Below, one piece after another: positions 1 to 64,000 of a stretch of DNA of 64,000 nucleotides. Source of the DNA: a virus; IMG/VR virus record IMGVR_UViG_3300045988_174111, positions 40,621 to 104,620 of that record. One strand, given 5' to 3'. A model generated the notes under the pieces. The model had not been told where the DNA came from and ran no database searches. It worked only from the letters and a program-made list of their open reading frames with translations. Numbering within the stretch: position 1 is the first letter of the stretch; each line of letters begins with the position of its first letter. The position numbers and the translations under genes are program-made.

Positions 1-1747
1 TCTCACCTCCGCTAAACGACCAGAATGATTTATATTCGCCCTCGCCATTGATGACCGATACAGTTATCTCCTCTTTGATTTTCCCTTTCGCATTACGTTT
101 GAACCCGTCTATTGATAGGCGAAGTTCTGAACGCTGCTTCTGTAAGGACATATTCGCGAAGTTCTGAATTATCCGTAACTGCTCACAGGCGAGGCTCATC
201 TTGAACTCCTTGAAACGCAATCCCCACTGTACCATGTCTGATACCTGTTTCTCGCACTCTCCGTATTCCTTGTTTGCCTTTTCGAGTTTCTTTTTCGTCA
301 GGGCAACAAGACCTTCCAGTTCGGCTTCCTTGGTTTCCATTTCAGCCTGTTCAGCCTTTTCAAGATGTTCAACCAACTGTTCGCTCTCACTGTTACAACG
401 TGATTGAATCCCTTCTTGATGCTTGATATCTTCTTGGTAGGAGGATATCATTTGGTTGCTTCGGGTTATCTCCCCACGGATTTTTGTTATCTCCGCTTGA
501 ACCTCACGAATGGCTCTAACTGTACCCTGTTCCTGAACACGTATCTTCATGAACTTGTCGTCGTACTTCTTCACTCGTTCCTCGAATGAGTTAAGTTCTT
601 CCAACGCTGTTTTCGCAAGGTTTTCCTGGGTCTCGGCTTCCTTCTTCTGGCTTTCAATTTTCTTCCGAGTAGTAGGAACATCAACCGTTTCATCTGATGT
701 CACGAACTCCGTTCCACACTTCGGACACTTTACAGTTCCTTTCAAGATAGCCGTGAGGCGGTTGGCTTCGGCAGTGTACTGTGAGGACAGTTCCTGTGCT
801 GCTTTACGCTTCTTCCTCGCTGCCTCTACCTTTGTATCGGTCGAAGAACGTTCTTTCGTTAGAGAGTCATATTGAGCCTTATAGTCAATCGCTTCTAATC
901 CCTCTAACTTCTTAGAGGCTTCAGCGACTTTCTTCTGGTTGTCCTTGATACTCTGTTCAGCCAACTTGATAGCCGTCCGGGAATTCTCAATCTTCTTTTC
1001 CGCTCCGTCGTACTCCTGTATGACAGCGTCAATTCGTTCGTTTATACGCTCTATAAGCGATTGTCGTTCCTCCTCAAGATTACGTTCTCGCTCCTCAGCC
1101 AACTGTGTCTCATAGACGCCCAATTCACCCTCTATCTTCTGAACCTTTCCCAAGGCAACAGCCTTCTTCTCTTCCAACGGCTTAATCTTCTCTTTGATTA
1201 CGCTGTCAGAGTCGTCTAACTGTTCAGCCTTAATGAAGCGGTTTATCAACGACAGTTTGTCGGAGTTGGATGACGAAACGAATGACTTGAAATTCTCCTT
1301 GTTAAGGATATAAAAACTCTTCAGGTCTTCCGAGGATATACCTATCCAGTTCAAGATGTAAGCGTTTCCGTCATTGACGGTTGCTACCTGTACCGAACCC
1401 TCTTCCTCATTAATCATGAGTTCCAATGACGCTGAACCTTTCTGTCTCAGGGTTCTATGTATATTCAGCGTTTCTTTCCGTATCGGGCAGTAGATGTCAA
1501 GCCAGATGTCCGCCTCTTCTTCACCCCACAGGATTAAGTCCCTGTCAAGTGTTTGTTTCTTGAGCGAGTTAGCAAGGATTGCATACGCAATCCCTGCTTC
1601 CATCGTACTCTTCCCTGCTCCGTTCGTTTCCTTTGACTCTATCTCCGTCAGGTTCTTTCCCTTGATTAAGACAGGCTCATTCACGAACTTATGTTTCAGT
1701 TCCTTGAATGACAGGAAATTCTTCAAACGCAAATAGGTGAGTTCCAT
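1..1747 (-). CDS. SbcC/Rad50-family (T4 gp46-like) recombination ATPase, 3'-partial (runs off the left edge)
   Basis: Absent from the ORF track because it stays open to the window edge. My translation from the ATG at 1745-1747 reads MELTYLRLKNFLSF...TNGAGKST (Walker A). A long coiled-coil region follows, containing a CPKCG zinc-hook-like motif. The sequence ends with ...FWSFSGGE (ABC signature) at the edge. It lies next to SbcD-like and RecA-like genes. Confidence 0.8.
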   Translation of the reverse strand, partial: MELTYLRLKNFLSFKELKHKFVNEPVLIKGKNLTEIESKETNGAGKSTMEAGIAYAILANSLKKQTLDRDLILWGEEEADIWLDIYCPIRKETLNIHRTLRQKGSASLELMINEEEGSVQVATVNDGNAYILNWIGISSEDLKSFYILNKENFKSFVSSSNSDKLSLINRFIKAEQLDDSDSVIKEKIKPLEEKKAVALGKVQKIEGELGVYETQLAEERERNLEEERQSLIERINERIDAVIQEYDGAEKKIENSRTAIKLAEQSIKDNQKKVAEASKKLEGLEAIDYKAQYDSLTKERSSTDTKVEAARKKRKAAQELSSQYTAEANRLTAILKGTVKCPKCGTEFVTSDETVDVPTTRKKIESQKKEAETQENLAKTALEELNSFEERVKKYDDKFMKIRVQEQGTVRAIREVQAEITKIRGEITRSNQMISSYQEDIKHQEGIQSRCNSESEQLVEHLEKAEQAEMETKEAELEGLVALTKKKLEKANKEYGECEKQVSDMVQWGLRFKEFKMSLACEQLRIIQNFANMSLQKQRSELRLSIDGFKRNAKGKIKEEITVSVINGEGEYKSFWSFSGGE

Positions 1748-1748
1748 A

Positions 1749-2711
1749 CTAAATTGTTTTCATGATTTGTTCTTCGATTTCTTCCGCAAGGTCAATGTCG
1801 CTTGAGATTATCTCACGAGCCTTTTCTTGACCCTGTGCCAGCGTCTTTCCTTTGTATTTAAAGAACGAGCCAGCCTTTTCAATGATTCCCCGTTCAACTC
1901 CTACGAGTAACAGTTCCGAAGCCTTATCAATTCCCTCACCGAAGCGAATGTCGAACTCGGCTTTCCTGAACGGAGGCGCAACCTTATTCTTCTCAACTTT
2001 CACCTTGATGTGGTTAGCGGTTTCTTCGCCACGGTCTCCAACTGTACCCGACTTCGCAATGTCCAACACCTGCGAAGAGTAGAAGCCAAGAGCCTTTCCT
2101 CCTGGAGTAGTCTTCGGTGAACCGTACACCACGCCAATCTTGTCACGATACTGATTGATGAAGATTACCAACTGTTGGTTCAGTTTAATGTCACCAATCA
2201 ATCCGGGAAGCCACGTAGCCATAAGCCGAGCCAGCACGCCCATCTTAGCATCACCCACATCGGCTTCCAAATAACATTTAGGGAACATTGCCGCCACCGA
2301 GTCCATCACGATTGCTCCGATTGCTTTCGACTTAACAGCCTCTCTCATGATTTCGAAACATTCTTCCGCAACTCCTGGTTGGCACAGAATAAACATCTCC
2401 GGAGATATGTTCACCCCCAGTGCTTCTACATAATCCATGTCAATTGCGTTCTCACGGTCTATGTAGAGAACCGCTTTGCCCGTCTGTTCCTGTATGTTCT
2501 TACAGGCTGTCAGAGCCAACGTAGTCTTTCCTGAAGACTCGTAGCCACGCAATTCAATGATACGACCCATCGCATAACCGCCACCAAGTGCCAAGTCGAG
2601 CGACAGGCTTCCTGACGATACGAACTCTACTCCTTGAGTATTGTTTCCCGCCACAACTTCTTTGCCGAACTTCTTTTGTAGGGAGTTCACCAAATCTTCT
2701 ACTCCTGCCAT
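1749..2711 (-). CDS. recA: RecA/UvsX-family recombinase
   Basis: Walker A GYESSGKTTLAL. MDSVAAM and VIFINQYRDKIGVVYGSPKTTPGGKALGFYSS match the RecA core motifs. Ends in TAG. Confidence 0.93.
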   Translation of the reverse strand: MAGVEDLVNSLQKKFGKEVVAGNNTQGVEFVSSGSLSLDLALGGGYAMGRIIELRGYESSGKTTLALTACKNIQEQTGKAVLYIDRENAIDMDYVEALGVNISPEMFILCQPGVAEECFEIMREAVKSKAIGAIVMDSVAAMFPKCYLEADVGDAKMGVLARLMATWLPGLIGDIKLNQQLVIFINQYRDKIGVVYGSPKTTPGGKALGFYSSQVLDIAKSGTVGDRGEETANHIKVKVEKNKVAPPFRKAEFDIRFGEGIDKASELLLVGVERGIIEKAGSFFKYKGKTLAQGQEKAREIISSDIDLAEEIEEQIMKTI

Positions 2712-3763
2712 TGCATTACTTCTTTTAATAGTTTATATCCTTCATCATATTCGTAGCCTTTTTCATCGCAAAATGCTTTGAACTTTTCGGCTATATCTGT
2801 TCCGGACAGTTCCTGAACCACTTCGGCTTCCTCAGCCTCCGTGACTTCAACGTCCGTGTACTTTGCTTTCACCGAGATACCGTGTTCGGTGAAGACTTTT
2901 TTGTTGACAGCCTTAACAGCCTGTTGGTCTCCCACAAGCGTTATCCGAACGTTGATGCCATCTGTGTTCGTTTTAGCGAGTTTTAATATCTCTTCCTTTG
3001 AGGTCTTAAGGACATCAACTTTTATTTCCTTATACGGAACGAATTGAGCCTTTACGAACTCGAAGGACGTATCGCTGTACAATACCGTAAATCCCTTCTC
3101 CTCATCTTCCCCGAAGTTATTCTGACGGGTACTCGGTAGGTGAAACACGTTGGCTCCTGGTTGCTGAGCGTCATGATAGTGTCCCAGCATGACCTTTCCG
3201 TACTTCGAGAACAGTTTCAACGGAATCTTGTTATTCACGACCTTCCCATCATTATTGATAGAACCCTGTACGGCTGTATGGCTGAACAGGATTGATATCT
3301 TACTCTTCGGAGTAGGTAGTTCAGCGAACTTCTCCAACCATACGTCTTGTGCGTAGAATGGTAAGAAGTGGCATTCAACCCCTTTCAGGTCTATACACGT
3401 AGGAACTTCAAAAAGATTGAAGCCTGGATGATATTTATATGATGTCAAAAAACTTTCGTCAGACTCATAATCAGTTTTATCGTGATTCCCAGGAATACAA
3501 ATCAAAGTAATTTCATTTTCATTGTACAATTCTATCATTTCCGTCAAACACGAAAGAAGTTCCTGTCTTTGACTTAATCTCGAATCAAATATATCCCCCA
3601 GCCATATCACAATGTCAACGCCTTTTTCTTTTGCCAAAGCTATTTCCTGCTCGGCAATATTCATAAGCTCAACTGCATTTGATTCTTGTAAATGCTTATC
3701 CGTACTTATTATTGCGATAGGTTCTTTTCCCATAATCGACTTTTTAATTGAAAGCCCAGACAC
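2699..3763 (-). CDS. SbcD/Mre11-family nuclease (metallophosphoesterase)
   Basis: Calcineurin-like phosphoesterase motifs ISTDKHL, WLGDIFD, PGNHD and GHYH. Paired with the SbcC-like ATPase gene. Confidence 0.85.
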   Translation of the reverse strand: MSGLSIKKSIMGKEPIAIISTDKHLQESNAVELMNIAEQEIALAKEKGVDIVIWLGDIFDSRLSQRQELLSCLTEMIELYNENEITLICIPGNHDKTDYESDESFLTSYKYHPGFNLFEVPTCIDLKGVECHFLPFYAQDVWLEKFAELPTPKSKISILFSHTAVQGSINNDGKVVNNKIPLKLFSKYGKVMLGHYHDAQQPGANVFHLPSTRQNNFGEDEEKGFTVLYSDTSFEFVKAQFVPYKEIKVDVLKTSKEEILKLAKTNTDGINVRITLVGDQQAVKAVNKKVFTEHGISVKAKYTDVEVTEAEEAEVVQELSGTDIAEKFKAFCDEKGYEYDEGYKLLKEVMQWQE

Positions 3764-3788
3764 ACGTGTCTGGGCTCATATTCAATTA

Positions 3789-5201
3789 TTAATTTGCTTT
3801 TTTCTTGTTTCGCATTTCGCGAATACGTTCAATTGCACTTTTGCCTGAAGAGCTTCCCGCATCACTAGGGGGATTTACACCCGCAGGAGCTTCTGGTTCA
3901 GGCTCTGGCTCTGGGTCTGGGTCATCATCCGTTGTTCCTTCGGCCTCTTCGTCGACACCATCCCATCCAGGAACGTGTTCAATATCATAGCCAAGGTCTT
4001 CATGTTTTAAAGCCAACTGGTAAGCTTCTTCAAGCTCTTCGCCCTCAAGTTCCAAAGCTTCATAGCCATCTCCATACTGACGAATAAATTCTTCATTGAC
4101 CACTTTCAATTTGTCTTCCGGAGTAGGTTCAGCAGCCTTTTTCTTTGTTACAGCCTTTTTCGCCGGAGTCTTGGCAGCTGGCATAGGTTTTCTAGCAGCT
4201 TGCGGTTCCGGAGCTTTTTCTTCTTCCTTGTTCGGGTCAAAAGGTAAATCATCATCCCCAGACGGTGAATCACCTGCTTTCTCTTCTACCATACCTTGAA
4301 GTTCTTCAACCATGTCGAGGAAATCATCCTGTGCGAAAATCTTGTAGGAGTTTGCATCATCAAAACGCTTCAGACCGTCAAGGGCGAGGTCAAAATCGCG
4401 TTTTGTGTACGAATTAACATACAGTTTTTGAAGACTGGGCAAACCTTCCAATTCTTCAAGAATTTTATCAGGTACAGCATTTTTTTCAAAATAGTCATCC
4501 CAAGTCTGGCCCATTTTCAATGGCAACGACTTAATAGTTTCAACAGTCTTGTTATTGTCGTCTTTTCCGCGACTCCATTGAATAGGGAAGCCCGTTGTCG
4601 GGTCGGAAAACATATCAATCGCTGCAGTATCGTTTTGGGCACACAAATCAGCAGACTCCTTATTCAAGGCTTCCATCTGTTTTGGTTTCAGGCTGTCACG
4701 CCAAATCTTACCCTCAATCAGCGCATAATATACATATTCCAACTGGGGGCGAATTCCTGGAACCCAAGTTCCGTTTTTCCCACCCATACGATACCCCGTG
4801 ATAGGATTCAGGAATCGAGCACGTTCATCTTTGTCCTGGATTTGTTCCGCCTGTTCATATACTCTCTTGATGTACTCTTCGATGATATCGAACGGATAAC
4901 CGCCATGAAGCGTCGCAAGGAAAATTTTCTTATTAGCAATTTTCTTCCCAGTTACTTTTCCGTCCTTGTCCTTTTCATCGACTTCGCATTTCAGCATAGC
5001 TGTCAGCATAGGAACATACGGACTATCTCCTGGCTCATGTGCCGGAAGAACACGCTTAATGGTGATACCGTCTTTCTGTTTCCAAAACTGAGCATAGTCC
5101 CCTTTTTGACCATAATAAGTGTCATACTGTTTAGTTTGCTGAACTGTGTCGCTTACTGTAGAAAGTGGCGCGGCTTTCCATTTACTTCTGTCTAATGCCA
5201 T
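3789..5201 (-). CDS. Hypothetical protein, possible ssDNA-binding or replication accessory protein
   Basis: 470-aa ORF between the recombination and polymerase genes. It has an internal GDDDLPF motif like the bacterial SSB C-terminal tip, followed by AKKA/PEPEPE low-complexity sequence. The function is inferred only. Confidence 0.4.
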   Translation of the reverse strand: MALDRSKWKAAPLSTVSDTVQQTKQYDTYYGQKGDYAQFWKQKDGITIKRVLPAHEPGDSPYVPMLTAMLKCEVDEKDKDGKVTGKKIANKKIFLATLHGGYPFDIIEEYIKRVYEQAEQIQDKDERARFLNPITGYRMGGKNGTWVPGIRPQLEYVYYALIEGKIWRDSLKPKQMEALNKESADLCAQNDTAAIDMFSDPTTGFPIQWSRGKDDNNKTVETIKSLPLKMGQTWDDYFEKNAVPDKILEELEGLPSLQKLYVNSYTKRDFDLALDGLKRFDDANSYKIFAQDDFLDMVEELQGMVEEKAGDSPSGDDDLPFDPNKEEEKAPEPQAARKPMPAAKTPAKKAVTKKKAAEPTPEDKLKVVNEEFIRQYGDGYEALELEGEELEEAYQLALKHEDLGYDIEHVPGWDGVDEEAEGTTDDDPDPEPEPEPEAPAGVNPPSDAGSSSGKSAIERIREMRNKKKAN

Positions 5202-5225
5202 AAAATTAAAATTTAAAATTATAAA

Positions 5226-5552
5226 TTATTTTGTTGATTTTATTATCCTTGAAACACTTTCAAGGAATTCATTCTCATAAGTCTTAATAGATTCCATCAA
5301 TTCAATGATGTCTTCAGCATCCTGACCAGCTATTTTATGAGCAATTAGCTGTAAGGCTCTCGGGAGCGAGCACCCATAAGCCATATCATCCATCTTTCCA
5401 TTTGGGTGCCTAGTACTCTCAGATTTTTTAAGTTGATAGACATCATAACTTGACGCATGACTTTCAACGGGTTTTATGTAAAATTCTTCCGTTACTTTAA
5501 TATAACCTTTAAATTCTTCCTCTGCACTCAAATAAGCTTGTTTCTTTGACAT
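5226..5552 (-). CDS. Hypothetical protein
   Basis: 108-aa ORF, co-oriented with its neighbours, with a TAnnTTTG promoter motif upstream. Confidence 0.65.
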   Translation of the reverse strand: MSKKQAYLSAEEEFKGYIKVTEEFYIKPVESHASSYDVYQLKKSESTRHPNGKMDDMAYGCSLPRALQLIAHKIAGQDAEDIIELMESIKTYENEFLESVSRIIKSTK

Positions 5553-5589
5553 AATTTCGATTATTAAATTAGACTTAATTTTTACGCTA

Positions 5590-5597
5590 CAAAGGTA
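5590..5597 (-). promoter_or_regulatory. Bacteroidota-type -7 promoter element (TAccTTTG on the minus strand)
   Basis: Plus strand caaaggta equals minus strand TACCTTTG. A TTTG (-33-like) element at 5617-5620 lies 19 nt upstream. The motif is 38 nt upstream of the ATG at 5552. Confidence 0.5.
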
Positions 5598-5642
5598 TTG
5601 GAAAAATTCGAATTTACAAAGAAATCAACCGATTTTTCTTCA

Positions 5643-6173
5643 TTAAAATCCAACTTTCTTTATAAAGAAAGAATTCACACTACCTTCGACAAGCTCATTC
5701 AGGAATTCAGTAGGAGTGACGGGCTTCAGCAGATTATTCAATTTCTTTGACTTGTCCTGAACCGCCCATTGAAGTGCATCTAATACACTGAAATTCTTTT
5801 GTGCCTCAATGTATTCTATACACAGTTCTTGATATTTCTCATCAAGCAAAAGAGCTTCATCCAAAGCCTTTTCAGAAAGTTTTATTTCTTCATCTTCAAT
5901 TGTAAATTTGCCTCCATTTCGGTTCGCTTCTCTTCGCCATTCCTTTTTTGTTTGAGCCTCATACACATCCTTTTCTAATTTACATTCAGATACTTTCTTT
6001 TCGGCCTCGGCTCTAAGTAGCCCTACTTTATTAAGAAGGGCACTAACTGTAACCGCCTCTCCATATAAGTTACTGTAATCAATTGACGTCAGTCTATCAA
6101 TGTCAACGCTATCTTCGAACCCATTAGTAACCAAAGTTACAGGGGTCTCGTTAAAATGTACCAATATATCCAT
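5643..6173 (-). CDS. Hypothetical protein
   Basis: 176-aa ORF immediately downstream of the polymerase gene. No recognisable motif. Confidence 0.65.
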   Translation of the reverse strand: MDILVHFNETPVTLVTNGFEDSVDIDRLTSIDYSNLYGEAVTVSALLNKVGLLRAEAEKKVSECKLEKDVYEAQTKKEWRREANRNGGKFTIEDEEIKLSEKALDEALLLDEKYQELCIEYIEAQKNFSVLDALQWAVQDKSKKLNNLLKPVTPTEFLNELVEGSVNSFFIKKVGF

Positions 6174-6195
6174 TGTTTTATTCCTTTATTCGTAA

Positions 6196-9100
6196 TTATA
6201 ACGTCAAAGTCACTATATTCGTTTCGAAATTCGCTCTTAAAATATTTGAATCCTTACGATTATCGTATGACAAACAACCATTTATAATAATTAAGTTCGA
6301 GCGGCTTCCCTCTAAAAGAGATGCCAATTGCTCATATTCCTGTTGAAATATAATGACTTCTAAGAATTCGTAATTTGCCTCTAAAATCAATCTGCACATA
6401 GTGTCACCTTTCCGAGTCTTTTTAATTTCCATATCGGAAACATAACCCGACACAACGACATATCCATTGTTAGGGCGGGAATCCGTATCATTACAGTCTT
6501 CTACATTCGCAAATTCATAGGCATCCGGGAATTCTGACTTGAATCTTTCAAAGATTTGTTGATAGTCAAAGAAGGCCAATCCTGAAACTTGTTTTTGTAG
6601 CAAAGCCCACCACCAAGAATCATTTGCGTGTAAATCCGCTCCTGACAGTACAGGGTCGTCGTCTTTTACTTCTGCTTTAACCCCTACTAAAAAGTCAACA
6701 AGCAAATCAATTCGCTTAGAAATATCAGTAATGCCTTCTAATTTGTCAAATGCCCCTGCCAAAATTAAATTTCGAATAATTCTATTATTCACAGCAGAAC
6801 CTTTCCATTTGTGCCTTGTAATAAAATCATTCAAAGACCAATACTGGCCATTTTCTTTGCGTTCCTTAATAATTTGAGTCGCGGCTTTTTCTGCGACTTG
6901 TTTTACCCCAGTAATTGACCAATATAACGCCTTTTCTTCGAAATTAATCACTACGTCAACATCGGAAACATTAATGTCAACTGGGCGAACTGTGCAAACG
7001 CCTGTCTTATTTATTTCTGCAATGTATCTTGAGTAATCTGTGTCCAAAGCATATTTAAACGCAACTGACCAATACTCAATAGGATAGTGAACCTTTATCC
7101 ATTGTGAAATATAGCCTGTAATCGCATAGGCAGCAGCGTGGCTTCGGTTGAACAGGTACGTCGAAGCCTTATCAATAGCGTCCCACACCTTTTCAGAGTA
7201 TTCCTGGGTGACGTTATAGTTGTCCCGATAGTAAGGGATAAACCGTTCTTTATACTGCTGGAGAGCCTCGTATTTCTTCTTTACCATCGCTTTACGAACA
7301 TCATCGGCTTCCACCAATGACAGCCCACCCAACTCACGACAAAGTTGCATGATTTGTTCTTGGTAGCAATTATGGACAATTATTCCTCCAACTGTGAAAC
7401 TATGAATATTTTCGACAGAGATATCATAGACCACCCTCTCCTCATCGTGTACAACTTCCTTCACCCTCCCCCACATATAATTCGTAGGAGATTTTCTTGA
7501 AATTTTCTTTTTAGAAAGCATTCGATACGGTAAACAATAAAACAAATCTTTCCAAGAAACTGTCAATTTATTCAATCGGGGGAAAATAGAAGAATGAATC
7601 TGATAAGACTGTAAAGCAAAATATATGTCCTCAAGAAGAGAATTATTGCACATCTTCAAAGTATCATTTTTCAGGCACCCATCGCCCTCTAATACCCCAG
7701 CAATCATATCCAAAGAATAATTACTTGGCAACCTTTTTTCATAGCAATTCTTCAGATAAAGTCCATATTTTTTCAAAAGACTATTAAATTTGTTTTCTTG
7801 ATAATTTTTACTAAAAAATCCATTCGATTTTCCTGAAACAGCTTTAACAGTCACTCTGATAGATTTACCAACATTTCCAGATTTTTTCACCTGTGAACGT
7901 TCTTTTATTGTAACCTCAAAATCAGAATCTAATTCAAGTAACAATTCCCTTAATCTATTTGCAATTTCAAGATTTGAAACTGTAAAATATGGAGAAGAAT
8001 GCGTCGAAGTTCCTTCCGCAATAAAATACCCAATTAACCAATGCTCAAGTTTTTCCCTCTCCGTCAAGGAGTCAATTCTTACAGGCTTTTCAAACCAACA
8101 TTTTAGTTCATCATTTTTAACAAGATTCTGAGCCTCCACCCATCCACGTTTTGTTAAAATTTTATGGTCTGGAGTACAAACAAGTTCCCTCCCAAAGTTA
8201 GAACGGACTCTAACTGTTTTCTTAACTCCATTATTTTTTAATAACAAAACTTTCTGAAAAGACCCGTCTTCAGTTTTAACCATATCCCCAGGAATAATAT
8301 CCTGGATTTTCTTAATTCCATTAAGAGTCAAAACTTCAGAATTTTCCGCAATACAGAAAACCCCATAAGTGTTATTAAGAATCGATTCCGTTCCAACGAA
8401 ATATTCTATCTCTTTCTTTCCTTCTTTTCTGACCACAAACTCATTGTGGAAGTTGTTCTCCATTGCTCCCGGACGATACAAAGAAATCGCTGCAATAAGG
8501 TCTTCAATATTATCAGGTTTCATTTGCTTACAATACCCTGTCAGCCCAGAACTTCCGAAGTGAAAATTATCTTCATTCCACCCATTCTTAAAGTATCGAT
8601 ATACCTCCTTGTCATCCAAAGGAATACTGAAAATATCCAAGTCCACACCTTCGTGTTCCTTAACTAAACGAACCATATCTTGGAATTTGTCAAACTGTTT
8701 CACTCCAAGAACGTCTTCCTTTAGGAAACCTGCAGCATCCATTTCACCGCCTTCCCATTCAGTCACATATTCATCACCGCTCTTTCGAATAGGAACCCAC
8801 CTAAACATGTCATTTTCATCCGGGAATACCATCATTGCACAAGCATGTATTGACTGAGCTTTAGGCGCAGGCATAATAAGCATTACTTCATTGATAAGGT
8901 CTGGGTGGCTCTTAACAAAATTCTTCACTTTCGAATTGGCACATGCAATTTTGAATAAATCTTCAGGTTTTCTGTCTTTAACATCAAAAGCCTTCATCAT
9001 CTCATTCGTAGACTGGAAATCTAGCCCATAAACTCTGGCCATATCCTTAATCGCAGCTCTTAGCTGAAGAGCACTATATGTTCCGACTGAACAAACCTGA

Positions 9101-10662
9101 TTCCACCCGTATCGTTCTTCCATGTATTTCTTGACACGAGGACGGTCTTCCCCAGGATAGTCACAGTCAATATCAGGAAGAGATACCTTAACACGACCTG
9201 CATTCAAGAAACGTTCAAAAAGTAGATTATACCTCATCGGGTCTAACTTCGTAATTCCAAGAAGATAGGAAACAAGACAGCCCCCAGCAGAACCACGGCT
9301 GATTCCAGTCATTATCCCATTTCTGTGACACCAATTAATAATATCCCACGTAATTAAGAAATAATCAATTGCATCACCCAATTTGATAACCCCTACTTCT
9401 CGGTCTATTCGCTCCATAATAACCTCTTCACCCCAATCCTCAATGAGGTCTGGGTGACGGTCAAGCCCATCCGATATAAGAGACCAAAAGAGGTCTTCAT
9501 TCGTTTCAAATTTCTTGGCTTCTTCTTTTGTCATTTTATAACGCGGTAAATGTCTTTTTTTAACGTCAATGACAAAAGTAATAGATTCGGCAATACTTTC
9601 AAGAAATTCCAAACCTTCTGTGAACCTTGAATAGACATCCATAAGGCCTTCATCTGTGTCTGGAAACATCTGTGAAAGCTCTGTAAATAATTGGTCGTTT
9701 GATTTGAAATATTGATTATCACTTTCGTATGCCGTTGTCCCTCCAATACTATGTAGGCGAGGCCTTATACAACTGTATTCTTCATCCAAATACCAAGCAT
9801 CAACCGACGGAACAGGTAGCAAATTTCTATCCATGAAGAACTTTTTCAAGTTCTTCAAATACCATTCGTCCCTACTGTTATCAACATATTCACATGGGTC
9901 AAGCTGATAGATAGCAGCATCCAAATTTAAACTTGATAAAACATCATAATCTAAGGTTTTGGGGTCCAGAAACAAAATCAAATCATCATTATCTCTCGTA
10001 ATTTGATTAAAATCTTGAAGGCCAATGTATTTTGGATTGTCACAGTTTATGAACTTATTTATCGTCAAAAGGTCTTTCCACCCCTTATCATTTCTTGCAT
10101 ACACTTTTACTGTGAATCTAATATCTCTTGGCTGGTCATATACGGTGCATTCCATCCCAATTATACTTTTCAGGCCGTTCTTTTGACATTCTGCCTGAAA
10201 CTTCAAAGAACCAGCTAGCGAATTCTTTTCACAAATCCCTAAAGTGTTAACTCCAAGAAATTTAGCTTTTTTACACCAATCAGAATACGTCCCGGAACCA
10301 GACATCATCTCATATTGGCCATGAACCCCAAGAAATACTTTAGTTTCAAATTCTTGTTTTGCAGCTCCAATATACTTCAATCGTGTCAACTTGACATCAT
10401 TTTCTTGCCCTTTTGACAACATGTAATACACCCCTCCAAATCGGTAAGCATAGAAGTCACAGTTTGTCTCAACTGTTCCATCTTCAGCCCCACGATTGGG
10501 GTCAGCAGGAATTCCAACAAAATTGAAACTGTCATCAAACATCGCTCCGTCAAAGGCTTCTTTATACAGCTCAAAAGTCTTGCCGCCAATTTCAACTATA
10601 TAGTCGGATAATTGTGTATAATCAAGTAAATTTTTTTCAAGGTATTCTTTAAATCTTTTCAT
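6196..10662 (-). CDS. dnaE: DNA polymerase III alpha (DnaE-type, PHP domain) interrupted by an intein
   Basis: PHP-like N-terminal region (LGVHGQYEMM...GICEKNSLAG). Palm and finger motifs GISRGSAGGCLVSYLLGIT, NLLFERFLN, SLPDIDCDY and ISLYRPG. The TYGVF / CYQEQIMQL...ADDVRKAMVKKK junction matches E. coli TYGIILYQEQVMQ once residues 770-1098 are removed. Confidence 0.9.
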   Translation of the reverse strand: MKRFKEYLEKNLLDYTQLSDYIVEIGGKTFELYKEAFDGAMFDDSFNFVGIPADPNRGAEDGTVETNCDFYAYRFGGVYYMLSKGQENDVKLTRLKYIGAAKQEFETKVFLGVHGQYEMMSGSGTYSDWCKKAKFLGVNTLGICEKNSLAGSLKFQAECQKNGLKSIIGMECTVYDQPRDIRFTVKVYARNDKGWKDLLTINKFINCDNPKYIGLQDFNQITRDNDDLILFLDPKTLDYDVLSSLNLDAAIYQLDPCEYVDNSRDEWYLKNLKKFFMDRNLLPVPSVDAWYLDEEYSCIRPRLHSIGGTTAYESDNQYFKSNDQLFTELSQMFPDTDEGLMDVYSRFTEGLEFLESIAESITFVIDVKKRHLPRYKMTKEEAKKFETNEDLFWSLISDGLDRHPDLIEDWGEEVIMERIDREVGVIKLGDAIDYFLITWDIINWCHRNGIMTGISRGSAGGCLVSYLLGITKLDPMRYNLLFERFLNAGRVKVSLPDIDCDYPGEDRPRVKKYMEERYGWNQVCSVGTYSALQLRAAIKDMARVYGLDFQSTNEMMKAFDVKDRKPEDLFKIACANSKVKNFVKSHPDLINEVMLIMPAPKAQSIHACAMMVFPDENDMFRWVPIRKSGDEYVTEWEGGEMDAAGFLKEDVLGVKQFDKFQDMVRLVKEHEGVDLDIFSIPLDDKEVYRYFKNGWNEDNFHFGSSGLTGYCKQMKPDNIEDLIAAISLYRPGAMENNFHNEFVVRKEGKKEIEYFVGTESILNNTYGVFCIAENSEVLTLNGIKKIQDIIPGDMVKTEDGSFQKVLLLKNNGVKKTVRVRSNFGRELVCTPDHKILTKRGWVEAQNLVKNDELKCWFEKPVRIDSLTEREKLEHWLIGYFIAEGTSTHSSPYFTVSNLEIANRLRELLLELDSDFEVTIKERSQVKKSGNVGKSIRVTVKAVSGKSNGFFSKNYQENKFNSLLKKYGLYLKNCYEKRLPSNYSLDMIAGVLEGDGCLKNDTLKMCNNSLLEDIYFALQSYQIHSSIFPRLNKLTVSWKDLFYCLPYRMLSKKKISRKSPTNYMWGRVKEVVHDEERVVYDISVENIHSFTVGGIIVHNCYQEQIMQLCRELGGLSLVEADDVRKAMVKKKYEALQQYKERFIPYYRDNYNVTQEYSEKVWDAIDKASTYLFNRSHAAAYAITGYISQWIKVHYPIEYWSVAFKYALDTDYSRYIAEINKTGVCTVRPVDINVSDVDVVINFEEKALYWSITGVKQVAEKAATQIIKERKENGQYWSLNDFITRHKWKGSAVNNRIIRNLILAGAFDKLEGITDISKRIDLLVDFLVGVKAEVKDDDPVLSGADLHANDSWWWALLQKQVSGLAFFDYQQIFERFKSEFPDAYEFANVEDCNDTDSRPNNGYVVVSGYVSDMEIKKTRKGDTMCRLILEANYEFLEVIIFQQEYEQLASLLEGSRSNLIIINGCLSYDNRKDSNILRANFETNIVTLTL
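7369..8355 (-). mobile_element. Intein (329 aa) with a double-motif LAGLIDADG homing endonuclease, inside DnaE
   Basis: Starts with CIAENSEVLTLNG (block A). Block B is CTPDHKILT. LAGLIDADG motifs are LIGYFIAEGTS and MIAGVLEGDGCL. Ends with VYDISVENIHSFTVGGIIVHN, with Cys at +1. I checked the codons: aca (C) at 8353-8355, att (N) at 7369-7371, gca (C) at 7366-7368. Confidence 0.9.
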
Positions 10663-11296
10663 GTCTTAATTCCTTTTTAACAAGCTCAGTTATATTTTCA
10701 CCATCTTTACATCCAAGTGAAAGAAAAGTTTGAGCAAACTTTTCACTTACATGTGAATTTATTTCGTAGGAATCAGAATGATAATCACAAAAAATTATCT
10801 CAACTTCTTTCCCGCATGAAGCCGAAAGCCTAAAAATTGCCTGAGCTTCAATAGGAAATCTAAGAGAACCAAAAACAACATCACACGCTGCTGATTCCTC
10901 GATTGTCATTTTAGACAAACGATTCGTAATATCATTGACAGTCCATCTTGCCCAAATATCTTCTCCAGCTATCTTCTTCAAATATTCGCCTGTATTTTGC
11001 AATATTTCACGGCCGGATACAAACGAAAAATCAGGAACTATTGAATTCCCAGAAGTTGGGAGCATAATGTTTTGTTTCAGTTCTTTCCATTTTGCATAAA
11101 CCGTTCCATCTAACTGAATACCTCTGTCACGTCCTGTGAAAGTATTCATAAGCGTTTGACGAATTCCCTCGCTGAAATCCCCTATAATAATCGAACGATT
11201 TTCTGAATCGGCCTTTGCTCTTAAAAATTCTGCACGATAAGACTTCCCGGAGCCAATAACCCCAACAAGCCCATAAATCTTTCCTTTATGGTTCAT
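10649..11296 (-). CDS. P-loop nucleotide kinase, dNMP-kinase-like (T4 gp1-like architecture)
   Basis: Walker A GVIGSGKSY at the N-terminus. About 215 aa. Loose collinearity with T4 gp1 as I remember it. Lies in a nucleotide-metabolism cluster. Confidence 0.5.
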   Translation of the reverse strand: MNHKGKIYGLVGVIGSGKSYRAEFLRAKADSENRSIIIGDFSEGIRQTLMNTFTGRDRGIQLDGTVYAKWKELKQNIMLPTSGNSIVPDFSFVSGREILQNTGEYLKKIAGEDIWARWTVNDITNRLSKMTIEESAACDVVFGSLRFPIEAQAIFRLSASCGKEVEIIFCDYHSDSYEINSHVSEKFAQTFLSLGCKDGENITELVKKELRHEKI

Positions 11297-11825
11297 ACTG
11301 TAACATAAATTTTTGAATACTTGTAAAAAGTTCCCAGTCCTTTGAATACTTTTTCATCAGATTCTCACAGTTTTCAATACACTGTAATAATTTCTTAGAC
11401 GAGTTCCCAAGGGCACATTCGTTTTTACAGAAAATCCACAAATCTAAATAATCACATGTCTTAAATAGGCGATACTGTAAATCAGACATTAAAGACTTAA
11501 TCTCAGAATCAGAATATGGTGCCAAAACTGTATCTCCATGACAAATCTCATATTCAATGATATCCCACGCGGAAGAAGTATTTTCATTAAATTTCTTCAC
11601 GCACGCATTAAGGTCGCCAGTAACACTTTCGACAAAATCATGAAGCAATACTTTGTCAAATACATTAATGTCGTAGGATACGTCTTCTTCGGAAGCAAAC
11701 CAACGAAATAACATACCTACTACGAGGCCATGCTCCAAGAGATTGTACCCCCTGTGGTGGGGGGTATTTGGCAATCTCTGGATATCTTTCATTCCTAAAA
11801 GGATGTCAATTTTTTTGTAATTCAT
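11286..11825 (-). CDS. HD-domain phosphohydrolase (YfbR-like 5'-deoxynucleotidase candidate)
   Basis: H...HD...D signature: HHRGYNLLEHGLVVG and VLLHDFVESVTGDL. Confidence 0.7.
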   Translation of the reverse strand: MNYKKIDILLGMKDIQRLPNTPHHRGYNLLEHGLVVGMLFRWFASEEDVSYDINVFDKVLLHDFVESVTGDLNACVKKFNENTSSAWDIIEYEICHGDTVLAPYSDSEIKSLMSDLQYRLFKTCDYLDLWIFCKNECALGNSSKKLLQCIENCENLMKKYSKDWELFTSIQKFMLQYEP

Positions 11826-11845
11826 GCTATATTTATTTTAGTGAA

Positions 11846-12958
11846 CTATCCAATAAATAATTCATTCAACAACGGGTTTTTAAACTCGATAGGCTGTTTT
11901 GTCCAATAACGATAAATTATTTTACCCCAATCGGAAAATAAACCTTTAAAAAATCCAAGTTCTTCAAGTAAATCTTCCTTCTTTAAGCCTGCACGACACA
12001 TCTCTTCAAATTGAGATAATTCCCCTATCCAGTAGTCGAACTCCTCTAATGTTTTAAACGTTGCATCGTATGTAAAGTTTATTCCGGAAGAATATAAATT
12101 CGGGTCTCTTTTAGCTATTTCTTCGACCATAGGAATAAAATCCTTATAGACGTGAAGATTATCTACCTTATGGTAATATTTTCCGACAGGCACGCCCACT
12201 ATTGCCGCAACATATTCCTGCATCAATGTAAAGTTAAATACATTCACTGCGCTAAACCCCCATATCAGGTCATTCGAACGCATATCAACATAACAGTTCA
12301 TCTTCCCATCGACAACCATAAAATGAATTGAACGTGTGCAAGGAGTATCCTTTGTTTCCAAGATAGCTGCCTTTTCTGAACCGCCTTCTTCATTTTGATA
12401 ATGAGCATTAAAATTGTCAGAAATAGGGTCGTGAATCGTAATAACCGCTTCACGAGTGTCAATATCCTGTTTGAATTTTTCAATCACAAAGCGTAATTGG
12501 TCAGTAACATTTTGGTATGGAGCTGGCCGTTTCAACTTTGTTTGGCGACCGTTATCGTCTGCTTTTCCGTTCTTATACTGACGTGGAAGGAGTTGTCCGG
12601 ACAATGTTACCATCGACTCAAAATTATCGCCGTAACGACGTATTCGAGGCCCATACCCAGCTCTCATAAATTTACCATCATCAGAAAAGTTCAACAAATT
12701 CTTTACATAGCTTGCAGGCATTTCCAAACTGTTATCTCCACGAGCAAGCCACAAACTTTCAATCCATCCTAATGTTTTGTTCCATTTACGTTCCGGAATA
12801 CGAACGTAACGGTCAGTTGGATTTGAAATTTCAATCAAAACTGCCCCAGGAAATTCTCTACATTGAAAGCCTCTTCTTGTAACATCAATTCCTCTTTCAA
12901 CTAGCCCCCGACTTAATAGGATGAGGGCACTACTTAAATTTTCTGCTTGAAAAAACAT
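11846..12958 (-). CDS. Divergent thymidylate-synthase-family enzyme (ThyA-like; either a true TS or a dUMP hydroxymethylase)
   Basis: DTPCTRSIHFMVVDGKMNCYVDMRSNDLIWGFSAVNVFNF...DNLHVY aligns with E. coli [39 protein letters not shown]...GDTHLY. The catalytic Cys and the Asn equivalent to N177 are kept. The protein is 370 aa and has large insertions. Confidence 0.75.
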   Translation of the reverse strand: MFFQAENLSSALILLSRGLVERGIDVTRRGFQCREFPGAVLIEISNPTDRYVRIPERKWNKTLGWIESLWLARGDNSLEMPASYVKNLLNFSDDGKFMRAGYGPRIRRYGDNFESMVTLSGQLLPRQYKNGKADDNGRQTKLKRPAPYQNVTDQLRFVIEKFKQDIDTREAVITIHDPISDNFNAHYQNEEGGSEKAAILETKDTPCTRSIHFMVVDGKMNCYVDMRSNDLIWGFSAVNVFNFTLMQEYVAAIVGVPVGKYYHKVDNLHVYKDFIPMVEEIAKRDPNLYSSGINFTYDATFKTLEEFDYWIGELSQFEEMCRAGLKKEDLLEELGFFKGLFSDWGKIIYRYWTKQPIEFKNPLLNELFIG

Positions 12959-12971
12959 ATCTCTAAATTAT

Positions 12972-14015
12972 TTATTCAACAATAAATTCTCCTGGCTTAG
13001 GAAGAACCGCATTCCATTTAGGAGGAAAGACAAAATTAATCTCCTTGGAGCTTTTTTCATACGTGTGTTTGATTCTTTCATTGCGCCCTTTATTGAAGGA
13101 AGCACCAAGCCCCTTGGCAAACTTACTTGTCTCACAGAAACAGTTTTGCAAATTTGTTAAAGTCGGAACAGGTTCCCAAGGTAAGGGATTCCATTTCATA
13201 CCGCTTTCTTTGCAAAATTTATTCATCAATTCTTCGAAATTTTCGTGAACCCATTTAATTACTCCCACATAATCATAACGTTTCCCGGACGCTCCTTCAA
13301 ATGTCCACCCGATTCCTTTTAAAGACCCTGGACCAGTAATGACAAAATCATTTTCCGAAAAATTAAACAAAGGGGAATAATTCAAGTCGATGCAATACTG
13401 TTGTGCAGTAAAGTCCCCGTATATTTTCATTTTTCGAAATACCCAATACAATTCTTCAAAAGACTTTGCCTCCAGAAAATCATACAAATGACCATTCTGA
13501 AATATTTCATCTTCGAAGATACGAAAATGCGCCCGATGCTTACTCATCCCCGTGATATGCTTGTATTCGGGGTATTGATAAAAGAAGCAATTAACGATAT
13601 ACGCATTCCCATAAATTGTATCACCACTTTCAATTACTTCATCTAAGAACTTAGCAATATTTTCTAGCCCTACTTCGTAGGTAATATCACCAAATTCTTT
13701 TTCAAGCAAGTCCCAAGTTTCGTTTTTGTTGAAATGCTTAAAAAGCAATATGCGAAAGAACATATCTTCTGGCTCATACTGTTTTCCGTTGTAAATTACA
13801 CGACTCAACAGGTATTGGCTCACACGGTCAAGGCATCTATAAACATTCGTAAACTTGAATCTCCGAAGTATTTCATCGTCTGTCCATGGTCCAACCTGTC
13901 CATTGTACTTCTTCCAGAAGATATTCATTCTTTCGCATATCCAATACAAAAACCAATTAAATGTTTCTAATGGGACTGGAATAAACTCATTTTCCTTTCT
14001 TTTTCCCATTTTCAA
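12972..14015 (-). CDS. Hypothetical enzyme; candidate aGPT-pyrophosphorylase-like DNA base-hypermodification protein
   Basis: 347-aa ORF between the ThyA-like gene and a P-loop kinase gene. The motif WTDDEILRRFKFTNVYRCLDRVSQ resembles, from memory, the conserved N-terminal motif of that family. Not verified. Confidence 0.3.
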   Translation of the reverse strand: MKMGKRKENEFIPVPLETFNWFLYWICERMNIFWKKYNGQVGPWTDDEILRRFKFTNVYRCLDRVSQYLLSRVIYNGKQYEPEDMFFRILLFKHFNKNETWDLLEKEFGDITYEVGLENIAKFLDEVIESGDTIYGNAYIVNCFFYQYPEYKHITGMSKHRAHFRIFEDEIFQNGHLYDFLEAKSFEELYWVFRKMKIYGDFTAQQYCIDLNYSPLFNFSENDFVITGPGSLKGIGWTFEGASGKRYDYVGVIKWVHENFEELMNKFCKESGMKWNPLPWEPVPTLTNLQNCFCETSKFAKGLGASFNKGRNERIKHTYEKSSKEINFVFPPKWNAVLPKPGEFIVE

Positions 14016-14733
14016 ATGTTTTAAACGAATTTCTGTCTATATAATCTGATTTTTTACAAAAAGCAATAAATTCATCACACAACTCAGAAAGTTCGAAAAA
14101 TTTTAAAATGTGGACACCTAAATCCCACACTGGAGAATCATAGGGTTGGTCATGTAAAACCACATTCCCTCCGGCATCGTTCACTTCTTTTCTCTCTCTT
14201 TGAGCCTTTTCAAAATCGTGAAGGAAAGTACGGTGCTTTCTCCACATGCAATCCCCCTTTGGAGGCTCGCCAGAGCGATATGTTATCCGAGCACAGTATT
14301 CATCCCACTGGTCATCACGATAATCGTAGCGAACGTGAAGAATGTTTGAAAAACCTGAACTCTCACACAAACTCAAAGGACGCAATCTCCAAGAAACTGT
14401 CGTACCTGCCCCATCAATTAGAACTCCATGACCTGCCTTCGAAACTTCTTCTAGGAAGAAGGAAAGCCCCTCAGCCTTGCAAAGTCTTGAAGTCATGCTA
14501 TCATACCCCTGCCAACGACGAACTCCCCCGTTCTCGTAAAACTTTCCCACAAAAACCATATTAAAGTCAGGTGAATAAACCCCAACTTCCTTTTCCTTTC
14601 CGTCAAGAGTTTTGAACTTATACGGGAGAAGTTCCATCCCTAAGGATTCTAAAAATTCCAGGAAGAGGTAAACCCTTGTGGACTTACCACTTCCAGAAAT
14701 TCCTTTTACTAAAACTATAGATTCACCGTCCAT
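13987..14733 (-). CDS. P-loop kinase (candidate 5-hmdU DNA kinase or nucleotide kinase)
   Basis: Walker A KGISGSGKST at residues 10-18. 248 aa. Overlaps the next gene by 29 nt, which suggests operon coupling. Confidence 0.45.
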   Translation of the reverse strand: MDGESIVLVKGISGSGKSTRVYLFLEFLESLGMELLPYKFKTLDGKEKEVGVYSPDFNMVFVGKFYENGGVRRWQGYDSMTSRLCKAEGLSFFLEEVSKAGHGVLIDGAGTTVSWRLRPLSLCESSGFSNILHVRYDYRDDQWDEYCARITYRSGEPPKGDCMWRKHRTFLHDFEKAQRERKEVNDAGGNVVLHDQPYDSPVWDLGVHILKFFELSELCDEFIAFCKKSDYIDRNSFKTFENGKKKGK

Positions 14734-14736
14734 TTG

Positions 14737-15420
14737 TTATTTCTTTTTCGGCGTTTTCTTTGCAGGCGCAGATTGAGTATCCTCAGCCAGTTCCAACGCT
14801 GTTGCGCGTTTCTTCACAGGCTTATCATCACCAAACTTAACCATACATTTTTCTTTTCCATCGCCGGACTGATATAAACGAACAACTTCGCCAACAGTGC
14901 TGGAACCTTTCAACGTTACTTTTGAGCCAACTTTCAGTCCTGGAACCTCTGTTGATTCTTCAAGATTCTGTCGTTTTGTTTCACGCGATTTTTCAGATTT
15001 TCCGGCCTTGGCACCCTCTCTCATTGATTTGTCTGACTTAGAAGGGGTCTTTCTTTCTTTCTGACGCTTGTCATATTCTTTTTCAGCAGCGGCAAGACGG
15101 GCTTCTTCTTCTTCGGTAAGCTTTTCTTCGGACTGATAATTCGAATTGCGTTTGTTCTGACGCTTCATAGCTGCTTCTGGTGAACCATCACCGTCTTCAT
15201 CTTCAGACTCTTTTTCTTCCTCTTTCTTTACCGGAGCCTTCTTCGGAGCCTTTTTAGGAGCTTCCTTCTTTTCTTCCGCTTCACCGCCCATTTTTTCCAA
15301 AAATTCCTGAGCAATTTTTACTTCCAATTCGGTTGATTCCTCATTGTTAACAATTTCTTCCAACTGTTCTTTCGAAAATTTTCTGTACTTCATGCGAAGT
15401 GCTAATGCATTGTTTGCCAT
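14737..15420 (-). CDS. Lys/Glu-rich protein with a small C-terminal beta-barrel-like domain
   Basis: 227-aa ORF. Central KKAPKKAPVKKEEEKE low-complexity stretch. The C-terminus GSKVTLKGSSTVGEVVRLYQSGDGKEKCMVKF looks KOW/SH3-like. Function unknown. Confidence 0.6.
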   Translation of the reverse strand: MANNALALRMKYRKFSKEQLEEIVNNEESTELEVKIAQEFLEKMGGEAEEKKEAPKKAPKKAPVKKEEEKESEDEDGDGSPEAAMKRQNKRNSNYQSEEKLTEEEEARLAAAEKEYDKRQKERKTPSKSDKSMREGAKAGKSEKSRETKRQNLEESTEVPGLKVGSKVTLKGSSTVGEVVRLYQSGDGKEKCMVKFGDDKPVKKRATALELAEDTQSAPAKKTPKKK

Positions 15421-15481
15421 AATCGTTTTTCTTTTTTGGTTAAAATTCTATTTTAGAAATAAATTATCACTTATCTCGGTA

Positions 15482-15489
15482 CAAATATA
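15482..15489 (-). promoter_or_regulatory. Bacteroidota-type -7 promoter element (TATATTTG on the minus strand)
   Basis: Plus strand caaatata in the 116-nt intergenic gap upstream of the ATG at 15420. No clear -33 TTTG. Confidence 0.4.
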
Positions 15490-15536
15490 ACGTAAATAAT
15501 TCGAATCCTAATGATTTTTCTCAATAAAAATCGAAA

Positions 15537-15986
15537 TTATTTTGTTCCAGTATGGCCAAATCCTCCAGTTCCTCTTTCTGTATCAGTAAGTTCTTCGACT
15601 GAAGAAACTTCGACAACTTCCTCGACTTTTGCATAGGGGGCAAAGACAATTTGGGCAATTCTGTCACCATTCTCAATAGTTTGTGGTTCTGTCGACAGGT
15701 TAATCAACGGAACACCTACTTCCCCACGATAGTCAGCGTCAATGGTTCCAGGAGCATTGATTACGGTCAGACCCTGTTTAACAGCGCAACCGCTGCGAGG
15801 TCTCACCTGACCCTCGTACCCCTGTTCGATTTCCATATACAAACCAGTAGGGATGATTTTACGCTCCATCGGAGCCAATGTGATTGAACCCTCGGGAAGA
15901 TAGGCACGCAAGTCCATACCCGAACTGTCTGGAGTTTTGTACTCCGGCAGAGCATTTGTGCTCTTGTTTACGATTCTTAATTTCAT
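15537..15986 (-). CDS. dut: dUTP diphosphatase (trimeric dUTPase)
   Basis: All canonical motifs are present: SSGMDLRA, PRSG, GTIDADYRGE, DRIAQ and RGTGGFGHTG. Confidence 0.95.
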   Translation of the reverse strand: MKLRIVNKSTNALPEYKTPDSSGMDLRAYLPEGSITLAPMERKIIPTGLYMEIEQGYEGQVRPRSGCAVKQGLTVINAPGTIDADYRGEVGVPLINLSTEPQTIENGDRIAQIVFAPYAKVEEVVEVSSVEELTDTERGTGGFGHTGTK

Positions 15987-16009
15987 ACTTTAAATGATTA
16001 AAATGAATG

Positions 16010-16501
16010 TTACAACCAATCAAAATTGTTTATAATTGTGATGTCATTATATTTAACGAGAAAATCACCTTTCGAGCCTCGAATTTTGACTTCCTCCTTA
16101 GCAGGATTGTTGCTTACGACCTCCATTATCGTCCCTTTGTACAGGACTTTGGTGTCCCTGTAAAGGATATACCAACGGTCATAATTTCCCTGAACTCTTC
16201 TCTGTTCTTCGTCTTTGTACTGAAACGCTGGAAGACCTTTCTTTCCCCAGAAATTCTTTTCGACGAACTCCGCCACATTATATCCAGGAGTGAATATGCT
16301 GTCGACGTTGAATTTCACACTCAACTCAATAATCTTCAACCGCTTCTTCTTAGCAATATCCGCTGCGACTGACGCATACGTTCCATTACGGTATATAGAG
16401 GAACGTAATTTGTGAGTCAGATACTCTAATTGAAGCCGTGTCAAAAACTGTCTGTGGCGCAGTCCTTTGTCCTCACAGGTTTCTTCTCTTACTTTGTCCA
16501 T
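16010..16501 (-). CDS. Hypothetical protein
   Basis: 163-aa ORF, co-oriented and tightly packed with its neighbours. Confidence 0.6.
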   Translation of the reverse strand: MDKVREETCEDKGLRHRQFLTRLQLEYLTHKLRSSIYRNGTYASVAADIAKKKRLKIIELSVKFNVDSIFTPGYNVAEFVEKNFWGKKGLPAFQYKDEEQRRVQGNYDRWYILYRDTKVLYKGTIMEVVSNNPAKEEVKIRGSKGDFLVKYNDITIINNFDWL

Positions 16502-16507
16502 AATTGC

Positions 16508-17560
16508 TCAAATTTTTATTTCCACTTTATTATAAAAGAAGCTAATTGGGTCGACCGCACCCCTCAAAACTTCTTCGAGATATTCCAAATCAATGTTTCC
16601 AGGGTCTATTCCTGGCTTCCTAATCGCTGTCACGTACACACGGTCAAACAGTTCCTTCATCTTTAATGCCGACTCTTTGCTCTCGTTTATAGTTCCAAAA
16701 TCGTACAGAAGTATGACGTTCTTGATACCTTTCTTGAGCATCATGTTAATCTGTCCTTGACCGATATTATTCCCGAACGTGAAGCAACACTTAATGTCGT
16801 CAAGATGTTGAAGTCCTAAGAGGTTGTCGATATTCACTTTGTCAAAGATGCCCTCAACGATTATGACCGTTTCAGTCTTCCCCTCTATCAACTCATCGCA
16901 ACCCCCTAACAGGTCTTGAAAGTTGTTCTCGGAGTTCCTGTAACGTAACACCAAGTCAGCCTCGTGACGCTTGTATGCCTCAAGATTTTCTTTGTGCCAT
17001 TCCTTTGAATACCTACTTCTAGCCCACCATGCTACGCACACGCCATCGACTTTCATCTTAAAAATAATGAAATTCTTTAATTTTGGCTCTAAGGGGGTAT
17101 CAGTGTAGGAAGGCTCAAATTCCTCATAATGTTCTTTTTTAAATCCGCGACTGTCCAAATAGGGGTCGTCAACCAACGGCTTAATTCTTAATGGGAGAAC
17201 AACAGGCTTTAATTCCTGCTTTGCTTCAGATTCATCAGAATCCATCCATTTTGAATGTTCAACCTGAAGCTCGCCAATTTTGGGGCAGTCCTCTAATTCA
17301 TTTAATTTAACTGAATAAGAACGTTTCGTAAGGTCGAGCCTTCCGAGTTTCTTTAAAAATTCAAAAACAGAAACTTTTCTTGGGCATTTCCAACAGTGGA
17401 ACGTCGCCCTTCCGTCTTGATTAAATATCACCCCCCATTTTCCCATTTTACCACAAAAGGGGCATGGCATATCCTTATTCGTCAGCCACCCTTGAGCTCC
17501 AAAAGGGGATAAATTAAATTCTGAAATTATACGTTCCTTATCGTACCTCATGTCTATCAA
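16508..17560 (-). CDS. DNA primase (zinc finger plus TOPRIM)
   Basis: CPFCGKMGKWG...FHCWKCPRK zinc-binding motif. TOPRIM-like VIIVEGIFDKV and ILLYDFG. Immediately downstream of the helicase gene. Confidence 0.75.
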   Translation of the reverse strand: MIDMRYDKERIISEFNLSPFGAQGWLTNKDMPCPFCGKMGKWGVIFNQDGRATFHCWKCPRKVSVFEFLKKLGRLDLTKRSYSVKLNELEDCPKIGELQVEHSKWMDSDESEAKQELKPVVLPLRIKPLVDDPYLDSRGFKKEHYEEFEPSYTDTPLEPKLKNFIIFKMKVDGVCVAWWARSRYSKEWHKENLEAYKRHEADLVLRYRNSENNFQDLLGGCDELIEGKTETVIIVEGIFDKVNIDNLLGLQHLDDIKCCFTFGNNIGQGQINMMLKKGIKNVILLYDFGTINESKESALKMKELFDRVYVTAIRKPGIDPGNIDLEYLEEVLRGAVDPISFFYNKVEIKI

Positions 17561-19162
17561 TTATGAAATTGCCCTTTTTTGTAAATACTCCTTCAGGGAC
17601 TGTCTTTCGCTGCGCTTATTTAACGTCTCTTTTGGCTGTCTAACGGAAGAATCACTTTCCCCTGATACTTTTGTACCAAACACTCCTGGGGATATCTCAA
17701 CTCGTTCCTTTTTCTCGCCAACAGCCGAATCACCATTTCCTTTTCTAGAACGCCTGCTTTCCAATTTATCGAGTGCAGACATATCTAAGACTTGCTCAAC
17801 AGTTGTTGAACGGGGTATGTCGTAGAAAAATCCATTCTCATAATTTGTAGGGATTCTAATTATAATTCCATTATTTCGGTAATTACGCAATTTATCACAA
17901 TAAATACGGGCGATATTTTCCTTCCCTTCTTCTATTGTAATATTCCCAGTAAATACAAAGGAAAAAGGCTTAATAAGTGTTCTATCGCCTTCTGTATTTT
18001 GACGAGTAATTACGCGAGTAGGGTCATTCCACACTTCAAGCGGTACGTCCCCAGTCTGTGTTGCAGTTATAACTGCACAATCGTATTTCTTTGCGATATC
18101 CTTTAATCTCTGAGCGCATTTTTGCAACCGATACTTAATAAAATTCGGGTCAAAATCAATCTTCTTATTTTCACCAGTCAATAACAAATCGATTGAATCG
18201 ACAGTAATTAAATCCGGATAATATCCATACTCTTTTTTATAATCTTCTATAGCCTGAACCAAATCCGCCACAGTCATGTCCATCATTTCTTCAGACGCAT
18301 ATACATCAATATCACTGTTAACCGTTGCGGCTCTCTTTATTAATGCCGAAATCCTTTGGCGTGTCTCATCTGTGACTTCGCCTTTCATTATTTTCGAATA
18401 AGTGGTATTCGCCAACATTTGGTCAAATTTGACAACCGCTTCATCTAGACCACCCTCCAACTGAAAATGTAAACAGTGATTATGCGCAATTGATGTGTTG
18501 TACCATGCAAAATACTTCAGAGCTGTTGATTTACCTACTCCGGAACGCATAATTAACAAAACGGTATCCTGACGTGGGATTCCCCCATCAGTAAGTTCGT
18601 CGATTGTTGTTATACCTGTTGGCATTTTTGCTCTACGAATCTCATCTTCAGCCTTTAATTGTGCGCTTCCAATATTACGATAAAAATCTCGATATACGCG
18701 AACAAACTTCCCCCGAAACTTGTCCAAGGAAAAAGAATTTATTTCAGACATTCGCTTTTCCAATAAAAGCATAGCTTCCTCTGGACGCCCTTCATTATAC
18801 ATGTCAGAAATTTCATGCTGAGTTGCAACAAATGTTTGTCTACGAATGAAAGTCTCTAACTGTCGAACCATTGGTTCAAAATCAGGAATCTTCAACGCTT
18901 TAACTTCAGAAATCTTTTTAGAAACATCTTCATTATTTGGGAAGGTCATTTCAACCATTCCAAATGTAGCAAGACTTCCAGACTTCTTTAAGGTATCCGA
19001 AAGAACTTTTAACATCGCTTTACAGCCTCCTAATTCACGGGGGAAATTACTTAAATCGAGATTATCAACAACCAATTCCGCAAACTGTTTGTTCGAAAAC
19101 GCCAATCTAAGCATTTCTTCAACAAAACTTGGACTCAATACTGCGTCAACTTTCTTTGCCAT
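17561..19162 (-). CDS. DnaB-like replicative helicase
   Basis: RecA-type ATPase core: Walker A MRSGVGKSTALKYF and Walker B LITVDSIDLL. It has an N-terminal helical domain and a basic C-terminal tail. Confidence 0.8.
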   Translation of the reverse strand: MAKKVDAVLSPSFVEEMLRLAFSNKQFAELVVDNLDLSNFPRELGGCKAMLKVLSDTLKKSGSLATFGMVEMTFPNNEDVSKKISEVKALKIPDFEPMVRQLETFIRRQTFVATQHEISDMYNEGRPEEAMLLLEKRMSEINSFSLDKFRGKFVRVYRDFYRNIGSAQLKAEDEIRRAKMPTGITTIDELTDGGIPRQDTVLLIMRSGVGKSTALKYFAWYNTSIAHNHCLHFQLEGGLDEAVVKFDQMLANTTYSKIMKGEVTDETRQRISALIKRAATVNSDIDVYASEEMMDMTVADLVQAIEDYKKEYGYYPDLITVDSIDLLLTGENKKIDFDPNFIKYRLQKCAQRLKDIAKKYDCAVITATQTGDVPLEVWNDPTRVITRQNTEGDRTLIKPFSFVFTGNITIEEGKENIARIYCDKLRNYRNNGIIIRIPTNYENGFFYDIPRSTTVEQVLDMSALDKLESRRSRKGNGDSAVGEKKERVEISPGVFGTKVSGESDSSVRQPKETLNKRSERQSLKEYLQKRAIS

Positions 19163-19164
19163 AA

Positions 19165-21264
19165 TTATACTGCATCAACTTTAATCATTAAGGTGCTTTC
19201 TCTTAATCTATTAATTGCCATAAAAGAAGAGGAAACCGTATCATCATGCCCACTAATACTTTCGAGAGTTCCCTTGTCACTTCTAAATGCAATAGAATTA
19301 AATTCTCCAAACATTTGGTCTATTTTTTGAGAAGTGTCCGGATGATAAGGGCATTTAATAGCTCCTCTCTCAAATAACGCTGCAAGTGACGCCCATCCAG
19401 TTCTCAAGTCCTTTTTATTTCCCGAAGTAGTAGTGAACGGAGTAATATTTCTAATGCCCATTTGAACGCACATGTCCGCCAAAATATTTTGAAACCCATT
19501 GTTCTCAACGACAATTTCATTTGGCTTAAATGTTTGATTCAGCAAATTTATCTTCTGAATTTGTTCATTATGAGACAGCCCCTTTTCTCGGAAAATATAC
19601 AAAAGATAATAATTTCCTTGGATGTCTTTCCCCCAAACCGTGTAACAGGTATAATCGGCACCAACGTTACCAGATACGGCAAAGTCACAACCAATAACAA
19701 CTCTTTGAAGCTTAATAGGAAAAGACTCTATATTCTCAACGAGCCTGACATTTTCCATACCGATTGTGCTTCTCTTTAGTATCTCCCAAGGGAAAATCGT
19801 ACTGTCGTCAGATATAGGTACAACCAAATATTCTCGAGAAAATACGAGAGTCCCAAGAGATGCTTTTTCTTCCATAAGTTTCTTCCATGTAAAACGGTCT
19901 GGAGCTAATAGACGCCCGTCCGGGAAAATTGCTGGGTATTCAAAAACTTTGAATTTGGGGTCTTTTTTAAGTTCCGCGTATAAGTCCTCTTGCTGATATG
20001 GGGTTCCATCTACAATATTGTATCCATACGGCTCAACGATAGGGGTGATTGCTCCTTTAAACAGGTCTCTAAGTTTTTCTCTTTGTTCCAAGGAATAAAT
20101 ACTACTTTCGTCCGGCAAGTCATCACTCACTGCCGCCCCAACATGAAGCCCTCGAATAAACCCGTCCTTTCCGCGCAAATGAAGCTTCGTTCCATTTTCG
20201 CATTCTATACTAGTTGCGGCCAAAGAAGCCTTTCCAGTAGGATTCAACTTTGCTGCTAAAGCCTCGTTTACTCGAATTTCCTCAACAACTTTGTCAATGT
20301 GCTGTTTACCCAGCTTCTCCGTGTTGGTGATAATACAGGTTTCCTGACGATTCTTATTATCGGGAATGTCAGGTCTCATAAACGTTGGTCGTCTATAACT
20401 GTACAACCTCCACAATGGAAATGCCATGCAAAACTCATAAGAGTTGTGAACAACGGTTCCGTCTTCCAACTGGAATATATGGTCTCCGTCGCACATAAAA
20501 CCATAATAGGATTCTTCCCCTATGGGTTCAACACGTATATTCCCTCTTTCGAAGACAGGCTTATCGTAGGAAAAAACCCTATACCCCTGGAATCTTCTTT
20601 GTTTCTTCACAGGATACTTCAAGAATTGCCCCATCTCAATTTCAACATATTTTTTCTTCTTTGTATCCCACAGGCATAAAATGTGCGCTCGATTTACAGC
20701 ATAAGGCATTCCATTTTCCTGTTCGACTCTGAACATCTGTGAACGCCCAATATGACGTGTCAAAACTTTTCTCGGGGTAAAATCAACGCCCATCACCTCC
20801 ATTCCTGGATAAATGTCCTCAACATTTTTCACCGAAAAATCTGACATTAAAATTCTTGTCCCCCTCGCAAAACATTTTCCGTGGGAACGGGCAGCAAGAT
20901 AAGCACTATTCGGATAGAGCTGTACCATGTTTCCCCACTCAAGATTTCTCCACCCCTGACGGAAGTTCGGAAGCATTGTCGTCTTGAAATAATTATAGGA
21001 CTGAATTTTTAAAGTTTCATCCATAGACTCTTCTAATTGGTCTATATAATCAAGACGTTCTGTTTCTAAAGTTGAATTTAACGTCAGTACATTATTTGTT
21101 TGGATAAAAATTTCTGATAAAAGGGAATCAATATCGCCTGAATATCCGTTAACTAGCTGATTTATTGCAACTGGCGGCAAAGACTCTATCACATTAAATG
21201 CGGTAGAAAAAACTGTATCAAGCTGCTTATATGACAATTTTGAATCTTCATTAAAATGTATCAT
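19165..21264 (-). CDS. Terminase large subunit (TerL) interrupted by a mini-intein
   Basis: After intein removal the Walker A reads AARSHGK|SYEF. RNaseH-like nuclease motif VIGCDFAVSGNVGADYTCYTVWG. I moved the start to the ATG at 21262-21264 (MIHFNED), which lies directly after the upstream TGA at 21266-21268. Confidence 0.85.
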   Translation of the reverse strand: MIHFNEDSKLSYKQLDTVFSTAFNVIESLPPVAINQLVNGYSGDIDSLLSEIFIQTNNVLTLNSTLETERLDYIDQLEESMDETLKIQSYNYFKTTMLPNFRQGWRNLEWGNMVQLYPNSAYLAARSHGKCFARGTRILMSDFSVKNVEDIYPGMEVMGVDFTPRKVLTRHIGRSQMFRVEQENGMPYAVNRAHILCLWDTKKKKYVEIEMGQFLKYPVKKQRRFQGYRVFSYDKPVFERGNIRVEPIGEESYYGFMCDGDHIFQLEDGTVVHNSYEFCMAFPLWRLYSYRRPTFMRPDIPDNKNRQETCIITNTEKLGKQHIDKVVEEIRVNEALAAKLNPTGKASLAATSIECENGTKLHLRGKDGFIRGLHVGAAVSDDLPDESSIYSLEQREKLRDLFKGAITPIVEPYGYNIVDGTPYQQEDLYAELKKDPKFKVFEYPAIFPDGRLLAPDRFTWKKLMEEKASLGTLVFSREYLVVPISDDSTIFPWEILKRSTIGMENVRLVENIESFPIKLQRVVIGCDFAVSGNVGADYTCYTVWGKDIQGNYYLLYIFREKGLSHNEQIQKINLLNQTFKPNEIVVENNGFQNILADMCVQMGIRNITPFTTTSGNKKDLRTGWASLAALFERGAIKCPYHPDTSQKIDQMFGEFNSIAFRSDKGTLESISGHDDTVSSSFMAINRLRESTLMIKVDAV
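20443..20874 (-). mobile_element. Mini-intein (144 aa, no endonuclease domain) in the TerL P-loop
   Basis: Starts with CFARGTRILMSDFSVKNVEDI (block A). Block B-like VNRAHILCL. Ends with YYGFMCDGDHIFQLEDGTVVHN, with Ser at +1. Codons checked: aca at 20872-20874, gtt at 20443-20445. Confidence 0.85.
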
Positions 21265-21265
21265 A

Positions 21266-21940
21266 TCACACCAACTGAAATCCTTCTCTGAATCTTGATT
21301 CTTTTTTCGTTGACGCCACAGGGGTAGAAACTCCAACCCCTCGGAACTTCTCTATGTATTTTAACATAAGAAGGGCATTCGCTCTTGTATCATTCAACGC
21401 CCTATGAGCGTCAACAAGTTCGACCCCTTCAAGTCGGCAACAGGTTCCAAGCTTATAATTTTCCTGCTCAACTGCCCTATACCATGATAATTTCATAGTG
21501 TCCTCTACGAACTTCACATATTCCCATAAAGAATCTCCATAAAATTCAAACAAGCCTTCAAAAAAGGGTATATCAAACAGTTGAAAATTATGCCCGCATA
21601 AAATTGAACCAATTCGCGGATTTTTATATTTAACCAAAAAGGACTTTACTTTTTGGTAAACTTCTTTCGCGTTTTGGCCATTTTCCTTCAAATTTGAAAC
21701 TGAAAGGCCATGAACTTTCTCAGCTTCAGGATTATATTCAAGTCCGTCTTTGTAAGGCTGAATAATTGCATCGTACTCATCAACAATTTTCAAGGCATTC
21801 AAATCAATCACAACTAATGCAATTTCACATAATGCAACATCGAAAAAAGCCTTCTTTTCTGGCTTTCCTTTAGAAGCCTTGCTTGGAAGCCCACCTGTTT
21901 CGGTATCTGCAACTATCATATAATTAGCAGTCGTTTTCAT
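21266..21940 (-). CDS. DnaQ-like 3'-5' exonuclease (DEDDh)
   Basis: Exo I VADTETGGL, Exo II GHNFQLFDIPF, Exo III HRALNDTRA. Confidence 0.85.
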   Translation of the reverse strand: MKTTANYMIVADTETGGLPSKASKGKPEKKAFFDVALCEIALVVIDLNALKIVDEYDAIIQPYKDGLEYNPEAEKVHGLSVSNLKENGQNAKEVYQKVKSFLVKYKNPRIGSILCGHNFQLFDIPFFEGLFEFYGDSLWEYVKFVEDTMKLSWYRAVEQENYKLGTCCRLEGVELVDAHRALNDTRANALLMLKYIEKFRGVGVSTPVASTKKESRFREGFQLV

Positions 21941-21957
21941 ATAAAAATTATTTTATT

Positions 21958-22212
21958 TTAATCAATTAAATCTTTCAAAGCCTGTAAGTCCTCGTCCCTT
22001 TCATCAATATTTGAATAGACTAAGACTAAATTAATAACGGGATTTTTATCCCCTTTCAGCCCTAATGGGAAATCATTTAATACGATAGTTGGTTCTCCTT
22101 CATCGGTTAAATCACCCCTGAACTGTATAATATAATTTTTCCTAATTATTTGTTTGCTTTTATCGCGAAATTCGAATAAAAGCTTTCTTTTAGGTTCTTC
22201 CATAACTAACAC
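21958..22212 (-). CDS. Hypothetical protein
   Basis: 84-aa ORF that overlaps the HNH gene stop by 7 nt. Confidence 0.55.
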   Translation of the reverse strand: MLVMEEPKRKLLFEFRDKSKQIIRKNYIIQFRGDLTDEGEPTIVLNDFPLGLKGDKNPVINLVLVYSNIDERDEDLQALKDLID

Positions 22213-22604
22213 GTTTTTCGTTTTCCAAATTCATATTTTTGGTGACATTCTTCACAAGTCAATTCAATGTTACTCTTCTCAAGCCTTAACTCCGGATGAG
22301 CACCCTTAGACTTAATGTGACTAAAGTAAATTGGTTTAAGCGGTTCTAAGAGACGTTTCCCACAATGCGTACAAATGTGAGGACGCTCCGCCCATATTTC
22401 CTTAAAGAGAGCCAATTCACCCGTTGCGCGTCGCATTTTAGGTTTCTTTGCTTTACTTTTTTCAGCCCGAACTTCAGCCCTAGACATCCCTTCGTGAAGC
22501 CTCCTGTAATTACAGTCATCGCAAAGGCATTTTGTTCGATTTACAATAAACCTATATTTTCCACACTTCTTACATATTTGATATCTTTCAATCGTCTTTG
22601 TCAT
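22206..22604 (-). CDS. HNH endonuclease with zinc ribbons
   Basis: CKKCGK...CDDC and CTHCGK...SHIKSKGAHPELRLEKSNIELTCEECHQ give the H-N-H plus CxxC arrangement. Confidence 0.7.
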   Translation of the reverse strand: MTKTIERYQICKKCGKYRFIVNRTKCLCDDCNYRRLHEGMSRAEVRAEKSKAKKPKMRRATGELALFKEIWAERPHICTHCGKRLLEPLKPIYFSHIKSKGAHPELRLEKSNIELTCEECHQKYEFGKRKTC

Positions 22605-23247
22605 AGTTATTTGTACGCATTACTTTCCTTATTGTAACGTTCGACCCACTTAATTGTTTAGCCTCTTCTGGGCTTTTTTCGGCTAGCAAAATATTTTTTA
22701 ATAAAGTTTTCCCGTCTTTACACCTCGAAAACAATATTTCGCAATCCTTTTTAAAAGGACATGAAAAACATATTTCATCATCAGGATGATAGGAATCCTC
22801 TCCGAACTTTGCTATACAAAAATTTGGACCTGAAATTCTTGACATTCGTAGCTTTTCTTTCCTAAAAACTTCTTCTGAAATAGGTGTGTAACTTTGGGAA
22901 ATTACAGGGTTCCTAAACCCATTCTCTTTTGCCCAATCCCTTGAATGCCATTTTGCTTCATCAGAATAATCATTCCAACGTCTCCAAGCTTCTTTTCCCA
23001 TAAACCAACTTGGCATTGGTTTTTGCTTATGGCCTTGTTCTGAAAATACATAGAATTGGAAAACCAAAAAATTCCAAATAAAATCTGCTCCTGCCGTTGA
23101 CGGTAAACTTTGTAAAAAAGAAACAACCGCAGAACGATGTAACGGTTTATCCATCTTCAAAGTTCTGGGCTGTTTCTTTACTTTCATTTGCAGATATTCG
23201 TATATTCTTAGAACTATTTTTAAAGTTTCATTGTGTGAATATAGCAT
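22588..23247 (-). CDS. Hypothetical protein
   Basis: 219-aa ORF with a Cys cluster (CIAKFGEDSYHPDDEICFSCPFKKDCE). No assignment. Confidence 0.6.
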   Translation of the reverse strand: MLYSHNETLKIVLRIYEYLQMKVKKQPRTLKMDKPLHRSAVVSFLQSLPSTAGADFIWNFLVFQFYVFSEQGHKQKPMPSWFMGKEAWRRWNDYSDEAKWHSRDWAKENGFRNPVISQSYTPISEEVFRKEKLRMSRISGPNFCIAKFGEDSYHPDDEICFSCPFKKDCEILFSRCKDGKTLLKNILLAEKSPEEAKQLSGSNVTIRKVMRTNNYDKDD

Positions 23248-23257
23248 ACTTCAAATT

Positions 23258-23827
23258 CTATTCCCAATCAATAATTACGTTAACAGACTCCTGCATAGGG
23301 TGAGTCACAGGTTTATAACGTCTTCCTGTGGGGTCAGCTGGGTCTGGCTCGCAAACTAAATTGTATTGCTCTTTAGCCTTGTCTATATCAACATGTCTAC
23401 AAATCCACAGCCCTATTTCATCCCCTGCTTCCAAATTTCCGATTTCTAATATTGCATCGTCTGTCATATCAATGAATTTTGCTCTAAACGGTTTATTTGT
23501 TGGCGCAATAACATTCTCCATTGATTTTTGATTGTATTTATTTACAATATTCATCTCACCAACAGCCATTTTATAGGAACAGATAGCATGTTCTTCCCGA
23601 CTTATTTTTATTGTAATATTTTGGCATGGCTCGTTAAATTCATTCTTAATGACTATCGCACGATACTCGTCTCTTTCAGACTTCATTGTCATTAATGATA
23701 TTTCATCAAAAATATTACTAAAATCATCGTTCGAAACAGGGGTTTTTGATTTAAAACCCCCTAAAGAACGTTCTGGATTTGGCTGTTCAGCATTATATCC
23801 TGTTGTTGTGGTATAATATAATTTCAT
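23258..23827 (-). CDS. Hypothetical protein
   Basis: 189-aa ORF, co-oriented with its neighbours. Confidence 0.6.
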   Translation of the reverse strand: MKLYYTTTTGYNAEQPNPERSLGGFKSKTPVSNDDFSNIFDEISLMTMKSERDEYRAIVIKNEFNEPCQNITIKISREEHAICSYKMAVGEMNIVNKYNQKSMENVIAPTNKPFRAKFIDMTDDAILEIGNLEAGDEIGLWICRHVDIDKAKEQYNLVCEPDPADPTGRRYKPVTHPMQESVNVIIDWE

Positions 23828-23831
23828 TTCA

Positions 23832-24428
23832 TTATGAATTTAATTTATTTTTCAAATATCTTTGCCTCGCTTCCGAAAGTTTCTTTCGATGCTCATCAGT
23901 AAATTTCTTTCCAAAGAAATGATGGTTCTCCCCACGCTTCTTTTCAGAAATACGTTTTCTTGAATCTTCTGAATGAGTTCTATGATAAAAGGGGTTCTTC
24001 TCACCTATCTTTGATTCTGACAGTTTCTTCCTCTGTTCAGCAGATAAATTTTCACGACGTTTTGCTTCAGAAATTTTCTTCTTGGCTTCTTCAGACATTT
24101 TCAATCCCACAGTTCCTTTATCTCCACCATCTGTCGAATTATACCCGTCAATCTTAGTGTTGAACCGCTTTATAAGCCTCATTTCAACGTAGTCAAGTTT
24201 CTTCTTCAGAATCTCTTTCGTAGGAGCGGAAACAGTCAAAACCTCTTCAACGATAAAGTTCTCCGCACCATACTTTCGAATGGCTCTGTGGAACTTATGA
24301 TTTGAACCTTTCTTAGAACTACTCAAATGTCGAACCCATCTATCTCCAATAGGAGTCACCGTCTGACCAAAGTACAGTTTCCCAGTGAGCAGACAGGTGA
24401 CGCAATATATGTGGCCGACACTTTTCAT
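23832..24428 (-). CDS. Free-standing GIY-YIG homing endonuclease (Seg/I-TevI-like) with NUMOD3-like repeats
   Basis: GHIYCVTCLLTGKLYFGQT...R...H...AIRKYGAENF is the GIY-YIG core. C-terminal repeats have the form xxKKKISEAK / RKKLSESK / RKRISEKK / RKKLSEA. Its ATG overlaps the upstream TAA by 1 nt (TAATG). Confidence 0.9.
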   Translation of the reverse strand: MKSVGHIYCVTCLLTGKLYFGQTVTPIGDRWVRHLSSSKKGSNHKFHRAIRKYGAENFIVEEVLTVSAPTKEILKKKLDYVEMRLIKRFNTKIDGYNSTDGGDKGTVGLKMSEEAKKKISEAKRRENLSAEQRKKLSESKIGEKNPFYHRTHSEDSRKRISEKKRGENHHFFGKKFTDEHRKKLSEARQRYLKNKLNS

Positions 24429-25813
24429 TATCCTTCATTCACCTTTACCATGACGCCTTCATATTCACCAGTTCCGGCTTGAGTCGGTACGGTAAACAGT
24501 TCATATCCTCCGTCAGCAGTCTTAGTTTCGAAGTCCCAAAAATCATCTTGAGTATCTTCAACGAATTCAGCCACATAAACTTCATCTGCTTGTGCAACGA
24601 CATTTTGTACAGCAATTTGATTATATGGGGAATCATCTCTAAGCCATCGTGAAAAGCGATAACCCGCTGCGGCTTGAGCACATATCTGAACTGAAGTCCC
24701 AATGGGCACGGAAATAGAATCTTCAGCTTTATTAATTGTCGTAGAATTATTAATTGAAACTCCCCCTTGAGAAGTCCCTCCATCTGAAGTCCTTACAGTA
24801 ATTTCCACTTCCCTTCCTGGCTCGGTGTCTTCTTCCAAAACAATATTAAGAGTTTCATCTTTATTAGAGACTAGCAAATTTCCAGTCTTCGTGATATATC
24901 CAGGTTTTGACACTGACCATGCCAATGTTCTTCCGCTAACTGCTTGAACAGTGTTGGTAGTAACTCCGTCTATAATGACTTGTGCATCCGCAGGAGTAGG
25001 GTTGATAAATATCGTATAAGTTTCACTTCCCGACCCCCCAGAACCTCCTAAAGACCAATATTGAGTGCGTTCATCAAGAATCGTAATTGAACCTCCATTA
25101 TTCCTTAATCGTGCAATATAATATTCATTATCTTCTTTATGAGGCATTGTTCCCTCAGAAGGTTCTTCAATTAATTCTAATTTATAGGAATCAAAAGTGT
25201 ATAGACCTTCTAATTGCTCATCGGTAAATCTTTGCCCCATTGGAATACTTCCAAGAACAATGACCCTTAATTGACTTTCGGCTTGAAAAGATACCCCTCC
25301 AGAGAGGATAATATTATTATCATTGATAATGTCAACAACTTGATAGACTTTGTCATTAAGAGGCTTAGAACCATCATCTTTGACAAATCTAATGCAAGTC
25401 GGAACACCTGAACTTTGACCTCTTACAATTCCATTAAAACGAACTGTTCCAGAAACATTTCCCGATGTATCAACTTGAACATAGCCATTCTCATAATTCC
25501 TAGAATCAGGCTTAACTTTTAGCCAATAATACTTTTGGTCATTTGGAATAGGGAAATCAATCTGATTTTCAACTTTATACGCTTTCAAATCCGAACCAAT
25601 GACATATCCGCCAAGAATATTCACGGCTCCAATTGTCGTAGACGCCATTACTTTAAATGCCCCACCAGCTTTTCCTCCAGGAGACACCAAACCAAAAGAA
25701 ATCGAAGCCGCAAAAATTGCTGAAACTTCAGATTTTTCGGAAAGAAACCCTATCATTCGGGTCAGTTCTTCTTTTTCAAGAAAAGTTCCTCTATGAATAT
25801 TTATTTTGCTCAT
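24428..25813 (-). CDS. Tail fibre or receptor-binding module protein
   Basis: 461-aa ORF beside the baseplate and lysis genes. It has a PEGA-like segment (INPTPADAQVIIDGV...SKPGYITK) and a C-terminal Listeria-Bacteroides-type repeat (AAAGYRFSRW...YVAEF). Confidence 0.45.
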   Translation of the reverse strand: MSKINIHRGTFLEKEELTRMIGFLSEKSEVSAIFAASISFGLVSPGGKAGGAFKVMASTTIGAVNILGGYVIGSDLKAYKVENQIDFPIPNDQKYYWLKVKPDSRNYENGYVQVDTSGNVSGTVRFNGIVRGQSSGVPTCIRFVKDDGSKPLNDKVYQVVDIINDNNIILSGGVSFQAESQLRVIVLGSIPMGQRFTDEQLEGLYTFDSYKLELIEEPSEGTMPHKEDNEYYIARLRNNGGSITILDERTQYWSLGGSGGSGSETYTIFINPTPADAQVIIDGVTTNTVQAVSGRTLAWSVSKPGYITKTGNLLVSNKDETLNIVLEEDTEPGREVEITVRTSDGGTSQGGVSINNSTTINKAEDSISVPIGTSVQICAQAAAGYRFSRWLRDDSPYNQIAVQNVVAQADEVYVAEFVEDTQDDFWDFETKTADGGYELFTVPTQAGTGEYEGVMVKVNEG

Positions 25814-25836
25814 AATTAAAATATTTTGTTCGAAAT

Positions 25837-27999
25837 TTAATCGCTTATCTCCTCAAAAATAGCTTGAATATATAAATCATGGTCACCAACCCAATACTGT
25901 GTAGGATTTCGAGAATCCTCTGTCAAATCTGTAACAATATTCCATTTTACAAACGAATATCCTGGATTTGGAGTTGCAATCAAGGTAATTTCCGTTCTTG
26001 GTAAACAGCTTCCTTCGACCCTTGCTTCACCCCAGCCCTGTTGTACAATTTCAATTTCTACGTGTAAAGGAAGATTCATAATTACGTCAACCGTAACGTC
26101 TTTATCCAAAGAAACTGACCCCTGTGAAGTAATCCCTTTTGCAGAAATTTCCCAACTAATATTTGAATTCTTTGGCAACTCAAATCTTACATACCCATTC
26201 TTATCAGTTTGAGAAGTGAACCCATTACTTAGTGTTACTTGCGCATTTTCAATAGGCTGGCCATCTAATTCTCTTTTCACATTAAAAGTAAGGAAATAAG
26301 AATTTCTTACTACCCAATCGAGCCAAGTATAAGATGCCACATTTTTATAGGAAACCAAATATCTTTTAATGAATTCTTCAATATCTGATTTAGTTCTTGA
26401 AGAATTTATTTGGGAATACATAGCAATCACATTTTTTTGTCCTAAATACCCCTGAGAAAATGGTAATTTCAATGGTTTTAAACAAATCCCAGCAATTAAA
26501 ATATCGCAAGAAACTGAATCCCTATTTTGAACAATATAAGGGGCCATATATTTTACACCCCCCATGAATCTCAATGGCCTTCCATTCTCGAAATTCAAAT
26601 ACAAATTTTCATCCTTTTCTTCAAGAATATTGTATATAATTCCCCTCAATCGGTAATACACTCCTGGAATTTTACATGGGCTTTGATAGCGTTCGCCTTC
26701 AAAAAAGCTATTTGTTTCGCGCCAATCGGTGATTCTAACCTGATTAATTAACTGTAAATTTGAATCATAACAATGAACACCAAATTCTATATTCTGATTT
26801 CCAAGATTTAATGCTCGCACCCATACAGTAATTTCGTAATCAAGGCCTGGATAAACTTCCAATACTTTTGTTTTGTCTATTTCTGTAGAAATTCCAACTC
26901 TTCCATAACCTTTTGGCTGAAAAACATACATTCCATCAACAAACCTGCGCTCAACTGTTCCAATAATCGGGTAGTCAGAAAGCTTCCCAACACCAGCTGC
27001 ATTAATTTCAGAATAATCTGTAGGAAGTTCATCTTCTGTGTATATCTTCCAGGGGTATTCCGTTTGAATTTCATTCAATTCTGGTGCCCCAGTCTTTTTC
27101 ATTACGATTTCATCGTTCGCAAACTTAATCAAATCCGTTGAAATATTTCCGGAATAATCAGTACCAAAATCCCACCCTTTCGAAACTTCATTTACAGTTT
27201 CAGTGCCATACCAAGTCGGAGAACTCCAGCCTAAACACCAGCCCACACTTTCTGGGGGTAAAACCGCAAAAATAAATTCATTTGGTTTTTCATAGCCAAC
27301 TAATCTCCTAAGTTCGCCTTCTATTTCGCTACCTGTTGCAGCAATTTTATCAGTCCCTCTGTTGTAAAATTCTTGAATCCAATTCAAAAATAGATATCTT
27401 CGCTGGTCAAGTGTTTCAATGTTTTCGTAGACGATTCCCCAATTTTCAATAAATTCTTTCATCAACAAATCGCTGTTTTCTAACTGCCGATAATTTCTGG
27501 AATAAATAACAATAAACGCAAAATAATGCGTTATCGCTAAAAAGAAAGAATTATAGTCATCCTGATTATTACGACTCACATACAAAGGCACTATTCCAGG
27601 CTCAAAAAGCTTCTCTAAGACATTTATTGCCCATGCTAAAACCTGTGGGTCGTTACTGTCAAAAAATGTCTTAAAAATCGTTTTATCGTAAATAATTGCT
27701 GAAGCCTGTTTTGGGGAATTCCTTTGAAAAACTTTAGGTGCTGAAAATGGCTTTGTCACATAGTCTAAAACTAAATCATCACTATCAGTAAGCCTTCCCA
27801 ATTTTTCCAAACAATTATTTGAAAAAACTTCCCAATTAGAATATGTTCTTCCGCCATCTTTTGAATACCTAAAAAGAGAATATTCATTTTCCCTTGCTGC
27901 CCTTAAAATAGCAACTAAGCCAGCCAAAGGTATTATCTGAGTATAAATTGTAAACCCACAGCCAATATGAGGAAATTCTTTTAATTTTATTGAAGCCAT
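25837..27999 (-). CDS. Tail fibre or receptor-binding module protein
   Basis: 720-aa ORF. It has a CarboxypepD_reg-like segment (ENAQVTLSNGFTSQTDKNGYVRFELP) and a C-terminal repeat (IATPNPGYSFVKW...IQAIFEE). The call rests mainly on position. Confidence 0.45.
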   Translation of the reverse strand: MASIKLKEFPHIGCGFTIYTQIIPLAGLVAILRAARENEYSLFRYSKDGGRTYSNWEVFSNNCLEKLGRLTDSDDLVLDYVTKPFSAPKVFQRNSPKQASAIIYDKTIFKTFFDSNDPQVLAWAINVLEKLFEPGIVPLYVSRNNQDDYNSFFLAITHYFAFIVIYSRNYRQLENSDLLMKEFIENWGIVYENIETLDQRRYLFLNWIQEFYNRGTDKIAATGSEIEGELRRLVGYEKPNEFIFAVLPPESVGWCLGWSSPTWYGTETVNEVSKGWDFGTDYSGNISTDLIKFANDEIVMKKTGAPELNEIQTEYPWKIYTEDELPTDYSEINAAGVGKLSDYPIIGTVERRFVDGMYVFQPKGYGRVGISTEIDKTKVLEVYPGLDYEITVWVRALNLGNQNIEFGVHCYDSNLQLINQVRITDWRETNSFFEGERYQSPCKIPGVYYRLRGIIYNILEEKDENLYLNFENGRPLRFMGGVKYMAPYIVQNRDSVSCDILIAGICLKPLKLPFSQGYLGQKNVIAMYSQINSSRTKSDIEEFIKRYLVSYKNVASYTWLDWVVRNSYFLTFNVKRELDGQPIENAQVTLSNGFTSQTDKNGYVRFELPKNSNISWEISAKGITSQGSVSLDKDVTVDVIMNLPLHVEIEIVQQGWGEARVEGSCLPRTEITLIATPNPGYSFVKWNIVTDLTEDSRNPTQYWVGDHDLYIQAIFEEISD

Positions 28000-28005
28000 G
28001 CTAAG

Positions 28006-28476
28006 TTATTTATTGAGTTTTCTTACAATTAAAAACACTCTAAATCCAATTGAAAACATTCCTGCATAGAAGAAAATCTTTTCCCACCATCTTAATGGCA
28101 TTCTTTTAGGAACTTCAACCTTCTTTTCAACCTCAACAGGATAAGGAGTAGGAACTTCCTTAGTAACTTCTTTGTCTCTATATACTACTTTCACTGGAAT
28201 ACTGTCTTGCTTATTCTCAATGTTATGTTCGAGAATTCCAGTTTTCCCATGATACGTAGCAGTTGAACGAGCATATTTTGTTTCAACTGTGCTCGTAGTG
28301 TCGGAAGTAGTATTTCCGACACTTTCTTTTTCAATTTGGACCTGAATAATTGTGTCCCGAATAATTTCTGTTGTCGTAATAACTTTTTCAACAGGAACAT
28401 AAACTTTTTTACTACACGAACAAAGCCAAATATTCAGCCCAACAAAAAACGCAATTGCGATTAAAATTTTTCTCAT
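28006..28476 (-). CDS. Membrane-tethered protein with an N-terminal lipoprotein-like signal and a C-terminal TM segment (unimolecular-spanin candidate)
   Basis: MRKILIAIAFFVGLNIWLCSCSKK looks like a signal peptide with Cys residues in a lipobox-like position. The C-terminal WWEKIFFYAGMFSIGFRVFLIVRK is hydrophobic. It lies directly downstream of a putative wall-active enzyme. Confidence 0.4.
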   Translation of the reverse strand: MRKILIAIAFFVGLNIWLCSCSKKVYVPVEKVITTTEIIRDTIIQVQIEKESVGNTTSDTTSTVETKYARSTATYHGKTGILEHNIENKQDSIPVKVVYRDKEVTKEVPTPYPVEVEKKVEVPKRMPLRWWEKIFFYAGMFSIGFRVFLIVRKLNK

Positions 28477-28482
28477 AACTCA

Positions 28483-28941
28483 TCATTCAATTGTTATCCA
28501 AACTTGCTGGCCACTGTCAATTGAATTCTTAATAAGTTTCTTGACACGGCTAATCGTATCGAATTGATTCTTCAATTGCTCTTTTCCAGGAATTCTCTCG
28601 CCAACCAAAATACACCCCTCCGTATGTTCAACAGTTGAACCTGCATGAATCAATATTCCTAAGAAATGAGGAACGTTTTCAAGTGCCGGATATTCCTTTC
28701 CAAATTTAGGAGAATACCGATATACAACTTTATAACGTCCGGCAGGAATGCAAGTTTTCCCATAAACTTTTTCCGGACATTTACATGTTTCTCCCTTAGA
28801 AGTGTATGGGCAAGATTCCGGAAGCTTTCGTCTCGTGTCTTCTAAGGTATCACAAACTTTCAATCCGTCAACATATAAAACTCCAATAGTCGCTGTTGAA
28901 GTAAATTCCTGGCGCACCAGCTTTAATTCAAAATCTTTCAT
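28483..28941 (-). CDS. Hypothetical protein with a YkuD-like H...(S/T)xGC motif (candidate peptidoglycan-active enzyme or endolysin)
   Basis: GILIHAGSTVEHTEGCILVG resembles the L,D-transpeptidase-fold active site (IHG...S/T-x-GC-I/V). 152 aa. Next to the spanin-like gene. Confidence 0.35.
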   Translation of the reverse strand: MKDFELKLVRQEFTSTATIGVLYVDGLKVCDTLEDTRRKLPESCPYTSKGETCKCPEKVYGKTCIPAGRYKVVYRYSPKFGKEYPALENVPHFLGILIHAGSTVEHTEGCILVGERIPGKEQLKNQFDTISRVKKLIKNSIDSGQQVWITIE

Positions 28942-28995
28942 AATTTAAAATTTTTAGATTTGTAAATTTATTTCTTTTTTAGATAAAAAACAACC

Positions 28996-30168
28996 TTATC
29001 CTGCCGGATAGAACAGTGGGGAAAATTCATTTTCTTCATCAAACATTACATTGCCGTCCAAATCTCTCATTATGAATTTCTTAATTCTTGGAAGCATAAA
29101 ATCTGGAACCAATTCATCTAAATTCGGCTTGAACCATTCTGAGGCAACATATCTGACGCCTTCCGTGTTTTTTACAATCTCCAATAAATCATCCCATTCA
29201 ATTTTTTGTCCAGGTTCCCAAAACCTAAAGTCAAAATACTTTGTCAGCCCAATTTGAATATTTTTCCTTACTGTTGAAATATCATACCCTGCCTCAATTT
29301 CACATCTAAAATCTATTCCAGATTCACCTCCCACTTCATACCACGAAGCGTTCTCTAGTTTAATTCCAACTAATTTCCCTGACACTGCCATATCTCCTAT
29401 TCCAAAATAGGGGGCAGATTTTTCAAGCAATGTTCTCAATTCGGAAAAAGTAAGTTCCTGTCCATTTTGAGTTGCTAATTGAATATGAATAAAAGAATCT
29501 TCCATAATTCCGATATACATAACTTTTAAAATTCGGTTATCAAAATTTTGGAAAATTTGAGTCAATTTTTCAATTGTCGAAGAAGCATACACATTTTGAT
29601 GATTCAAGATTCTTCTACGAAACATTTCATCACTTTCAGAATCTCTTCCACCAATGGCATAATATTCATTCGTACATTCGTAATGGCCCTGTGGGATAGG
29701 GTTAACGTTCACAATGCTATTTGCGTCAACATTCGTAAATGCCCCTAATGATTCACTTCTTACTTTTACGTATCCATAACCAGACTCCCCAATCGTTACA
29801 GAATTCTCAATAGCAAATCTTACTCCATCAGTACTGACAAAATAATTTTCCCCAGCAATGTATTGAGTTCCAGGTTCTGCATACACCCTGATATAAGTAG
29901 AAGAACCTAATGCTCCATATCGAGCTGTAACCCCAAACAAAGCTGCTGCTCTATCAAGGTATTCCCCTGCTGCGGTTTCGGGGAAAATTTGAGCTTCGAC
30001 AATTGCAACATCTTTAATTGCCTTCTGGGCAACTTTCGCTGACGCATAAGCTACTGCATTCAAGACTGAGTTATCCGTAATGTCGGACACCTTATCTGTC
30101 TTATTTAAGAAAACCTCAATCCAAAGATTCTTTAAAAAAGAAATCGTATTATTTACTTTTGTTATCAT
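28996..30168 (-). CDS. Baseplate J/gp47-family protein
   Basis: FPETAAGEYLDRAAALFGVTARYGALGSSTYIRVYAEPG matches the Baseplate_J motif (A.G..LD.la..fGv.R..a..A.g.v.f). Lies in the baseplate module. Confidence 0.65.
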   Translation of the reverse strand: MITKVNNTISFLKNLWIEVFLNKTDKVSDITDNSVLNAVAYASAKVAQKAIKDVAIVEAQIFPETAAGEYLDRAAALFGVTARYGALGSSTYIRVYAEPGTQYIAGENYFVSTDGVRFAIENSVTIGESGYGYVKVRSESLGAFTNVDANSIVNVNPIPQGHYECTNEYYAIGGRDSESDEMFRRRILNHQNVYASSTIEKLTQIFQNFDNRILKVMYIGIMEDSFIHIQLATQNGQELTFSELRTLLEKSAPYFGIGDMAVSGKLVGIKLENASWYEVGGESGIDFRCEIEAGYDISTVRKNIQIGLTKYFDFRFWEPGQKIEWDDLLEIVKNTEGVRYVASEWFKPNLDELVPDFMLPRIKKFIMRDLDGNVMFDEENEFSPLFYPAG

Positions 30169-31085
30169 ATCTGAATATTTGTTACAATGAAATTATTCGT
30201 GACTGTTTTAGCTTGTATTTTCATAAAGATTGAATCTTCTTTTCGATACAAGTCTAAAAGATTTACTTCCACCCAACGAGCGTCTCTTTGAAACATTCCG
30301 ACAAGATGCTTGAACAAAGAAGGATACTGAATTGCATTTACAGAACTTCCTATCGCTTCATTTGACAAACCATAATCAGGAAATTCGGGAATAGAACCTT
30401 TCAAAGAATTAATAATAGTATCCAATGCTTGATTAACTGCCGCCTCATATTGCAATACAGCTAAATCGTTATTTTCTATTCTCAAATTCTTATCAATATC
30501 CTTCCCTAAGATTTTCTTTGAATCCAAATTATCAACAATATTCGGAATATTGTAATTACCCGTTGAACGAATATTTATCTTGAACATTCCCCCACCATTA
30601 TTTGAATCATAGTCTTCTTCCTCAACAAAATTATTCTTTGCAATATCTACCCAATCATCTTGAGGGTTATTAGAACCTAACTGAGACGCAACATTTTCAA
30701 ATGTTTCCCTAGTTTTCAAAACTCTTTCAAGAACAATATTTGTCGCATACCTTCCAATAATAGCAGAACGAAGCCATCTTGACGAATTATCAATTGTCCA
30801 CAGCTTAGTTTGGCAATCTGTAAACATATCAAGCAATTCCCAAAAATCTATTCTTGAAAAATTTGAAGCATGTAAAGAAAAGAGAGGCTCAATTTCCTTT
30901 GAAGATTTTAACAAATCATCAAGCCTTCCAAAAGCGTCTTTAACATCAATATCTTCCTGCCCCGTATAATAAGCCACTATCAATGGATAATAGGAATTTG
31001 AGAACAGTACGAACGATTCAAAATACGATTTAATGTCGTACCCTGTTTTCTTCTTAAAATTTTCTAAAGCCTCTCTCATAACCAC
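30165..31085 (-). CDS. Baseplate-module protein (positional call)
   Basis: 306-aa ORF with an ATGA overlap with the J-like gene. Confidence 0.45.
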   Translation of the reverse strand: MVMREALENFKKKTGYDIKSYFESFVLFSNSYYPLIVAYYTGQEDIDVKDAFGRLDDLLKSSKEIEPLFSLHASNFSRIDFWELLDMFTDCQTKLWTIDNSSRWLRSAIIGRYATNIVLERVLKTRETFENVASQLGSNNPQDDWVDIAKNNFVEEEDYDSNNGGGMFKINIRSTGNYNIPNIVDNLDSKKILGKDIDKNLRIENNDLAVLQYEAAVNQALDTIINSLKGSIPEFPDYGLSNEAIGSSVNAIQYPSLFKHLVGMFQRDARWVEVNLLDLYRKEDSIFMKIQAKTVTNNFIVTNIQI

Positions 31086-31867
31086 CCCTCCAAAACTGTT
31101 TCTGATACAGGTTTCAAAGCACTTGACACTGTAGAAGCAACCTCGCTCACTCCAGTTTGAATCATTGACGGCAATAGTTTGTCAAGCAATTTACTATTCT
31201 TACTCGATACCGCTTCTAAAGGAGCTAAAGCAATCATCGTCAAATTATAGTTCCACACCATATTTTTTGACAAATCCTGAGAAAATTGAACCCCACTTGG
31301 AGGAATGGCAACAAGATAACTTTCCCCCAATGCCATATTGTAGAAATACAAACGAAACGGCTTCCCTTTGTCATCAAGGCCAACACTTTTATTTGCAATA
31401 GCTTGCAAGATTTTTAAAACTCCGTATCCGGTTTTTACATTCAAATTGAAATTAGAAAATGCCAGTCCAGAAATAGAACCACTTTTCTTCGAAATATCAA
31501 ACAAAGTATATTTCCCAGCTTTCACCGATTTATTTGTAGAATTAATATTTACGCTTGGTTTTGGGTCAATCAAAATCTTAAATTGACGACCAAAATTTCC
31601 TTTAATATTAATTTCCTGAGGGGAAAACGAAGGCGTGGACAAAACTGTTACCCCAGCCATAGACTTCTTTATGTTTGTTCTGGTTGGTTCAGTTTTTGTG
31701 ATTGAATCCGGCATTATAGGAAACGTCAAATAGTCTATGGTATTGTCAGAACTATCTGCTAATTCTAAGGCAACCATATACCATTCAAAATCATTTGGGT
31801 ATAAACTCGCAAGTGTCTGAGACCCAATTGATTTTGCCATATTCATAACTGTATCTAATGCAGACAT
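31076..31867 (-). CDS. Baseplate-module protein (positional call)
   Basis: 263-aa ORF with a 10-nt overlap with the next gene and a promoter motif upstream. Confidence 0.45.
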   Translation of the reverse strand: MSALDTVMNMAKSIGSQTLASLYPNDFEWYMVALELADSSDNTIDYLTFPIMPDSITKTEPTRTNIKKSMAGVTVLSTPSFSPQEINIKGNFGRQFKILIDPKPSVNINSTNKSVKAGKYTLFDISKKSGSISGLAFSNFNLNVKTGYGVLKILQAIANKSVGLDDKGKPFRLYFYNMALGESYLVAIPPSGVQFSQDLSKNMVWNYNLTMIALAPLEAVSSKNSKLLDKLLPSMIQTGVSEVASTVSSALKPVSETVLEGWL

Positions 31868-31885
31868 ATCTTTTACATTTTTCTA

Positions 31886-31893
31886 CAAATATA
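31886..31893 (-). promoter_or_regulatory. Bacteroidota-type -7 promoter element (TATATTTG on the minus strand)
   Basis: Plus strand caaatata in the 34-nt gap between the stop at 31902 and the ATG at 31867. Confidence 0.4.
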
Positions 31894-31901
31894 GTAAAAA
31901 A

Positions 31902-32123
31902 TTACAATATTTTTCCAGGTCCAGTCGTTGCTCCTGATTGTGCAGTAGCAGAACCCGTCGTAGATACGGGAATTCCAGGCTGAACTTCACCCGTCTTAAC
32001 AAATGCATCAATGGCATCAGCCAAACCCTTGGCAAACTTACTGTCATCAATCTCTGTTTCTTGTCTCATCTGTGTTAGTAGATTCAATATTGAACTTTCT
32101 AATACGTCTTTCTGTAAAGCCAT
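31902..32123 (-). CDS. Hypothetical small protein (baseplate module)
   Basis: 73-aa ORF, co-oriented with its neighbours. Confidence 0.5.
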   Translation of the reverse strand: MALQKDVLESSILNLLTQMRQETEIDDSKFAKGLADAIDAFVKTGEVQPGIPVSTTGSATAQSGATTGPGKIL

Positions 32124-32127
32124 AACC

Positions 32128-33168
32128 TTATTTATTAAAAAATTTCTTCAGTAATGAATTTAATTCCTCGGTCTTTGTAATTGTAGGCGGTAATGGCGTC
32201 CCACTCGGCCCAACAGCGGTCGAAACTGTCAATGTAGCAATTGCGTCAACAATTTTCGTCAAAAGCTCATTTAACCCTGTTCCACCATTAATAATTGACA
32301 TCTTTCCTTCACTTATTTCTATGATTGCATCCCCTTGAGATAGTGTAACCTTTTTATCTTCAAACTTCAATGTGCAATCAAAAATTTTCGTCTCTGCTTT
32401 GTTTTCATCAACAGTGTGATTATACTTTGTATCACCCACTTTTGTTTCTGTCACAAACCCTTTCTCCGTTATAGTCGTTTTTGAGAAGTTTTTATCTTCC
32501 CCCTCACCATACGTAGCAAAAACCGCCATTTCTTCTTTATTGACGCTTATTCCCGACTCATTTTCGGTAACAGGGTCTATCAGTTTAGCAGTGAGTTCTT
32601 TAAAAGCTTCTATTTCTGCCTTTTTACTTGCAGACACTTTTACCAATCCAGAAGAGCCAACTTCAAGAATAGCATTTTCATCCCCTAAAGCATTAATCTT
32701 AAGAGTTCCAAACTGTTGACCTCTCACATTGATAAAAAGAGTCCCAGCCTTTGCACTCCCTACAATACTCAAAGAGCCTCTATCCCACTTTCTATTTATA
32801 CAAAATTCTTCATCGCTTCTCAAAGGAATATCCCCATTAGTAGGGGAAAACGTTCCGACAATCATTGGCTGATTCATATAGGATTGCGAAATCCACATCA
32901 CTGGAGTCCCCTTTTCACCAACTTTTCTTGGAAACTTTATATTCTGTAAAGCTTCATTTGAAATGAAACAATTATGTATAATATTCCCATCACTATCATC
33001 AATAATTGATATCTTATTTTGTCGAAAACATGAATCAACAAACTTATCTCTATCAACTCCTTCAGGAATTAATACATAGCCAAAGCCCGTTGTTTGCTGA
33101 GAAACGCCTCGTTTCTGCAAAGGTGACACCCCTTGCTTTTTAGCCTTTTTTATTCTAATCGTTCCCAT
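32128..33168 (-). CDS. Baseplate hub or central spike candidate
   Basis: 346-aa ORF between the large hub-like protein and the baseplate genes. Positional call only. Confidence 0.4.
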   Translation of the reverse strand: MGTIRIKKAKKQGVSPLQKRGVSQQTTGFGYVLIPEGVDRDKFVDSCFRQNKISIIDDSDGNIIHNCFISNEALQNIKFPRKVGEKGTPVMWISQSYMNQPMIVGTFSPTNGDIPLRSDEEFCINRKWDRGSLSIVGSAKAGTLFINVRGQQFGTLKINALGDENAILEVGSSGLVKVSASKKAEIEAFKELTAKLIDPVTENESGISVNKEEMAVFATYGEGEDKNFSKTTITEKGFVTETKVGDTKYNHTVDENKAETKIFDCTLKFEDKKVTLSQGDAIIEISEGKMSIINGGTGLNELLTKIVDAIATLTVSTAVGPSGTPLPPTITKTEELNSLLKKFFNK

Positions 33169-35329
33169 CTTTATACATATCTCTTTTTAAAAAGAAATTA
33201 AAAACATCAGAATTCACTCCAAATTTAGTGGAAGACTCTGAAATTGTGTCATCTTTAGAATGAGAATCCCTTTTTTTAATTTCAGAACGAATTCCTTCAA
33301 TATTCACAATATTAAAATAGTTATTCTTCGAATCTGTTATGTTCTGCAAAAGCATACCCCTTTCGACAGTAACTGTCGTCACACGGTCAATTGCATCATT
33401 CGTGAAAGTTATTGTATTATTCACTGCAGTCACATAGAACAATTCCTGAGTAGATTCCAATATAATGAAAGTTCCAACTTTAATTCTTCTATCCCCATTC
33501 AAAGTAATTGTTCCTTTTCGCGTAAACGGAAGATAACAAGAAGTTTCAATAACATACAACAAATCATTAAGTAATGCCTGAGACATTGTATTAATATTTT
33601 TCTCACAATCCTTACCCTTTAAAGATTTCTCAGACAAATAAATATCATTTGTCACACACCTTTTATTTCCAAACCGCTCCACAAATTCATTTAAGAAAAT
33701 AATAGGAACTAAGGCAAGAGAAGAAAATTGAGAACTGCCTGTCAGGGAATTTTGAGGCATAATTCTATACCATCCATATGCCCTGTTATCATACTCAAGG
33801 GAAACTGACAGTAAATCTTTTGGTTCAACCCCAATATACTTTTTATCATCTAAAACAGATTGAATTGCATCCTTAGTAAAGGGAGGCTGTCTTGCAATAA
33901 AATCATATTCGTTCCCCCACGTATCCCCCCAAAATTCGACGAAAGGTTGCTGGCATATCTTATTGAAAAAGTCCATAAGAGTCCCCTCTGGATTCGTCAA
34001 TGAACGGTCAACTATTCTTCTATCTGAAAGAAGAGGGTCAACAAGCATCTTCACTATTTTCCAAACCCCTTTTGCATCTTCACGCTGTGCACAATGGGCA
34101 AACAGGCTGTCTGGGGCAATACCAATATTCGACAAATGGTCAATAACAAATGAAGACACTATTTCAATCTGCTGAAATTCAAATGCAAAATAATAATCAT
34201 AAGAACCTGATACCATATTCCTCTTAAACCAAGAAGACTCAGGGTCGCCCCCATAAAACCACCTGTCAGGACTCCCTTCAACATATTTAAGTGGGATAAA
34301 ATAGGAGCCATCCTCAACAAGTAACTTCGACAGGTCTCTTCCATTAATTGTAATTGAATAGTCAGTTCCAGAAGAATCTGCATTTACAAAAACTGAATCA
34401 ACTAAACCTATCATATCCCATATCAATTTTTCATTCAATTCTGAAGGTTCGATGATATGCGTACTAGATTGAAGCTTCCCTTGGTCTTCATATTTTTCGG
34501 CCTTTAGCTTTTCAAAACGAATAAAAACTATATCATTATATTGTATAAATTTTGAAAACCAATCCCTGTTCAGGCTCCCTCTCTTATCAGTAATATTAAA
34601 TTGATTTGCAAAATCTTCCCCAAAAGTCTGTATCTTAAGAGTATCCGTAGGAGAAAGCTCTATTGAGAAAGTTCCAACATTCATGTCTTTATTCGTTGAA
34701 CATGTCACAATCCAAGAACTAATATCATAAATTTTATCAAAAGCATAAGAATATACCCAAACTTTTACATTCAGATTTTTCATTTGAACGTGGTATTCCT
34801 TATCTTCATTTCCAGAACCTAAAGGTGTAGCTCTAGCTCTTCTTCTCGCAGCATAAGAATCATTAATAGGCGTTGCACTACTGCTTTCCCCATTATTTGT
34901 TGGGGAAAGCCAATCGACATATTCAGGGTCACTAAGTAATTCTTCCTGCTTTTCAGTCCAAAATGCGGAAAAACCACCATCTTGTTTTAAGAACAAATCC
35001 GAAGCCAATAATTGTTGCAATTCAGCGGTTATTTGGCTATTTGGGACAGCATATCTCGTCCCAACAACAATCACTGGAGGGTTATTGTTATCTATATCAC
35101 TCTTATATTTTTCTTTCATTGCAGGGGAGTAATTATCAACAATCGCTTCTGAATTTGTCAAACTTCCATCAGAAAATTTTAAAAAATCTTCAACAGTTAA
35201 ATCTTCTTGATATCCCTGATTTTTTAAATCATCTAAAAATTCCTGTATCGTTACAGGCTCACGACTCTCCCCAATCCCTTTGAACCAATCGGTTGAATAA
35301 GGTGGAATTTTATTTTCTTTTTCTGCCAT
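33155..35329 (-). CDS. Large baseplate hub or tail-tip protein (positional call)
   Basis: 724-aa ORF immediately downstream of the tape-measure gene. Confidence 0.4.
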   Translation of the reverse strand: MAEKENKIPPYSTDWFKGIGESREPVTIQEFLDDLKNQGYQEDLTVEDFLKFSDGSLTNSEAIVDNYSPAMKEKYKSDIDNNNPPVIVVGTRYAVPNSQITAELQQLLASDLFLKQDGGFSAFWTEKQEELLSDPEYVDWLSPTNNGESSSATPINDSYAARRRARATPLGSGNEDKEYHVQMKNLNVKVWVYSYAFDKIYDISSWIVTCSTNKDMNVGTFSIELSPTDTLKIQTFGEDFANQFNITDKRGSLNRDWFSKFIQYNDIVFIRFEKLKAEKYEDQGKLQSSTHIIEPSELNEKLIWDMIGLVDSVFVNADSSGTDYSITINGRDLSKLLVEDGSYFIPLKYVEGSPDRWFYGGDPESSWFKRNMVSGSYDYYFAFEFQQIEIVSSFVIDHLSNIGIAPDSLFAHCAQREDAKGVWKIVKMLVDPLLSDRRIVDRSLTNPEGTLMDFFNKICQQPFVEFWGDTWGNEYDFIARQPPFTKDAIQSVLDDKKYIGVEPKDLLSVSLEYDNRAYGWYRIMPQNSLTGSSQFSSLALVPIIFLNEFVERFGNKRCVTNDIYLSEKSLKGKDCEKNINTMSQALLNDLLYVIETSCYLPFTRKGTITLNGDRRIKVGTFIILESTQELFYVTAVNNTITFTNDAIDRVTTVTVERGMLLQNITDSKNNYFNIVNIEGIRSEIKKRDSHSKDDTISESSTKFGVNSDVFNFFLKRDMYKDGND

Positions 35330-35332
35330 AAT

Positions 35333-37456
35333 TTACTCCTGAGTGATAACCATATTATTTAACGTTTTTTCGGTTCCTTCTTTTGCCCCTCTAGCTACTG
35401 CCTCATAAACTTTCTTAATAGCTTCATCAGATAACTGTATAGTGGGATATACTCCGGAACTTCCTAAATTTGTACCTGCACTTCCTGAAGGTGGGGAAAC
35501 CAAAACAACTGGAATTGGTTCTTTCTTTAATTCACTTATAATTCCCGAAATCGAAGTTTTCCCAGACAAAATTTCATCAATTCCATCTCGAATTTTTCTA
35601 TTTTGAGTCGCGGCTGTAGAAGCGGCAATCTCCCCAACCTTACTTCTAGCATCTTCTTCAGAATAAGCTATTCCAGTAGAACGCCCACTTTTAAAAATTT
35701 TTTTAGCGTCCATCCCAGTACTTTTTTCCAAATCAATAATATCTCTCATTGAAAGATTTGGAAAGATTTGTTTCAACACTTGACGACCAATTTCACCTCC
35801 TCCAGTCATTTTTTGAACCCTTTCAAAAAACTTCATTTGCAATTCAGGGTTATTTGGCATTTCCTCTATCATTGCCTGTAAGTCTGAAAGGTTGCCTTCG
35901 CCACCGCTAATATCTCTTGCGGTTCTCAATAACAATGCTTGGGTCACGTCATCTTGACTTATGTTATTTCCCATTAAAGAATTCTGTACACGCTCTAATT
36001 GACGGCCTTCCATTCCAGTAGCATTCTGTATGCTCGTCATCGAACGAACAATTCCAGCCGTATTAATCGAGCCGACCTTTGTTAAGATAGATTCTGAAAT
36101 ACGATTAAAGGACTGTAAATACTCTCCAAGTGTAGAAGCTATATATTGGTCACTCTTCCCTAGACCCTGCAAATTAGTGTCAAAAGCTTGAACAACATTC
36201 GCCCCAGTCCGCCCTGAACGGTCAAAACGAGTAGTTGCCAATACAGCAGCTGCATCTTCTTCAGAAAGGCCTCTAATCTTACCAGCCATTAAAAGCTGAT
36301 TAATATCGTACAAAGAAGTATTTCGTTCATAAACCCCAGCTTTTTGTAGAGAAGTAACTTTTGTCAAGTATTCTGTCATATTTAAACCCAATGTCCTAGA
36401 CGCCCAATTAGGAAGCTCTTCTTCAGTAATTCCATTAGATGAAGCCTTCGAAGTTCTTCCTCTCATCCAATCTTGATATTCGCCTTTTTCTGAAGTCGTC
36501 GCAGGATAAAATGGGGTAGTGGGCTCATACAAAGGGTTCAAGGCTTTTCGTTCCCTGACATAATCGTACCAAGTATTTCCATCATCGGCTGCTATTTTTG
36601 CAGTATCTTGAAAAGAATCTATAAATTGACGCCCAATCGCTTCTCGATAAGAAATATTATGTAATGCAGCATACTCTTCTAAAGCCTTATCATTTTGAGT
36701 CGCTGCCATTCTACCAACTTCTTTCTTTTCTGCTTCAGCACCAGAAATTCCAAAAGTTAGCATATTTAAAAGCCAATGATTCCCTAAATTATTCCGTCGT
36801 TGGAATTCATTTTCAGCTCCGTATTGCTGTGCGCTAAATTTAGCCTGCTGACCTAAAATTGTTCCTATGCTCATAATTAATGCCCCAAAAGGAAGCATGC
36901 TCATAAGGCCACCCATATTAGTAGGAATTCTGAATCCACTTGAGGGCTTATTCTCCACAACAGGTTCTGAAACAGGAAGCTCCGGTGACGATGGTGGAGG
37001 TAGTGCTGAGGACGGTGCATTTTCTTCAGTTGTTGGTAAAACCCCATTTGTATCATCCCTTTGATTCTTTTCAAGAATATCAGCAATTCTTACAATTTCT
37101 GCCAAAATTTTATCATAAGCCAAAAGCTGCTTTTCCGCCATTGGGGATATTAGTGGCCGTTCCAAATTCCCAGAACCCCCATCCTGAGAAATCAGTGGCC
37201 GTTCTGTATAAGGGTCAATAAGAGTCGGGGTTCGCCTTGTTTCATTTGCTGGAAAAGATAAATTTTCACTTAAAAGTGAATTTCGCTCTTTCAACAAATT
37301 AATTTGTTCTTGAATCACTCCAACAGTTTTTTCAGCTAAATCTTTAAATGAATTTTCCATTTTAGAAAAATCATTCCATAAAGCTTGTGCATTTTGTCGA
37401 AGCTCTTGAAGTGGAGTTGAATCAGCCGATACGCGAATTCTTTTATCTTCTGCCAT
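35333..37456 (-). CDS. Tape measure protein
   Basis: 707-aa protein, largely helical and low-complexity, with a hydrophobic segment GGLMSMLPFGALIMSIGTILG. It follows two small chaperone-sized ORFs downstream of the tube gene. Confidence 0.55.
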   Translation of the reverse strand: MAEDKRIRVSADSTPLQELRQNAQALWNDFSKMENSFKDLAEKTVGVIQEQINLLKERNSLLSENLSFPANETRRTPTLIDPYTERPLISQDGGSGNLERPLISPMAEKQLLAYDKILAEIVRIADILEKNQRDDTNGVLPTTEENAPSSALPPPSSPELPVSEPVVENKPSSGFRIPTNMGGLMSMLPFGALIMSIGTILGQQAKFSAQQYGAENEFQRRNNLGNHWLLNMLTFGISGAEAEKKEVGRMAATQNDKALEEYAALHNISYREAIGRQFIDSFQDTAKIAADDGNTWYDYVRERKALNPLYEPTTPFYPATTSEKGEYQDWMRGRTSKASSNGITEEELPNWASRTLGLNMTEYLTKVTSLQKAGVYERNTSLYDINQLLMAGKIRGLSEEDAAAVLATTRFDRSGRTGANVVQAFDTNLQGLGKSDQYIASTLGEYLQSFNRISESILTKVGSINTAGIVRSMTSIQNATGMEGRQLERVQNSLMGNNISQDDVTQALLLRTARDISGGEGNLSDLQAMIEEMPNNPELQMKFFERVQKMTGGGEIGRQVLKQIFPNLSMRDIIDLEKSTGMDAKKIFKSGRSTGIAYSEEDARSKVGEIAASTAATQNRKIRDGIDEILSGKTSISGIISELKKEPIPVVLVSPPSGSAGTNLGSSGVYPTIQLSDEAIKKVYEAVARGAKEGTEKTLNNMVITQE

Positions 37457-37763
37457 CTTGTTCTATTTTAAGTTGTTCTTCAATTTCCCTTTCTGCCTCT
37501 TTCGTGAAATCTTCAAGTGTGGCAGGAGAATTAAATATTTCACCTATTCCAGGAATATATGTATCTTTTTCTTCTTTTCGTTCAGTTTGGAATCTCTTCA
37601 TAAACAACTTATCTTCTTCAAATTCTAAAAGCTGATATATAAAAGAAGATTCCCTATGGTCAGGTGACATGAAAGGGATATTATGCTTCATTCTCCACCA
37701 CCTGTCCAACGGGAATCTATTATTCCAACTGACTACATTTCGAACCAGTTCGGAATGTTTCAT
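37443..37763 (-). CDS. Tail assembly chaperone candidate (second ORF of the pair)
   Basis: 106-aa ORF between the first chaperone ORF and the tape-measure gene. It is in the same frame as the preceding ORF, separated from it by TAA-GTT. Confidence 0.4.
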   Translation of the reverse strand: MKHSELVRNVVSWNNRFPLDRWWRMKHNIPFMSPDHRESSFIYQLLEFEEDKLFMKRFQTERKEEKDTYIPGIGEIFNSPATLEDFTKEAEREIEEQLKIEQDGRR

Positions 37764-37766
37764 AAC

Positions 37767-38126
37767 TTACTCTTTTACTTCATTATCTTCTCCTTTTAGA
37801 AGGTCAGTGATTTCTTTGAAGAAAGGCGCGACTGTTTCTAAATATCCGTCCCGAATAACTTTGTAGTCCCGAACATCTAATTCAGAAAAATTCTTCACCT
37901 TTAAGTCTTCTATCAACTGTGGACAAAGAACGACGAGAGCGGCTTCAATATCAATCATGTCTAAAGCATGTTGAGTCAAAACCGATGGGCTCATTACCAT
38001 TGAGTTATAAAATCCTCTCGAAAGATTTTGTTTCATTGATTCAATCTGATAAAATTGTCCAACAGTTGGGAACTTCACAGAATAATCACGTCCCTTAATT
38101 TTTAAAGTAACTGCGTCTTTAATCAT
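37767..38126 (-). CDS. Tail assembly chaperone candidate (first ORF of the pair)
   Basis: 119-aa ORF directly after the tube gene. Positional call. Confidence 0.4.
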   Translation of the reverse strand: MIKDAVTLKIKGRDYSVKFPTVGQFYQIESMKQNLSRGFYNSMVMSPSVLTQHALDMIDIEAALVVLCPQLIEDLKVKNFSELDVRDYKVIRDGYLETVAPFFKEITDLLKGEDNEVKE

Positions 38127-38142
38127 AATATTTACGTATTAA

Positions 38143-38631
38143 TTATCCAGCCATGCTAATCGGCTCGAGATATATACCACTAACATCTACCCCAGCAATT
38201 CCGCCTTCCTGAATATTAAAAGACTGAGTATTAAGAAGACACCCCTGCAATCTAGCAATAGTCTCTCCAGTATTGTCAACTTCAGTGACTAGCTTAGAAT
38301 TTGCATCCTCGCTTGAAACTGTCTTCGAATAAACAGTAATATCAAAAGCAATATCTCCAAGAACCAAACTATTTTTAATTTCAGCAATGCTTCCAAATTT
38401 CTTCAACATCTTCTTCATAATAGGAGTGCTGAACGAAATGAAATACTGTGATACACTCCACTGGCAAGTGTACGCCACAGGAGGAGCCTCCTGATAAGTA
38501 AGGCTCCCAAGACCCTGAACATTTGCTCGTTGAACATTTTCGGAAAATGTAAGATTCCGAACATACCCAGCAACTTCGTTGTCTATTTTAATAAACGCTT
38601 TTGGAGCGGTAAAAACTCTTCCTTTTGACAT
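38143..38631 (-). CDS. Tail tube protein
   Basis: 162-aa ORF immediately downstream of the sheath gene. Positional call. Confidence 0.55.
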   Translation of the reverse strand: MSKGRVFTAPKAFIKIDNEVAGYVRNLTFSENVQRANVQGLGSLTYQEAPPVAYTCQWSVSQYFISFSTPIMKKMLKKFGSIAEIKNSLVLGDIAFDITVYSKTVSSEDANSKLVTEVDNTGETIARLQGCLLNTQSFNIQEGGIAGVDVSGIYLEPISMAG

Positions 38632-38643
38632 ATCATTCTAATT

Positions 38644-40302
38644 TTAATTTCCTAAAACAAAACCAGTGAAGAAAATCTTTGTAACTTCACTATTCACAAC
38701 AACTTCATAAGTGACGTTATAATAGTCCTCAATTCTAGTAGCCACTACATTCTGGAAACGCTGTATCAAGTTATCCTGATTTTCCGTAGCAACTCTTGAC
38801 TGGAGGAAATTAATTGTCCAAGTTTCCAAAGACCCTTTAGACAGGGTATTGATATTCACACCATTTTCATCCCCCAATAAATCAATTTCTGCATTGACGA
38901 CACATTCTTTATTCAGTTGTGCAATTATTCGCATAAATTGAATGCTGAATGACAGACCTTTTGCATTGAATAACGTTTTGTTATCCTGCAAAGTAGTAAT
39001 CCCCTGAAGAATGACGAAACGACCTAAGAATGGATTCGGGTAAACAACAACCAATCCTGCATTAACGGCCTTTTCGCGTTCTTTTTCATCTGGAACGTGT
39101 TGAAGTTTATCTCCTCCAATTGTCTTATTAGTGACAGGGACATAAGGCGGCTTTCCGCTTACTCGGCCAATCACCTGACATAGATTATAGAATACGCCCC
39201 ACCAACGAACTTTAGAAGCAACTGCATCACTCGCTGTTCCAATTCCGCCATGAACACAAACTACATAAGCATTATTAAACTTCTTAGCCATTGCTAAAGA
39301 TTCAGCAAATTTTGTTTTACTGTCATGAGCACCGACATAAACAAACTTATCAAACTTTGCTTGAGTATTTCTGTGGGTAATTACTTTCAAATTCTTTGCG
39401 CTGCTTCCAGAATCGCCAACTTGGTCTGTGAAGACAATGTTATAATCAACATCTGAAATTTGATTCAACAAGTCGTCCAAATCAGTTTCTTTATATTGTT
39501 CCGTAGCACCAGTTGCAACCTGATACTCGGCACTTCCTTCAATGTCCGCAGAATCTACAGTTCCATCCCCTTGTATTTCGCTTGATTCATCTAAGATAAA
39601 TCGTGCGCCAAAATTTTCATCGGTCTGGCACCAAGCAATAACTTCTGCAAGTGAAGTACATTCCGGAGTCTGACAAATCAATTGTGGCTCGGCCTGTTCA
39701 ACTGTCAATTCATCATACGAAAGTTCTACCCCAGTAACGGGGTCTTTATAAGAACCTGTATATGTTCCAAGCCAAAACTTCATTACGAATGCTTCGGGGT
39801 CTTCGGTTCCGGCCTCTACTGTATAAGCATAGCCAGTCTTTAACAATTTTCCCTCGAGTTCACCATTTGCATTCAAACCTTCATCAATTGTCTTAACAAT
39901 TAAAGAACCTCCGTTAGAGCCTCCACCAGTTGGTGAAAACGTCATTGTTGCAGGAGTAGTTGTACACGCTCTCGCATAAAGCAATTTACTGATTCCAACT
40001 GAATCAGAATTATACGGGTCAGGAGTAAATAATGCCTCAGCACATTTCCAAAACATCCCACCTTTTACAAAATCACGAAAATCTGACAGTGTCTCAAATT
40101 CATACACTGCATCTTTTCCCTGTTTGTTAGTTCCATTAACACCAGAACCTCCTCCAAATTTAGCCCCGTAGACTCCTGTATCGATTAACAATACAGTTCC
40201 ATAATCTAAATTTCGAGAAGCACTACTCGCCCCAGAAGTAATCGTAGAATAAACCCCAGGAAGAGTTCTCATTTTCCCATTAAAATAGACACTTGTCGCC
40301 AT
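38644..40302 (-). CDS. Contractile tail sheath protein
   Basis: The N-terminus MATSVYFNGKMRTLPGVYSTI has the sheath-like PGVY motif. 552 aa. A tube-sized ORF follows. Confidence 0.7.
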   Translation of the reverse strand: MATSVYFNGKMRTLPGVYSTITSGASSASRNLDYGTVLLIDTGVYGAKFGGGSGVNGTNKQGKDAVYEFETLSDFRDFVKGGMFWKCAEALFTPDPYNSDSVGISKLLYARACTTTPATMTFSPTGGGSNGGSLIVKTIDEGLNANGELEGKLLKTGYAYTVEAGTEDPEAFVMKFWLGTYTGSYKDPVTGVELSYDELTVEQAEPQLICQTPECTSLAEVIAWCQTDENFGARFILDESSEIQGDGTVDSADIEGSAEYQVATGATEQYKETDLDDLLNQISDVDYNIVFTDQVGDSGSSAKNLKVITHRNTQAKFDKFVYVGAHDSKTKFAESLAMAKKFNNAYVVCVHGGIGTASDAVASKVRWWGVFYNLCQVIGRVSGKPPYVPVTNKTIGGDKLQHVPDEKEREKAVNAGLVVVYPNPFLGRFVILQGITTLQDNKTLFNAKGLSFSIQFMRIIAQLNKECVVNAEIDLLGDENGVNINTLSKGSLETWTINFLQSRVATENQDNLIQRFQNVVATRIEDYYNVTYEVVVNSEVTKIFFTGFVLGN

Positions 40303-40385
40303 ATTTATTTATTTAAAAGTTTACACTTATTTTCGGAAATAAAGGTAAAAATTTTTCCAAAAATTCTATAATTATAAATCTTATA

Positions 40386-43300
40386 TCAAGAAATTTTCCA
40401 AGAAGTATTTGTCGAAATTGAAAATTTGCTTGAGCCTCCAGTAGCCCCAAAAGATAAACTCGTAGGAGAAACGTCAAGATACAAAATTTTCGCAACCAAA
40501 TTTCTCGCTCCATTCACCGTAAATGAATAAGACAGATTTGAGCTTACCTTTCTACCATTTTCATACCAGCCATCAAAGACATCCTGGCTATTCTTTTTCG
40601 TACATGTTACAGTTGCCTGAGCCCCATAATTATAGGAACCACCTCCAGACACTGAGCCTCGACTAGAAGAAGAGCTTTCCATACCAATCGAAACTGTATA
40701 TGATTTAACGCTTCGAGTCCCTCTTGCTTCAAGTGTCAATGCTCCAGTAATATTAGTTGGGGCATAAGTTACTCCGGAAGAAACCTTCGAAGAACCATTA
40801 TACCAACCGTCAAATCCGTATGAATACTGAGCATTACTTGCCATAACCGTAGCAGTAGAACCTTGAGCATTAGAACCATAATTAACAGATTCACTTGCTC
40901 GGCTTACGGAAGAAATATAATTCCCTTTGTTATAAGTAACTGTATAGCTTCTCAAAGTACGAGTTCCTTTAGCCAAGTAAGTAGCATTTGCAGTTACCCC
41001 CGTAGGCGCAAAAGTCGCCCCAGAAGAAACCTTCGAAGAGCCATTATACCAACCGTCAACCCCATACGAATATTGGGCAGTAGTTGAATTAACCGTCATT
41101 GTTGAACCAACAGCATTTGTGCCATGCGCAACACGTTCTGACGAACGGCTCACACTTGTCACATAATCTCCAACTTGATAAGTTATTGTATAATATTTTT
41201 TCGTAAATCTTGCATAAACTATCACTGACGAAGTCACGTTCGAAATTGTATATGACAAGGAACTACTCAACAAAGAACCTCCACTTTCCCCAGCAGAATA
41301 CCACCCATCAAAATTATAACCAGCAGCCACTGAAGCAATAACAGTTGAATTGGCTCCATGATTAACTGTGCCTCCACCAGAAACAGTTCCACCGCTTGTC
41401 CCAAGTGTATAGTCCCCTGTTCCATCTGTATTGCGATAATATGCTTGTGGAGTTACAGTATAAGAATTTAGAGTTGCCTTAGCTGTAAGAGACATATTTG
41501 ACCTAACATCTGTGGGAGCATACGTCAAAGACGACGACTTTTTCGTTTCCCCTTCGTACCATCCATCAAATGTGTACCCCTCTATCACTGTCGCAGTACA
41601 CCCAACTGCATTTCCACCCCAATTCACAATTTCAGATTCTCTACTAATTGTGTCAATTCCAGTTCCCTTCAAATAAGTTACTGTATAAGAATTTATTGAA
41701 TATTCCGCAGTATATGTAGCGTCTCCAGTAACAGTAACTTCTCTTGACTTGGTCGTCACACCATCAGACCACTTCACAAATGCTTTTCCTTCTATTTCCA
41801 AAGCCGAAATCGTAACCTTTGTTCCATAATCATAAGTTCCGGAACCTGTTCCGTCAACAACTGTCAGCGTATATTTTCTCAATGAAGAAACTCCTCTTGC
41901 TTCGAAACTTCTATCTGAAGAAATATTCTCAATACTTAATATCAAATCTTCTCCAACCTTTTCACCATTTTCGTACCAGCCATCAAAAGAATAAGCCAAT
42001 TGAACCGTATTCTCAAGAAGAGTCGCTTCACATGTTGCAGTTCCACCATAATTAACAGATTCACTTTCTTTAGTAAGCGAAGCAATATTCGCATTCTTAG
42101 AATAAGAAATCGAATAAACATTGATAGTCGCAGAAGCAACCAATGTGCAATCTGATTGAATTGCTGATAATGTTGCAATTCCATCTAAAACATTCAAAGT
42201 TCCAGTTCCTGAAGTTTTTTCCCAAGTTGGAGTATTGTACCCAGTAGAAGCAACAGCCTTTTCAGAAGTTACTGTGCCATTATATGCAACTCTTTCAGTT
42301 GTTTTTGTTAAATCAACAACTCCAACTCCTTTAGAATAGGTGACAGAAAACCAATTTTTCTGAAATCTTGCATAAACTGTCATTGAAGATGTGATATTCT
42401 CCACCTCATAAGTTGAAGAATCACTAATTCGAGTATCCTCAGAATTATACCAGCCTTGAAAAGTATAACCAACCTTTGCAGAAGCGGTTAAAGTCGCTTT
42501 AGAGCCATAATCATACTCTCCCGAACCAGTCACTGTTCCTCCATTCGTTCCATCCGTAAACGAACCAATAGAATCCGCATCACGGTACTGGGGTAAACAT
42601 TCAATTGAAAAGGTTTTTATTACCCCCTTTGCAGTAAATTCTAAATTTTCCCTCACATTCAAAGGAGCATATTTTAACTCCTGACTGACACGAACCTCTT
42701 CTTCATTGTACCATCCATCAAAATTATACCCTTCTTCTAATTCTGCAACTGAACCCTCAGCATTGGAACCATATTCAACAGCTTCAATTTCAGGAGTAAC
42801 TGAAATAATTCCTTTCCCTTTCTTGTAAGTAACTGTATTGACAGACATTCCAAAAGAAGCAGCATAAGTTTCATCTTTCGTCACATTCGTAACGGTAAGC
42901 TCTAAAGTTTCAACCCCATTACTCCATCCACTAAATAAATGACCCGTATCAGGTGTGGCAGTAGAAGAAGCTGACCCACCATATTCCACACGGGCTGAAG
43001 TCGGGGACACTGTTCCTCCTGGGCCAGCAATAAATTTCAACGTGAACCACATACGCTGAAACCTAGCAGTCAAATTCCTTGAAGAATCCGCATTAAATGT
43101 ATATGACAAATCTTCAGAAATTTTCAATTCTCCATCATACCAACCATCAAACGAATAACCCTCGCTTGGAACTGCTTCAATCGTAACACTTTCTCCATGA
43201 TTAAAAGTTCCTCCACCAAAAACGGTTCCACCGTTCTCACCATCAAGAAAATCACCTGATTCAGCAATTCTATATTTCGACTTCAGATTAATATCGTAAC

Positions 43301-44273
43301 TCTTAATTTGAAAAATTGCCTGAATAGTTCTATTTTTAGTAATTTCCCAACTAGAATAAGGGTTTTCAAAAAACTCGTTACCTTCTTCGTCAATCCATTT
43401 TATAAAATTATATCCAACGGCAGGATTCGCGGTTGATTTAATCAGAGAACCATAATCATAATTTCCTGAACCAGCTACTGTTCCAGAACCCTCTGGGGAA
43501 ATTACAAAAGATAAAGAATATCTATTTGTTTCTCTTGACCCAATCGCTGTAAATGTCCTGTCTGAAACAATATTTTCAATATTTAACAATAAATCAGAAG
43601 AAACCTTTTCGCCACCTTCGTACCAGCCTAAAAATGAATAAGAAAATTGGGCTGTATCTGAGGGTATTGTTGCAACTGCTGTTGCAGAACCACCCCACTT
43701 AACTGTCTCAGAAATCTTGTCAATTGATTTAATATGCTCCCCCTTTTGATAAGAAATTGTATATGTAGAAGATTCCTGAATAATTGTCACTTCTTCTGAT
43801 ATCAATGATGAAAAGCCCGTAACGGCAATCTTACCAATCCTCTGGCCAACAGTATTTTTAGGAATAAGAAATTCCGCATAAAAGTTAAATTCTCCTTTAG
43901 CTCCAGGGTCTCCAGAAATATCACTTCCATTCTCAGTACTCAGCCCATTTGCAATGTAATTTTCTGGAATTTGAAAAGAAATCCCATTCCCTTTCCCAAA
44001 AGAAAAAGTAATATTTTTAGAATTGCTTTTCCCAGAAATAACAACTTTTTGCTGATTCTGACTAATAGTAAATAAAGTTTTATCTAAAATTATATATTCA
44101 GGGGAAGCCTCTTGCTTCACCTGATATGATTTAGCTGATTCAACCTTATCAGTAATTGCAATCACTGCCGTCTCCCTCACGAGACGGCCTTTATGTTCTT
44201 CTCCTGTATTTATTAAAGTTGAATCCCCTATTCCACTAGAGGGGGAAACTTCAAGCCAAGATTCTTTTCCCAT
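40386..44273 (-). CDS. Giant surface-repeat protein: BACON C-terminal half, about 14 Listeria-Bacteroides-type (F-x-GW-Y) repeats, then BACON N-terminal half
   Basis: 1,295 aa. The N-terminus ESWLEVSPSSGIGDSTLINTGEEHKGRLVRETAVIAIT looks like the second half of a BACON domain. An FDGWY/FSGW/FVKW motif recurs about every 80 aa, roughly 14 times. The C-terminus LYLDVSPTSLSFGATGGSSKFSISTNTSWKIS looks like the first half of a BACON domain and then stops at TGA. Confidence 0.75.
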   Translation of the reverse strand: MGKESWLEVSPSSGIGDSTLINTGEEHKGRLVRETAVIAITDKVESAKSYQVKQEASPEYIILDKTLFTISQNQQKVVISGKSNSKNITFSFGKGNGISFQIPENYIANGLSTENGSDISGDPGAKGEFNFYAEFLIPKNTVGQRIGKIAVTGFSSLISEEVTIIQESSTYTISYQKGEHIKSIDKISETVKWGGSATAVATIPSDTAQFSYSFLGWYEGGEKVSSDLLLNIENIVSDRTFTAIGSRETNRYSLSFVISPEGSGTVAGSGNYDYGSLIKSTANPAVGYNFIKWIDEEGNEFFENPYSSWEITKNRTIQAIFQIKSYDINLKSKYRIAESGDFLDGENGGTVFGGGTFNHGESVTIEAVPSEGYSFDGWYDGELKISEDLSYTFNADSSRNLTARFQRMWFTLKFIAGPGGTVSPTSARVEYGGSASSTATPDTGHLFSGWSNGVETLELTVTNVTKDETYAASFGMSVNTVTYKKGKGIISVTPEIEAVEYGSNAEGSVAELEEGYNFDGWYNEEEVRVSQELKYAPLNVRENLEFTAKGVIKTFSIECLPQYRDADSIGSFTDGTNGGTVTGSGEYDYGSKATLTASAKVGYTFQGWYNSEDTRISDSSTYEVENITSSMTVYARFQKNWFSVTYSKGVGVVDLTKTTERVAYNGTVTSEKAVASTGYNTPTWEKTSGTGTLNVLDGIATLSAIQSDCTLVASATINVYSISYSKNANIASLTKESESVNYGGTATCEATLLENTVQLAYSFDGWYENGEKVGEDLILSIENISSDRSFEARGVSSLRKYTLTVVDGTGSGTYDYGTKVTISALEIEGKAFVKWSDGVTTKSREVTVTGDATYTAEYSINSYTVTYLKGTGIDTISRESEIVNWGGNAVGCTATVIEGYTFDGWYEGETKKSSSLTYAPTDVRSNMSLTAKATLNSYTVTPQAYYRNTDGTGDYTLGTSGGTVSGGGTVNHGANSTVIASVAAGYNFDGWYSAGESGGSLLSSSLSYTISNVTSSVIVYARFTKKYYTITYQVGDYVTSVSRSSERVAHGTNAVGSTMTVNSTTAQYSYGVDGWYNGSSKVSSGATFAPTGVTANATYLAKGTRTLRSYTVTYNKGNYISSVSRASESVNYGSNAQGSTATVMASNAQYSYGFDGWYNGSSKVSSGVTYAPTNITGALTLEARGTRSVKSYTVSIGMESSSSSRGSVSGGGSYNYGAQATVTCTKKNSQDVFDGWYENGRKVSSNLSYSFTVNGARNLVAKILYLDVSPTSLSFGATGGSSKFSISTNTSWKIS
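40461..40502. repeat. Direct repeat copy A (42 nt, 2 mismatches to copy B)
   Basis: cgtaggagaaacGtcAagatacaaaattttcgcaaccaaatt. Copy B lies exactly 3,900 nt away. Weaker similarity extends over about 200 nt, covering the C-terminal FDGWY repeat plus the half-BACON of both ORFs. Confidence 0.85.
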
Positions 44274-44285
44274 ACATTCTTTTTG

Positions 44286-44816
44286 TTATTTTATATTCCA
44301 AGAAACATTCGAGTCAACTCTAAACTCCGAATTTCCTCCAACAGCTTCAAATTCCAATGACGTAGGAGAAACATCGAGATACAAAATTTTCGCAACCAAA
44401 TTCACTTCATTTTCAACGGTAAATGAATAAGTAGCTTCTGAGGAAACCTTTTCACCACCTTTATACCAACCATCAAAAACATCACCCTCTTTTAAAAGAT
44501 TGCATTTTAATACCACTTTTTCCCCCACAGCAACTTCTTTTGAAGCATTCGTCCCAGCTTCTCCATTATCAATTTCAACCGATGCCCTTGAAGTTACGTC
44601 AGAATTCAATGAAATTGAAATTAAAAAAGACCCTTTTTGAATGTCCTTCAATAAAATAAAATCATTATCACCATAAGAAGACAAAGGTTCTTTGTCAAAT
44701 TTCCCAGCAGAAATGAGTTCCTTTTTCCGAACAAAATTCTTTTCAGAAACCCCAATGTCCTCAGGGGTAATTCCCACAATATCTGCAGCCTGTTTAGAAG
44801 TTGAATAATTTTCCAT
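44286..44816 (-). CDS. Protein ending in one F-x-GW-Y repeat plus the N-terminal half of a BACON domain (possibly the upstream part of a read-through fusion)
   Basis: Start trimmed to MENYSTSKQ (ATG at 44814-44816), just after the upstream TAA. The C-terminus is DVFDGWYKGGEKVSS...ILYLDVSPTSLEFEAVGGNSEFRVDSNVSWNIK-TAA. The next ORF is in the same frame. Confidence 0.65.
   Translation of the reverse strand: MENYSTSKQAADIVGITPEDIGVSEKNFVRKKELISAGKFDKEPLSSYGDNDFILLKDIQKGSFLISISLNSDVTSRASVEIDNGEAGTNASKEVAVGEKVVLKCNLLKEGDVFDGWYKGGEKVSSEATYSFTVENEVNLVAKILYLDVSPTSLEFEAVGGNSEFRVDSNVSWNIK
44361..44402. repeat. Direct repeat copy B
   Basis: cgtaggagaaacAtcGagatacaaaattttcgcaaccaaatt. It sits in the same codon phase as copy A, since the 3,900-nt offset is 1,300 codons. 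Confidence 0.85.
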
Positions 44817-44818
44817 AA

Positions 44819-45043
44819 TTAAGTTGTTTTTCCAGCACCTTGCTGGCAATCAACAAATTTTTTAAAAACAATATTCCCAGAAACTGAATTGATTTTATCA
44901 ATCAAACCTTGTCCAGTTAACTTGTCAAGAATATTCTTTTCTGTCAAACTATCTAAGATACTAGAAGGGTTCTCCTGCTGTTTCTGAACAGCAGATAAAA
45001 GTTCATCAACTTTTGCCCCAGTAAATTTCGATTTATATGCCAT
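44819..45043 (-). CDS. Hypothetical protein
   Basis: 74-aa ORF, co-oriented with its neighbours. Confidence 0.5.
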   Translation of the reverse strand: MAYKSKFTGAKVDELLSAVQKQQENPSSILDSLTEKNILDKLTGQGLIDKINSVSGNIVFKKFVDCQQGAGKTT

Positions 45044-45069
45044 AATACATTATCTTTATTCGTAAATAA

Positions 45070-45537
45070 TTATACAAATTTTTCCCATTCCACATGAATT
45101 TCTTTTTTCATCATATCATTTATCCATTCATCAAAAATCTTTCCTTCATGTCCATTTGGGTTCATTAGCATTTTGTAAGCGGTATCAAAACAAGAAATTT
45201 CCTCTTTAATTGGAGTTGGAACAAACATAGAATATGACAAATTGGCCAAATAAACAACGTCGCCCATAAGTTTTTCTGGGACAGAAAAGCCAAGATTCTT
45301 CATTGCCTTCTTAACCTGTTCAAAAGACCAAGTATGCTGATAATTATTTGAATTTTTCAGCATTTTACTCGCATATTCAGATAATTTCTCATTGAAATGG
45401 TACCCGTACTTCCCCAAATATTTCTGATACGCTTCATCGGAAGCCAGCTCAATATATTTGTCATTTAGACTCATGGTAGGAGCTGGGTTCATGCTTTTCA
45501 GCAATTTCCGAATTATAATATACTTCAAGAATATCAT
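45070..45537 (-). CDS. Hypothetical protein
   Basis: 155-aa ORF. Confidence 0.55.
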   Translation of the reverse strand: MIFLKYIIIRKLLKSMNPAPTMSLNDKYIELASDEAYQKYLGKYGYHFNEKLSEYASKMLKNSNNYQHTWSFEQVKKAMKNLGFSVPEKLMGDVVYLANLSYSMFVPTPIKEEISCFDTAYKMLMNPNGHEGKIFDEWINDMMKKEIHVEWEKFV

Positions 45538-45541
45538 AACA

Positions 45542-46042
45542 TCACTGTTTTGGGTTAAAGTTTTTCAAAACTTTCTCAAACATTTCTTGCTGGGTTTGAA
45601 GCATATCTTTCATTTCTCTGACAGAAGTCTCAATCTGACTAAATCTCTTTTCGGTTTCTTGTTTCTCTTTTAGAACCGGATTCAATTCCATTAAAAGCTT
45701 TGAACTCTCTTCCAAATCTTTTTCTACCTTCGGACGCTCCTTCAAATACTGCTCTGCTTTGTTTTTTATAGCTTCCAGCTCACTGATTATACCATTCTTA
45801 TCTGTTGCTAATATGATGTCCCCAGAAGATGAAATACACAAATTTTCAGGAACAATGTATGTCGCGCTCTTATCTCCGGCCTCAATAACTAAATCGACAA
45901 CCATTTTCCCCATTGTCATTGGATTTGTATTATCGATATGCGGGAATGTATTTGAAACAACGCGCCCCTCTGTATAGGAGAAATTTTGTTTATCCAAAAT
46001 GTAAATCGGATAACTCTGCTTAACATCTCTGAATTGTAACAT
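45542..46042 (-). CDS. Hypothetical protein
   Basis: 166-aa ORF with a coiled-coil-like C-terminal half. Confidence 0.55.
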   Translation of the reverse strand: MLQFRDVKQSYPIYILDKQNFSYTEGRVVSNTFPHIDNTNPMTMGKMVVDLVIEAGDKSATYIVPENLCISSSGDIILATDKNGIISELEAIKNKAEQYLKERPKVEKDLEESSKLLMELNPVLKEKQETEKRFSQIETSVREMKDMLQTQQEMFEKVLKNFNPKQ

Positions 46043-46063
46043 AATTTTCTATTTTTAAATAAA

Positions 46064-46090
46064 AGAGCCTCAAACAAATATTGAGGCTCT
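46064..46090 (-). terminator. Rho-independent terminator
   Basis: Perfect 10-bp stem agagcctcaa/ttgaggctct with a 7-nt loop. On the minus strand it is followed by TTTATTTAAAAAT. It lies 21 nt after the stop of the 139-aa ORF. Confidence 0.75.
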
Positions 46091-46110
46091 TTCTGTTATT
46101 CAACCATAAT

Positions 46111-46530
46111 TTATGAAGCAGCGGCAGCAGCTTCAATAGATACGACGATAGAATCATTAATCAACATACAGTTACCTTGCGCACGTACTAATCTCCCTAC
46201 AGATGTAATCGTTGGTTGAACAGTCGGCAACGCTGTTTGCCCCTGAAACGCAACATCAAAATGTTCCGTAATAGGTTGCCCGTTGTTGTTACATCCGCAA
46301 TTATTGAACTGAGGAATGTTGATTGTTGCAGTTATCGGTACGTAAACGGTACTTCCTGATAGAATAGGAGTTCCGCTTGCGTATTGAATCGTGACAGGAA
46401 TATTGCTTGCCGCTCCCATCATTGAACATACTGATTTACACAACTTTTCTCTGAATGTTGCCATAGTTGACAACTGGTTAGCAGTCAGTGCTGTTGTTGC
46501 TAACCCTACTGGGGATAATGATACTGACAT
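46111..46530 (-). CDS. Hypothetical Ala/Thr/Cys-containing protein (moron-like unit)
   Basis: 139-aa ORF, visibly more GC-rich than the flanking genes. Bracketed by a promoter motif and a strong terminator. No recognised motif. Confidence 0.6.
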   Translation of the reverse strand: MSVSLSPVGLATTALTANQLSTMATFREKLCKSVCSMMGAASNIPVTIQYASGTPILSGSTVYVPITATINIPQFNNCGCNNNGQPITEHFDVAFQGQTALPTVQPTITSVGRLVRAQGNCMLINDSIVVSIEAAAAAS

Positions 46531-46548
46531 AGCTATACCCTTTCATCA

Positions 46549-46674
46549 TTAATAGCCGATACCATTACCACCGCCAAAAAGACCGTTACCACTGTTTGCA
46601 CCTGCCATAAAAGGCAACCAACTACTGCCCCAACCATTGTCGCAACAGTAAACTTTCTCCATTGTAGAGTCCAT
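46549..46674 (-). CDS. Small Gly/Cys/Trp-rich peptide (41 aa)
   Basis: Below the ORF-track size cutoff. My translation is MDSTMEKVYCCDNGWGSSWLPFMAGANSGNGLFGGGNGIGY-TAA. It lies 42 nt downstream of a TAATTTTG promoter motif and 18 nt upstream of the 139-aa ORF. Confidence 0.4.
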   Translation of the reverse strand: MDSTMEKVYCCDNGWGSSWLPFMAGANSGNGLFGGGNGIGY

Positions 46675-46715
46675 AAATAAAAAATTTAAATTAATAATTT
46701 AAGTTAACTACACTA

Positions 46716-46723
46716 CAAAATTA
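46716..46723 (-). promoter_or_regulatory. Bacteroidota-type -7 promoter element (TAATTTTG on the minus strand)
   Basis: Plus strand caaaatta within the 391-nt non-coding gap 46531-46921. Confidence 0.4.
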
Positions 46724-46921
46724 CTAATTTTATTTTTCAATAAAAACTTCACATCAATACATCAGAACACCTCTCCCCTCTAAATAATCAAAATGCTGCA
46801 AGGAATTTTATGCGCTCCCCGATAGCACATCTTACATGGCTGGTTAAATCCAATGCGGCCTTCTTACAACCGTACCTTGCAACATTTTTCTAAATTATTT
46901 TTTATTTTCCTAGTTAAAAAC

Positions 46922-47155
46922 CTACAGACACCCGATAACAATACCCACCGCATCGGCTATCAGGTCTTTCTTGTCGAATGTACCTTTCTTCAAAAACTTG
47001 TCCCACGCGAATTCCTTGGCTATACCGATGAAAGCTGCAATCAGTACAGCAATCCACATCGGAAGAAAGATATTCACTAAAACTACAATAAGATTGCTCA
47101 CAATTATATGCTTCAATCCATCAAATCCAAAATAATCGAAAACTTTGTTTATCAT
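46922..47155 (-). CDS. Small membrane protein with 2-3 TM segments (holin candidate)
   Basis: 77 aa. Hydrophobic stretches HIIVSNLIVVLVNIFL, PMWIAVLIAAFIGIA and LIADAVGIVIGCL. Confidence 0.35.
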   Translation of the reverse strand: MINKVFDYFGFDGLKHIIVSNLIVVLVNIFLPMWIAVLIAAFIGIAKEFAWDKFLKKGTFDKKDLIADAVGIVIGCL

Positions 47156-47421
47156 ATCTCTTCTTCTTTATTACTCCATTTCTCACTTTTAAGTAGATTA
47201 TTCAATTCATCTGTATTATATTCATAATTTGGATAAGTCCATTGGATAACTCTATTCTCATCCGTAGGAAGAATACTCATATCTAATGCTTGTCTTTTTT
47301 CTAAAAGAGTTTCTTCATGTACGATTACCTCTGTTCCATCAATACTCTTTCTATGAGTTTCTAATTCTTTTTCTGTGAAGATTATTTTAGCATCTTCTAT
47401 AGGTAACACAATAAACTTCAT
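47152..47421 (-). CDS. Hypothetical protein
   Basis: 89-aa ORF with an ATGA overlap with the membrane-protein gene. Confidence 0.5.
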   Translation of the reverse strand: MKFIVLPIEDAKIIFTEKELETHRKSIDGTEVIVHEETLLEKRQALDMSILPTDENRVIQWTYPNYEYNTDELNNLLKSEKWSNKEEEI

Positions 47422-47441
47422 ATTTCTTTAAATTTAATGGT

Positions 47442-48101
47442 TTAACTTACTTCTATTTCATCTACTCCGTCTAATAAATTATATTTCTTGATTATAGCAT
47501 TTATTTGTTCTTCGGTTAGAGCTTCTTTGAAGCCGAGGAATTTGTAGAGTGCCATATCGCTATAATATCCTGAATTGGTAGCATTAGCCCCAATAGTCGG
47601 TCTACTTTCTTGTACTTCATCATTAGTTAATACGTAAATAAGTTGTTTTTTATTAATTAATTCATTAACTTTAATACTACGATTTAACATTCCATTAATA
47701 AAAGTATCATATTTATTTCTCTCGCAATATGCTACAAAATTACCATTGTTAAAAAAAATGGCATACTCCATATATTTCTCTAAAGTATTTTTTCTTTGGT
47801 CGTATAATATCATGCCACCTAATTTTTTATACAATGGATTACAAAGCATAAACATAGTCTTAAACCCACTATCAAAAGCATCAAGATTTACATAATCATC
47901 TACGCCATCAAAGACTAATGCACCATCCTTATATCCACTACCTTGTTCATTCCAAGCAAAGTTATGAGCAACAGCATCATTTCCATTACCACTATAATCC
48001 TTTATAGTATCTCTTGTTTCATCATCATTACTTCCTTGACTAAAATCATAATAACAATCAGGAGTAGGAATTTTCAGATGGAAGAAGATATTCGGGGTCA
48101 A
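47442..48101 (-). CDS. LamG-like (concanavalin-type jelly-roll) domain protein
   Basis: DYSGNGNDAVAHNFAWNEQGSGYKDGALVFDGVDDYVNLD is typical of phage LamG-domain proteins. It is a paralogue of the disrupted gene upstream. Confidence 0.6.
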   Translation of the reverse strand: MTPNIFFHLKIPTPDCYYDFSQGSNDDETRDTIKDYSGNGNDAVAHNFAWNEQGSGYKDGALVFDGVDDYVNLDAFDSGFKTMFMLCNPLYKKLGGMILYDQRKNTLEKYMEYAIFFNNGNFVAYCERNKYDTFINGMLNRSIKVNELINKKQLIYVLTNDEVQESRPTIGANATNSGYYSDMALYKFLGFKEALTEEQINAIIKKYNLLDGVDEIEVS

Positions 48102-49143
48102 TATATTTTCTAATAAATGCTTTTATTTCTTGTTCGTCTAAGCTGCGGTCGAAGAGATAGGTGGAGTAGAAAGCAAAATTAGAACGTCCCATATGATTAT
48201 CTCTAACAATCCCAATCCATAATTTATTTCCATCTATGCCATTTCCTGATAATATGTTATCACCATTATATACATTTTTATTTGCATAAGAAATTTCTGA
48301 ATCCAAATGATTTACATTATTCATCATACCATAATTCCAAACCTCCATTTTATTTGTACCAAGATTATTTTTTTTCAAATATAAATGCTCCTCGACCAAC
48401 AGAATATGATTTTGATAAAATACAAAAATCTTTTTTATAATCAAGAATTTCTCTTTTGCAGATAATAGTATAATCCGTCAAAATCGGCATATTCTCATTA
48501 ATACCATAATCATCTACTCCGTCAAATATTAGAGCATCAGGGTATTCGGGAAGAAGTTCAATAAGAACATCGCATGTTATTGATTCATTAGTATTTTTTA
48601 TTATAATGTATCTATAATAATCAATATTTTCATTTAACTGATTTATTTCATAAATACCATCTTGCGTTATATTAATTATTTCTGTTATTTTAGAACCTAC
48701 TACATAATCAATTTTAAAACTAGTGACATTCCCAGTTATACCTTTTACTTTTATTTTATATTTTGGTAAGTTGGATAATTTGGTTTTTTCTATAAAAACA
48801 ATACTTGTTATATTTTTTACAATTTGAGAAATATGTATTGTATGTTCACTTATTTCTTTTATATAAAAACTATCGTCTTTGGTAATCCAATTTTTATAAT
48901 TAGCCCAATACCCCCCTACCCACTCATCTCACTAAAAGCAAATCCATTCAAAGTAATATCATGTCCATTACCTGTCAAATCTTTAAGAGTTGCTCTATCT
49001 GCATCATCATTAGTTTTACCTTTTGCTGACCATGCGGCAATAAGACCTGGATAAGAAATAGAGCCTCCTGAACCCCCTTTTCCCTTCAGCCTTCTGTATT
49101 TAAACAGGCTTATTCCAAGCCCTAAATTCATTCCTAAACTCAT
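48058..49143 (-). pseudogene. LamG-like domain gene split into three reading-frame segments (pseudogene, phase-variable gene or recoded gene)
   Basis: Segment 1 (49143-48919) ends ...LKDLTGNGHDITLNGFAFSEMSG-TAG. Segment 2 has no ATG and lies in the -1 frame. It reads WVGGYWANYKNW...PDALIFDGVDDYG...GRGAFIFEKK-TAA. Segment 3 returns to the frame of segment 1 and reads NNLGTNKMEVWNYG...FDRSLDEQEIKAFIRKY. The frame switches sit at GGG-TA-GGGGGG (48911-48921) and at the A8 tract (48368-48375). Confidence 0.7.
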
Positions 49144-49145
49144 AA

Positions 49146-49478
49146 TCAGATTCCAATTGACAATTTAGTAACAGTTGTCCCCTCAAAAATTATCGTGTCA
49201 ACAAGATACAGCATAGGGGTGCCAATGAACGCACTCACTTCTTCCGAAGAAATTGTATATATTTCACCAGTATTTCCTGAAAGTTTCACTTTAATCACCC
49301 CTTCTGAAAGAGGAATGATTATAAATGGAAAGTGCTTTCCGTTATTCCCTTCAACAAAAATGTCTTCTGCTATTTCTTGAAAATTCCAAGCCTGACTAAT
49401 AGTATTTGGAGAAACCAATCCATTTGGATTTGTACTCTGAACTTTATTCAATCCAATTGTAATTATATCCTTTTTCAT
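49146..49478 (-). CDS. Hypothetical protein (neck or tail module)
   Basis: 110-aa ORF. Confidence 0.55.
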   Translation of the reverse strand: MKKDIITIGLNKVQSTNPNGLVSPNTISQAWNFQEIAEDIFVEGNNGKHFPFIIIPLSEGVIKVKLSGNTGEIYTISSEEVSAFIGTPMLYLVDTIIFEGTTVTKLSIGI

Positions 49479-49533
49479 AACCGTAAAATTTTATTGAAAA
49501 TACAAGTTTTATTTTTAAAACCAAAATCAAAAA

Positions 49534-50184
49534 TCATTCCTTTATGGAAATAGCATCTCTAATCACAAATTTTTTCACGATTTCAGGGCGAATAATCGAA
49601 CAATAGTCATCAATGCCCTCAACTTCAATAGATACATTTTTAATCAAAATTGGCTGTGGGAACAATGAATTTTCAGCAATAAGCTCATTCATACTGAAAT
49701 TAAACTTTATAAATTCCTCTTCTAAAGTATTACGAGCTCCTACCAGCAATGCATAAAGCACTTCCCCAATCAAAATTGACTCAAGCATATTCTCACTAAG
49801 GCACATCAAATCAATTTTTGACAAAGCTGGCTGCCGAAAACCTTCCCTTTCATATTCAGGCTTTCCATATGCGTCAAGTGTCATTTCTCCAAAGCCCCCT
49901 AAAGGTGATTCTATATTCTGAGAGCGTCCTGGCTCTCTAACTATAATACAAGGAAGGTGAGTTTTATCTTTAGGATATTCCATTTTCACCTGTAATTTTC
50001 GAGGTGAGGAATTCGCCCTTAAAAACAATTTTTTTGCTTGAGAATAAAAATCAAAACTTCCATCAGAAATTCCATAGAACATGTGATATAGAAAAGTTTC
50101 ACTTTCAGGAACATTTTCAAAATCATTCTGAACATAGCTCAGAAGCCCCTCGACCATTTGTTTTATTCTAGAAATAAGTATCAT
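49534..50184 (-). CDS. Hypothetical virion protein (neck or head-completion region)
   Basis: 216-aa ORF between the capsid and tail modules. Confidence 0.5.
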   Translation of the reverse strand: MILISRIKQMVEGLLSYVQNDFENVPESETFLYHMFYGISDGSFDFYSQAKKLFLRANSSPRKLQVKMEYPKDKTHLPCIIVREPGRSQNIESPLGGFGEMTLDAYGKPEYEREGFRQPALSKIDLMCLSENMLESILIGEVLYALLVGARNTLEEEFIKFNFSMNELIAENSLFPQPILIKNVSIEVEGIDDYCSIIRPEIVKKFVIRDAISIKE

Positions 50185-50189
50185 AAATT

Positions 50190-50957
50190 TTAAATTTGAC
50201 TTAAAAATTCATCAATAACTATATTTGCAACTTCGGAAATCTGTGATTCATCCAATGCTTTGTCCATAAATTTTTTCGCTTCAAACCCAGGATGAATCCA
50301 ACTTAATACGTCACTTTTATCGCTCACCCTCCTGAAAGTAAAATATCCGCCACGATTCTCTTGATTCGTAGAAGAAATGTCAATCCTAACAAGACCCTGA
50401 TATTTGGGGGCTTTGTGAACATATTCAGGAATTATTCCGTTTGAAGTTTGAATTGCCTTTCGCCGCCCAACCTGAGCATACTGTTCCGGGAGCTGAGACT
50501 TTTTCAGTGGTTGAATGCTTTTCTTTGCAATCCCATAAATTTCTTTAGGGAGCTGATTCTGAAAAATCATTGATTCTGCAACAGCTCCTGGAGTCGCATA
50601 TCTAAATGGTATTGTCAAATACCAACCCCCGTCCAATTTTACCTTCTTCTTTGAAGAACCTTGAAAACCAATTTTCTCATCAAACGGGGGTTTTCCTTCT
50701 TCAATCGCTAAAGCCAACCCATCTTCTCCAGGAGCCAAACCAAATACAACTTCCGTCGAGCTTACTCTGTCAACGTACATTGCCCTTTTATACAGCTTCC
50801 TTGTCTTCTGTAAGCCTCTATTTACAAGGTTTTCCCACTTGTGCGTATATTCGGTAACGATTCTATTTATAATCTCGCTACCGAGCGATTCAGCCTGAGC
50901 ACCAGTTAGTGCGAACTCAGCAACAATCTCACTTAAATCAACGTGTATCGGTATCAT
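50190..50957 (-). CDS. Hypothetical virion protein (neck or head-completion region)
   Basis: 255-aa ORF. Positional call. Confidence 0.5.
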   Translation of the reverse strand: MIPIHVDLSEIVAEFALTGAQAESLGSEIINRIVTEYTHKWENLVNRGLQKTRKLYKRAMYVDRVSSTEVVFGLAPGEDGLALAIEEGKPPFDEKIGFQGSSKKKVKLDGGWYLTIPFRYATPGAVAESMIFQNQLPKEIYGIAKKSIQPLKKSQLPEQYAQVGRRKAIQTSNGIIPEYVHKAPKYQGLVRIDISSTNQENRGGYFTFRRVSDKSDVLSWIHPGFEAKKFMDKALDESQISEVANIVIDEFLSQI

Positions 50958-51744
50958 CGTTGTGTATTATCCCACCTCCATCATAATTAGGGCGTTGAAT
51001 GTCAATTAAATGGGTTCTTCTTCCAATTGCCTGAATCGGCATCTTTAATATTTGGAATTGACCGCTCTTTTTATCCTTACCTAAAGAAGCACGAATTTCA
51101 TGAGGTAAATCAATAATGTGATATTCAACCCTATGCTTGTATAGCACAGAAACACCAGCTTCCGGTCGAACCTTCCCTGTTTTAAATCTAAGGCAATACG
51201 GATTTTCCGGAACTATCTCATAGTCAGAAGCCGATAACTTAATAAGAGGCAAATCGGAAGACTCATAAATGTACACTGCCACGATACCGTTCTCTATTGG
51301 GGCATAAGAAAGAAAAACAGCAATCTCATCACCTATCATCTCTTTCGCAACTAACATTTCCGTAAACGAAGCATATTCGTCCTCAACAGTCACCCTGTCA
51401 AAATAGGAAAGAAAGTCTTTGTCTTCATCTCGAACAGTAATTGATGCAGTCCCCATTAGTTCAGGAGACCACTGGACATACTGCGTATTTCGATTCAATC
51501 CAGTAATTAACGCTTTTGTCCGAGTTGGGTTTATGAAAAAATACCCAAACCCATGGCAATTTTGACAGTCTGGCAAAGGACTTCCGGAATCGCCTTGACA
51601 TGGGCATCTTATTGCTTTCTCGCAAATTATATCATAGCCATGTGACCAAATAACTGAATTAAAGTCATTGGGGCGAAATGAAACCTGTGGCTGGCCATAC
51701 AAAGATTGGTCAGGAGCGTTTGAAATAAATCTTTCGTTCATCAT
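50938..51744 (-). CDS. Hypothetical virion protein (neck or head-completion region)
   Basis: 268-aa ORF with a CPCQGDSGSPLPDCQNCHGFG Cys cluster. Positional call. Confidence 0.5.
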   Translation of the reverse strand: MMNERFISNAPDQSLYGQPQVSFRPNDFNSVIWSHGYDIICEKAIRCPCQGDSGSPLPDCQNCHGFGYFFINPTRTKALITGLNRNTQYVQWSPELMGTASITVRDEDKDFLSYFDRVTVEDEYASFTEMLVAKEMIGDEIAVFLSYAPIENGIVAVYIYESSDLPLIKLSASDYEIVPENPYCLRFKTGKVRPEAGVSVLYKHRVEYHIIDLPHEIRASLGKDKKSGQFQILKMPIQAIGRRTHLIDIQRPNYDGGGIIHNDDTDTR

Positions 51745-52541
51745 ACAACAACCATACGAATTTCGTCATACACTAATTTCAATCTCTTTACAGTCTCTTT
51801 TATTTCACGCTCATACTGAACCAAACGTGCCCCGTATCCCGCATTTGTGGCAGAAGATGTCGAACTAATTGATTGGCTCAACCCATCAACACCTAGAGAC
51901 TGAGAAGCAATACCCGCACCAAGAATCAAGTCTCCGGCAACACCTAGAGGGCCAAAGGTCGCTAATTTTCCAGTAAGATTTATCAAGTCCATTGGCATAT
52001 GGTCAATATCGAAACCAGTAATGTACTGAAAATCCCAATAGTCAGGAATCATTCTGAAATGCTGACTTCCCAATTGAGTAGTCAATCCACTCAGAATCAC
52101 TTCTGCATTAGCAGTTGCAACAGCCGAACCAGTCGGAACAATTGAAACTCTTCGCTTAAATAAGCCATAACTATTTTGATGAGTTGTAAGCCACTGTGTC
52201 GGATAGGAAATTTGTTCCAAATTATTGAACCGACCCGTCAACGAAATCGGCTTGTTGACGGGGTAATTCGTGAATAAAATTGGAAAACTTTGCCAATAAT
52301 CTGCTCGATAAAATGTCAACTTCTCTTGGTCAATGAATTGACGCATCAATTTAAGATTGAAAAAATTCTCAACTTCTTTCTGCGCTGCCTGAATATAGAA
52401 CCTCATGCTTTCATTGCTAAATGATGTTCCATCTCCGCCCTGTATAGTTATCCCATACAGATACAAGGAAAAAATTTCAGAGGGGTTAAATATCATCCCA
52501 GTGTTTTTCCGATACTTCATTGTCAAAACAAGTTGTCCCAT
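51741..52541 (-). CDS. Hypothetical virion protein (neck or head-completion region)
   Basis: 266-aa ORF with an ATGA overlap with the next gene. Confidence 0.5.
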   Translation of the reverse strand: MGQLVLTMKYRKNTGMIFNPSEIFSLYLYGITIQGGDGTSFSNESMRFYIQAAQKEVENFFNLKLMRQFIDQEKLTFYRADYWQSFPILFTNYPVNKPISLTGRFNNLEQISYPTQWLTTHQNSYGLFKRRVSIVPTGSAVATANAEVILSGLTTQLGSQHFRMIPDYWDFQYITGFDIDHMPMDLINLTGKLATFGPLGVAGDLILGAGIASQSLGVDGLSQSISSTSSATNAGYGARLVQYEREIKETVKRLKLVYDEIRMVVV

Positions 52542-52546
52542 CTATC

Positions 52547-53107
52547 TTACTCTTTAGTAACTTTAATCAAAAAATCAATAATTTCTGCTTTTGTCTTGTC
52601 AGCCACTGAAGTCATGTCTACACCGCTGTCCTGGCCAAAAGCAATCAGCTCATCCTTTTTCATGGATGAAAATTCCTTTCTGAGTTTTTCATCTTCACCT
52701 TCTTCCATTACAGGGGTTTCTTCGGCAGGCTTCAAAACTTCAGGATTTGACATGCTCTCCGCAAGTTTCATGCGAGCTTCCCGTTCCTTTTCGTACTCCG
52801 CCTTCCAATTTGAAACTTCCTGAGTCAATTCATCAATCTTCTTTTTATAGGAAGTAGAAATATTTGTCAGCCGAGCAATTTCTTTCTGGTACCATTCTTC
52901 TTTGTCCTTAAAATCAGACTTCATCTGTACCTCTTTTGGCGTATGAAAAGCTGGCTGTTTACCATTCTCATACACATCAGGAATTCCGAGCTTTAAGATT
53001 TCCTTTCCAAAGCTGTCATCAACATCTGCAACACAATTTACGAACTTTACTTGTTTCCCATTATAATTAATGGTTTTATTTCCTGCTTTTCGATTAAATA
53101 ACTTCAT
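52547..53107 (-). CDS. Hypothetical coiled-coil acidic protein
   Basis: 186-aa ORF, the first gene after the capsid terminator. Confidence 0.5.
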   Translation of the reverse strand: MKLFNRKAGNKTINYNGKQVKFVNCVADVDDSFGKEILKLGIPDVYENGKQPAFHTPKEVQMKSDFKDKEEWYQKEIARLTNISTSYKKKIDELTQEVSNWKAEYEKEREARMKLAESMSNPEVLKPAEETPVMEEGEDEKLRKEFSSMKKDELIAFGQDSGVDMTSVADKTKAEIIDFLIKVTKE

Positions 53108-53138
53108 GATGATAATTCTTTTTAATTAAATAAAAATA

Positions 53139-53163
53139 GGGATGGGATACATTACCCCATCCC
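53139..53163 (-). terminator. Rho-independent terminator after the capsid gene
   Basis: 8-bp G/C-rich stem gggatggg/cccatccc. On the minus strand it is followed by TATTTTTATTT. It lies 28 nt after the stop at 53191. Confidence 0.65.
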
Positions 53164-53190
53164 CATCAATCAAACGTACAACAAACGGCA

Positions 53191-54708
53191 TTAAGCAGTC
53201 GGAAGGCCAATCTTACCAATATTGATGATTCGAGCAATCTTTCCTGGCATATATTCAACAGGAGTTCCGTAATTCAAGACAGAGAATGAACGTCTCGGAC
53301 CAACAATCGCATAGTCAAGCTTCATTGTTCCACCCAGTTCAAGGTATTCCATCATTTCGCTTCCATTGAAATATACGAGAGCGGATTTTGTACCAGCAAT
53401 CCAACGGTTTCTATCGTGAACTTCTCCAGCACCTGCACCATCCCATCCAGCAGCCAATTCTGTTTTGGAAACTTCAAAAATAGGATAGAAATCAGCCGTA
53501 TTCTTGTCAACAGGGTCTTTTTCTGTACGATAAATGACGTAACAAGTTTCCGGATACGGGGAAGAAACTGCACCAGTGAATTTCAAAGTCACTGACTGTG
53601 CAACCCCAACGGCCTGTTCACTATCATTCATCAATACAGGCTCTGATTCTCCATAACGGTTCTTTGCAGTAATTGCATAGAAATAATTTCCGGCATGAAC
53701 AGAACCAAATGCGCCCTTGGTGTCAGTAGCAACTTGTACAGGGGTCGAAGAATCTCGAACAGGGGCATTCGGAGCCTTGTCGGAAGTTTTACCGCGACCC
53801 AACTTAATTGGCTGCGCAAAGTCGAAATACTTATCTGCGCGAATATTCACTTTTCCAAACTGGGTAGTGATATCGTTCACTGACTGACCCATTGTTGCAC
53901 CAACAACTCCGCCAGCCATTCCAACAATCACACGTTTTGATTCGTGGAATAACTTAACATAATTGTTGAACACAACCGGAGAAGAAACAATACGGTCGAT
54001 AACACCATTTCGGTCATTGACAACCGCCTGAGCAGCATCTTCAATCAAGGCATCGTTCAATACTGAACCATTTGCATTCAATACTGCAATGTCCCCAAAA
54101 TAAGCGTCCAAAATTTGTTCAGATGTCTTACCTACAAGACCACCAGTGATGTCATTGATTCCGGAAATATGCTGAGCAAAAACACCATCGAATTCTTCTG
54201 GAACCTTGTTTGAATCAGCGTCAATCACCTTCTTGTCAAGAATAGTCTGAAGCAAAATTGTCTTGTTTTCAACTTCCTTCGTGTACAAAGAGCCAACGAC
54301 AGTCTTAACAATCATTCCCGGATGAGTAACCTGACCAGAAACACCTGTAAATTTCACGACGATTGACTTCCGACGATATACAGAATCAGTTTCGGTAGGA
54401 GTTTCACCTTCTTGGTTGAAAATACCAACTTCTTGACCGTATTTATAAAGCTGATTATACTGATGAACAGTATTATCAATTTTCTGTCGGTTCAATTCAT
54501 TCCAAAATACCAACTGGTCCAAACGGTTTTCAAGGTTTTTCAATACAGAATCCAATGATTCCGGCTTCAGGCCACCACCATTATTCAATTGGTTGTCGTA
54601 CTGCATACCAGTCAACAGACCTGCTTCCATTGCCTTCAAAATTTCTTCAGAAGACATACTTTCCAACGGATTTGTTGCTTCCGTTCCTGAATAGTTGTAT
54701 AAATCCAT
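53191..54708 (-). CDS. Major capsid protein
   Basis: 505-aa ORF directly after the protease and scaffold genes and followed by a strong terminator. The call rests on position and expression logic, not on a motif. Confidence 0.6.
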   Translation of the reverse strand: MDLYNYSGTEATNPLESMSSEEILKAMEAGLLTGMQYDNQLNNGGGLKPESLDSVLKNLENRLDQLVFWNELNRQKIDNTVHQYNQLYKYGQEVGIFNQEGETPTETDSVYRRKSIVVKFTGVSGQVTHPGMIVKTVVGSLYTKEVENKTILLQTILDKKVIDADSNKVPEEFDGVFAQHISGINDITGGLVGKTSEQILDAYFGDIAVLNANGSVLNDALIEDAAQAVVNDRNGVIDRIVSSPVVFNNYVKLFHESKRVIVGMAGGVVGATMGQSVNDITTQFGKVNIRADKYFDFAQPIKLGRGKTSDKAPNAPVRDSSTPVQVATDTKGAFGSVHAGNYFYAITAKNRYGESEPVLMNDSEQAVGVAQSVTLKFTGAVSSPYPETCYVIYRTEKDPVDKNTADFYPIFEVSKTELAAGWDGAGAGEVHDRNRWIAGTKSALVYFNGSEMMEYLELGGTMKLDYAIVGPRRSFSVLNYGTPVEYMPGKIARIINIGKIGLPTA

Positions 54709-54738
54709 TTTTTAAAAATTTTTATAATTCAACAAACT

Positions 54739-55470
54739 TTATTTTACAAGACGAATGTTCTTCTTGCCGTACAAATACATTGCAGCCTCCTTACTTACTT
54801 CACCACAAATAGGGTCAATCATGTAAGCATTTGTGCCTTCTCTTAAAGATTTCTGAAGTTCGGGGTCGGTTTCTTCGCTAATTGATTTTGCAATCAATTC
54901 TCGAACAATCGAACGGTCTTTTGTGACGCTCAATACAGTTTTATTTTCCGAATCCTTCACTCCACCGCCAGTTTCAAGACTTTTTTCGATAATTGCTTTA
55001 CTCAAGTTTTGACTCTTGAACTTTGGAGCTTGGTCGCCTAAAACAATAATCGCCTGACGCATACCGTCCAAAGATTTTTCAATCTTGTCAACAATTGGCT
55101 GCATAGCACCTTCTACGATAGCAGGAAGAGATTTCAGGATGTCGTCCTGTTTTTCCTTCATTCCTTCAAGAACACGGTTTTCAATACTCTTGACAATTTC
55201 AGAAGTAATTGATTTTGCCAAATCGTCTTTTTCTTTGTCTCCACAACCCTTTTCGACATTATCAGGGTCTTCTTTGTCCCCCTTTTTGTCGGGGTCTTTC
55301 TTACCACCTTCTTCATCGGGGTCTTCTTCATCGGGGTCTTCTTTAGAAACAGACTTCTCAAAAGTGATAGCACCTGTTTCAATCCATCCTAAAATTACTT
55401 CTTCAGAAAACCCACTACCAAGCAATGATTTTACAAGCTCGTCATTCTTTTGTTCTTCTGTCAAAAACAT
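54739..55470 (-). CDS. Scaffolding protein
   Basis: 243-aa, highly acidic and helical protein (DPDEEDPDEEGGKKDPDKKGDKEDPD) between the protease and capsid genes. Confidence 0.55.
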   Translation of the reverse strand: MFLTEEQKNDELVKSLLGSGFSEEVILGWIETGAITFEKSVSKEDPDEEDPDEEGGKKDPDKKGDKEDPDNVEKGCGDKEKDDLAKSITSEIVKSIENRVLEGMKEKQDDILKSLPAIVEGAMQPIVDKIEKSLDGMRQAIIVLGDQAPKFKSQNLSKAIIEKSLETGGGVKDSENKTVLSVTKDRSIVRELIAKSISEETDPELQKSLREGTNAYMIDPICGEVSKEAAMYLYGKKNIRLVK

Positions 55471-55531
55471 AATTCCTAAACTTTTTTCGGGTTAAAAATA
55501 TTATAAAATTTCTTTTCTATAAAATGATTAA

Positions 55532-56221
55532 TCAATTTTCTTGAATGATTCGAAACTTAGAATCTATTACAATTCTTTTATTTCCAATCATTTGTTCAAA
55601 CACAATTCCATTTTTCCTATTCGAAGAAATACCCCCGTCTATCGGTATAAAATCTTGAACTTGAACCCCCTTAACAAAATCAATATATGAATTGAAATTT
55701 ACAGGGGTGAACGTCAGCGCAATATTATTAATAATTGCTTTGGTAATATGCTTTTCGTTTTTAGGGTCTCGCTCCAAGGCTCTACCTTCAATAGACATTC
55801 CAGGCTTCCGTGTGGAACCGCTTTCACGCATTTCAATACATTTGTCCCAAAAGGCTCTGGCCTCCGGTGATTCGCTCCAAAGTTTACCTTTTACCCAGAA
55901 TTTATTGTCAACAATTTTCCCGTCCAAAGGCTCCCCAATCCAAAACTTACTTTTCAATTCCTTAGAACGAACTGTCAGGTGGTCAAGGTTAAATAAACCA
56001 TGCTTGAGAAAATAATCTATTTCAAAACCATTTGGCTCCATAGAGTCACCTTGGTAGTCCTTGCTATTATCGCTGGCGATTCCCTCAAATATCATATTCT
56101 CATAGCGACGTTCATCGCCACGGGGGTATGCGCAAACTTCCGATTTTTGAAAATCAATAGGAAGCCAAAAATTAAAATCATTTGAGGTCTTCTTTTCCAT
56201 AAACTTATAAATTTGTGACAA
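55532..56221 (-). CDS. Prohead serine protease (HK97/S78-like)
   Basis: FEGIASDNSKDYQGDSMEPNGFEIDYFLKHGLFNLDH resembles the N-terminal S78 motif (EGyAs.f...D..Gd.i....F......g.....H). Sits upstream of the scaffold and capsid genes. Confidence 0.6.
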   Translation of the reverse strand: MSQIYKFMEKKTSNDFNFWLPIDFQKSEVCAYPRGDERRYENMIFEGIASDNSKDYQGDSMEPNGFEIDYFLKHGLFNLDHLTVRSKELKSKFWIGEPLDGKIVDNKFWVKGKLWSESPEARAFWDKCIEMRESGSTRKPGMSIEGRALERDPKNEKHITKAIINNIALTFTPVNFNSYIDFVKGVQVQDFIPIDGGISSNRKNGIVFEQMIGNKRIVIDSKFRIIQEN

Positions 56222-56235
56222 ATTTACAAATCATT

Positions 56236-57570
56236 TTAATTCGATACAAATATCGGGTCTCCAACATAATCGGTTCCATGTTCATTTGCTGCCATAAATT
56301 CCTCATGAGGCGTCCGGACTTTCATTGGCCCAACCATTAAAGAATATTTCATTTCTTCGAGAAGATGTAACATATCTGAATCGTCACCTGTGTACACAAT
56401 CTCAAATTCTGTAAGACGGTTCGAAGACGGGTCGGAACTGTATCTTGTATCATGAATAACTAAAGGCTTCGTGAACTGAACATGCCCGTGCTCCCCAACA
56501 GTAGCTTCTTCTTGACCATTTAGCCCCTTAAAAATTGTTTCAAGACTTTTATTTGGGTCTCGCACAGGAATAACCAATTTCCTCTTATACTTATCCGATA
56601 TCTCCGCAACATTCTTTTCAGCTCCATCCATTGATTCAGGCTCAAGCGGCTTCACTGCTTCGATATCCATTGCCTTCTTCAGAATAGAAGTAAGACTAGG
56701 AACAAACACATCCTCAGAAATTCGACCTTCGTATAAAGCTTTCAGCAAAGGCTTCACTTCATCAATATTCGTTGGTTTGGCAAGCATTTCTAAGACAATC
56801 TTACCTTGCTCAAAGATAAAAGGCTTTAGCGGAATCTGACCTATCTCAATAAATTCTGCAAAACAATGTTCCGAAGCGTCAACTGTGACAGGCCGTGAAC
56901 TGTCAACATAAACCTGAAAATATTTTATATGGGCGTCAGCATTCTTGAACTCTCCCAAATATGTAACACCTTTGTCCGGCAACGGGTCAAGATTCGTTTC
57001 TTCTTTCAGTTCCCTAAGAGCAGCCGTCTCAAAGTCCTCTCCTGGGTCAACATGCCCTCCTGGAATACAAACCTTACCAGTAGGTAGGAAATCTTCTACA
57101 CGATGTAATATGAGAATCCTTCCTTCCTTGTCAAACACAATTACATCAGCGTATTTTATTGGCTCCCCAGTAATTGATTTCACGATTTCAAAATACATGC
57201 TCTTCATCAATCGGCCTTCTTTATAAGCCCTTTCGGCTTCGAAAAGAGTATCAATATTTTTGCAAATATCCCCAATTTCAGAATCCTTTCGATATTCTTC
57301 CATTGATTTCAATATCTTTTCGCGTTCATTGACAGCGGATGCGACTTCTTTCTGATGCACCTCAAGGAATTTTCTATATTTTTGAAAAACTTCGGTTTTC
57401 TTTTCCTCGGGCAAATAATCAACCTCATCAATGATTGATTTCTGAATTGAAAACTTATCGGACAATTCTTGCCCTAAATTTTCTAATTTTGACAGCCGCC
57501 CTCTCAATTTTTTATAATCTTCAACCTTTTCTTCGGTTGTCTTAATTCCTAAAAATTTCTTCAGATTCAT
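56236..57570 (-). CDS. Nudix-hydrolase-domain protein embedded in the head module
   Basis: Nudix box GGHVDPGEDFETAALRELKEETNL (G-x5-E-x7-RE-U-x-EE-x-[G->N]-U). It has an N-terminal coiled coil and an unassigned C-terminal domain of about 170 aa. Confidence 0.75.
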   Translation of the reverse strand: MNLKKFLGIKTTEEKVEDYKKLRGRLSKLENLGQELSDKFSIQKSIIDEVDYLPEEKKTEVFQKYRKFLEVHQKEVASAVNEREKILKSMEEYRKDSEIGDICKNIDTLFEAERAYKEGRLMKSMYFEIVKSITGEPIKYADVIVFDKEGRILILHRVEDFLPTGKVCIPGGHVDPGEDFETAALRELKEETNLDPLPDKGVTYLGEFKNADAHIKYFQVYVDSSRPVTVDASEHCFAEFIEIGQIPLKPFIFEQGKIVLEMLAKPTNIDEVKPLLKALYEGRISEDVFVPSLTSILKKAMDIEAVKPLEPESMDGAEKNVAEISDKYKRKLVIPVRDPNKSLETIFKGLNGQEEATVGEHGHVQFTKPLVIHDTRYSSDPSSNRLTEFEIVYTGDDSDMLHLLEEMKYSLMVGPMKVRTPHEEFMAANEHGTDYVGDPIFVSN

Positions 57571-57581
57571 AACATTATTTT

Positions 57582-59591
57582 TTAAACTAAATACTCTTTA
57601 TTTCCAATTGTTATCTTAGCTTTACTCTTTCGAGCCACTTTTCTTTCATAATCTTTAGGAGGCTCGAATTGACGTGTGTCAGGGTTCCATGAATAGCCTT
57701 TTGGTAGAGACCTTAAATCGCATCGACAATTATGAACAACTACTCCATCAGCAATATAACTTTCATCTTCTTCAACGGCAAAATTAAATAAATATTTCGA
57801 AAATAATTCTACTCTTTCAATTTTGGTTATCTTGGCTTCTAATCCATGAAATTTTCCTGAATGATTCTTAAACAAAAGTTTTAATTTTGCATACACTTCT
57901 TTTCCATTTTCACGAATTTCTGTTTCTGAAAATCTAAAAGTTTCAAAACCATACTCACGTTTCAAATCGCAATCACGAGTAGCATCGTATTCCTTCTTAT
58001 TTCTATGCCACTTTTCGCCGTCAGCTTCCAAAATAATATTGAATTTTGGAATAAAAATATCTGGGAAATATCCCCGAACATTATTTTCAAACTTTCCATT
58101 ATTAGGGATAAACTTCCCAAGTTCAAATTCAATTCCAATTCTTTTTAAGAAATATGAAAGTTTTTTCTCTATAAAAGTTCTCCCCTTACCATTTGTCGAG
58201 TTTGACTTACTCCTGCTTTCTAATAACCATCCGTATCCCTCAGAATGGTTTTCTTTAACTTTCTTTCGAGCATTTAATGTCAATTTCCGCTTATCTTCTT
58301 TTGACATCTTTTTATATCTATCCTTCATTTGCTTTGAAGCGCATTTTGAATTATACTCCCTTATCCAAGGATATTTTTCAAACTGTTCTTTAGCTGAAAT
58401 GCTATTTGTACAAGAGCCACAAATATCAAGATTGTAATTCTTAATAGGGAGAACTTGAATCAATTTTCCACAGGATTCACACTCTACTCCCTTTATTTCA
58501 AATTTATCCCCAACCTTAGCATATTGAATTTCTTTCCACTCTCCATTCAATAGTACTGGGTGATTTCCAGTAATCCTCTTTAGTACTTTTGTCGTTCTTT
58601 TTCCATACCGTGTTAAAACTTCAAACTCAACATTATAAATTTCCTCACTTCCAGAAACTTCCCTTTTATAAGTTTTCAAAACTTTCCGGAACCTATTCTT
58701 ATGGGTAAGAACCAAATCCCCGTATCTAATTTCGGAAATATTTTTCCACCCTTCAATGGTGAAAATCTTTGTTGATGGGGAGTTAAAACAAAACGGGTGT
58801 ACAGGGTGAATCGTAGCTTTCCAATCCTTGGACTTTACTCCATAATTTGTACCGTTCGCCATCAATTCTGACATGTGAAAAACCTTTGGTTCACTACCCA
58901 CCCCACCTTTTAAGTGTAGCCGTATGCAATGACGACAGGCTCCAGGAAAGACATCGAAGTAAACCAACGGGTCGGGGTCTTCTTCCATCATGATTTCGGC
59001 TCTTCCGAGATTATATATATCCTGGCTTTCAGTTTCAACAATTCTCCCCCAGTCCCTTTGCCAATCATTCATCTGATTTGCAAGGTTAGAAGCAATCTTC
59101 TTGACAGAACGTTTCTCGAACACGCCTTCAAGAAATTCCTTTCTAAGAGTTTCATCGGCCTTTGCTTGCTCTTGCGCCTGTAAATAACTAAGCTCTTCGG
59201 CGGAAATCGATGCTCTAACATCATTCTTAATACGGTCTGCAAAACCTTTTATATGAATATAAGTCTTATTTGCGGCCACTTTATAAAATGCCATTTCCCT
59301 CGCTGTTGGCTCAAATAAGCCCATTTTAGAAAGAAACTTAGCAAACTCGGAGTAAGTCATCTGAGAAGTTGCTTTTGTCCCAATAGCAGCGGAAACACGA
59401 CCAAAAAGAAACGCTTGATAATGGGAAGGGAATTTAGGAATCAGTTTCACCAAGTCAACCCCTTTCTTCTTCAGGAGCGCAAGGTCTTCAGTTGTTAGGT
59501 AGTCTTTCCCCAACACTTGTGCAACCATCTTCACTACTGCGAGGTCGATGTTTGTCAAAATCTTCTTTATTTCATCTTCCGTGAATAACAT
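57582..59591 (-). CDS. MuF/SPP1-gp7-like head morphogenesis protein interrupted by an intein
   Basis: The exteins give ...FPGACRHCIRL...ATIHPVHPF|CRCDLRSLP, which is the MuF CxxC ... HPxCRC signature. The gene follows the portal gene. Confidence 0.8.
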   Translation of the reverse strand: MLFTEDEIKKILTNIDLAVVKMVAQVLGKDYLTTEDLALLKKKGVDLVKLIPKFPSHYQAFLFGRVSAAIGTKATSQMTYSEFAKFLSKMGLFEPTAREMAFYKVAANKTYIHIKGFADRIKNDVRASISAEELSYLQAQEQAKADETLRKEFLEGVFEKRSVKKIASNLANQMNDWQRDWGRIVETESQDIYNLGRAEIMMEEDPDPLVYFDVFPGACRHCIRLHLKGGVGSEPKVFHMSELMANGTNYGVKSKDWKATIHPVHPFCFNSPSTKIFTIEGWKNISEIRYGDLVLTHKNRFRKVLKTYKREVSGSEEIYNVEFEVLTRYGKRTTKVLKRITGNHPVLLNGEWKEIQYAKVGDKFEIKGVECESCGKLIQVLPIKNYNLDICGSCTNSISAKEQFEKYPWIREYNSKCASKQMKDRYKKMSKEDKRKLTLNARKKVKENHSEGYGWLLESRSKSNSTNGKGRTFIEKKLSYFLKRIGIEFELGKFIPNNGKFENNVRGYFPDIFIPKFNIILEADGEKWHRNKKEYDATRDCDLKREYGFETFRFSETEIRENGKEVYAKLKLLFKNHSGKFHGLEAKITKIERVELFSKYLFNFAVEEDESYIADGVVVHNCRCDLRSLPKGYSWNPDTRQFEPPKDYERKVARKSKAKITIGNKEYLV
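57729..58790 (-). mobile_element. Intein (354 aa) carrying a Vsr/DUF559-like PD-(D/E)XK endonuclease plus a zinc ribbon
   Basis: Block A CFNSPSTKIFTIEGWKNISEI. Block B ITGNHPVLL. Blocks F/G YLFNFAVEEDESYIADGVVVHN, with Cys at +1. The insert holds CESCGK...CGSC and YFPDIFIPKFNIILEADGEKWH...YDATRDCDLKREYGFETFRFSETEI, which matches the DUF559 pattern DF..p....iE.DG..H...D..Rd..l...G....Rf. Codons checked: aca at 58788-58790, att at 57729-57731, aca at 57726-57728. Confidence 0.85.
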
Positions 59592-59755
59592 TATCTTTTC
59601 TTCTTTTGTATTTCAACCATAGTTTCAACTATATCTCCAAAAAGTTTTACAGAACTAAACGAATTCTTTCCATCGTCTTCGTACTGTTTTTGAACTTTAG
59701 GAAACCTCATTGGGTCAACATGATGATGAATCTTATTTACAGTTAGCTTCTTCAT
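59591..59755 (-). CDS. Small ORF (54 aa) translationally coupled between the portal and MuF-like genes
   Basis: Below the track cutoff. MKKLTVNKIHHHVDPMRFPKVQKQYEDDGKNSFSSVKLFGDIVETMVEIQKKKR. Its ATG overlaps the portal TGA (ATGA), and its TAA overlaps the next ATG (TAATG). It fills the whole gap. Confidence 0.5.
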   Translation of the reverse strand: MKKLTVNKIHHHVDPMRFPKVQKQYEDDGKNSFSSVKLFGDIVETMVEIQKKKR

Positions 59756-61482
59756 TTCTTAATTCCAAGTTGCTTGTCTATGTACTCTAAAGCTTTTCCA
59801 AGAATTGGGTTACTCTTAGATTTCTCTAACAGCATTGATTGAATGGCTTCATCGGCCGTCTGGGGGGAACCTTCTTCTTCGTCAACAATATTGTTCATAT
59901 CTTCACCACCCATCATCTTATTGGTTTGAATTGTTTGGTAAACTGAATTCAATATCGTATCCTTTTCAGGGTCGAACTTTCGAGCAGAATATTTATAGAA
60001 CATATCTTCCAAAGATACAAAACCAGCCTCAATTTTCTTTTTATCCAATTCAACTTGTGCGGCTTCATCCTCTATTTCAATGCCTGTAAATACAAGCTCA
60101 AGCCTATCATCAATTTCACTGATAATATATTTGTTCAAAATATTTTGATAAAATATCAACAGTGGAACGAGGCCTTTCTGTCGCGAATGGTCAAGTCTTT
60201 CCTTTTGCCCATCCTGGCCAAAAACGTGAGCCGCATCTTGGAATTGAAATCCTAACTCAGACGGGTCCATACGATACACTGCGCACGCAATTACCAATAG
60301 GAATTTTATCCATTCGGTGAACTCCATGTCGCGATTGGTCTGCTGTAAATCAATCCATTCAAGGTCAATTCCTTGAATCACGGGAATTTTGTGAGAATTG
60401 TAAACGGTACTCATCGTCTGTTTCCAATCTTGGCGAAACTCATTCAAAGTTCCTTGGTCAATATTCCCATTCTTTACATTAATAAACCCTTTCGGCTGGC
60501 TACCTTGTTTGAAGAAATTTCCATTGTATTGCATACCCCAAAGTATCCATGTAACAATCTCAATAAGCGTCTCAAGCTCAGAACAGCCATAGCCATTACG
60601 CATAACATTTGTAGACTTATTTCGAATTCCGTACCCCAATTCCCATGGATAAAATACAACATATTCATCGCTTACAGGGTGGCGAATAATCTGACCGTCC
60701 CAAACCATTGCATAACGGGGCAAATATCCATGCCATCTGAAATTCTCAAACATCTGACTATAACGGGGGTCATTTGTGTCAAGCTGTCTAATTAAAGCGG
60801 CATCTACGGCACGATACTTTTTCAGGCTCATATCTCTTGAACGAACTACTTCGAATGCCATCTGGTCAAGAACTAAGGAATCTCGCAAAACCTTTCTAGT
60901 AAATTCCTGGAAATTATCTTCACATTCCCATTTTTCATTTTCGCCACCTTCTTCAAGAAATTTAACAATGTATTCAACTATCTTCTTATCTTTTGCGGAC
61001 AGTTCCTTCTCTTCGTCTCCTTTAATTCCAAAACCTTTCTTATATCGAATTTGATATCCAGGCTTTTGGTCGTCAACGCTGTATTTTAAGAAGTTTTGAA
61101 CTTGCTCAATCCTCGTATTTATAATGGCTTTCACAATAAAAATTTCCCCCATTCGATTTAGGGTTCCAAAAGAAATCCCATTATTTGGGTCACGATACCC
61201 TTTTCCATTAAATCCAATTTCAGATGGATTCCACAAAATGGATTTGATTTCAGGCTGAAAAGATGTCTTTGAATTTTTATTCTGGGAAATAAAAGCTTGC
61301 GCCTTAATAACTTCTTCAAAAGATTCTGATGCCAACGCATTAGACAGCTTATTGTTCAAGGCCAAAGGGATAGACTTCGATAAAACATCAAGCTCTTCAA
61401 AAGAAAGCTTGTCTAAAATATTCATGGGGGAAACATTTGAATCCCCCATTTTTCTATTTCTATTTTTCCCTTTTCTTGACAT
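59752..61482 (-). CDS. Portal protein
   Basis: A protein of about 576 aa immediately upstream of the MuF-like, protease, scaffold and capsid genes. I moved the start to MSRKGKNRN (ATG at 61480-61482), just after the upstream TGA. The call rests on position and size. Confidence 0.6.
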   Translation of the reverse strand: MSRKGKNRNRKMGDSNVSPMNILDKLSFEELDVLSKSIPLALNNKLSNALASESFEEVIKAQAFISQNKNSKTSFQPEIKSILWNPSEIGFNGKGYRDPNNGISFGTLNRMGEIFIVKAIINTRIEQVQNFLKYSVDDQKPGYQIRYKKGFGIKGDEEKELSAKDKKIVEYIVKFLEEGGENEKWECEDNFQEFTRKVLRDSLVLDQMAFEVVRSRDMSLKKYRAVDAALIRQLDTNDPRYSQMFENFRWHGYLPRYAMVWDGQIIRHPVSDEYVVFYPWELGYGIRNKSTNVMRNGYGCSELETLIEIVTWILWGMQYNGNFFKQGSQPKGFINVKNGNIDQGTLNEFRQDWKQTMSTVYNSHKIPVIQGIDLEWIDLQQTNRDMEFTEWIKFLLVIACAVYRMDPSELGFQFQDAAHVFGQDGQKERLDHSRQKGLVPLLIFYQNILNKYIISEIDDRLELVFTGIEIEDEAAQVELDKKKIEAGFVSLEDMFYKYSARKFDPEKDTILNSVYQTIQTNKMMGGEDMNNIVDEEEGSPQTADEAIQSMLLEKSKSNPILGKALEYIDKQLGIKK

Positions 61483-61483
61483 A

Positions 61484-62155
61484 TCATTCAACAGTTGTTT
61501 CGGCAGAATAGTTTTCACCTGCGTATTTTACGGAAACTCCAAATTTCTTGTTTGTCGTAATTCCATCAGAAATTTGTAAATCTTTCTTTACTTCAAACAT
61601 AACGTAATTCTTCGTTTCTTTCTTTAATGTCAACACTTTATTGTCTTCACTACGTGTTCCAACGGCATCACATGATTCGGCAAAACTTGCTTCAGTATCC
61701 AAAGAAGATACCCCATAATTAATGGACAGCTCCATTTGGTATTTCCCATTTTCGTCAACCTTATCAAATGTCATCACAAGCCATGGTAATGAATCTTGAG
61801 ACGCCTCGTAGTCATACTGGTCGCGATAAGACTTTGGAACTACACTGTTATAGGATTCCTCATCAAAAGCAATCCCAACCTTCAGATTTTCTATTCGAGG
61901 AACAAAGTTCTGGGAAACTTCTGCGTCAATTTCGTCATTTGAACCATACACAACCAAATCGCATTCACACTTTTTAGCGATATTAATCATATTTGCAACT
62001 GAAACCTCGTCACCAGTTTTCAAAGAAAGCCCCAACGGAACCAATTTAGATTTATCCCCAAATATTCCGGTTACCATAAAATTCCCAATAGAACCAAAGC
62101 CATCAGTTTCAACTGTTACTCGGTCTTTTCCTTTCGTATAAACGTATTTTTTCAT
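61484..62155 (-). CDS. Hypothetical protein
   Basis: 223-aa ORF with its own promoter motif 23 nt upstream. Confidence 0.6.
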   Translation of the reverse strand: MKKYVYTKGKDRVTVETDGFGSIGNFMVTGIFGDKSKLVPLGLSLKTGDEVSVANMINIAKKCECDLVVYGSNDEIDAEVSQNFVPRIENLKVGIAFDEESYNSVVPKSYRDQYDYEASQDSLPWLVMTFDKVDENGKYQMELSINYGVSSLDTEASFAESCDAVGTRSEDNKVLTLKKETKNYVMFEVKKDLQISDGITTNKKFGVSVKYAGENYSAETTVE

Positions 62156-62177
62156 ATCAATTTATTTTTAAACGATA

Positions 62178-62185
62178 CAAATATA
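62178..62185 (-). promoter_or_regulatory. Bacteroidota-type -7 promoter element (TATATTTG on the minus strand)
   Basis: Plus strand caaatata within cgatacaaatata. The same extended context recurs at 63148-63159. Confidence 0.5.
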
Positions 62186-62254
62186 TAAAAAAGCTTACCG
62201 AAAATAAAGCAAAAGCTCATTCCTCCTTTAAAGAAAAATTGTTAGAAATATACT

Positions 62255-62285
62255 GTTCCGGCATGATTTAATTTTATGCCGGAAC
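62255..62285 (-). terminator. Perfect 10-bp hairpin between two transcription units (terminator candidate without a U-tract)
   Basis: gttccggcat / atgccggaac with an 11-nt loop. It lies between the stop at 62361 and the promoter motif at 62178. The trailing sequence is not T-rich. Confidence 0.45.
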
Positions 62286-62360
62286 AAAACTCAAAGTGCA
62301 AATTACTTTACTTTTCAGTAAAACTCATAACTTCTACTTTTAAGCACATTCTTAGTATCT

Positions 62361-63128
62361 CTATTTAGCCTCTGTTCCTCGTTTAGCCAGCTCGTTCTTG
62401 ACTTTCATAATAGAATACAACTTTTCGGCTCTACGAGACTTAGGAAGGTCGTCAAACTGGGAATTAAATTCACTTACAAGGCCAGCTTCCATCTTTTTAA
62501 GATTATCCGTAGATACCTTTGAAAGAACCCCAAGATTCTGGTCGGCAGTTTTCTTCACCTTATCTGACAGGTATTTCTTCAAGTTCACTTTCCCACTGTT
62601 AGGAAGGTCATCGAACTCTGCACGGGTATAAGTTTCTTCGTCTGCTTCTTTTTCGGTTTCAGACTTTTCGTTCTTTTCCGGCTCATTTTTAGATTCGGCT
62701 CTTTTCTTAATTTCGTTTTCTACAGCTCGAAGCCTGTCATCATATTTCTTCTGCTTAGAAGCTTCATTGATTTTCTTATTGGTTTCTTTGATTTCCTTTG
62801 CGTTTCTCTTCTCTTCGTTTGCCTTGACACCAGCATTAATCTTTTCAGCCTGTTTTTTCGCAGCCTCAAGTTTCTGTTTCTTCTCCGAAAGTTTCATCAC
62901 TTCCGCAGCCGGAAGATTCAGTTTCCCCTCGTTGATAGCAGCGATGACCTTATTTACAGCCTCGAGTTCTTTCGCAGGGTCAGTTTCCTTCTCCTCAGTC
63001 TTTTCACCGTCCTCGGGCTGTTTCTCAGCACCGTACTTTTGACCCACACGATGTTTTCTACGATTCTCAGAAGTGTCCTTGTAAATTCCTGAACGGCTTT
63101 TTAAAATTTGTGTTTCAATTAATTTCAT
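62361..63128 (-). CDS. Lys/Glu-rich protein with an N-terminal G-x-Y-x-DT-x-x-NR-x-x-x-RVG motif
   Basis: 255-aa ORF containing RSGIYKDTSENRRKHRVGQKYG. The rest is highly charged and helical. Confidence 0.6.
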   Translation of the reverse strand: MKLIETQILKSRSGIYKDTSENRRKHRVGQKYGAEKQPEDGEKTEEKETDPAKELEAVNKVIAAINEGKLNLPAAEVMKLSEKKQKLEAAKKQAEKINAGVKANEEKRNAKEIKETNKKINEASKQKKYDDRLRAVENEIKKRAESKNEPEKNEKSETEKEADEETYTRAEFDDLPNSGKVNLKKYLSDKVKKTADQNLGVLSKVSTDNLKKMEAGLVSEFNSQFDDLPKSRRAEKLYSIMKVKNELAKRGTEAK

Positions 63129-63151
63129 ATCCTTTTGTTTTAATGACGATA

Positions 63152-63159
63152 CAAATATA
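63152..63159 (-). promoter_or_regulatory. Bacteroidota-type -7 promoter element (TATATTTG on the minus strand) with a -33 TTTG
   Basis: Plus strand caaatata. A TTTG at 63179-63182 lies 19 nt upstream. The motif is 24 nt upstream of the ATG at 63128. Confidence 0.55.
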
Positions 63160-63226
63160 GTGGAAATTCAGGAATAAACAAAGAAAAATCTAATAAAAAT
63201 CTCCTATTATTCCTGAATTTTCTCAT

Positions 63227-63775
63227 TTAAAATCTTGTTGAAATTTGATAAGGCTTTCCAACCCGTTTAAGTTTCCGATTTCCTGGAGTGTCTGAATAAC
63301 GGCCAAACTGGATATCTTCCTTTAAATCAGTAGATTTCATCAATATCCCTTCTCCTCTCTCTTCAAAAAGAGATTTCAAAAATTTCTCTGAAGGAACAAA
63401 AGCTTCACCAACACGATTCAGTCTACGATTCGTAGGAGTGTCCTTAAATACGCCTTCAAGACCTTTCAAGACTGTCCCGCTGTCAGTAACCTCCCATTCT
63501 ACCTGTTCGGGGCGATAAAACATGATAACGTCTTTTCCTTCCTTATCGCAGCATACTGCCTTTTGAAGATACATTGCTTCTGCAATAAATTCATCTCTTT
63601 CAGCATCAGAAAGCTGGCCAGAACGACTTTTCATCATTCCCTCCTTATAAAAGGAGGCTACTTCATCAGAAGTAAATACTTCATAACCATTGTTATGTGC
63701 AGTTTCTTGAAACAGTTCCAAAGGAACCTTCTTTTTTCCTTTTTCCATAATTAAGCAAATTAAGTTTGAGAACAA
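63227..63775 (-). CDS. Hypothetical protein with two copies of the DT-x-x-NR-x-x-x-RVG motif
   Basis: 182-aa ORF containing GVFKDTPTNRRLNRVGEAFVP and GRYSDTPGNRKLKRVGKPYQ. The true start may be the internal MEKGKKK. Confidence 0.6.
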   Translation of the reverse strand: MFSNLICLIMEKGKKKVPLELFQETAHNNGYEVFTSDEVASFYKEGMMKSRSGQLSDAERDEFIAEAMYLQKAVCCDKEGKDVIMFYRPEQVEWEVTDSGTVLKGLEGVFKDTPTNRRLNRVGEAFVPSEKFLKSLFEERGEGILMKSTDLKEDIQFGRYSDTPGNRKLKRVGKPYQISTRF

Positions 63776-63837
63776 AATTATTCATAATTTTTGTCATTTA
63801 TAGGAAAGAAATCAATTTACTCTTACAAAATAAAAAC

Positions 63838-63870
63838 GGGCAGTGAAAGGATTCGCATCCTTTCATGCCC
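63838..63870 (-). terminator. Rho-independent terminator for a gene to the right of or at the window edge
   Basis: 14-bp stem with one bulged G (gggcaGtgaaaggat / atcctttcatgccc) and loop tcgc. On the minus strand it is followed by GTTTTTATTTTG. Confidence 0.7.
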
Positions 63871-64000
63871 CAACAAAATTCTAAATCATCAAAAATAAAC
63901 GAATGTCAAATCAAAAAAAACAATTAAAGTCAGAATAGATGAGTAGAAATACAAAAACTAAAATTTGAACACCTAAATAACGTTGTGGAATCAAAAAAGT

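Follow-up and report, generated by a model that had tools for sequence, protein, structure and literature searches.

The window analysed here, 64 kb of a phage genome of about 100 kb whose remaining part is seen through relatives only, carries seven consecutive minus-strand ORFs at 10649-15986 beside a DnaE-type replicase gene. The coordinates and motifs of all seven, as given in an earlier note, were reproduced by the ORF listing (scans covered lengths down to 60-70 aa), and the polymerase directly adjoins the cassette, as that note had described. By position, the genes are:

6196..10662, minus strand: DnaE-type Pol III alpha with replicase domains and an intein (LAGLIDADG endonuclease)
10649..11296, minus strand: dNMP-kinase-like P-loop protein, 215 aa; GVIGSGKSY; phrog_139 at 4e-11
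11286..11825, minus strand: HD-domain YfbR-like 5'-deoxynucleotidase, 179 aa; HHRGY...LLHDFVESVTGD; PF12917 at 2.6e-13
11846..12958, minus strand: ThyA-family enzyme, predicted dUMP hydroxymethylase, 370 aa; PCT and RSNDLIWGFSAVN
12972..14015, minus strand: PF18723 protein, stand-alone (family HMUDK_hel, once named aGPT-Pplase clade 1), 347 aa; FKFTNVYRCLDRVSQ
13987..14733, minus strand: HMUD2 kinase (PF18747), predicted 5-hmdU DNA kinase, 248 aa; Walker A GISGSGKST
14737..15420, minus strand: K/E-rich protein, 227 aa; conserved position, candidate pathway member
15537..15986, minus strand: trimeric-type dUTPase, 149 aa; PF00692 at 3e-28, phrog_135 at 4e-60

Sequence homology establishes the family membership of every enzyme named here. 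The order dUTPase, K/E-rich protein, HMUD2, PF18723 protein, ThyA-like enzyme, HD protein, dNMP-kinase-like protein, Pol III alpha is conserved and was found again in ~35 related metagenomic loci, with protein identity down to 40-45%; these genes have therefore not come to lie side by side by chance. The source is a common, uncultured human-gut phage. A Bacteroidota host is plausible, though unproven, given a 34% match of the capsid to B. thetaiotaomicron phages, the presence of BACON and Listeria-Bacteroides repeat domains, and the faecal sources.

The ThyA-like protein matches PF00303 (1.6e-17), and phrog_5131 (7e-62) more strongly than the canonical thymidylate synthase family phrog_160 (6e-30). 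Its best phage matches are SPO1 gp29 (30% identity), SP8, M6-like phages and Maribacter phages, and its best PDB match is the CMP hydroxymethylase MilA (5e-20), compared with 1e-9 or weaker for thymidylate synthase. Cys207, R227, S228, D230, N239, H269 and Y271 are retained (alignment A4), whereas C168 of ThyA is replaced by N and H147 by T, neither the W80/W83 segment nor the C-terminal carboxylate tail is kept, and the protein has a long C-terminal extension. The same folate-side departures (W80/W83 segment, H147, C168 and C-terminal tail) and such an extension occur in SPO1 gp29. The Asn previously proposed at the position of E. coli ThyA N177 is indeed present, as N239, in both HMMER and MAFFT alignments; cytosine-specific MilA has Asp there. 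The protein thus falls among the dUMP hydroxymethylases, SPO1 gp29 for example, and not among thymidylate synthases, and is a predicted dUMP hydroxymethylase, in line with the activity first suggested for it, SPO1 gp29 being the nearest proven enzyme and MilA the best solved relative.

The dUTPase, the HD protein and the dNMP-kinase-like protein would shape the nucleotide pool. The dUTPase position is unchanged in relatives, as is that of the HD gene, whose product has E. coli YfbR as its best PDB match (2paq, 2.6e-5) and is a candidate dTMP (or dNMP) phosphatase excluding thymidine nucleotides. The dNMP-kinase-like protein, the least conserved cassette member (43-64% identity), has no Pfam or PDB match; phrog_139 is annotated 'deoxynucleoside monophosphate kinase', and we infer the substrates of this candidate 5-hmdUMP kinase and of the HD protein. 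No dCMP deaminase was found. The K/E-rich protein matches no Pfam or PHROG family, and its orthologues in relatives, 43-81% identical, are encoded at the corresponding place. At one locus (L179), where the dUTPase anchor was not detected, a Rho_N-domain protein lies in that position, directly upstream of HMUD2. Pol III alpha combines PHP, DNA_pol3_alpha, finger, HHH_6, Intein_splicing and LAGLIDADG_3 domains; in one relative (L003) it is intein-less and 1160 aa long.

The 248-aa P-loop protein matches PF18747 ('5-hmdU DNA kinase 2') at 6.4e-21 and Salmonella phage ViI gp243 (YP_004327565) at 5e-12 (tblastn), so its suspected kinship with 5-hmdU kinases holds. ViI gp243 phosphorylates 5-hmdU in DNA in vitro, giving 5-PmdU (PMC8989533). 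The neighbouring 347-aa protein matches PF18723 at 8.2e-76. The aGPT-Pplase relationship raised for it stands at the level of the family (clade 1), but does not extend to clade 2 (AADT, PF18724), the clade of proven transferases. To our knowledge, activity has been demonstrated for clade 2 and for no PF18723 (clade 1) protein. Against a catalytic role, the 5-NeOmdU reconstitution from purified ViI enzymes used gp67, gp247 and gp226 but not the PF18723 protein gp160, and the kinase domain of SP10 gp186 works in isolation from the PF18723 half (PMC8989533). The current Pfam label is 'helical domain' of a kinase, and one phage record keeps the older aGPT-Pplase clade 1 name. Homologues include ViI-like orf00160, the C-terminal half of SP10 gp186, phiRSL1 ORF231 and LuckyBarnes gp38.

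Kinase and PF18723 genes are closely tied. The PF18723 gene begins within the kinase gene, 23-29 nt before that gene ends. Of 36 loci, 24 have the two adjoining (overlap or ≤41 nt), and in 10 further loci only a homing endonuclease parts them. Fusions also occur: besides SP10 gp186, a set of 147 representative proteins includes at least 12 in which an N-terminal Walker A precedes the domain. The hydroxymethylase lies directly downstream of PF18723 in most loci, even at only 25-27% identity, and the two are linked in all examined loci but four, all bacterial. The PF18723 gene is under strong purifying selection; relative to close relatives, it and the HMUD2 gene have pN of 0.05-0.09 against pS of 0.7-0.88 (~0.08 and ~0.8 for HMUD2). 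PF18723 also occurs beside glycosyltransferases in LuckyBarnes, phiRSL1 and locus L177, where the stretches examined contain no DNA kinase by annotation or Pfam match, as well as in a bacterial defence system, so a kinase-dependent role is not universal.

The AF2 model of the PF18723 protein (pLDDT 94.3) is all-helical and remotely HhH-glycosylase-like. Foldseek, run against a library that may lack the clade-2 entries, returned no significant match to solved structures and only weak ones to HhH-GPD glycosylases. Across 137 representative sequences, R60, D63, Q206 and D210 are invariant and the C294-E295-x-x-K298 motif is kept in ~92%. The sole local hhalign match between the clades, which falls short of significance (probability 2.5%, E 0.019), places C294 on the clade-2 catalytic Cys motif; PaMx11 gp46 has Glu243, Thr244 and Cys247 as its catalytic residues (PMC11472151).

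AADT (PF18724, clade 2), so far the one enzyme known to add the final group, is missing from the window, as are all tailoring enzymes. The window ORFs of ≥90 aa include no ThyA, ThyX, AADT, PLP, radical-SAM, FAD or glycosyltransferase gene, and none of these turned up in the rest of the genome in two close relatives, which was covered to within roughly 1 kb. In more distant relatives, the slot between HMUD2 and PF18723 holds AADT, GATase, amidoligase-like and GNAT genes, and in others kinase, cytidylyltransferase and glycosyltransferase genes. One such relative (L038) shares the phage backbone and the flanking HMUD2 ... PF18723, hydroxymethylase, HD and Pol III alpha genes with the window, but its slot contains four extra enzymes (GATase_6, a PF18724 AADT at 9e-20, an amidoligase-like protein and a GNAT) where that of the window is empty. 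Metaviromes have yielded thymidine-hypermodification clusters in which AADT, amidotransferase, amidoligase and acetyltransferase genes appear (Lee et al. 2021, Fig. 2), and clusters of this kind, including the amidoligase and amidotransferase partners, are thus already known (PMC8989533). New chemistry, which the earlier note had entertained, is therefore possible but is not indicated by the gene content here.

Among known systems, Bacillus phage SP10 offers a close parallel. Its gp185-gp188 region encodes a radical SAM protein, the kinase::PF18723 fusion gp186 and the dUMP hydroxymethylase gp188; as in the window, P-loop 5-hmdU DNA kinase, PF18723 and hydroxymethylase follow in that order near the DNA polymerase. 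SP10 makes alpha-glutamylthymidine as well as T, with the fusion present and a clade-2 enzyme not detected (Lee 2018, Table 3); none was detected in the window either. However, its kinase and PF18723 form one polypeptide, its kinase is undetected in BLAST with HMUD2, its PF18723 domain and the window protein share just 23% identity, it has an additional radical-SAM neighbour and second kinase, and its host is a Firmicute, whereas that of the window phage is probably in the Bacteroidota. The ViI 5-NeOmdU pathway (kinases gp67 and gp243, PF18723 protein gp160, AADT gp247, PLP decarboxylase gp226) shares homologues of gp243 and gp160 and the hydroxymethylase-based 5-hmdU DNA logic, but includes an AADT (PF18724) and a PLP decarboxylase that build the hypermodification and are lacking from the window, and its genes are scattered around the genome and not in one tight operon-like block. 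The hmU phages SPO1, SP8 and phi-e (gp29 hydroxymethylase, dNMP kinase, dUTPase/dTTPase, dTMP nucleotidase) share the pool-shaping logic and the gp29-like departures from ThyA. Unlike the window phage, SPO1-type phages end at 5-hmdU and have neither kinase nor PF18723 (Lee 2018).

The profile matches support the initial view that the gene set fits thymidine hypermodification better than plain dTMP synthesis. We consider it probable (roughly 0.6) that the cassette encodes a minimal pathway of 5-hmdU thymidine replacement and post-replicative modification of the Iyer/Aravind-Weigele type.

It is possible, but rather unlikely, that PF18723 is instead a non-catalytic helical partner of the kinase, binding DNA or flipping bases, and that the mature base is 5-hmdU, partly converted to 5-phosphomethyl-dU, whose charge goes with a block to restriction enzymes. 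The current Pfam name implies as much. The frequent fusions to P-loop kinases, a gene overlap that suggests translational coupling and a lineage in which no downstream transferase was found speak for it; phosphorylation alone shielded DNA from NcoI in vitro (PMC8989533). On the other hand, the SP10 kinase domain does not need the PF18723 half for its activity (PMC8989533), and several PF18723 clusters have no detectable HMUD-type kinase. The conserved polar residues and the Cys-Glu-x-x-Lys motif resemble an active site more than a binding surface. We know of no report of 5-PmdU as a final phage base.

Considerably less probable is that hydroxymethylase, kinase and PF18723 form a weapon, making or installing a modified pyrimidine that damages rival phage or host DNA for superinfection exclusion or host takeover. 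The validated E. coli system DS-4/'NTTI' (DefensePredictor, Science 2026; PMC13092281) comprises TS-like, small dNMP-kinase-like P-loop, PF18723, TIR (ThsB-like) and Nmad2 proteins. The window contains homologues of its TS-like (27.5% identity, 3.7e-26) and PF18723 (31%, 4.9e-22) proteins, the latter with the Cys-Glu-x-x-Lys motif in NTTI too (GACEIDK), and NTTI-like loci occur in Bacteroidota chromosomes. But NTTI protects bacteria from a chromosomal locus and includes TIR and Nmad2 as effectors or sensors, partners absent from the window, and its kinase has no detectable similarity to either window kinase. The cassette also sits within a replication module beside dUTPase, HD nucleotidase and dNMP kinase, and more distant relatives carry genuine hypermodification genes (AADT, GATase and GNAT) within it, insertions that fit modification of the phage's own DNA. 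Ordinary nucleotide metabolism, with a divergent thymidylate synthase, two nucleotide kinases and plain thymine in DNA, is very improbable: phage records commonly label these genes 'thymidylate synthase' and 'guanylate kinase' and the ThyA catalytic Cys, Arg, Asp, Asn, His and Tyr are retained, but the PF18747 and PF18723 matches lie far above family cut-offs, among characterised enzymes a hydroxymethylase comes closest, the folate-side residues are replaced exactly as in SPO1 gp29, and PF18723 is tied to hydroxymethylases.

In the favoured replacement-and-modification pathway, dUTPase would provide dUMP and prevent dUTP from entering DNA, the ThyA-like enzyme would hydroxymethylate dUMP to 5-hmdUMP, the dNMP-kinase-like protein and then host NDP kinase would convert this to 5-hmdUTP, and the YfbR-like HD nucleotidase would drain thymidine nucleotides. 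Given a pool shaped in this way, the DnaE-type replicase, which would have to accept 5-hmdUTP, would place 5-hmdU at T positions. After replication, the HMUD2 kinase would phosphorylate the hydroxymethyl group of 5-hmdU in DNA to 5-PmdU, and PF18723, translationally coupled to the kinase, may be the catalytic partner that processes it. We propose, by analogy with clade-2 amino-acid:DNA transferases, that Cys294 adds to C6, the phosphate leaves and the exocyclic methylene is captured. As the lineage lacks AADT and tailoring enzymes, the captured group would be either hydride, which yields thymine, or some simple nucleophile of the cell. Both this catalytic role and the end product are what we infer, and the virion DNA would then be a mixture of the capture product and residual 5-hmdU or 5-PmdU.

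Seven consecutive minus-strand ORFs, which an earlier note had read from the sequence as a candidate pathway for a hypermodified thymidine, recur at the same coordinates in our ORF listing of the window, and all of the motifs quoted for them are found in their ORFs. They are:

15537-15986, minus strand: dUTPase (PF00692, 3e-28, Pfam)
14737-15420, minus strand: ORF with no family in Pfam or PHROG scans
13987-14733, minus strand: P-loop kinase HMUD2, '5-hmdU DNA kinase 2' (PF18747, 6.4e-21; cut-off 25 bits)
12972-14015, minus strand: HMUDK_hel protein (PF18723, 8.2e-76; 273 of 281 profile positions covered)
11846-12958, minus strand: thymidylate-synthase-family enzyme (PF00303, 1.6e-17; phrog_5131 at 7e-62 versus 6e-30 for the canonical thymidylate synthase phrog_160)
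11286-11825, minus strand: YfbR-like HD 5'-deoxynucleotidase (PF12917, 2.6e-13; YfbR is the best PDB match)
10649-11296, minus strand: dNMP kinase-like protein (PHROG alone, 4e-11)

The next gene downstream (6196-10662) encodes a DnaE-type Pol III alpha with an intein. The two profile similarities that the earlier note had proposed, to 5-hmdU kinases and to the aGPT-Pplase family, are borne out by the PF18747 and PF18723 matches, the latter family being the former aGPT-Pplase clade 1. The finding is real and its interpretation holds, and every component family of the cassette is already known. Of the pool-shaping set, the dUTPase is clear and the YfbR-like HD nucleotidase and dNMP-kinase-like protein are present as candidates; no dCMP deaminase was found. 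PDB sequence searches with the PF18723, HMUD2 and dNMP-kinase-like proteins returned nothing useful. Against close relatives, the PF18723 and HMUD2 genes have pN values of 0.05-0.09 and pS values of 0.7-0.88. Because pN is low while synonymous sites are saturated, both are under strong purifying selection, and these values rule out the cassette as a decaying remnant. Elsewhere in the window, between capsid and portal genes, a 444-aa protein (56236-57570) carries a central NUDIX domain (5.7e-18) and could be a further nucleotide-pool hydrolase or have an unrelated role.

By homology, the thymidylate-synthase-family product is filed as a putative dUMP hydroxymethylase. Among the phage matches listed, the best are the proven dUMP hydroxymethylase SPO1 gp29, the hmU phages SP8 and SP82G, M6-like phages and Maribacter phages. 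The best solved relative in a PDB search is the CMP hydroxymethylase MilA (5e-20), with the best thymidylate synthase at 1e-9. The Asn said to align with ThyA N177 is indeed seen in alignments to both MilA and E. coli ThyA; MilA has Asp at this position, and the Asn indicates a uracil substrate. In a MAFFT alignment with E. coli ThyA (21% identity, and 30% to SPO1 gp29), the nucleotide-site residues Cys146, Arg166, Ser167, Asp169, Asn177, His207 and Tyr209 are all kept. NFSDDG stands in place of the W80/W83 segment, the positions of H147, C168 and R127 are occupied by T, N and E, respectively, and the C-terminal tail gives way to an extension of ~80 residues that is common to SPO1 gp29 and SP10 gp188. 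All of these departures are alike in those two phage proteins. In ThyA, the W80/W83 segment, H147, C168, R127 and the C-terminal carboxylate tail make up the folate and hydride-transfer side, and the tail closes the site. In Maribacter phages the hydroxymethylase homologue adjoins a glucosyltransferase. In one of these, the cultured flavobacterial phage Colly_1 (L002, 69830-74589), the closest homologue directly follows genes for a UDP-glucose dehydrogenase, an epimerase and a beta-glucosyltransferase, suggesting that another Bacteroidota phage carries a glycosylated hydroxymethyl-pyrimidine.

The kinase, by family and by homology to phage ViI gp243 (YP_004327565), is predicted to be a P-loop 5-hmdU DNA kinase; gp243 forms 5-phosphomethyl-dU in 5-hmdU DNA (PMC8989533). 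In the best-supported mechanism, a pathway of the 5-hmdU-derived hypermodification type (Iyer et al. 2013; Lee et al. 2018, 2021), 5-hmdU would replace thymine and HMUD2 would then phosphorylate the base after replication. We favor a role for PF18723 as a catalytic partner that would act on the phosphorylated base, based on its conserved polar residues and Cys-Glu-x-x-Lys motif, recurrent kinase fusions, purifying selection and the precedent of SP10. That phage combines kinase, PF18723 and hydroxymethylase, and hypermodifies with no clade 2 detected. The main rival takes the Pfam name HMUDK_hel at face value: PF18723 would be an accessory helical domain, and the end state would be 5-hmdU or 5-PmdU.

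The PF18723 family comprises 3,125 clusters at 50% identity (E <= 1e-3); an exact-sequence look-up of the window protein returned no record. One phage homologue is still annotated as aGPT-Pplase clade 1, and Pfam now names the former clade 2, PF18724, 'ADDT, amino acid:DNA transferase'. Among the matches are ViI-like orf00160 and the SP10 gp186 C-terminal half, with the invariant residues common to the alignment, and the SP10 gp186 and ViI proteins occupy the 'aG/PT-PPlase1' column of Table 3 in Lee et al. 2018. Across 137 representatives, R60, D63, Q206, D210 and G230 are invariant, and about 92% keep C294, E295 and K298. Clade-2 catalysis uses a Cys thiolate with a nearby Glu (Cys247 and Glu243/Thr244 in PaMx11 gp46; PMC11472151), and the catalytic Cys and Glu are both essential in M6 gp51 and ViI gp247 (PMC8989533). 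The hhalign comparison of clade 1 with three clade-2 sequences falls short of significance (probability 2.5%); its sole local match places C294 on the clade-2 catalytic Cys, which is suggestive only. The AlphaFold model of a PF18723 protein is confident (pLDDT 94.3) and all-helical. Foldseek found no significant match to it in the PDB, and the best weak ones, HhH-GPD DNA glycosylases, fit the family's original 'glycosylase-like' description, with no close likeness to a solved structure. Neither this search nor the hhalign comparison supports a structural link to the solved AADT proteins.

About one fifth of the top PF18723 representatives are longer proteins, and in at least 12 of 147 the PF18723 domain is preceded by an N-terminal Walker A (GPDGVGK[ST]), indicating that kinase::PF18723 fusions are recurrent. 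Many proteins of ~550-600 aa (representatives P0136, P0137, P0139, P0144, P0164 and others) have this P-loop, which looks thymidylate-kinase-like. Since this N-terminal part shows no BLAST similarity to HMUD2 or to the N-terminal kinase of SP10 gp186, several kinase subfamilies appear to have been fused to PF18723 independently.

So, what would the final base be? A Pfam comparison of all window ORFs of 90 aa or more gave no match to AADT (PF18724), PLP, radical-SAM, flavoenzyme or glycosyltransferase families or to a second thymidylate synthase. As relatives span 97-109 kb and the window represents about 60% of the genome, the remainder was walked in the IMG/VR relatives 073039 and 077657 (~45 kb outside the window; RecA 100% identical to that of the window). 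No modification enzymes occur among the scanned ORFs of these relatives, which cover nearly all of the remaining genome; one walk query (63227-63775) matched no relative. The walked regions encode an NAD-dependent ligase, SNF2 and UvrD helicases, RNase H, a class II ribonucleotide reductase, GroEL, a sigma factor, HU and BACON-domain proteins. Somewhere in them there is also a Tad2-like protein with an anti-Thoeris domain. In the early-gene region of the related locus L129, ~14 kb past the window end, a full-length DUF2400 protein (L129:4359-5117, E 1e-61), possibly glycosylase-like, is encoded near a PNK-type 3'-phosphatase (L129:7438-8193); a literature search on DUF2400 found nothing. Searches by tblastn with three AADT sequences gave no match in any close relative, and AADT was seen only in the distant relatives L038, L178 and L188. 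The window cassette itself appears to encode no AADT-family transferase. In the absence of tailoring enzymes, thymine or a simple adduct would be the expected product. Hypermodifying phages are reported to turn all residual 5-hmdU into T by an enzyme that is still sought (PMC8989533), and we infer that PF18723 is a candidate for this step.

The interval between kinase and PF18723 genes is variable among relatives. The two genes overlap or abut in 24 of 36 related loci, are separated by a GIY-YIG homing endonuclease of 0.6-0.8 kb in 10 (e.g., L003:9394-10011), and have several genes between them in 2. The endonuclease placement indicates two separate genes whose junction is an insertion hotspot, and rules out a frameshifted HMUD2-PF18723 fusion. 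Multi-gene inserts are as follows:

L038:6902-9989: GATase_6, PF18724 AADT (9e-20), amidoligase-like protein and GNAT acetyltransferase
L178:7785-10038: 363-aa protein without assignment and an AADT-like protein with the motif LESTLCC
L177:7046-9992: APH/choline-kinase-like protein, cytidylyltransferase and GT1 glycosyltransferase; no HMUD2

These inserts mark the interval as a diversification slot, of which the window has the empty version, and the contents of the three slots probably specify different thymidine decorations. On its other side, PF18723 is followed by the hydroxymethylase gene at a distance of 54 nt or less in most loci. This adjacency persists in unrelated phage contigs at 25-27% identity and is also found in SP10 and phiRSL1, and in LuckyBarnes with the order reversed.

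Could the cassette instead have a defence-like or competitive role? NTTI / DS-4 (DefensePredictor) combines a TS-like protein, a small P-loop kinase, PF18723, a ThsB-like TIR and Nmad2, and is anti-phage in E. coli by experiment (PMC13092281). By BLASTP, the window hydroxymethylase is 27.5% identical to the NTTI TS-like protein (3.7e-26), and the two PF18723 proteins are 31% identical (4.9e-22). However, tblastn finds no match to the NTTI TIR or Nmad2 in the whole window, and, in contrast to chromosomal DS-4/NTTI, the cassette resides in a phage genome with capsid, portal, terminase and baseplate genes; we consider such a role less likely. A single-protein scan of GTDB genomes found nothing, and a profile scan recovered PF18723 genes at 33-45% identity, many in Bacteroidota. 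Several are on contigs >100 kb, and at least L188 resembles a binned phage contig. Five bacterial loci, mostly from Bacteroidota (L189, L190, L191, L194 and L195), have PF18723 beside a ThsB-like TIR and Nmad2, with a TS-like neighbor in three; judged by gene content, they match the NTTI / DS-4 arrangement. In two others (L192 and L193), PF18723 has no TIR, Nmad2 or TS-like partner within 6 kb. Plain dTMP synthesis by the cassette is also less likely, and its ThyA-like enzyme keeps the nucleotide site of canonical ThyA and not the folate/hydride-transfer side.

Broadly similar gene clusters were reported earlier from viromes (PMC8989533). Returning to PF18723 as a catalytic partner, a broader reading, to which we tentatively assign a probability of about 0.3, is that hydroxymethylase, P-loop kinase and PF18723 form a self-sufficient ancient unit. 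PF18723 would then represent a second class of Cys-dependent enzymes, distinct in structure, that act on 5-hmdU in DNA once it is phosphorylated, either with the long-sought polymer-level 'thymine-forming' activity of hypermodifying phages or as a transferase with its own substrate. The empty-slot cassette would make its final base without AADT, and bacteria would have weaponised the same trio in DS-4/NTTI.

The cassette had no megablast match among 50,697 phage records, so no cultured close relative was found. Bacteroides phages are absent among the best 50 hydroxymethylase and best 40 PF18723 matches listed, and one 50-kb chunk of Bacteroides phage DAC16 gave no matches. The window capsid is 92% identical to that of an uncultured human-faeces phage, 34% identical to those of the B. 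thetaiotaomicron phages DAC16-23 and SJC03, and 28% identical to those of SPO1-like phages. Compared by description only, the replication module resembles that of 'Gratiaviridae', phages that CRISPR spacers assign to Bacteroides and Parabacteroides hosts and for which no thymidylate or hydroxymethyl genes are named (Benler 2021). The window or its relatives also encode BACON and Listeria-Bacteroides repeat domains. A 1295-aa protein (40386-44273) has at least seven Flg_new_2 / Listeria-Bacteroides repeats, and smaller proteins at 24428-27999 and 44286-44849 share these repeats and include a head-fibre domain; all are probably adhesins or fibres and give a clue to host range.

The minus strand encodes all long window ORFs, GC skew is negative in 32 of 32 2-kb windows (-0.13 to -0.26), and no tRNA genes were detected in the window. 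Three genes are interrupted by inteins. The Pol III alpha gene has Intein_splicing and LAGLIDADG domains (its intein-less counterpart in the relative L003 is 1160 aa), the large terminase (19165-21336) is intein-interrupted with Hom_end_hint, and the intein in a 669-aa protein by the portal (57582-59591) includes a DUF559/Vsr-like endonuclease. Homing endonucleases of the GIY-YIG/NUMOD3 and HNH types are also encoded as free-standing genes, at 23832-24428 and 22206-22604.

If the proposed pathway operates, a widespread human-gut phage lineage would package DNA whose thymine passed through, or still bears, a 5-hydroxymethyl-derived modification. One PF18723 cluster at 90% identity has 3,796 member sequences, and the window capsid matches records from human faecal samples. 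Such DNA would be relevant to restriction evasion in Bacteroidota, to sequencing and base-calling bias in gut viromics, and to the design of Bacteroides phage tools. The lineage also forms a natural series for comparison, in which the slot is empty, holds a homing endonuclease, or holds AADT/GATase/amidoligase-like/GNAT or kinase/cytidylyltransferase/glycosyltransferase sets, and the empty-slot window offers the simplest context in which to view PF18723, the unexplained partner. What this protein does has been a question since 2013, to which its presence in the validated DS-4 system adds urgency. For this question, the window cassette adds a minimal, abundant and comparatively informative case.

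Follow-up and report, generated by a model that had tools for sequence, protein, structure and literature searches.

A viral BACON domain divided at a conserved boundary between two phage genes, and the possible pairing of its halves in trans

An in-frame TAA stop lies inside what reads as a single BACON domain in a 64,000-nt stretch of viral DNA (the whole stretch that was analysed, called the window here). The locus raises the question of whether the two ORFs around this stop are one interrupted gene or two, and, if they are two, how a domain divided between them is used. The upstream ORF, A2, was found to end in ...AKILYLDVSPTSLEFEAVGGNSEFRVDSNVSWNIK, followed by TAA (44288..44286). The downstream ORF, B2, opens at ATG 44273 with MGKESWLEVSPSSGIGDSTLINTGEEHKGRLVRETAVIAIT..., 12 nt past the A2 stop and in the frame of A2. 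A2 closes with the opening ~35 residues of a viral BACON domain, stopping 3 residues beyond the conserved Trp, and the other ~55 residues of the domain start B2. The first-pass annotation had placed a BACON first half before the TAA and a second half after it, and the sequence is as it described; neither ORF alone matches the domain, and the joined halves do. It missed that B2 also ends in a BACON first half (..AKILYLDVSPTSLSFGATGGSSKFSISTNTSWKIS, then TGA; the protein ends ..STNTSWKIS*). The junction was base-for-base the same in the independent assembly ERR1110366 and the exact 176-aa A2 product was present on four long contigs, which excludes a sequencing error. The coordinates are collected in Table 1; with the sheath gene next to B2, the context is that of a myovirus structural module.

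Table 1. Features at and around the A2-B2 junction (positions in the window)
Feature	Position	Strand	Extent or sequence	Basis
Small gene A2	44286..44816	(-)	176 aa + TAA	ORF and translation
Large gene B2	40386..44273	(-)	1,295 aa + TGA	ORF and translation
First half of BACON on A2	44289..44396	(-)	residues ~141-176, ..LVAKILYLDVSPTSLEFEAVGGNSEFRVDSNVSWNIK	first-half HMM
TAA stop of A2, conserved seam of the split domain	44286..44288	(-)		
Intergenic spacer between A2 TAA and B2 ATG	44274..44285	(-)	12 nt, CAAAAAGAATGT	
Second half of BACON on B2	44106..44273	(-)	residues 1-56, MGKESWLEVSPSSGIGDSTLINTGEEHKGRLVRETAVIAIT..	second-half HMM
Central Ig-like domain of B2	43764..44105	(-)	..SGKSNSKNITFSFG...ISGDPGAKGEF..	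common to the ~200-aa family
Flg_new / InlB B-repeat array of B2	40497..43763	(-)		Pfam profile matches
C-terminal first half of BACON on B2	40389..40496	(-)	..LVAKILYLDVSPTSLSFGATGGSSKFSISTNTSWKIS	first-half HMM
Tail sheath gene, directly downstream of B2	38644..40302	(-)		PHROG 279 tail sheath, E 1.6e-22
Conserved gene directly upstream of A2	44819..45043	(-)	74 aa	homologues upstream of A2 in L085, L088, L089

The two ORFs were scored against the Pfam BACON profiles, singly and joined. Neither A2 alone nor B2 alone gave a BACON or BACON_2 match at E<=1 (BACON_2 is PF19190, with 94 profile positions and a gathering cut-off of 25 bits). The literal read-through product aligned to BACON_2 across the stop (residues 147-201) with 22.9 bits, under the 25-bit cut-off. 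When the A2 tail was joined to the B2 head without the QKEC spacer, the score was 33.4 bits (E 4e-8, positions 2-71/94), the A2 tail supplying positions ~2-39. The B2 tail joined to B2's own head scored 37.9 bits, and the joined halves of relatives scored 41.5, 36.3, and 36.3 bits over positions 2-93/94. The profile check proposed by the first-pass annotation has thereby been run: the BACON_2 alignment spans the stop, and the ORFs carry two halves, not two complete domains. HMMs of the half-domains were also run against the six-frame translation of all 64 kb and matched in three places only. The first-half HMM matched the last residues of A2 (E 1e-11) and of B2 (E 1e-9), and the second-half HMM matched the first residues of B2, starting at the Met (E 8e-10 and 1e-11). 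Because these are the only matches in 64 kb and all lie at the termini of these ORFs, the half-domains are no chance result. By these HMMs the window holds two BACON first halves and one second half.

The same junction was then compared among relatives. In four diverged relatives, the stop falls at the same residue, and the downstream gene has its own ATG in a different frame. L001/L085/L086 have a TAG-TAA double stop, a 25-nt spacer, and a downstream frame of +1; L088 has a TAA stop, a 23-nt spacer, and frame +2; L089 has a TAA stop, a 19-nt spacer, and frame +1. The downstream proteins start MAKDSWLTV.. or MAMDSWLTV... With the window counted in, the spacers are 12-25 nt and the frame offsets 0, 1, 2, 1. 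At 54 more distant junctions the offsets were distributed 16/16/22, i.e. randomly, and the in-frame position of the 12-nt spacer between A2 and B2 is best read as chance. Every context examined showed a stop and a restart, and an uninterrupted ORF was seen in none. Given the conserved stop, the separate ATG, and the random frames, the architecture cannot be explained by programmed read-through or by a recent nonsense mutation. We therefore regard the junction, with high confidence, as a conserved gene boundary and not as read-through, a pseudogene, or a scar.

The three explanations offered by the first-pass annotation, namely TAA read-through or suppression of one gene, a recent nonsense mutation, and a recombination scar, did not hold up. 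The comparison of orthologous loci that it had proposed found the stop and an independent start conserved, the outcome it had itself named as speaking against its reading. It is very improbable that programmed read-through or suppression of the TAA still gives a minor fusion of ~1,476 aa here, besides the two separate proteins. A2 and B2 are in frame in the window and 12 nt apart, the base after the A2 stop is C (UAA-C is a rather weak termination context in E. coli), and the fused sequence still reaches 22.9 bits on BACON_2. However, all four relatives are out of frame, one of them with the double stop; the 54 further junctions show random offsets; B2 has a conserved ATG of its own; and read-through would lengthen the loop at the seam from 8 to 13 residues. 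The proposed check for a suppressor tRNA was run within the 64-kb window and found no tRNA gene there (~40 kb of the genome lie outside the window). The 121 nt around and after the A2 stop fold no better than shuffled sequences (z = 0.47), giving no sign of a stable RNA structure. Among 59 long minus-strand ORFs, TAA is the stop of 35, TGA of 17, and TAG of 7; TAA ends the major head and sheath genes, and TAA-C also occurs at other genes. This stop usage rules out genome-wide TAA recoding, in agreement with the first-pass annotation, which had considered it unlikely.

That one ancestral gene was split in this genome, whether by recent nonsense mutation, by recombination that left a scar, or only in the assembly, is hardly credible, although the two copies of a 68-nt direct repeat (81% identity) are separated by exactly 3,900 nt and fused relatives are known in the wider family. 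The same split was found in lineages at 56-61% protein identity, and the junction is identical in the independent assembly. The repeat, taken by the first-pass annotation for a 3,900-bp repeat and a possible scar, is only 68 nt long and corresponds to the paralogous C-terminal modules of A2 and B2, which are also present in relatives at other spacings.

A2 has a mostly helical N-terminal region (residues 1-62), one Flg_new repeat, and the C-terminal BACON first half. The Flg_new profile (PF09479) matched residues 84-143 with 24.6 bits, slightly under its cut-off of 27, and the AF2 model is well folded there. The pLDDT of this model was 84-96 at residues 63-145 and 56-68 across the BACON half, and such low values beside a well-folded Flg_new domain are consistent with an incomplete fold. 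Nine full-length A2 proteins were found (P0274-P0282), all of 176-179 aa. P0274, from public assemblies, is identical to the 176-aa A2 protein, and the homologues, of 177-179 aa, share 56-61% identity with it. An IMG/VR scan with the A2 ORF gave no confirmed relative, megablast of the locus against annotated phages gave no match, and no family for A2 or B2 was found in PHROGs. Gene order around A2, B2, and the sheath gene is syntenic in all relatives. A2 and B2 are jointly absent in MT835500 and in Chryseobacterium phage MA9V-3. In MA9V-3, a 65-aa gene, which we take from its position to be a homologue of the 74-aa gene, stands immediately before the sheath gene, and A2/B2 are absent. From such gene orders, the 74-aa gene appears to mark the insertion point of an A2+B2 cassette.

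B2 is composed, in order, of a BACON second half, a central Ig-like domain, a Flg_new repeat array, and a C-terminal BACON first half. The array, in which internal direct repeats are present, scored 212.8 bits with Flg_new_2 and 137 bits with Flg_new in 8-10 stretches (PF09479, PF18998), above the gathering score. The B2 tail is nearly identical to the A2 tail in the first strands. It was followed by no second half, since only non-coding sequence lies before the sheath gene. The B2 orthologues are 355, 919, 1,294, and 1,391 aa long; both termini are kept and the length of the repeat array differs, which argues for termini that serve as independent connectors, not as parts that need to meet in one chain. 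The central region shares 39-54% identity with proteins P0001-P0008, with which the B2 head aligns as well; family members matched ~41-48% of the 348-aa query at 38-54% identity. The region carries their family signature GKSNS...ISGDPGA as SGKSNSKNITFSFG...ISGDPGAKGEF. With a second half from residue 1, a central Ig-like domain, and a first half at the C-terminal end, B2 has the traits of this family, called B here.

At 90% identity, the B family counts no fewer than 5,762 clusters, of which most are of ~200 aa and many are crAss-like; an exhaustive search gave 3,349 clusters at 50% identity (E<=1e-3). P0001-P0008 and the family start MAK.SW..V.PS.GSG and end ..SNT.W.I[SE]*, and the stop 2-4 residues past the conserved Trp of the C-terminal first half is a family trait. 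Among the best 150 matches, 92 are proteins of <=260 aa, and in most of these the profile (~1-200) aligned from first to last residue. In thousands of clusters the seam falls at exactly the same residue, and L172, V174, L181, G185, A187, V188, N195, and W198 are invariant in 63 sequences; few parts of the family are as well conserved as the half-domains. The N-terminal halves of P0004/P0006/P0008 correspond to BACON_2 positions 40-93/94. An AF2 monomer of P0004 (201 aa) gave pLDDT 85-92 for both halves and pTM 0.76, with a central 9-strand beta domain at pLDDT >90. A Foldseek search of this model against the PDB returned generic Ig-like matches only. The model is also what closure within a single chain would give, and a monomer-only predictor can pair halves only in cis, if at all. 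A PDB search with the family profile found ordinary BACON second halves only, e.g. 3zmr, and no solved member. In phage cr111_1, the B family carries the annotation 'lipocalin-like protein, BACON binding domain'. A 329-aa coiled-coil protein of L004 was considered as a link to the crAss001 head fibres and dropped, since it had no PDB relative.

The neighbours of B genes were searched with HMMs trained solely on B tails or B heads. The B-tail HMM matched the end of the upstream (A-type) gene in 54 of the 63 unique loci (E<1), and the B-head HMM matched the start of the downstream (C-type) gene at 48/58 loci; most of the misses were visibly of the same type on inspection. The B-to-C spacers are often -1 nt, which is typical of translational coupling. 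In L085, L088, and L089, a protein of 293-295 aa ends in a first-half tail and is accompanied by B1 and C1; its homologue in the window, of 216 aa, has no such tail, and neither B1 nor C1 is present there. B2 has its upstream partner A2, and no downstream C-type gene for it was found in the 64-kb window. In crAss-like relatives, a -1 frameshift appears to add a half-BACON tail. At one locus, L043, the B gene stands alone, with no A-type gene before it and no C-type gene after it.

Natural fusions follow the gene order: A-B (P0270), B-B (P0126, P0172, P0217, P0133), and B-C (P0137, P0157). Each holds an intact BACON domain at the seam. The fusions keep an open N-terminal second half, and most (P0126, P0172, P0217, and P0270, not P0133) also an open C-terminal first half. 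The residues after the tail Trp and those before the head Trp add up to 8 in 26/36 A-B junctions and also in the window (NIK + MGKES), where read-through would give 13; a sum of 8 agrees with the loop of 7-8 residues in the unsplit domains of the B-B and A-B fusions.

The conserved position of stop, start, and seam, the complementarity of the halves at the profile level, and the natural fusions are firm at the level of sequence comparison. Because the A-B, B-B, and B-C fusions hold an intact domain, we infer that in trans, too, the halves come together as a single BACON fold and so link consecutive virion proteins. That A2 and B2 are two separate structural genes whose halves do so is the reading we favour, with moderate confidence, and pairing in trans between neighbouring gene products as such is judged to have a slightly better than even chance. 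A2 and B2 would be translated independently, with the boundary in a surface loop of the BACON domain. The A2 C-terminus would bring the first approximately three strands and the B2 N-terminus the remaining four, and the halves would assemble non-covalently, during or after translation, into one BACON fold (fold complementation). Such pairing would tether the long Flg_new-repeat protein B2, probably an adhesin or fibre, to the small adaptor A2 and through A2 to the virion. The physical pairing in trans, the location in the virion, and the adhesin role are thus proposals that go beyond the sequence comparison. In many phages of Bacteroidota, crAss-like ones among them, three consecutive genes (A, B, C) may be strung together by the same half-to-half device. 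With a second half at its head and an A2-like first half at its tail, B2 could even polymerise head to tail; the split BACON would then be a general 'snap-fastener' for building phage appendages out of the products of consecutive genes, and B2 would grow by half-domain exchange from an adaptor-primed start into a chaperone-free, pilus-like adhesive filament of Ig-like beads, which we consider speculative and unlikely.

The half-domains could also be used within one chain as a circular permutation, in which the C-terminal first half of each B-type protein folds back onto the second half at the N-terminus of the same molecule. The A2 tail would then be a competitor, have another partner, or, in A-B-C trios, pair with the C head. 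The P0004 monomer is in favour of this, being confident at both termini and compact (pTM 0.76), as are the joins of B tails with B heads, which are the most canonical BACON_2 sequences (36-41 bits). The A-tail+B-head and B-tail+C-head joins score lower, A tails and C heads both being divergent. The lone B gene of L043 implies that self-pairing must be possible in some cases, and a side-by-side antiparallel packing of the two Ig-like domains should be geometrically feasible. However, the A-B, B-B, and B-C fusions follow the order of the genes, carry the intact domain where their parts meet, and leave open halves at the ends; B2 orthologues of 355 to 1,391 aa all keep the same termini; and the monomer predictor could pair the halves in cis or not at all. 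The B2 head would, moreover, have to wait for the whole 1,295-aa chain, when the A2 tail should already be available. We consider circular permutation rather unlikely but still a serious rival. The Pfam scores of A+B, B+C, B+B, and A+C joins were tried as a means of telling chains from pairing in cis and were rejected, since they merely reflect how canonical each half is.

It is less probable still that the half-domains are gene-fission leftovers of a longer multi-BACON protein, with no functional pairing and the proteins acting independently. Fused versions exist, so fission or fusion events occurred, and pairing in trans is itself inferential. Against leftovers, the conservation of the half-domains is among the strongest in the family (63 sequences share invariant residues), thousands of clusters have the seam at the very same residue, and the tail, B, and C come and go as a set. 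An unpaired half beta-sandwich with an exposed core would also be expected to be selected against. Points counted against pairing in trans itself were the one first half in the window without a second half, the lower scores of the A+B and B+C joins, the confident P0004 monomer, and L043.

If the halves do pair in trans, the split would provide a rule, readable from sequence, for which structural proteins of gut phages bind each other and in what order. Such a rule would cover thousands of crAss-like and other Bacteroidota phage genomes with unresolved fibres and decorations, which are unresolved even in the crAss001 cryo-EM atlas. It would also correct annotation, since Pfam-style scans see only an N-terminal 'BACON' and miss the C-terminal half, and would offer a natural split-Ig pair, perhaps usable as a protein-ligation or display tag. 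For genome annotation, the locus teaches that a recognisable domain interrupted by an in-frame stop is not necessarily a case of recoding or decay.

A literature search on split BACON domains or phage fold complementation found nothing relevant, and the arrangement was compared with known systems. The Qbeta A1 protein is a programmed stop-codon read-through extension. It resembles the present locus in having an in-frame stop between short and long coding regions of structural proteins; here, in contrast, the reading frame varies between relatives, the downstream gene carries an ATG of its own, and no stimulatory element was found. In the T4 long tail fibre (gp34-gp35-gp36-gp37), gene order is assembly order, and each N-terminus docks onto the previous C-terminus. 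The proposed chain would share this order but not the type of joint, since the T4 joints lie between trimeric fibre proteins and no single split globular domain is rebuilt. In chaperone-usher and type V (Bacteroidia) pili, an incomplete Ig-like subunit is completed by a strand of its neighbour, giving ordered chains; a single strand is donated, and a chaperone or protease is needed. The arrangement proposed here would likewise supply missing strands in trans, with the order set by which subunit carries which part. It differs in that approximately three strands would complement approximately four, in that the partners are consecutive phage genes, and in that no chaperone is evident; membership of these systems is not claimed. 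Phage structural proteins are described as bearing added Ig-like domains, in some cases through a programmed frameshift (Fraser et al. 2006, as cited in PMC6949934). Small BACON and Ig-like proteins of crAss-like phages and of an unassigned myovirus-like gut phage group conferred epithelial adherence when displayed (Apjok et al. 2026, PMC13370021), and no matching split-BACON family sequences were found in the supplements of that report. Both concern accessory Ig-like additions to virion proteins, as here, but the domains are treated as complete units in one protein. The crAssphage tail-associated proteins carry tandem BACON repeats, as whole domains inside one protein (de Jonge et al. 2019, PMC6949934); the words 'split' and 'truncated' are absent from the text of that paper, and 'partial' occurs twice, on other matters. 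The present halves belong to the same fold family, since once joined they match the viral BACON profile PF19190 end to end and above threshold, and they likewise occur beside structural genes in Bacteroidota phages. Unlike in the crAssphage repeats, one domain is here divided over two polypeptides at a fixed loop.

Neither the small ORF (A2) nor the large ORF (B2) matched BACON models alone in a profile search. The literal read-through scored 22.9 bits across the stop on the viral BACON profile BACON_2 (PF19190), whereas direct joining of the first half (the initial ~35 residues of the domain) to the second half (remaining ~55 residues) covered profile positions 2-71 of 94 with a score of 33.4 bits, which exceeds the cut-off of 25 bits. 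When the whole window was translated in all six frames and searched with HMMs of each half, matches were confined to three sites (E 1e-9 to 1e-11), at the very C-terminal end of the small ORF and at both extreme ends of the large ORF. The stop/start junction was identical in an independent assembly. These results indicate that the BACON domain cut by a TAA between two ORFs, as the first-pass annotation described it, is real and not due to chance.

Half-domain genes, their junctions and related features (window positions unless a locus is named)
Feature	Position	Strand	Stop	Spacer (nt)	Downstream start	Frame offset	Remarks
Small ORF (A2)	44816..44286	minus	TAA				176 aa; ends ...NLVAKILYLDVSPTSLEFEAVGGNSEFRVDSNVSWNIK-TAA, ..VDSNVSWNIK
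Window junction	12 nt after TAA	minus	TAA	12	MGKESWLEV	0	CAAAAAGAATGT
Large ORF (B2)	opens at ATG 44273	minus	TGA				1,295 aa; starts MGKESWLEVSPSSGIGDSTLINTGEEHKGRLVRETAVIAIT..., N-terminal (M)GKESWLEVSPSSGIGDSTLINTGEEHK; same frame as small ORF
Junction, L001/L085/L086			TAG-TAA	25	MAKDSWLTV	+1	
Junction, L088			TAA	23	MAKDSWLTV	+2	
Junction, L089			TAA	19	MAMDSWLTV	+1	
Flg_new-repeat array, large gene	40497-43763						
1,488-aa ORF	6196-10662	same					
Start-less first-half tails	L004 ~5855-5974 (also L005, L006); L009 ~2853-2977						39-40 aa
Doubled first-half-like units	L046/L048 upstream of 3001; L081 upstream of 2976						..YVWLDEDSVGTQKIYSNTDWVLTVEGGEELFAFGSSHCWLNEITNKGTQEIHARQDIHWTLE*
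216-aa homologue	49534-50184						
Regions compared	45070-50184; L085 3892-5755; L088 4051-5647; L089 3839-5722						
Lectin-like ORFs	47442-48444						128 aa + 219 aa; ..DGALVFDGVDDYVNLDAF..
Head-module genes	51741-52541; 50938-51744						266 aa; 268 aa
GIY-YIG/NUMOD3 gene	L085 1736-2332; L086 1751-2326; L001 1154-1750						

The stop and restart were compared among relatives, which share the order 74-84-aa gene, small gene, large gene and 552-aa sheath gene, and whose small proteins (177-179 aa) are 56-61% identical. In every lineage compared, the small gene stops 2-3 residues past the conserved Trp and the large gene has its own start, and among the window, L001/L085/L086, L088 and L089 only the window has the in-frame arrangement. 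The first-pass annotation had proposed TAA read-through or suppression, a recent nonsense mutation splitting one gene, or a recombination scar associated with a 3,900-bp repeat. However, TAA is the stop codon of 35 of the window's 59 long ORFs, the major head and sheath genes among them; no tRNA gene, and hence no suppressor, was found in the window; and no RNA structure follows the stop (z = 0.47). The repeat itself proved to be paralogous C-terminal modules of the small and large genes, with 81% identity over 68 nt. Because the stop and restart are kept in relatives, TAA is common and the RNA is unstructured, with no tRNA gene in the window, all three were rejected as explanations of the architecture.

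The large gene encodes 355, 919, 1,294 or 1,391 aa in relatives and 1,295 aa in the window, with both termini conserved throughout. Its Flg_new-repeat array varies strongly in length among the syntenic L001, L085, L088 and L089, and in a single lineage the same small gene is followed by a 355-aa version on some contigs and a 1,294-aa version on others. The 1,295-aa ORF ends in ...NLVAKILYLDVSPTSLSFGATGGSSKFSISTNTSWKIS-TGA, the same first-half domain, stopping at the same residue as the small ORF. The sequence between this ORF and the downstream tail sheath gene is non-coding, and the window holds two first halves and one second half by the same HMMs. The tail of the large protein may be an orphan, bind the head of another copy (polymerisation), close in cis, or pair with a product of the ~40 kb of this ~105-kb genome (contig ERR1110366_206) that lies outside the window. 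Elsewhere in the window, a 1,488-aa ORF happens to equal in codon count the 44849-40386 read-through frame.

A search with the read-through sequence matched only proteins with the second half first and the first half last (the B family). The head of this family, MAK.SW..V.PS.GSG..., covers BACON_2 positions 40-93, and its tail reads ..L.VS.T...L...G.AVSF.I.SNT.W.IS*. With the family profile, over 5,762 clusters (90% identity) were retrieved, nearly all ~200 aa long, on contigs of up to ~100 kb. At E<=1e-3, an exhaustive search of 1.8 billion representatives gave 3,349 clusters. Among the best 150 of these, 92 proteins have <=260 aa, and most of the 92 match the profile from position 1 to ~200 and from their first residue to their last; the long matches are secreted bacterial proteins with arrays of complete BACON domains. 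Annotated members in Crassvirales, e.g. cr111_1, are labelled 'lipocalin-like protein, BACON binding domain'.

Neighbours were surveyed at 63 unique loci from IMG/VR and metagenomes, using one HMM from B tails only and one from B heads only. The upstream gene (A) ended in a first half in 54/63 loci and the downstream gene (C) started with a second half in 48/58; most loci missed by the HMMs were visibly of the same type on inspection. One locus, L043, had a lone B gene. A-to-B frame offsets were 16/16/22, indicating no frame preference, and B-to-C spacers were often -1 nt. In 26/36 A-B junctions and in the window, the residues that follow the tail Trp and those that precede the head Trp total 8, in agreement with the 7-8-residue loop that B-B and A-B fusions have in their unsplit domain. 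Such fusions occur among the representatives as A-B (P0270), B-B (P0126, P0172, P0217 and the four-unit P0133) and B-C (P0137, P0157). In each, the BACON domain runs unbroken across the exact site at which other phages have a stop and start; the fusions are collinear with gene order, with a second half still exposed N-terminally and usually a first half C-terminally. By the Rosetta-stone argument, one domain would be made up of the tail of one gene product and the head of its successor. Some A-type proteins have two consecutive first-half-like units before the stop, and in L003, whose crAss-like trio comprises proteins of 91, 201 and 310 aa, a Laminin_G_3 domain makes up the body of the C-type protein.

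In two of the 55 cases examined, the first-half tail upstream of B had no ORF or start codon of its own. It lies in the -1 frame and, at a conserved slippery GAT TTT TTT C, overlaps a coiled-coil structural gene (329 aa in L004) where that gene ends; the flanking codons differ (CCG AAA TAG vs CAG ATT TAG). This sequence context points to probable -1 programmed ribosomal frameshifting in these crAss-like relatives.

L085, L088 and L089 carry a second set, in which a 293-295-aa protein is followed by a 211-215-aa B gene (B1) and, in L085 and L089, by a C-type gene of 86-94 aa (C1); none was called in L088. The 216-aa window homologue of the first protein lacks its ~78-aa C-terminal extension, which carries two first-half-like units, and about nine unrelated small genes occupy the place of B1 and C1. 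Moreover, two more distant genomes, MT835500 and Chryseobacterium phage MA9V-3, lack the A2+B2 cassette in its entirety, and in MA9V-3 the sheath gene lies directly next to the small upstream gene. Therefore, the cassette is accessory and its parts travel together. Within the compared region, two overlapping TTG-start ORFs, both concanavalin/LamG-type lectin-like, may represent a single gene that is frameshifted or has a misplaced start. A homing-endonuclease gene separates two conserved head-module genes in L085, L086 and L001; their window homologues adjoin, with no gene of endonuclease size or annotation between them.

The halves are thus encoded by two independent genes and are complementary, the seam is fixed within a BACON loop, and the natural fusions are collinear; we infer that the halves reconstitute one Ig-like fold in trans. 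Such pairing would tether the long Flg_new-repeat protein to a small adaptor and, in crAss-like phages, would chain A, B and C together. Alternatively, the tail of the large protein may close on its own head. Profile scores do not discriminate the chain from cis closure. The predicted structure of P0004, a 201-aa protein (63-sequence alignment, pLDDT 92, pTM 0.76), has both terminal halves confident and is compatible with their pairing, which a monomer predictor can produce in cis only. For the window small protein (9-sequence alignment), pLDDT was 84-96 over the Flg_new domain and 56-68 over the terminal half-domain, a drop as expected for a fold that is predicted to be incomplete without its partner. 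On the other hand, the large protein keeps constant termini at widely different lengths, and under cis closure its N-terminal half-domain would presumably wait for the synthesis of 1,295 residues; trans pairing is therefore favoured. The split-BACON proteins are likely accessory fibres or adhesins. Displayed BACON and Ig-like proteins from crAss-like phages and from a myovirus-like group of gut phages, which need not belong to the same family, confer adherence to epithelia (PMC13370021).

Neither the crAss-BACON paper, nor the crAss001 structural atlas (which leaves the fibres unresolved), nor full-text searches yielded a description of a BACON domain, or any other Ig-like domain, divided between adjacent phage genes. 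The logic of the split BACON is similar to that of donor-strand complementation in pili and of end-to-end phage fibre joints.

Follow-up and report, generated by a model that had tools for sequence, protein, structure and literature searches.

What is the long insert that interrupts the conserved cysteine motif of a head protein in this uncultivated phage, and is it a mobile element? The locus lies in a stretch of viral DNA of 64,000 nucleotides, hereafter the window, and close relatives of the source phage are found on contigs of ~100-110 kb. From sequence comparison and a structural model, we propose that the insert is probably a mobile class 1 intein, within a MuF-like head protein, that encodes a Vsr-like/EDxHD homing endonuclease in its own reading frame.

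The interrupted head gene and its splicing domain

The precursor gene lies between a portal gene and a Nudix-domain gene, and the insert divides its product into two exteins (positions are those of the window; a slash in a motif marks a splice junction):

59752..61518 (-), portal gene (Phage_portal), with the precursor gene just downstream
57582..59591 (-), precursor gene, a 669-aa ORF for a MuF-like minor head protein plus the intein
58791..59591 (-), N-extein, aa 1-267, with the C-terminus ...ATIHPVHPF and the upstream CxxC (GACRHC) inside
57729..58790 (-), class 1 intein of 354 aa, protein aa 268-621, from CFNSPSTK to VVVHN
58482..58790 (-), N-terminal part of the Hint domain, intein aa 1-103, blocks A and B; beta strands with pLDDT 86-97 and a hintN profile match
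57729..57857 (-), C-terminal part of the Hint domain, intein aa 312-354, blocks F and G, ending ...LFNFAVEEDESYIADGVVVHN
57582..57728 (-), C-extein, aa 622-669 plus the stop codon, with the N-terminus CRCDLRSLP
56236..57570 (-), Nudix-domain gene (NUDIX), with the precursor gene upstream

The spliced extein matches phrog_115, 'minor head protein' (E=7.8e-11), carries a C-terminal H-x-x-C-R-C motif and is encoded next to the portal gene. Profiles of the MuF family itself reach it below threshold, with PF04233 at 13 bits against 29.6 on the window extein and TIGR01641 at 17.6 bits against 39.65 on the precursor. Within the extein family, PF04233 matches 6 of 16 members (best E=1.6e-5), and other hosts of the same intein allele exceed the MuF threshold at 46, 51.9 and 54.1 bits. 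The CRC corresponds to PF04233 profile positions 110-111 of 112 in the Pfam-positive hosts, and C219, C222, H265, P266, C268, R269 and C270 are invariant throughout the extein family; the Cys residues at the junction are probably part of a zinc site.

By its residues and by profile matches well beyond chance, the insert is a class 1 intein. Its junctions read ...IHPVHPF/C...VVVHN/CRCDL, which places the insertion before the first Cys of HPxCRC, and it features Cys1, T74-x-x-H77, H353-N354 and a +1 Cys that is the first Cys of CRC. Across the family, Cys comes first in 121 of 128 instances and HN last in 122 of 128. The Pfam Intein_splicing profile scores 35.5 bits (E=1e-8), 0.3 bits short of its gathering score of 35.8, and NCBIfam TIGR01443 (intein_Cterm) scores 21.8-25.7 bits against a cut-off of 15.6. 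An AF2 model of the intein (pLDDT 85, pTM 0.72) gave gp41-1, DnaB and RecA inteins as the top Foldseek matches for the Hint part, each with probability 1.00. Block F is without its usual Asp and His (LFNFAV...ESY), so the efficiency of splicing should not be assumed. Elsewhere in the window, DnaE harbors a canonical LAGLIDADG intein.

The nested nuclease and its presumed DNA-binding region

Between the two parts of the Hint domain, the intein consists of four segments:

58410..58481 (-), four-Cys zinc ribbon (C104, C107, C124, C127), cysteines conserved, presumed DNA-binding
58245..58409 (-), basic three-helix region, intein aa 128-182, presumed DNA-binding arm
58185..58244 (-), flexible linker, intein aa 183-202, the sole segment with pLDDT <50
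57858..58184 (-), Vsr-fold (DUF559/EDxHD-type) nuclease core, intein aa 203-311

Judged by profile and by model, the nested nuclease is of the Vsr-like/EDxHD (DUF559) class, and its closest solved relative is I-Bth0305I. Pfam DUF559 (PF04480) scores 32.5-35.2 bits against a cut-off of 20.6 and is matched by all 14 of 14 relatives (best E=3.5e-18). A profile of 14 nuclease cores detects 3R3P (E=3.8e-15), the DUF559 structure 3HRL (2.8e-14) and Vsr 1CW0 (7.7e-7); it was this family profile alone that reached them, and a single-sequence phmmer search of the intein against the PDB returned nothing significant. Foldseek on the core likewise finds 3R3P (I-Bth0305I) with a TM of 0.77 on target, and also 1CW0. 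The Vsr repair family itself scores low (TIGR00632 16.8 bits against 97.85; Pfam Vsr 13.4 against 27), and no LAGLIDADG or HNH family is listed by Pfam for the intein at E<=1.

The motif D244...E255-x-D257-G258-x-x-W261-H262...R272 is present in the window copy and conserved in 12-14 diverged homologues; among homologues of 22-57% identity, E, D, E-x-D-G and W-H vary little or not at all. The candidate catalytic residues (E208, D244, E255, D257 and H262) are all intact, and a D/R cluster of D269, R272 and D273 lies downstream of H262. The 64-kb window contains no free-standing paralogue of the nuclease as a possible donor.

In the AF2 model, the presumed arm forms helices at 125-139, 141-161 and 164-181, and the length of the linker that follows differs among relatives. 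Pfam DUF2116, a 'probable treble clef', matches the zinc ribbon in 4 of 12 relatives. NUMOD3-like motifs were suspected in the basic helices and dropped, since there was no NUMOD family among the Pfam matches of 12 HEN modules at E<=0.1; PF07460 occurs in P0181 only, a distant free-standing relative. With no NUMOD motif detected in the presumed DNA-binding arm, the architecture is unlike that of I-Bth0305I. Zinc ribbons together with the same C-terminal DUF559 core also occur in the free-standing proteins P0160-P0171 and P0181.

A preliminary description had placed a 354-aa intein at exactly the position given here, in the HPxCRC of a MuF-like head protein. The ORF translation and junctions agree with it to the residue, and the Hint fold, Cys1, the TxxH of block B, the terminal His-Asn, the +1 Cys, contiguous intein-less alleles and the invariance of the host motif all bear it out. 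Likewise, the zinc ribbon and the D-(x)n-E-x-DG-x-x-H...R pattern that it described are present and conserved (C104/C107/C124/C127 and D244...R272), and the DUF559/Vsr class that it suggested in place of LAGLIDADG or HNH is upheld by the profile scores above.

Probable mobility, alternative explanations and a proposed homing cycle

The intein is sporadically distributed, and two further features bear on its movement:

L008 and L010, gene 3001-3948, examples of intein-less alleles
58791..58850 (-), probable co-conversion tract, the last ~39-60 nt of the N-extein, identical or nearly identical to intein-plus phages with flanks otherwise diverged

The closest extein relatives are intein-less alleles of 315 aa with 88-94% amino acid identity to the spliced extein. 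One cluster of such alleles has 694 members, and intein-less DNA aligns contiguously over the insertion site. Among intein-plus phages, near-identity is limited to the intein and its immediate borders: intein DNA is 99.3% (L004), 99.5% (L006) and 99.6% (L012) identical to the window, and the flanks of these three are 71-81% identical. The identity tract has its upstream edge at -39 to -60 nt and its downstream edge at +6 nt; upstream mismatches begin at -61 against L012 and L006, and against L004 they fall at -10 and -40 and are then dense. The upstream mismatches of L006 and L012 follow one shared pattern, so that only two backgrounds besides that of the window count as independent. Near-identical inteins in otherwise diverged phages suggest that the element is still spreading.

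All domains, including the nuclease, are under purifying selection, with NG86 dN/dS of ~0.05-0.15 (core 0.05-0.15, helical region 0.07-0.10) in a set whose more distant pairs are saturated in dS. The Hint, zinc/helical and core regions give 0.05, 0.09 and 0.07, respectively, for the pair WIN-L013 and 0.12, 0.10 and 0.06 for L013-L014. On these alignments, with identity limited to the intein, intein-less close relatives and low dN/dS, the intein looks active.

The same evidence bears on the possibility, which we consider improbable, that the intein is real and its nuclease no longer an active homing enzyme, the copies having spread by ordinary homologous recombination while the domain decays. 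Phage genomes are mosaic anyway, P0029 is substituted at the E-x-D positions (IFVNGDYWH), and the nuclease is already deleted in many relatives; those without it at the same site (P0003, P0006-8, P0012-14, P0016 and P0025) differ in their deletion end points. Yet in each of two independent backgrounds the identity tract stops <=6 nt from the C-junction and 39-60 nt from the N-junction, the core and the DNA-binding arm have dN/dS values of 0.05-0.15, and the window copy keeps every candidate catalytic residue.

MuF polymorphic toxins bear C-terminal toxin domains, which raises a second alternative: a domesticated or cargo module, in which the nuclease, spliced or unspliced, is packaged with the MuF protein, delivered to the host and acts on host or competitor DNA rather than copying itself. 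Some other hosts of the intein family are indeed MuF-toxin fusions with Zeta-toxin or PARP-like C-termini, and Pfam PT-HINT matches weakly (25 bits against a cut-off of 27.7). We reject this polymorphic-toxin reading as highly unlikely, since the nuclease is placed within the Hint fold and not behind it, the C-extein completes the MuF motif, the insert is absent from the closest relatives, and conversion tracts of this kind are the mark of a selfish element. Finally, the chance that a chimeric assembly or annotation joined a nuclease gene into a head gene is negligible: the metagenomic source would fit such an artefact, as would the G+C content of the intein (32.0%, below its flanks; the N-extein has 42.3% and the window as a whole 37.7%), but the reading frame is single and uninterrupted. 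The architecture also recurs in assemblies from ENA, Logan and IMG/VR that are independent of each other and, among metagenome proteins, in 126 of the 145 best new cluster representatives, mostly at the same MuF site.

For a mobile intein with an in-frame homing endonuclease, the cycle that we infer, from splicing to DNA cleavage and the place where the cut falls, would begin with translation of the 669-aa precursor. The Hint domain (intein aa 1-103 and 312-354) would excise in four steps: an acyl shift at Cys1 is followed by transesterification to the +1 Cys, Asn354 then cyclises, and an S-to-N shift comes last. The products would be a 315-aa head protein with its HPFCRC motif intact and the free intein of 354 aa. 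Where a related intein-less phage infects the same cell, the intein may then bind DNA by its zinc ribbon and helical arm and cleave with its EDxHD core, cutting the empty allele near the HPF/CRC codons; the predicted cut, or pair of nicks, would lie near ...CACCCNGTNCAYCCNTTY/TGTCGNTGY... of that allele. Vsr is a nicking enzyme, so double-strand cleavage by the intein nuclease is an assumption. Recombinational repair from the intein-plus genome would copy the intein along with ~40-60 nt of upstream flank and, after fixation, the nuclease would be free to decay, as the independently deleted derivatives illustrate.

A proposed in-frame family and its relation to known systems

A contiguous intein fused in frame to a Vsr-like nuclease has no report in the literature searched. 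The contiguous state is predicted in a 2025 preprint, in which the known cases are split-intein and antisense only (10.1101/2025.01.02.630785), and the fractured-gene model also predicts an 'in-frame' end state (Dassa et al. 2009, steps IIa/IIIa). The preprint counts minor capsid proteins of the MuF-like type among the intein hosts of Gordonia phages; these inteins have a Vsr-like ORF in Malisha, Vivi2 and Angelicage and an antisense LAGLIDADG ORF in Barsten, Nordenberg and Lennon (10.1101/2025.01.02.630785). When checked, phage Malisha carries its intein at the same site as the window, and its HEN is an antisense ORF. The preliminary description's suggestion of an undescribed combination of host and nuclease was thus overstated with respect to the EDxHD class and to Vsr-like ORFs at the MuF site, both already known, and holds, within the literature searched, for the in-frame contiguous fusion. 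It had also named many identical combinations catalogued at this site as grounds for refuting it; these exist in sequence collections (>100 unannotated metagenomic clusters) and not in the literature. A tblastn search of 50,697 GenBank phage records with the window protein and a central family member found no in-frame relatives; apart from matches to the Hint domain, it returned just the antisense ORF of Malisha. Judging from the nearest named relatives, the host is probably a member of the Bacteroidota.

With confidence a little above even, we propose that the window represents one member of a large undescribed family: contiguous inteins with an in-frame EDxHD/Vsr-like endonuclease, comprising at least 126 clusters (50% identity), specialised on Cys codons of zinc-knuckle-like MuF motifs, moving now between related uncultivated phages and corresponding to the predicted 'in-frame' end state. 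The main insertion site of the family is HPx/CRC; in variants the site is displaced by 2 aa, and insertions are also seen at two or three further Cys sites. At one insertion site, inteins occur in four states: with a LAGLIDADG ORF or a Vsr-like ORF on the antisense strand, with a Vsr-like module in frame, or as mini-inteins that have lost the nuclease by deletion; together with the free-standing nuclease relatives, they make endonuclease gain and loss by inteins directly comparable. If this reading is correct, the family and its antisense and free-standing relatives would form a natural series for endonuclease acquisition by inteins, would add a third in-frame endonuclease class for bifunctional inteins beside LAGLIDADG and HNH, and would supply the contiguous state that endonuclease-capture models predicted and that was previously unobserved. 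In phage metagenomes, such head proteins lack annotation or are given the wrong size, and knowledge of the intein corrects their annotation. Candidates for enzymology and protein engineering are the EDxHD enzyme, which is compact, apparently active and has a defined natural target, and the intein with its flanking Cys residues.

EDxHD (Vsr-like) nucleases are an established homing endonuclease family, whose known settings are group I introns and the vicinity of split inteins (PMC2677866, PMC3239194). The window nuclease shares with I-Bth0305I and other EDxHD enzymes the Vsr-type fold and the conserved acidic and His residues (PMC3239194, PMC2677866; 3R3P). Both it and I-Bth0305I are phage-borne, with the catalytic core C-terminal to a longer DNA-binding region. 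Known EDxHD members are encoded apart, by ORFs that lie within group I introns or between split-intein halves or are free-standing, whereas the window nuclease is read in frame within a contiguous intein and has a four-Cys zinc ribbon and helical arm in place of their NUMOD-type N-terminal region. Vsr and bacterial DUF559 proteins (1CW0, 3HRL) have the same fold and the same core motif, D...(E/x)xxGxxWH; relative to Vsr, the window nuclease has the extra Glu typical of DUF559/EDxHD, and its context is a mobile element rather than repair.

The Gordonia MuF inteins have the same host family and insertion site as the window (...N/C...HN/C[RK]C) and a homologous splicing domain (LYNFAVDEDESYIAAGIAVHN compared with LFNFAVEEDESYIADGVVVHN), and the Malisha nuclease ORF is of the same superfamily as the window nuclease (tblastn 36% over 75 aa). 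Their endonuclease, however, is a separate ORF on the opposite strand, and the window nuclease is in the intein's own frame. The in-frame middle of the Gordonia inteins is no nuclease; that of Barsten was considered as one and set aside, its endonuclease being the antisense LAGLIDADG ORF.

Finally, canonical bifunctional inteins (PI-SceI and PI-MtuI with LAGLIDADG, and some phage inteins with HNH) resemble the window intein in that an in-frame endonuclease splits the Hint domain between blocks B and F. A highly conserved insertion site and a homing cycle that includes loss of the nuclease would also be common to both. The window intein differs in its nuclease class, in its presumed DNA-recognition elements and in its host, a virion assembly protein where canonical inteins occupy replication and repair enzymes.

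The intein and its host head protein

Translation of the precursor ORF returns exactly the insert coordinates and the 354-aa length of the preliminary description. Splicing would leave a 315-aa product (junction ...IHPVHPF-CRCDLRSLP...), and the insert is poorer in G+C than the N-extein (32.0% vs 42.3%).

Genes and inteins of the window
57582..59591 (-), precursor ORF, 669 aa
57729..58790 (-), intein, CFNSPSTK to VVVHN, protein aa 268-621, 354 aa
56236..57570 (-), gene downstream of the MuF gene, 444 aa, central NUDIX domain (65.6 bits)
6196..10662 (-), DNA polymerase III alpha (DnaE-like), 1488 aa
7369..8355, second intein, within the DnaE-like gene, 329 aa, canonical LAGLIDADG

The insert is indeed an intein, as first interpreted: it reaches 35.5 bits (E=1e-8) with Pfam Intein_splicing, 0.3 bits short of the gathering score, and exceeds the cut-off of NCBIfam TIGR01443 (intein C-terminal region). 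The MuF-like designation of the host stands with a qualification. The spliced extein's own match to Pfam Phage_Mu_F is weak (13 bits), and that profile reaches E<=0.1 in 6 of 16 extein family members (best 1.6e-5). PHROG 115 "minor head protein" gives a match at 7.8e-11; a portal gene precedes the gene; and CxxC...H-P-x-C-R-C, which the intein enters between x and the first Cys, is invariant across the family. The MuF threshold is passed by further proteins that carry this intein at this site, and in them CRC lies at the very end of the Pfam domain. We therefore accept the host as "MuF-like", a probable distant member. The NUDIX gene is an unusual neighbour of head genes; its position is conserved in relatives, and in the related locus L007 it is fused to ferritin/rubrerythrin-like domains. 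The second intein (...TYGVF/CIAENS...GGIIVHN/CYQEQ; slashes mark intein borders) lies in a protein matching DNA_pol3_alpha, Intein_splicing (51.8 bits), and LAGLIDADG_3 in Pfam.

Fold and class of the nuclease

AlphaFold2, given 23 homologues, models the intein with confidence (mean pLDDT 85, pTM 0.72); disorder is limited to one linker.

Domains of the intein (AlphaFold2 model; ribbon by its cysteines)
Residues 1-103 and 312-354, Hint domain, beta-rich
C104, C107, C124, C127, four-Cys ribbon
Residues 125-181, three long basic helices
Residues 183-202, disordered linker between helices and nuclease core
Residues 203-311, nuclease core, alpha/beta

By Foldseek against the PDB, the Hint part resembles the gp41-1, DnaB, and RecA inteins, and the core resembles the I-Bth0305I catalytic domain (3R3P, TM 0.77 on target), with weaker matches to AbaSI, PvuRts1I, and Vsr. 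When 14 nuclease cores of this intein family were combined into a profile, it retrieved 3R3P (I-Bth0305I, E=3.8e-15), 3HRL (a DUF559 protein, E=2.8e-14), and 1CW0 (Vsr, E=7.7e-7) from the PDB. The intein clears Pfam DUF559 (32.5 bits; cut-off 20.6), as do all 14 cores; LAGLIDADG and HNH families are absent from the profile matches listed at E<=1. E208, D244, E255, D257, G258, W261, and H262 are (near-)invariant among sequences just 22-57% identical. Because of these structural, profile, and residue matches, the nuclease is assigned to the DUF559/EDxHD type of Vsr-fold enzymes; its Vsr/DUF559 class had been recognised from the sequence at the outset. Vsr proper is rejected (TIGR00632, 16.8 bits against a threshold of 97.85). 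NUMOD motifs in the presumed DNA-binding arm were not confirmed among Pfam matches of 12 nuclease modules at E<=0.1.

Evidence for mobility and selection

The closest extein relatives are intein-less 315-aa alleles, 88-94% identical, whose DNA runs uninterrupted over the insertion site; they are abundant (two clusters with 694 and 161 members, contigs of ~100-110 kb). Intact intein copies in IMG/VR have 72-86% amino acid identity. In three related loci, near-identity to the window is confined to the intein, starting 39-60 nt 5' of the Cys1 codon and ending 6 nt past the Asn codon.

DNA identity to the window
L004, intein 99.3%, flanks 71-77%
L006, intein 99.5%, flanks 76-81%
L012, intein 99.6%, flanks 74-78%

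Since L006 and L012 have a common background, these represent two independent backgrounds besides the window.

dN/dS by NG86 (dS is saturated for more distant pairs)
Window-L013, Hint 0.05, zinc ribbon/helical arm 0.09, nuclease core 0.07
L013-L014, Hint 0.12, zinc ribbon/helical arm 0.10, nuclease core 0.06

These ratios are evidence for purifying selection on all three parts. Several same-site relatives have deleted the nuclease with differing end points (in P0003/L005, "LDICG" is joined directly to "FSETEIRE"; others are P0006-8, P0012-14, P0016, and P0025), a pattern that appears to fit a homing cycle. Free-standing proteins with zinc ribbons and the same C-terminal core (P0160-P0171, P0181) are a possible source of the nuclease module. 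Overall, the comparative evidence strongly suggests that the intein is currently mobile, and the sporadic distribution, intein-limited identity, purifying selection, deletions, and free-standing relatives point to a functional nuclease. We infer that the protein splices, and likewise how (nick or double-strand break) and where it cuts DNA and what its zinc ribbon does.

In L001 (MT835500.1), a related human faecal phage, the MuF gene has no intein, and a free-standing 151-aa ORF (3954..4409, +) follows its stop codon directly. This ORF is 46% identical over its full length to the MuF mini-intein of P0082 (E=1e-39), has neither Cys1 nor the TxxH block nor the terminal Asn, and has no Pfam match; it looks like an intein copy that moved outside the gene and lost splicing ability. 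Immediately upstream of that MuF gene, a 403-aa ORF (1755..2966, +) looked, by eye, like a putative TnpB/IS605 OrfB-type protein.

An in-frame family and its known counterparts

An HMM of the nuclease module, searched exhaustively, yielded 169 cluster representatives at E<=1e-30, and 126 of the 145 best new representatives encode Hint-N, nuclease, and Hint-C in a single frame. Of 128 intein instances, 121 have Cys as their first residue and 122 have His-Asn as their last two; residues +1 to +3 are CRC in 79, CRS in 14, and CRT in 3. The remainder mostly occupy other Cys positions within MuF-like proteins, including ~10 moved two residues (HPxCR/C) and further sites at FHMDR/CG, HPKFDV/CD, and the first Cys of CxxC. 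The hosts include MuF-toxin fusions whose C-termini are Zeta-toxin or PARP-like. No in-frame relative occurs in 50,697 GenBank phage records, which is probably why the family has gone undescribed; the discovery is that the window intein appears to belong to a large family so far lacking annotation.

Inteins of the metagenome proteins P0011, P0217, P0209, P0232, P0305, P0308, and P0325 precede the second Cys of CRC (e.g., LHSGCR/C...VVVHN/CLKVG). Because the first Cys is the site in P0015 and other close relatives, the insertion point may slide among adjacent Cys codons. Two metagenome proteins, P0233 and P0269, carry two family inteins in a single MuF-like protein, one at the CxxC motif and the other at the CxC motif, and both inteins contain a nuclease.

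The value added lies in the comparative evidence of current mobility and in this family. The nuclease had been called atypical; the class was right, but EDxHD/Vsr-like enzymes are already established among homing endonucleases. The Vsr-like ones were defined by Dassa et al. (2009) from free-standing ORFs that lie between the halves of split inteins, and from group I introns; the name EDxHD comes from Taylor et al. (2011), who characterised I-Bth0305I (PMC2677866, PMC3239194). A 2025 preprint on actinophage inteins adds MuF-like minor capsid proteins to the known intein hosts, with endonucleases that are all non-canonical (antisense LAGLIDADG or Vsr-like ORFs); according to its authors, Vsr-like endonucleases were otherwise known solely with split inteins (10.1101/2025.01.02.630785). 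Both the 2009 paper and this preprint predicted the contiguous in-frame state. Both cases checked were borne out: in Barsten, a homologous intein occupies this site and its LAGLIDADG ORF is antisense, and in Malisha (...SHDN/C...VHN/CKC) the intein has an antisense Vsr-like ORF. Because of these cases, the pairing of MuF host and Vsr-like nuclease, proposed as an undescribed combination, is not new; the in-frame contiguous architecture, however, appears to be new within the literature searched.
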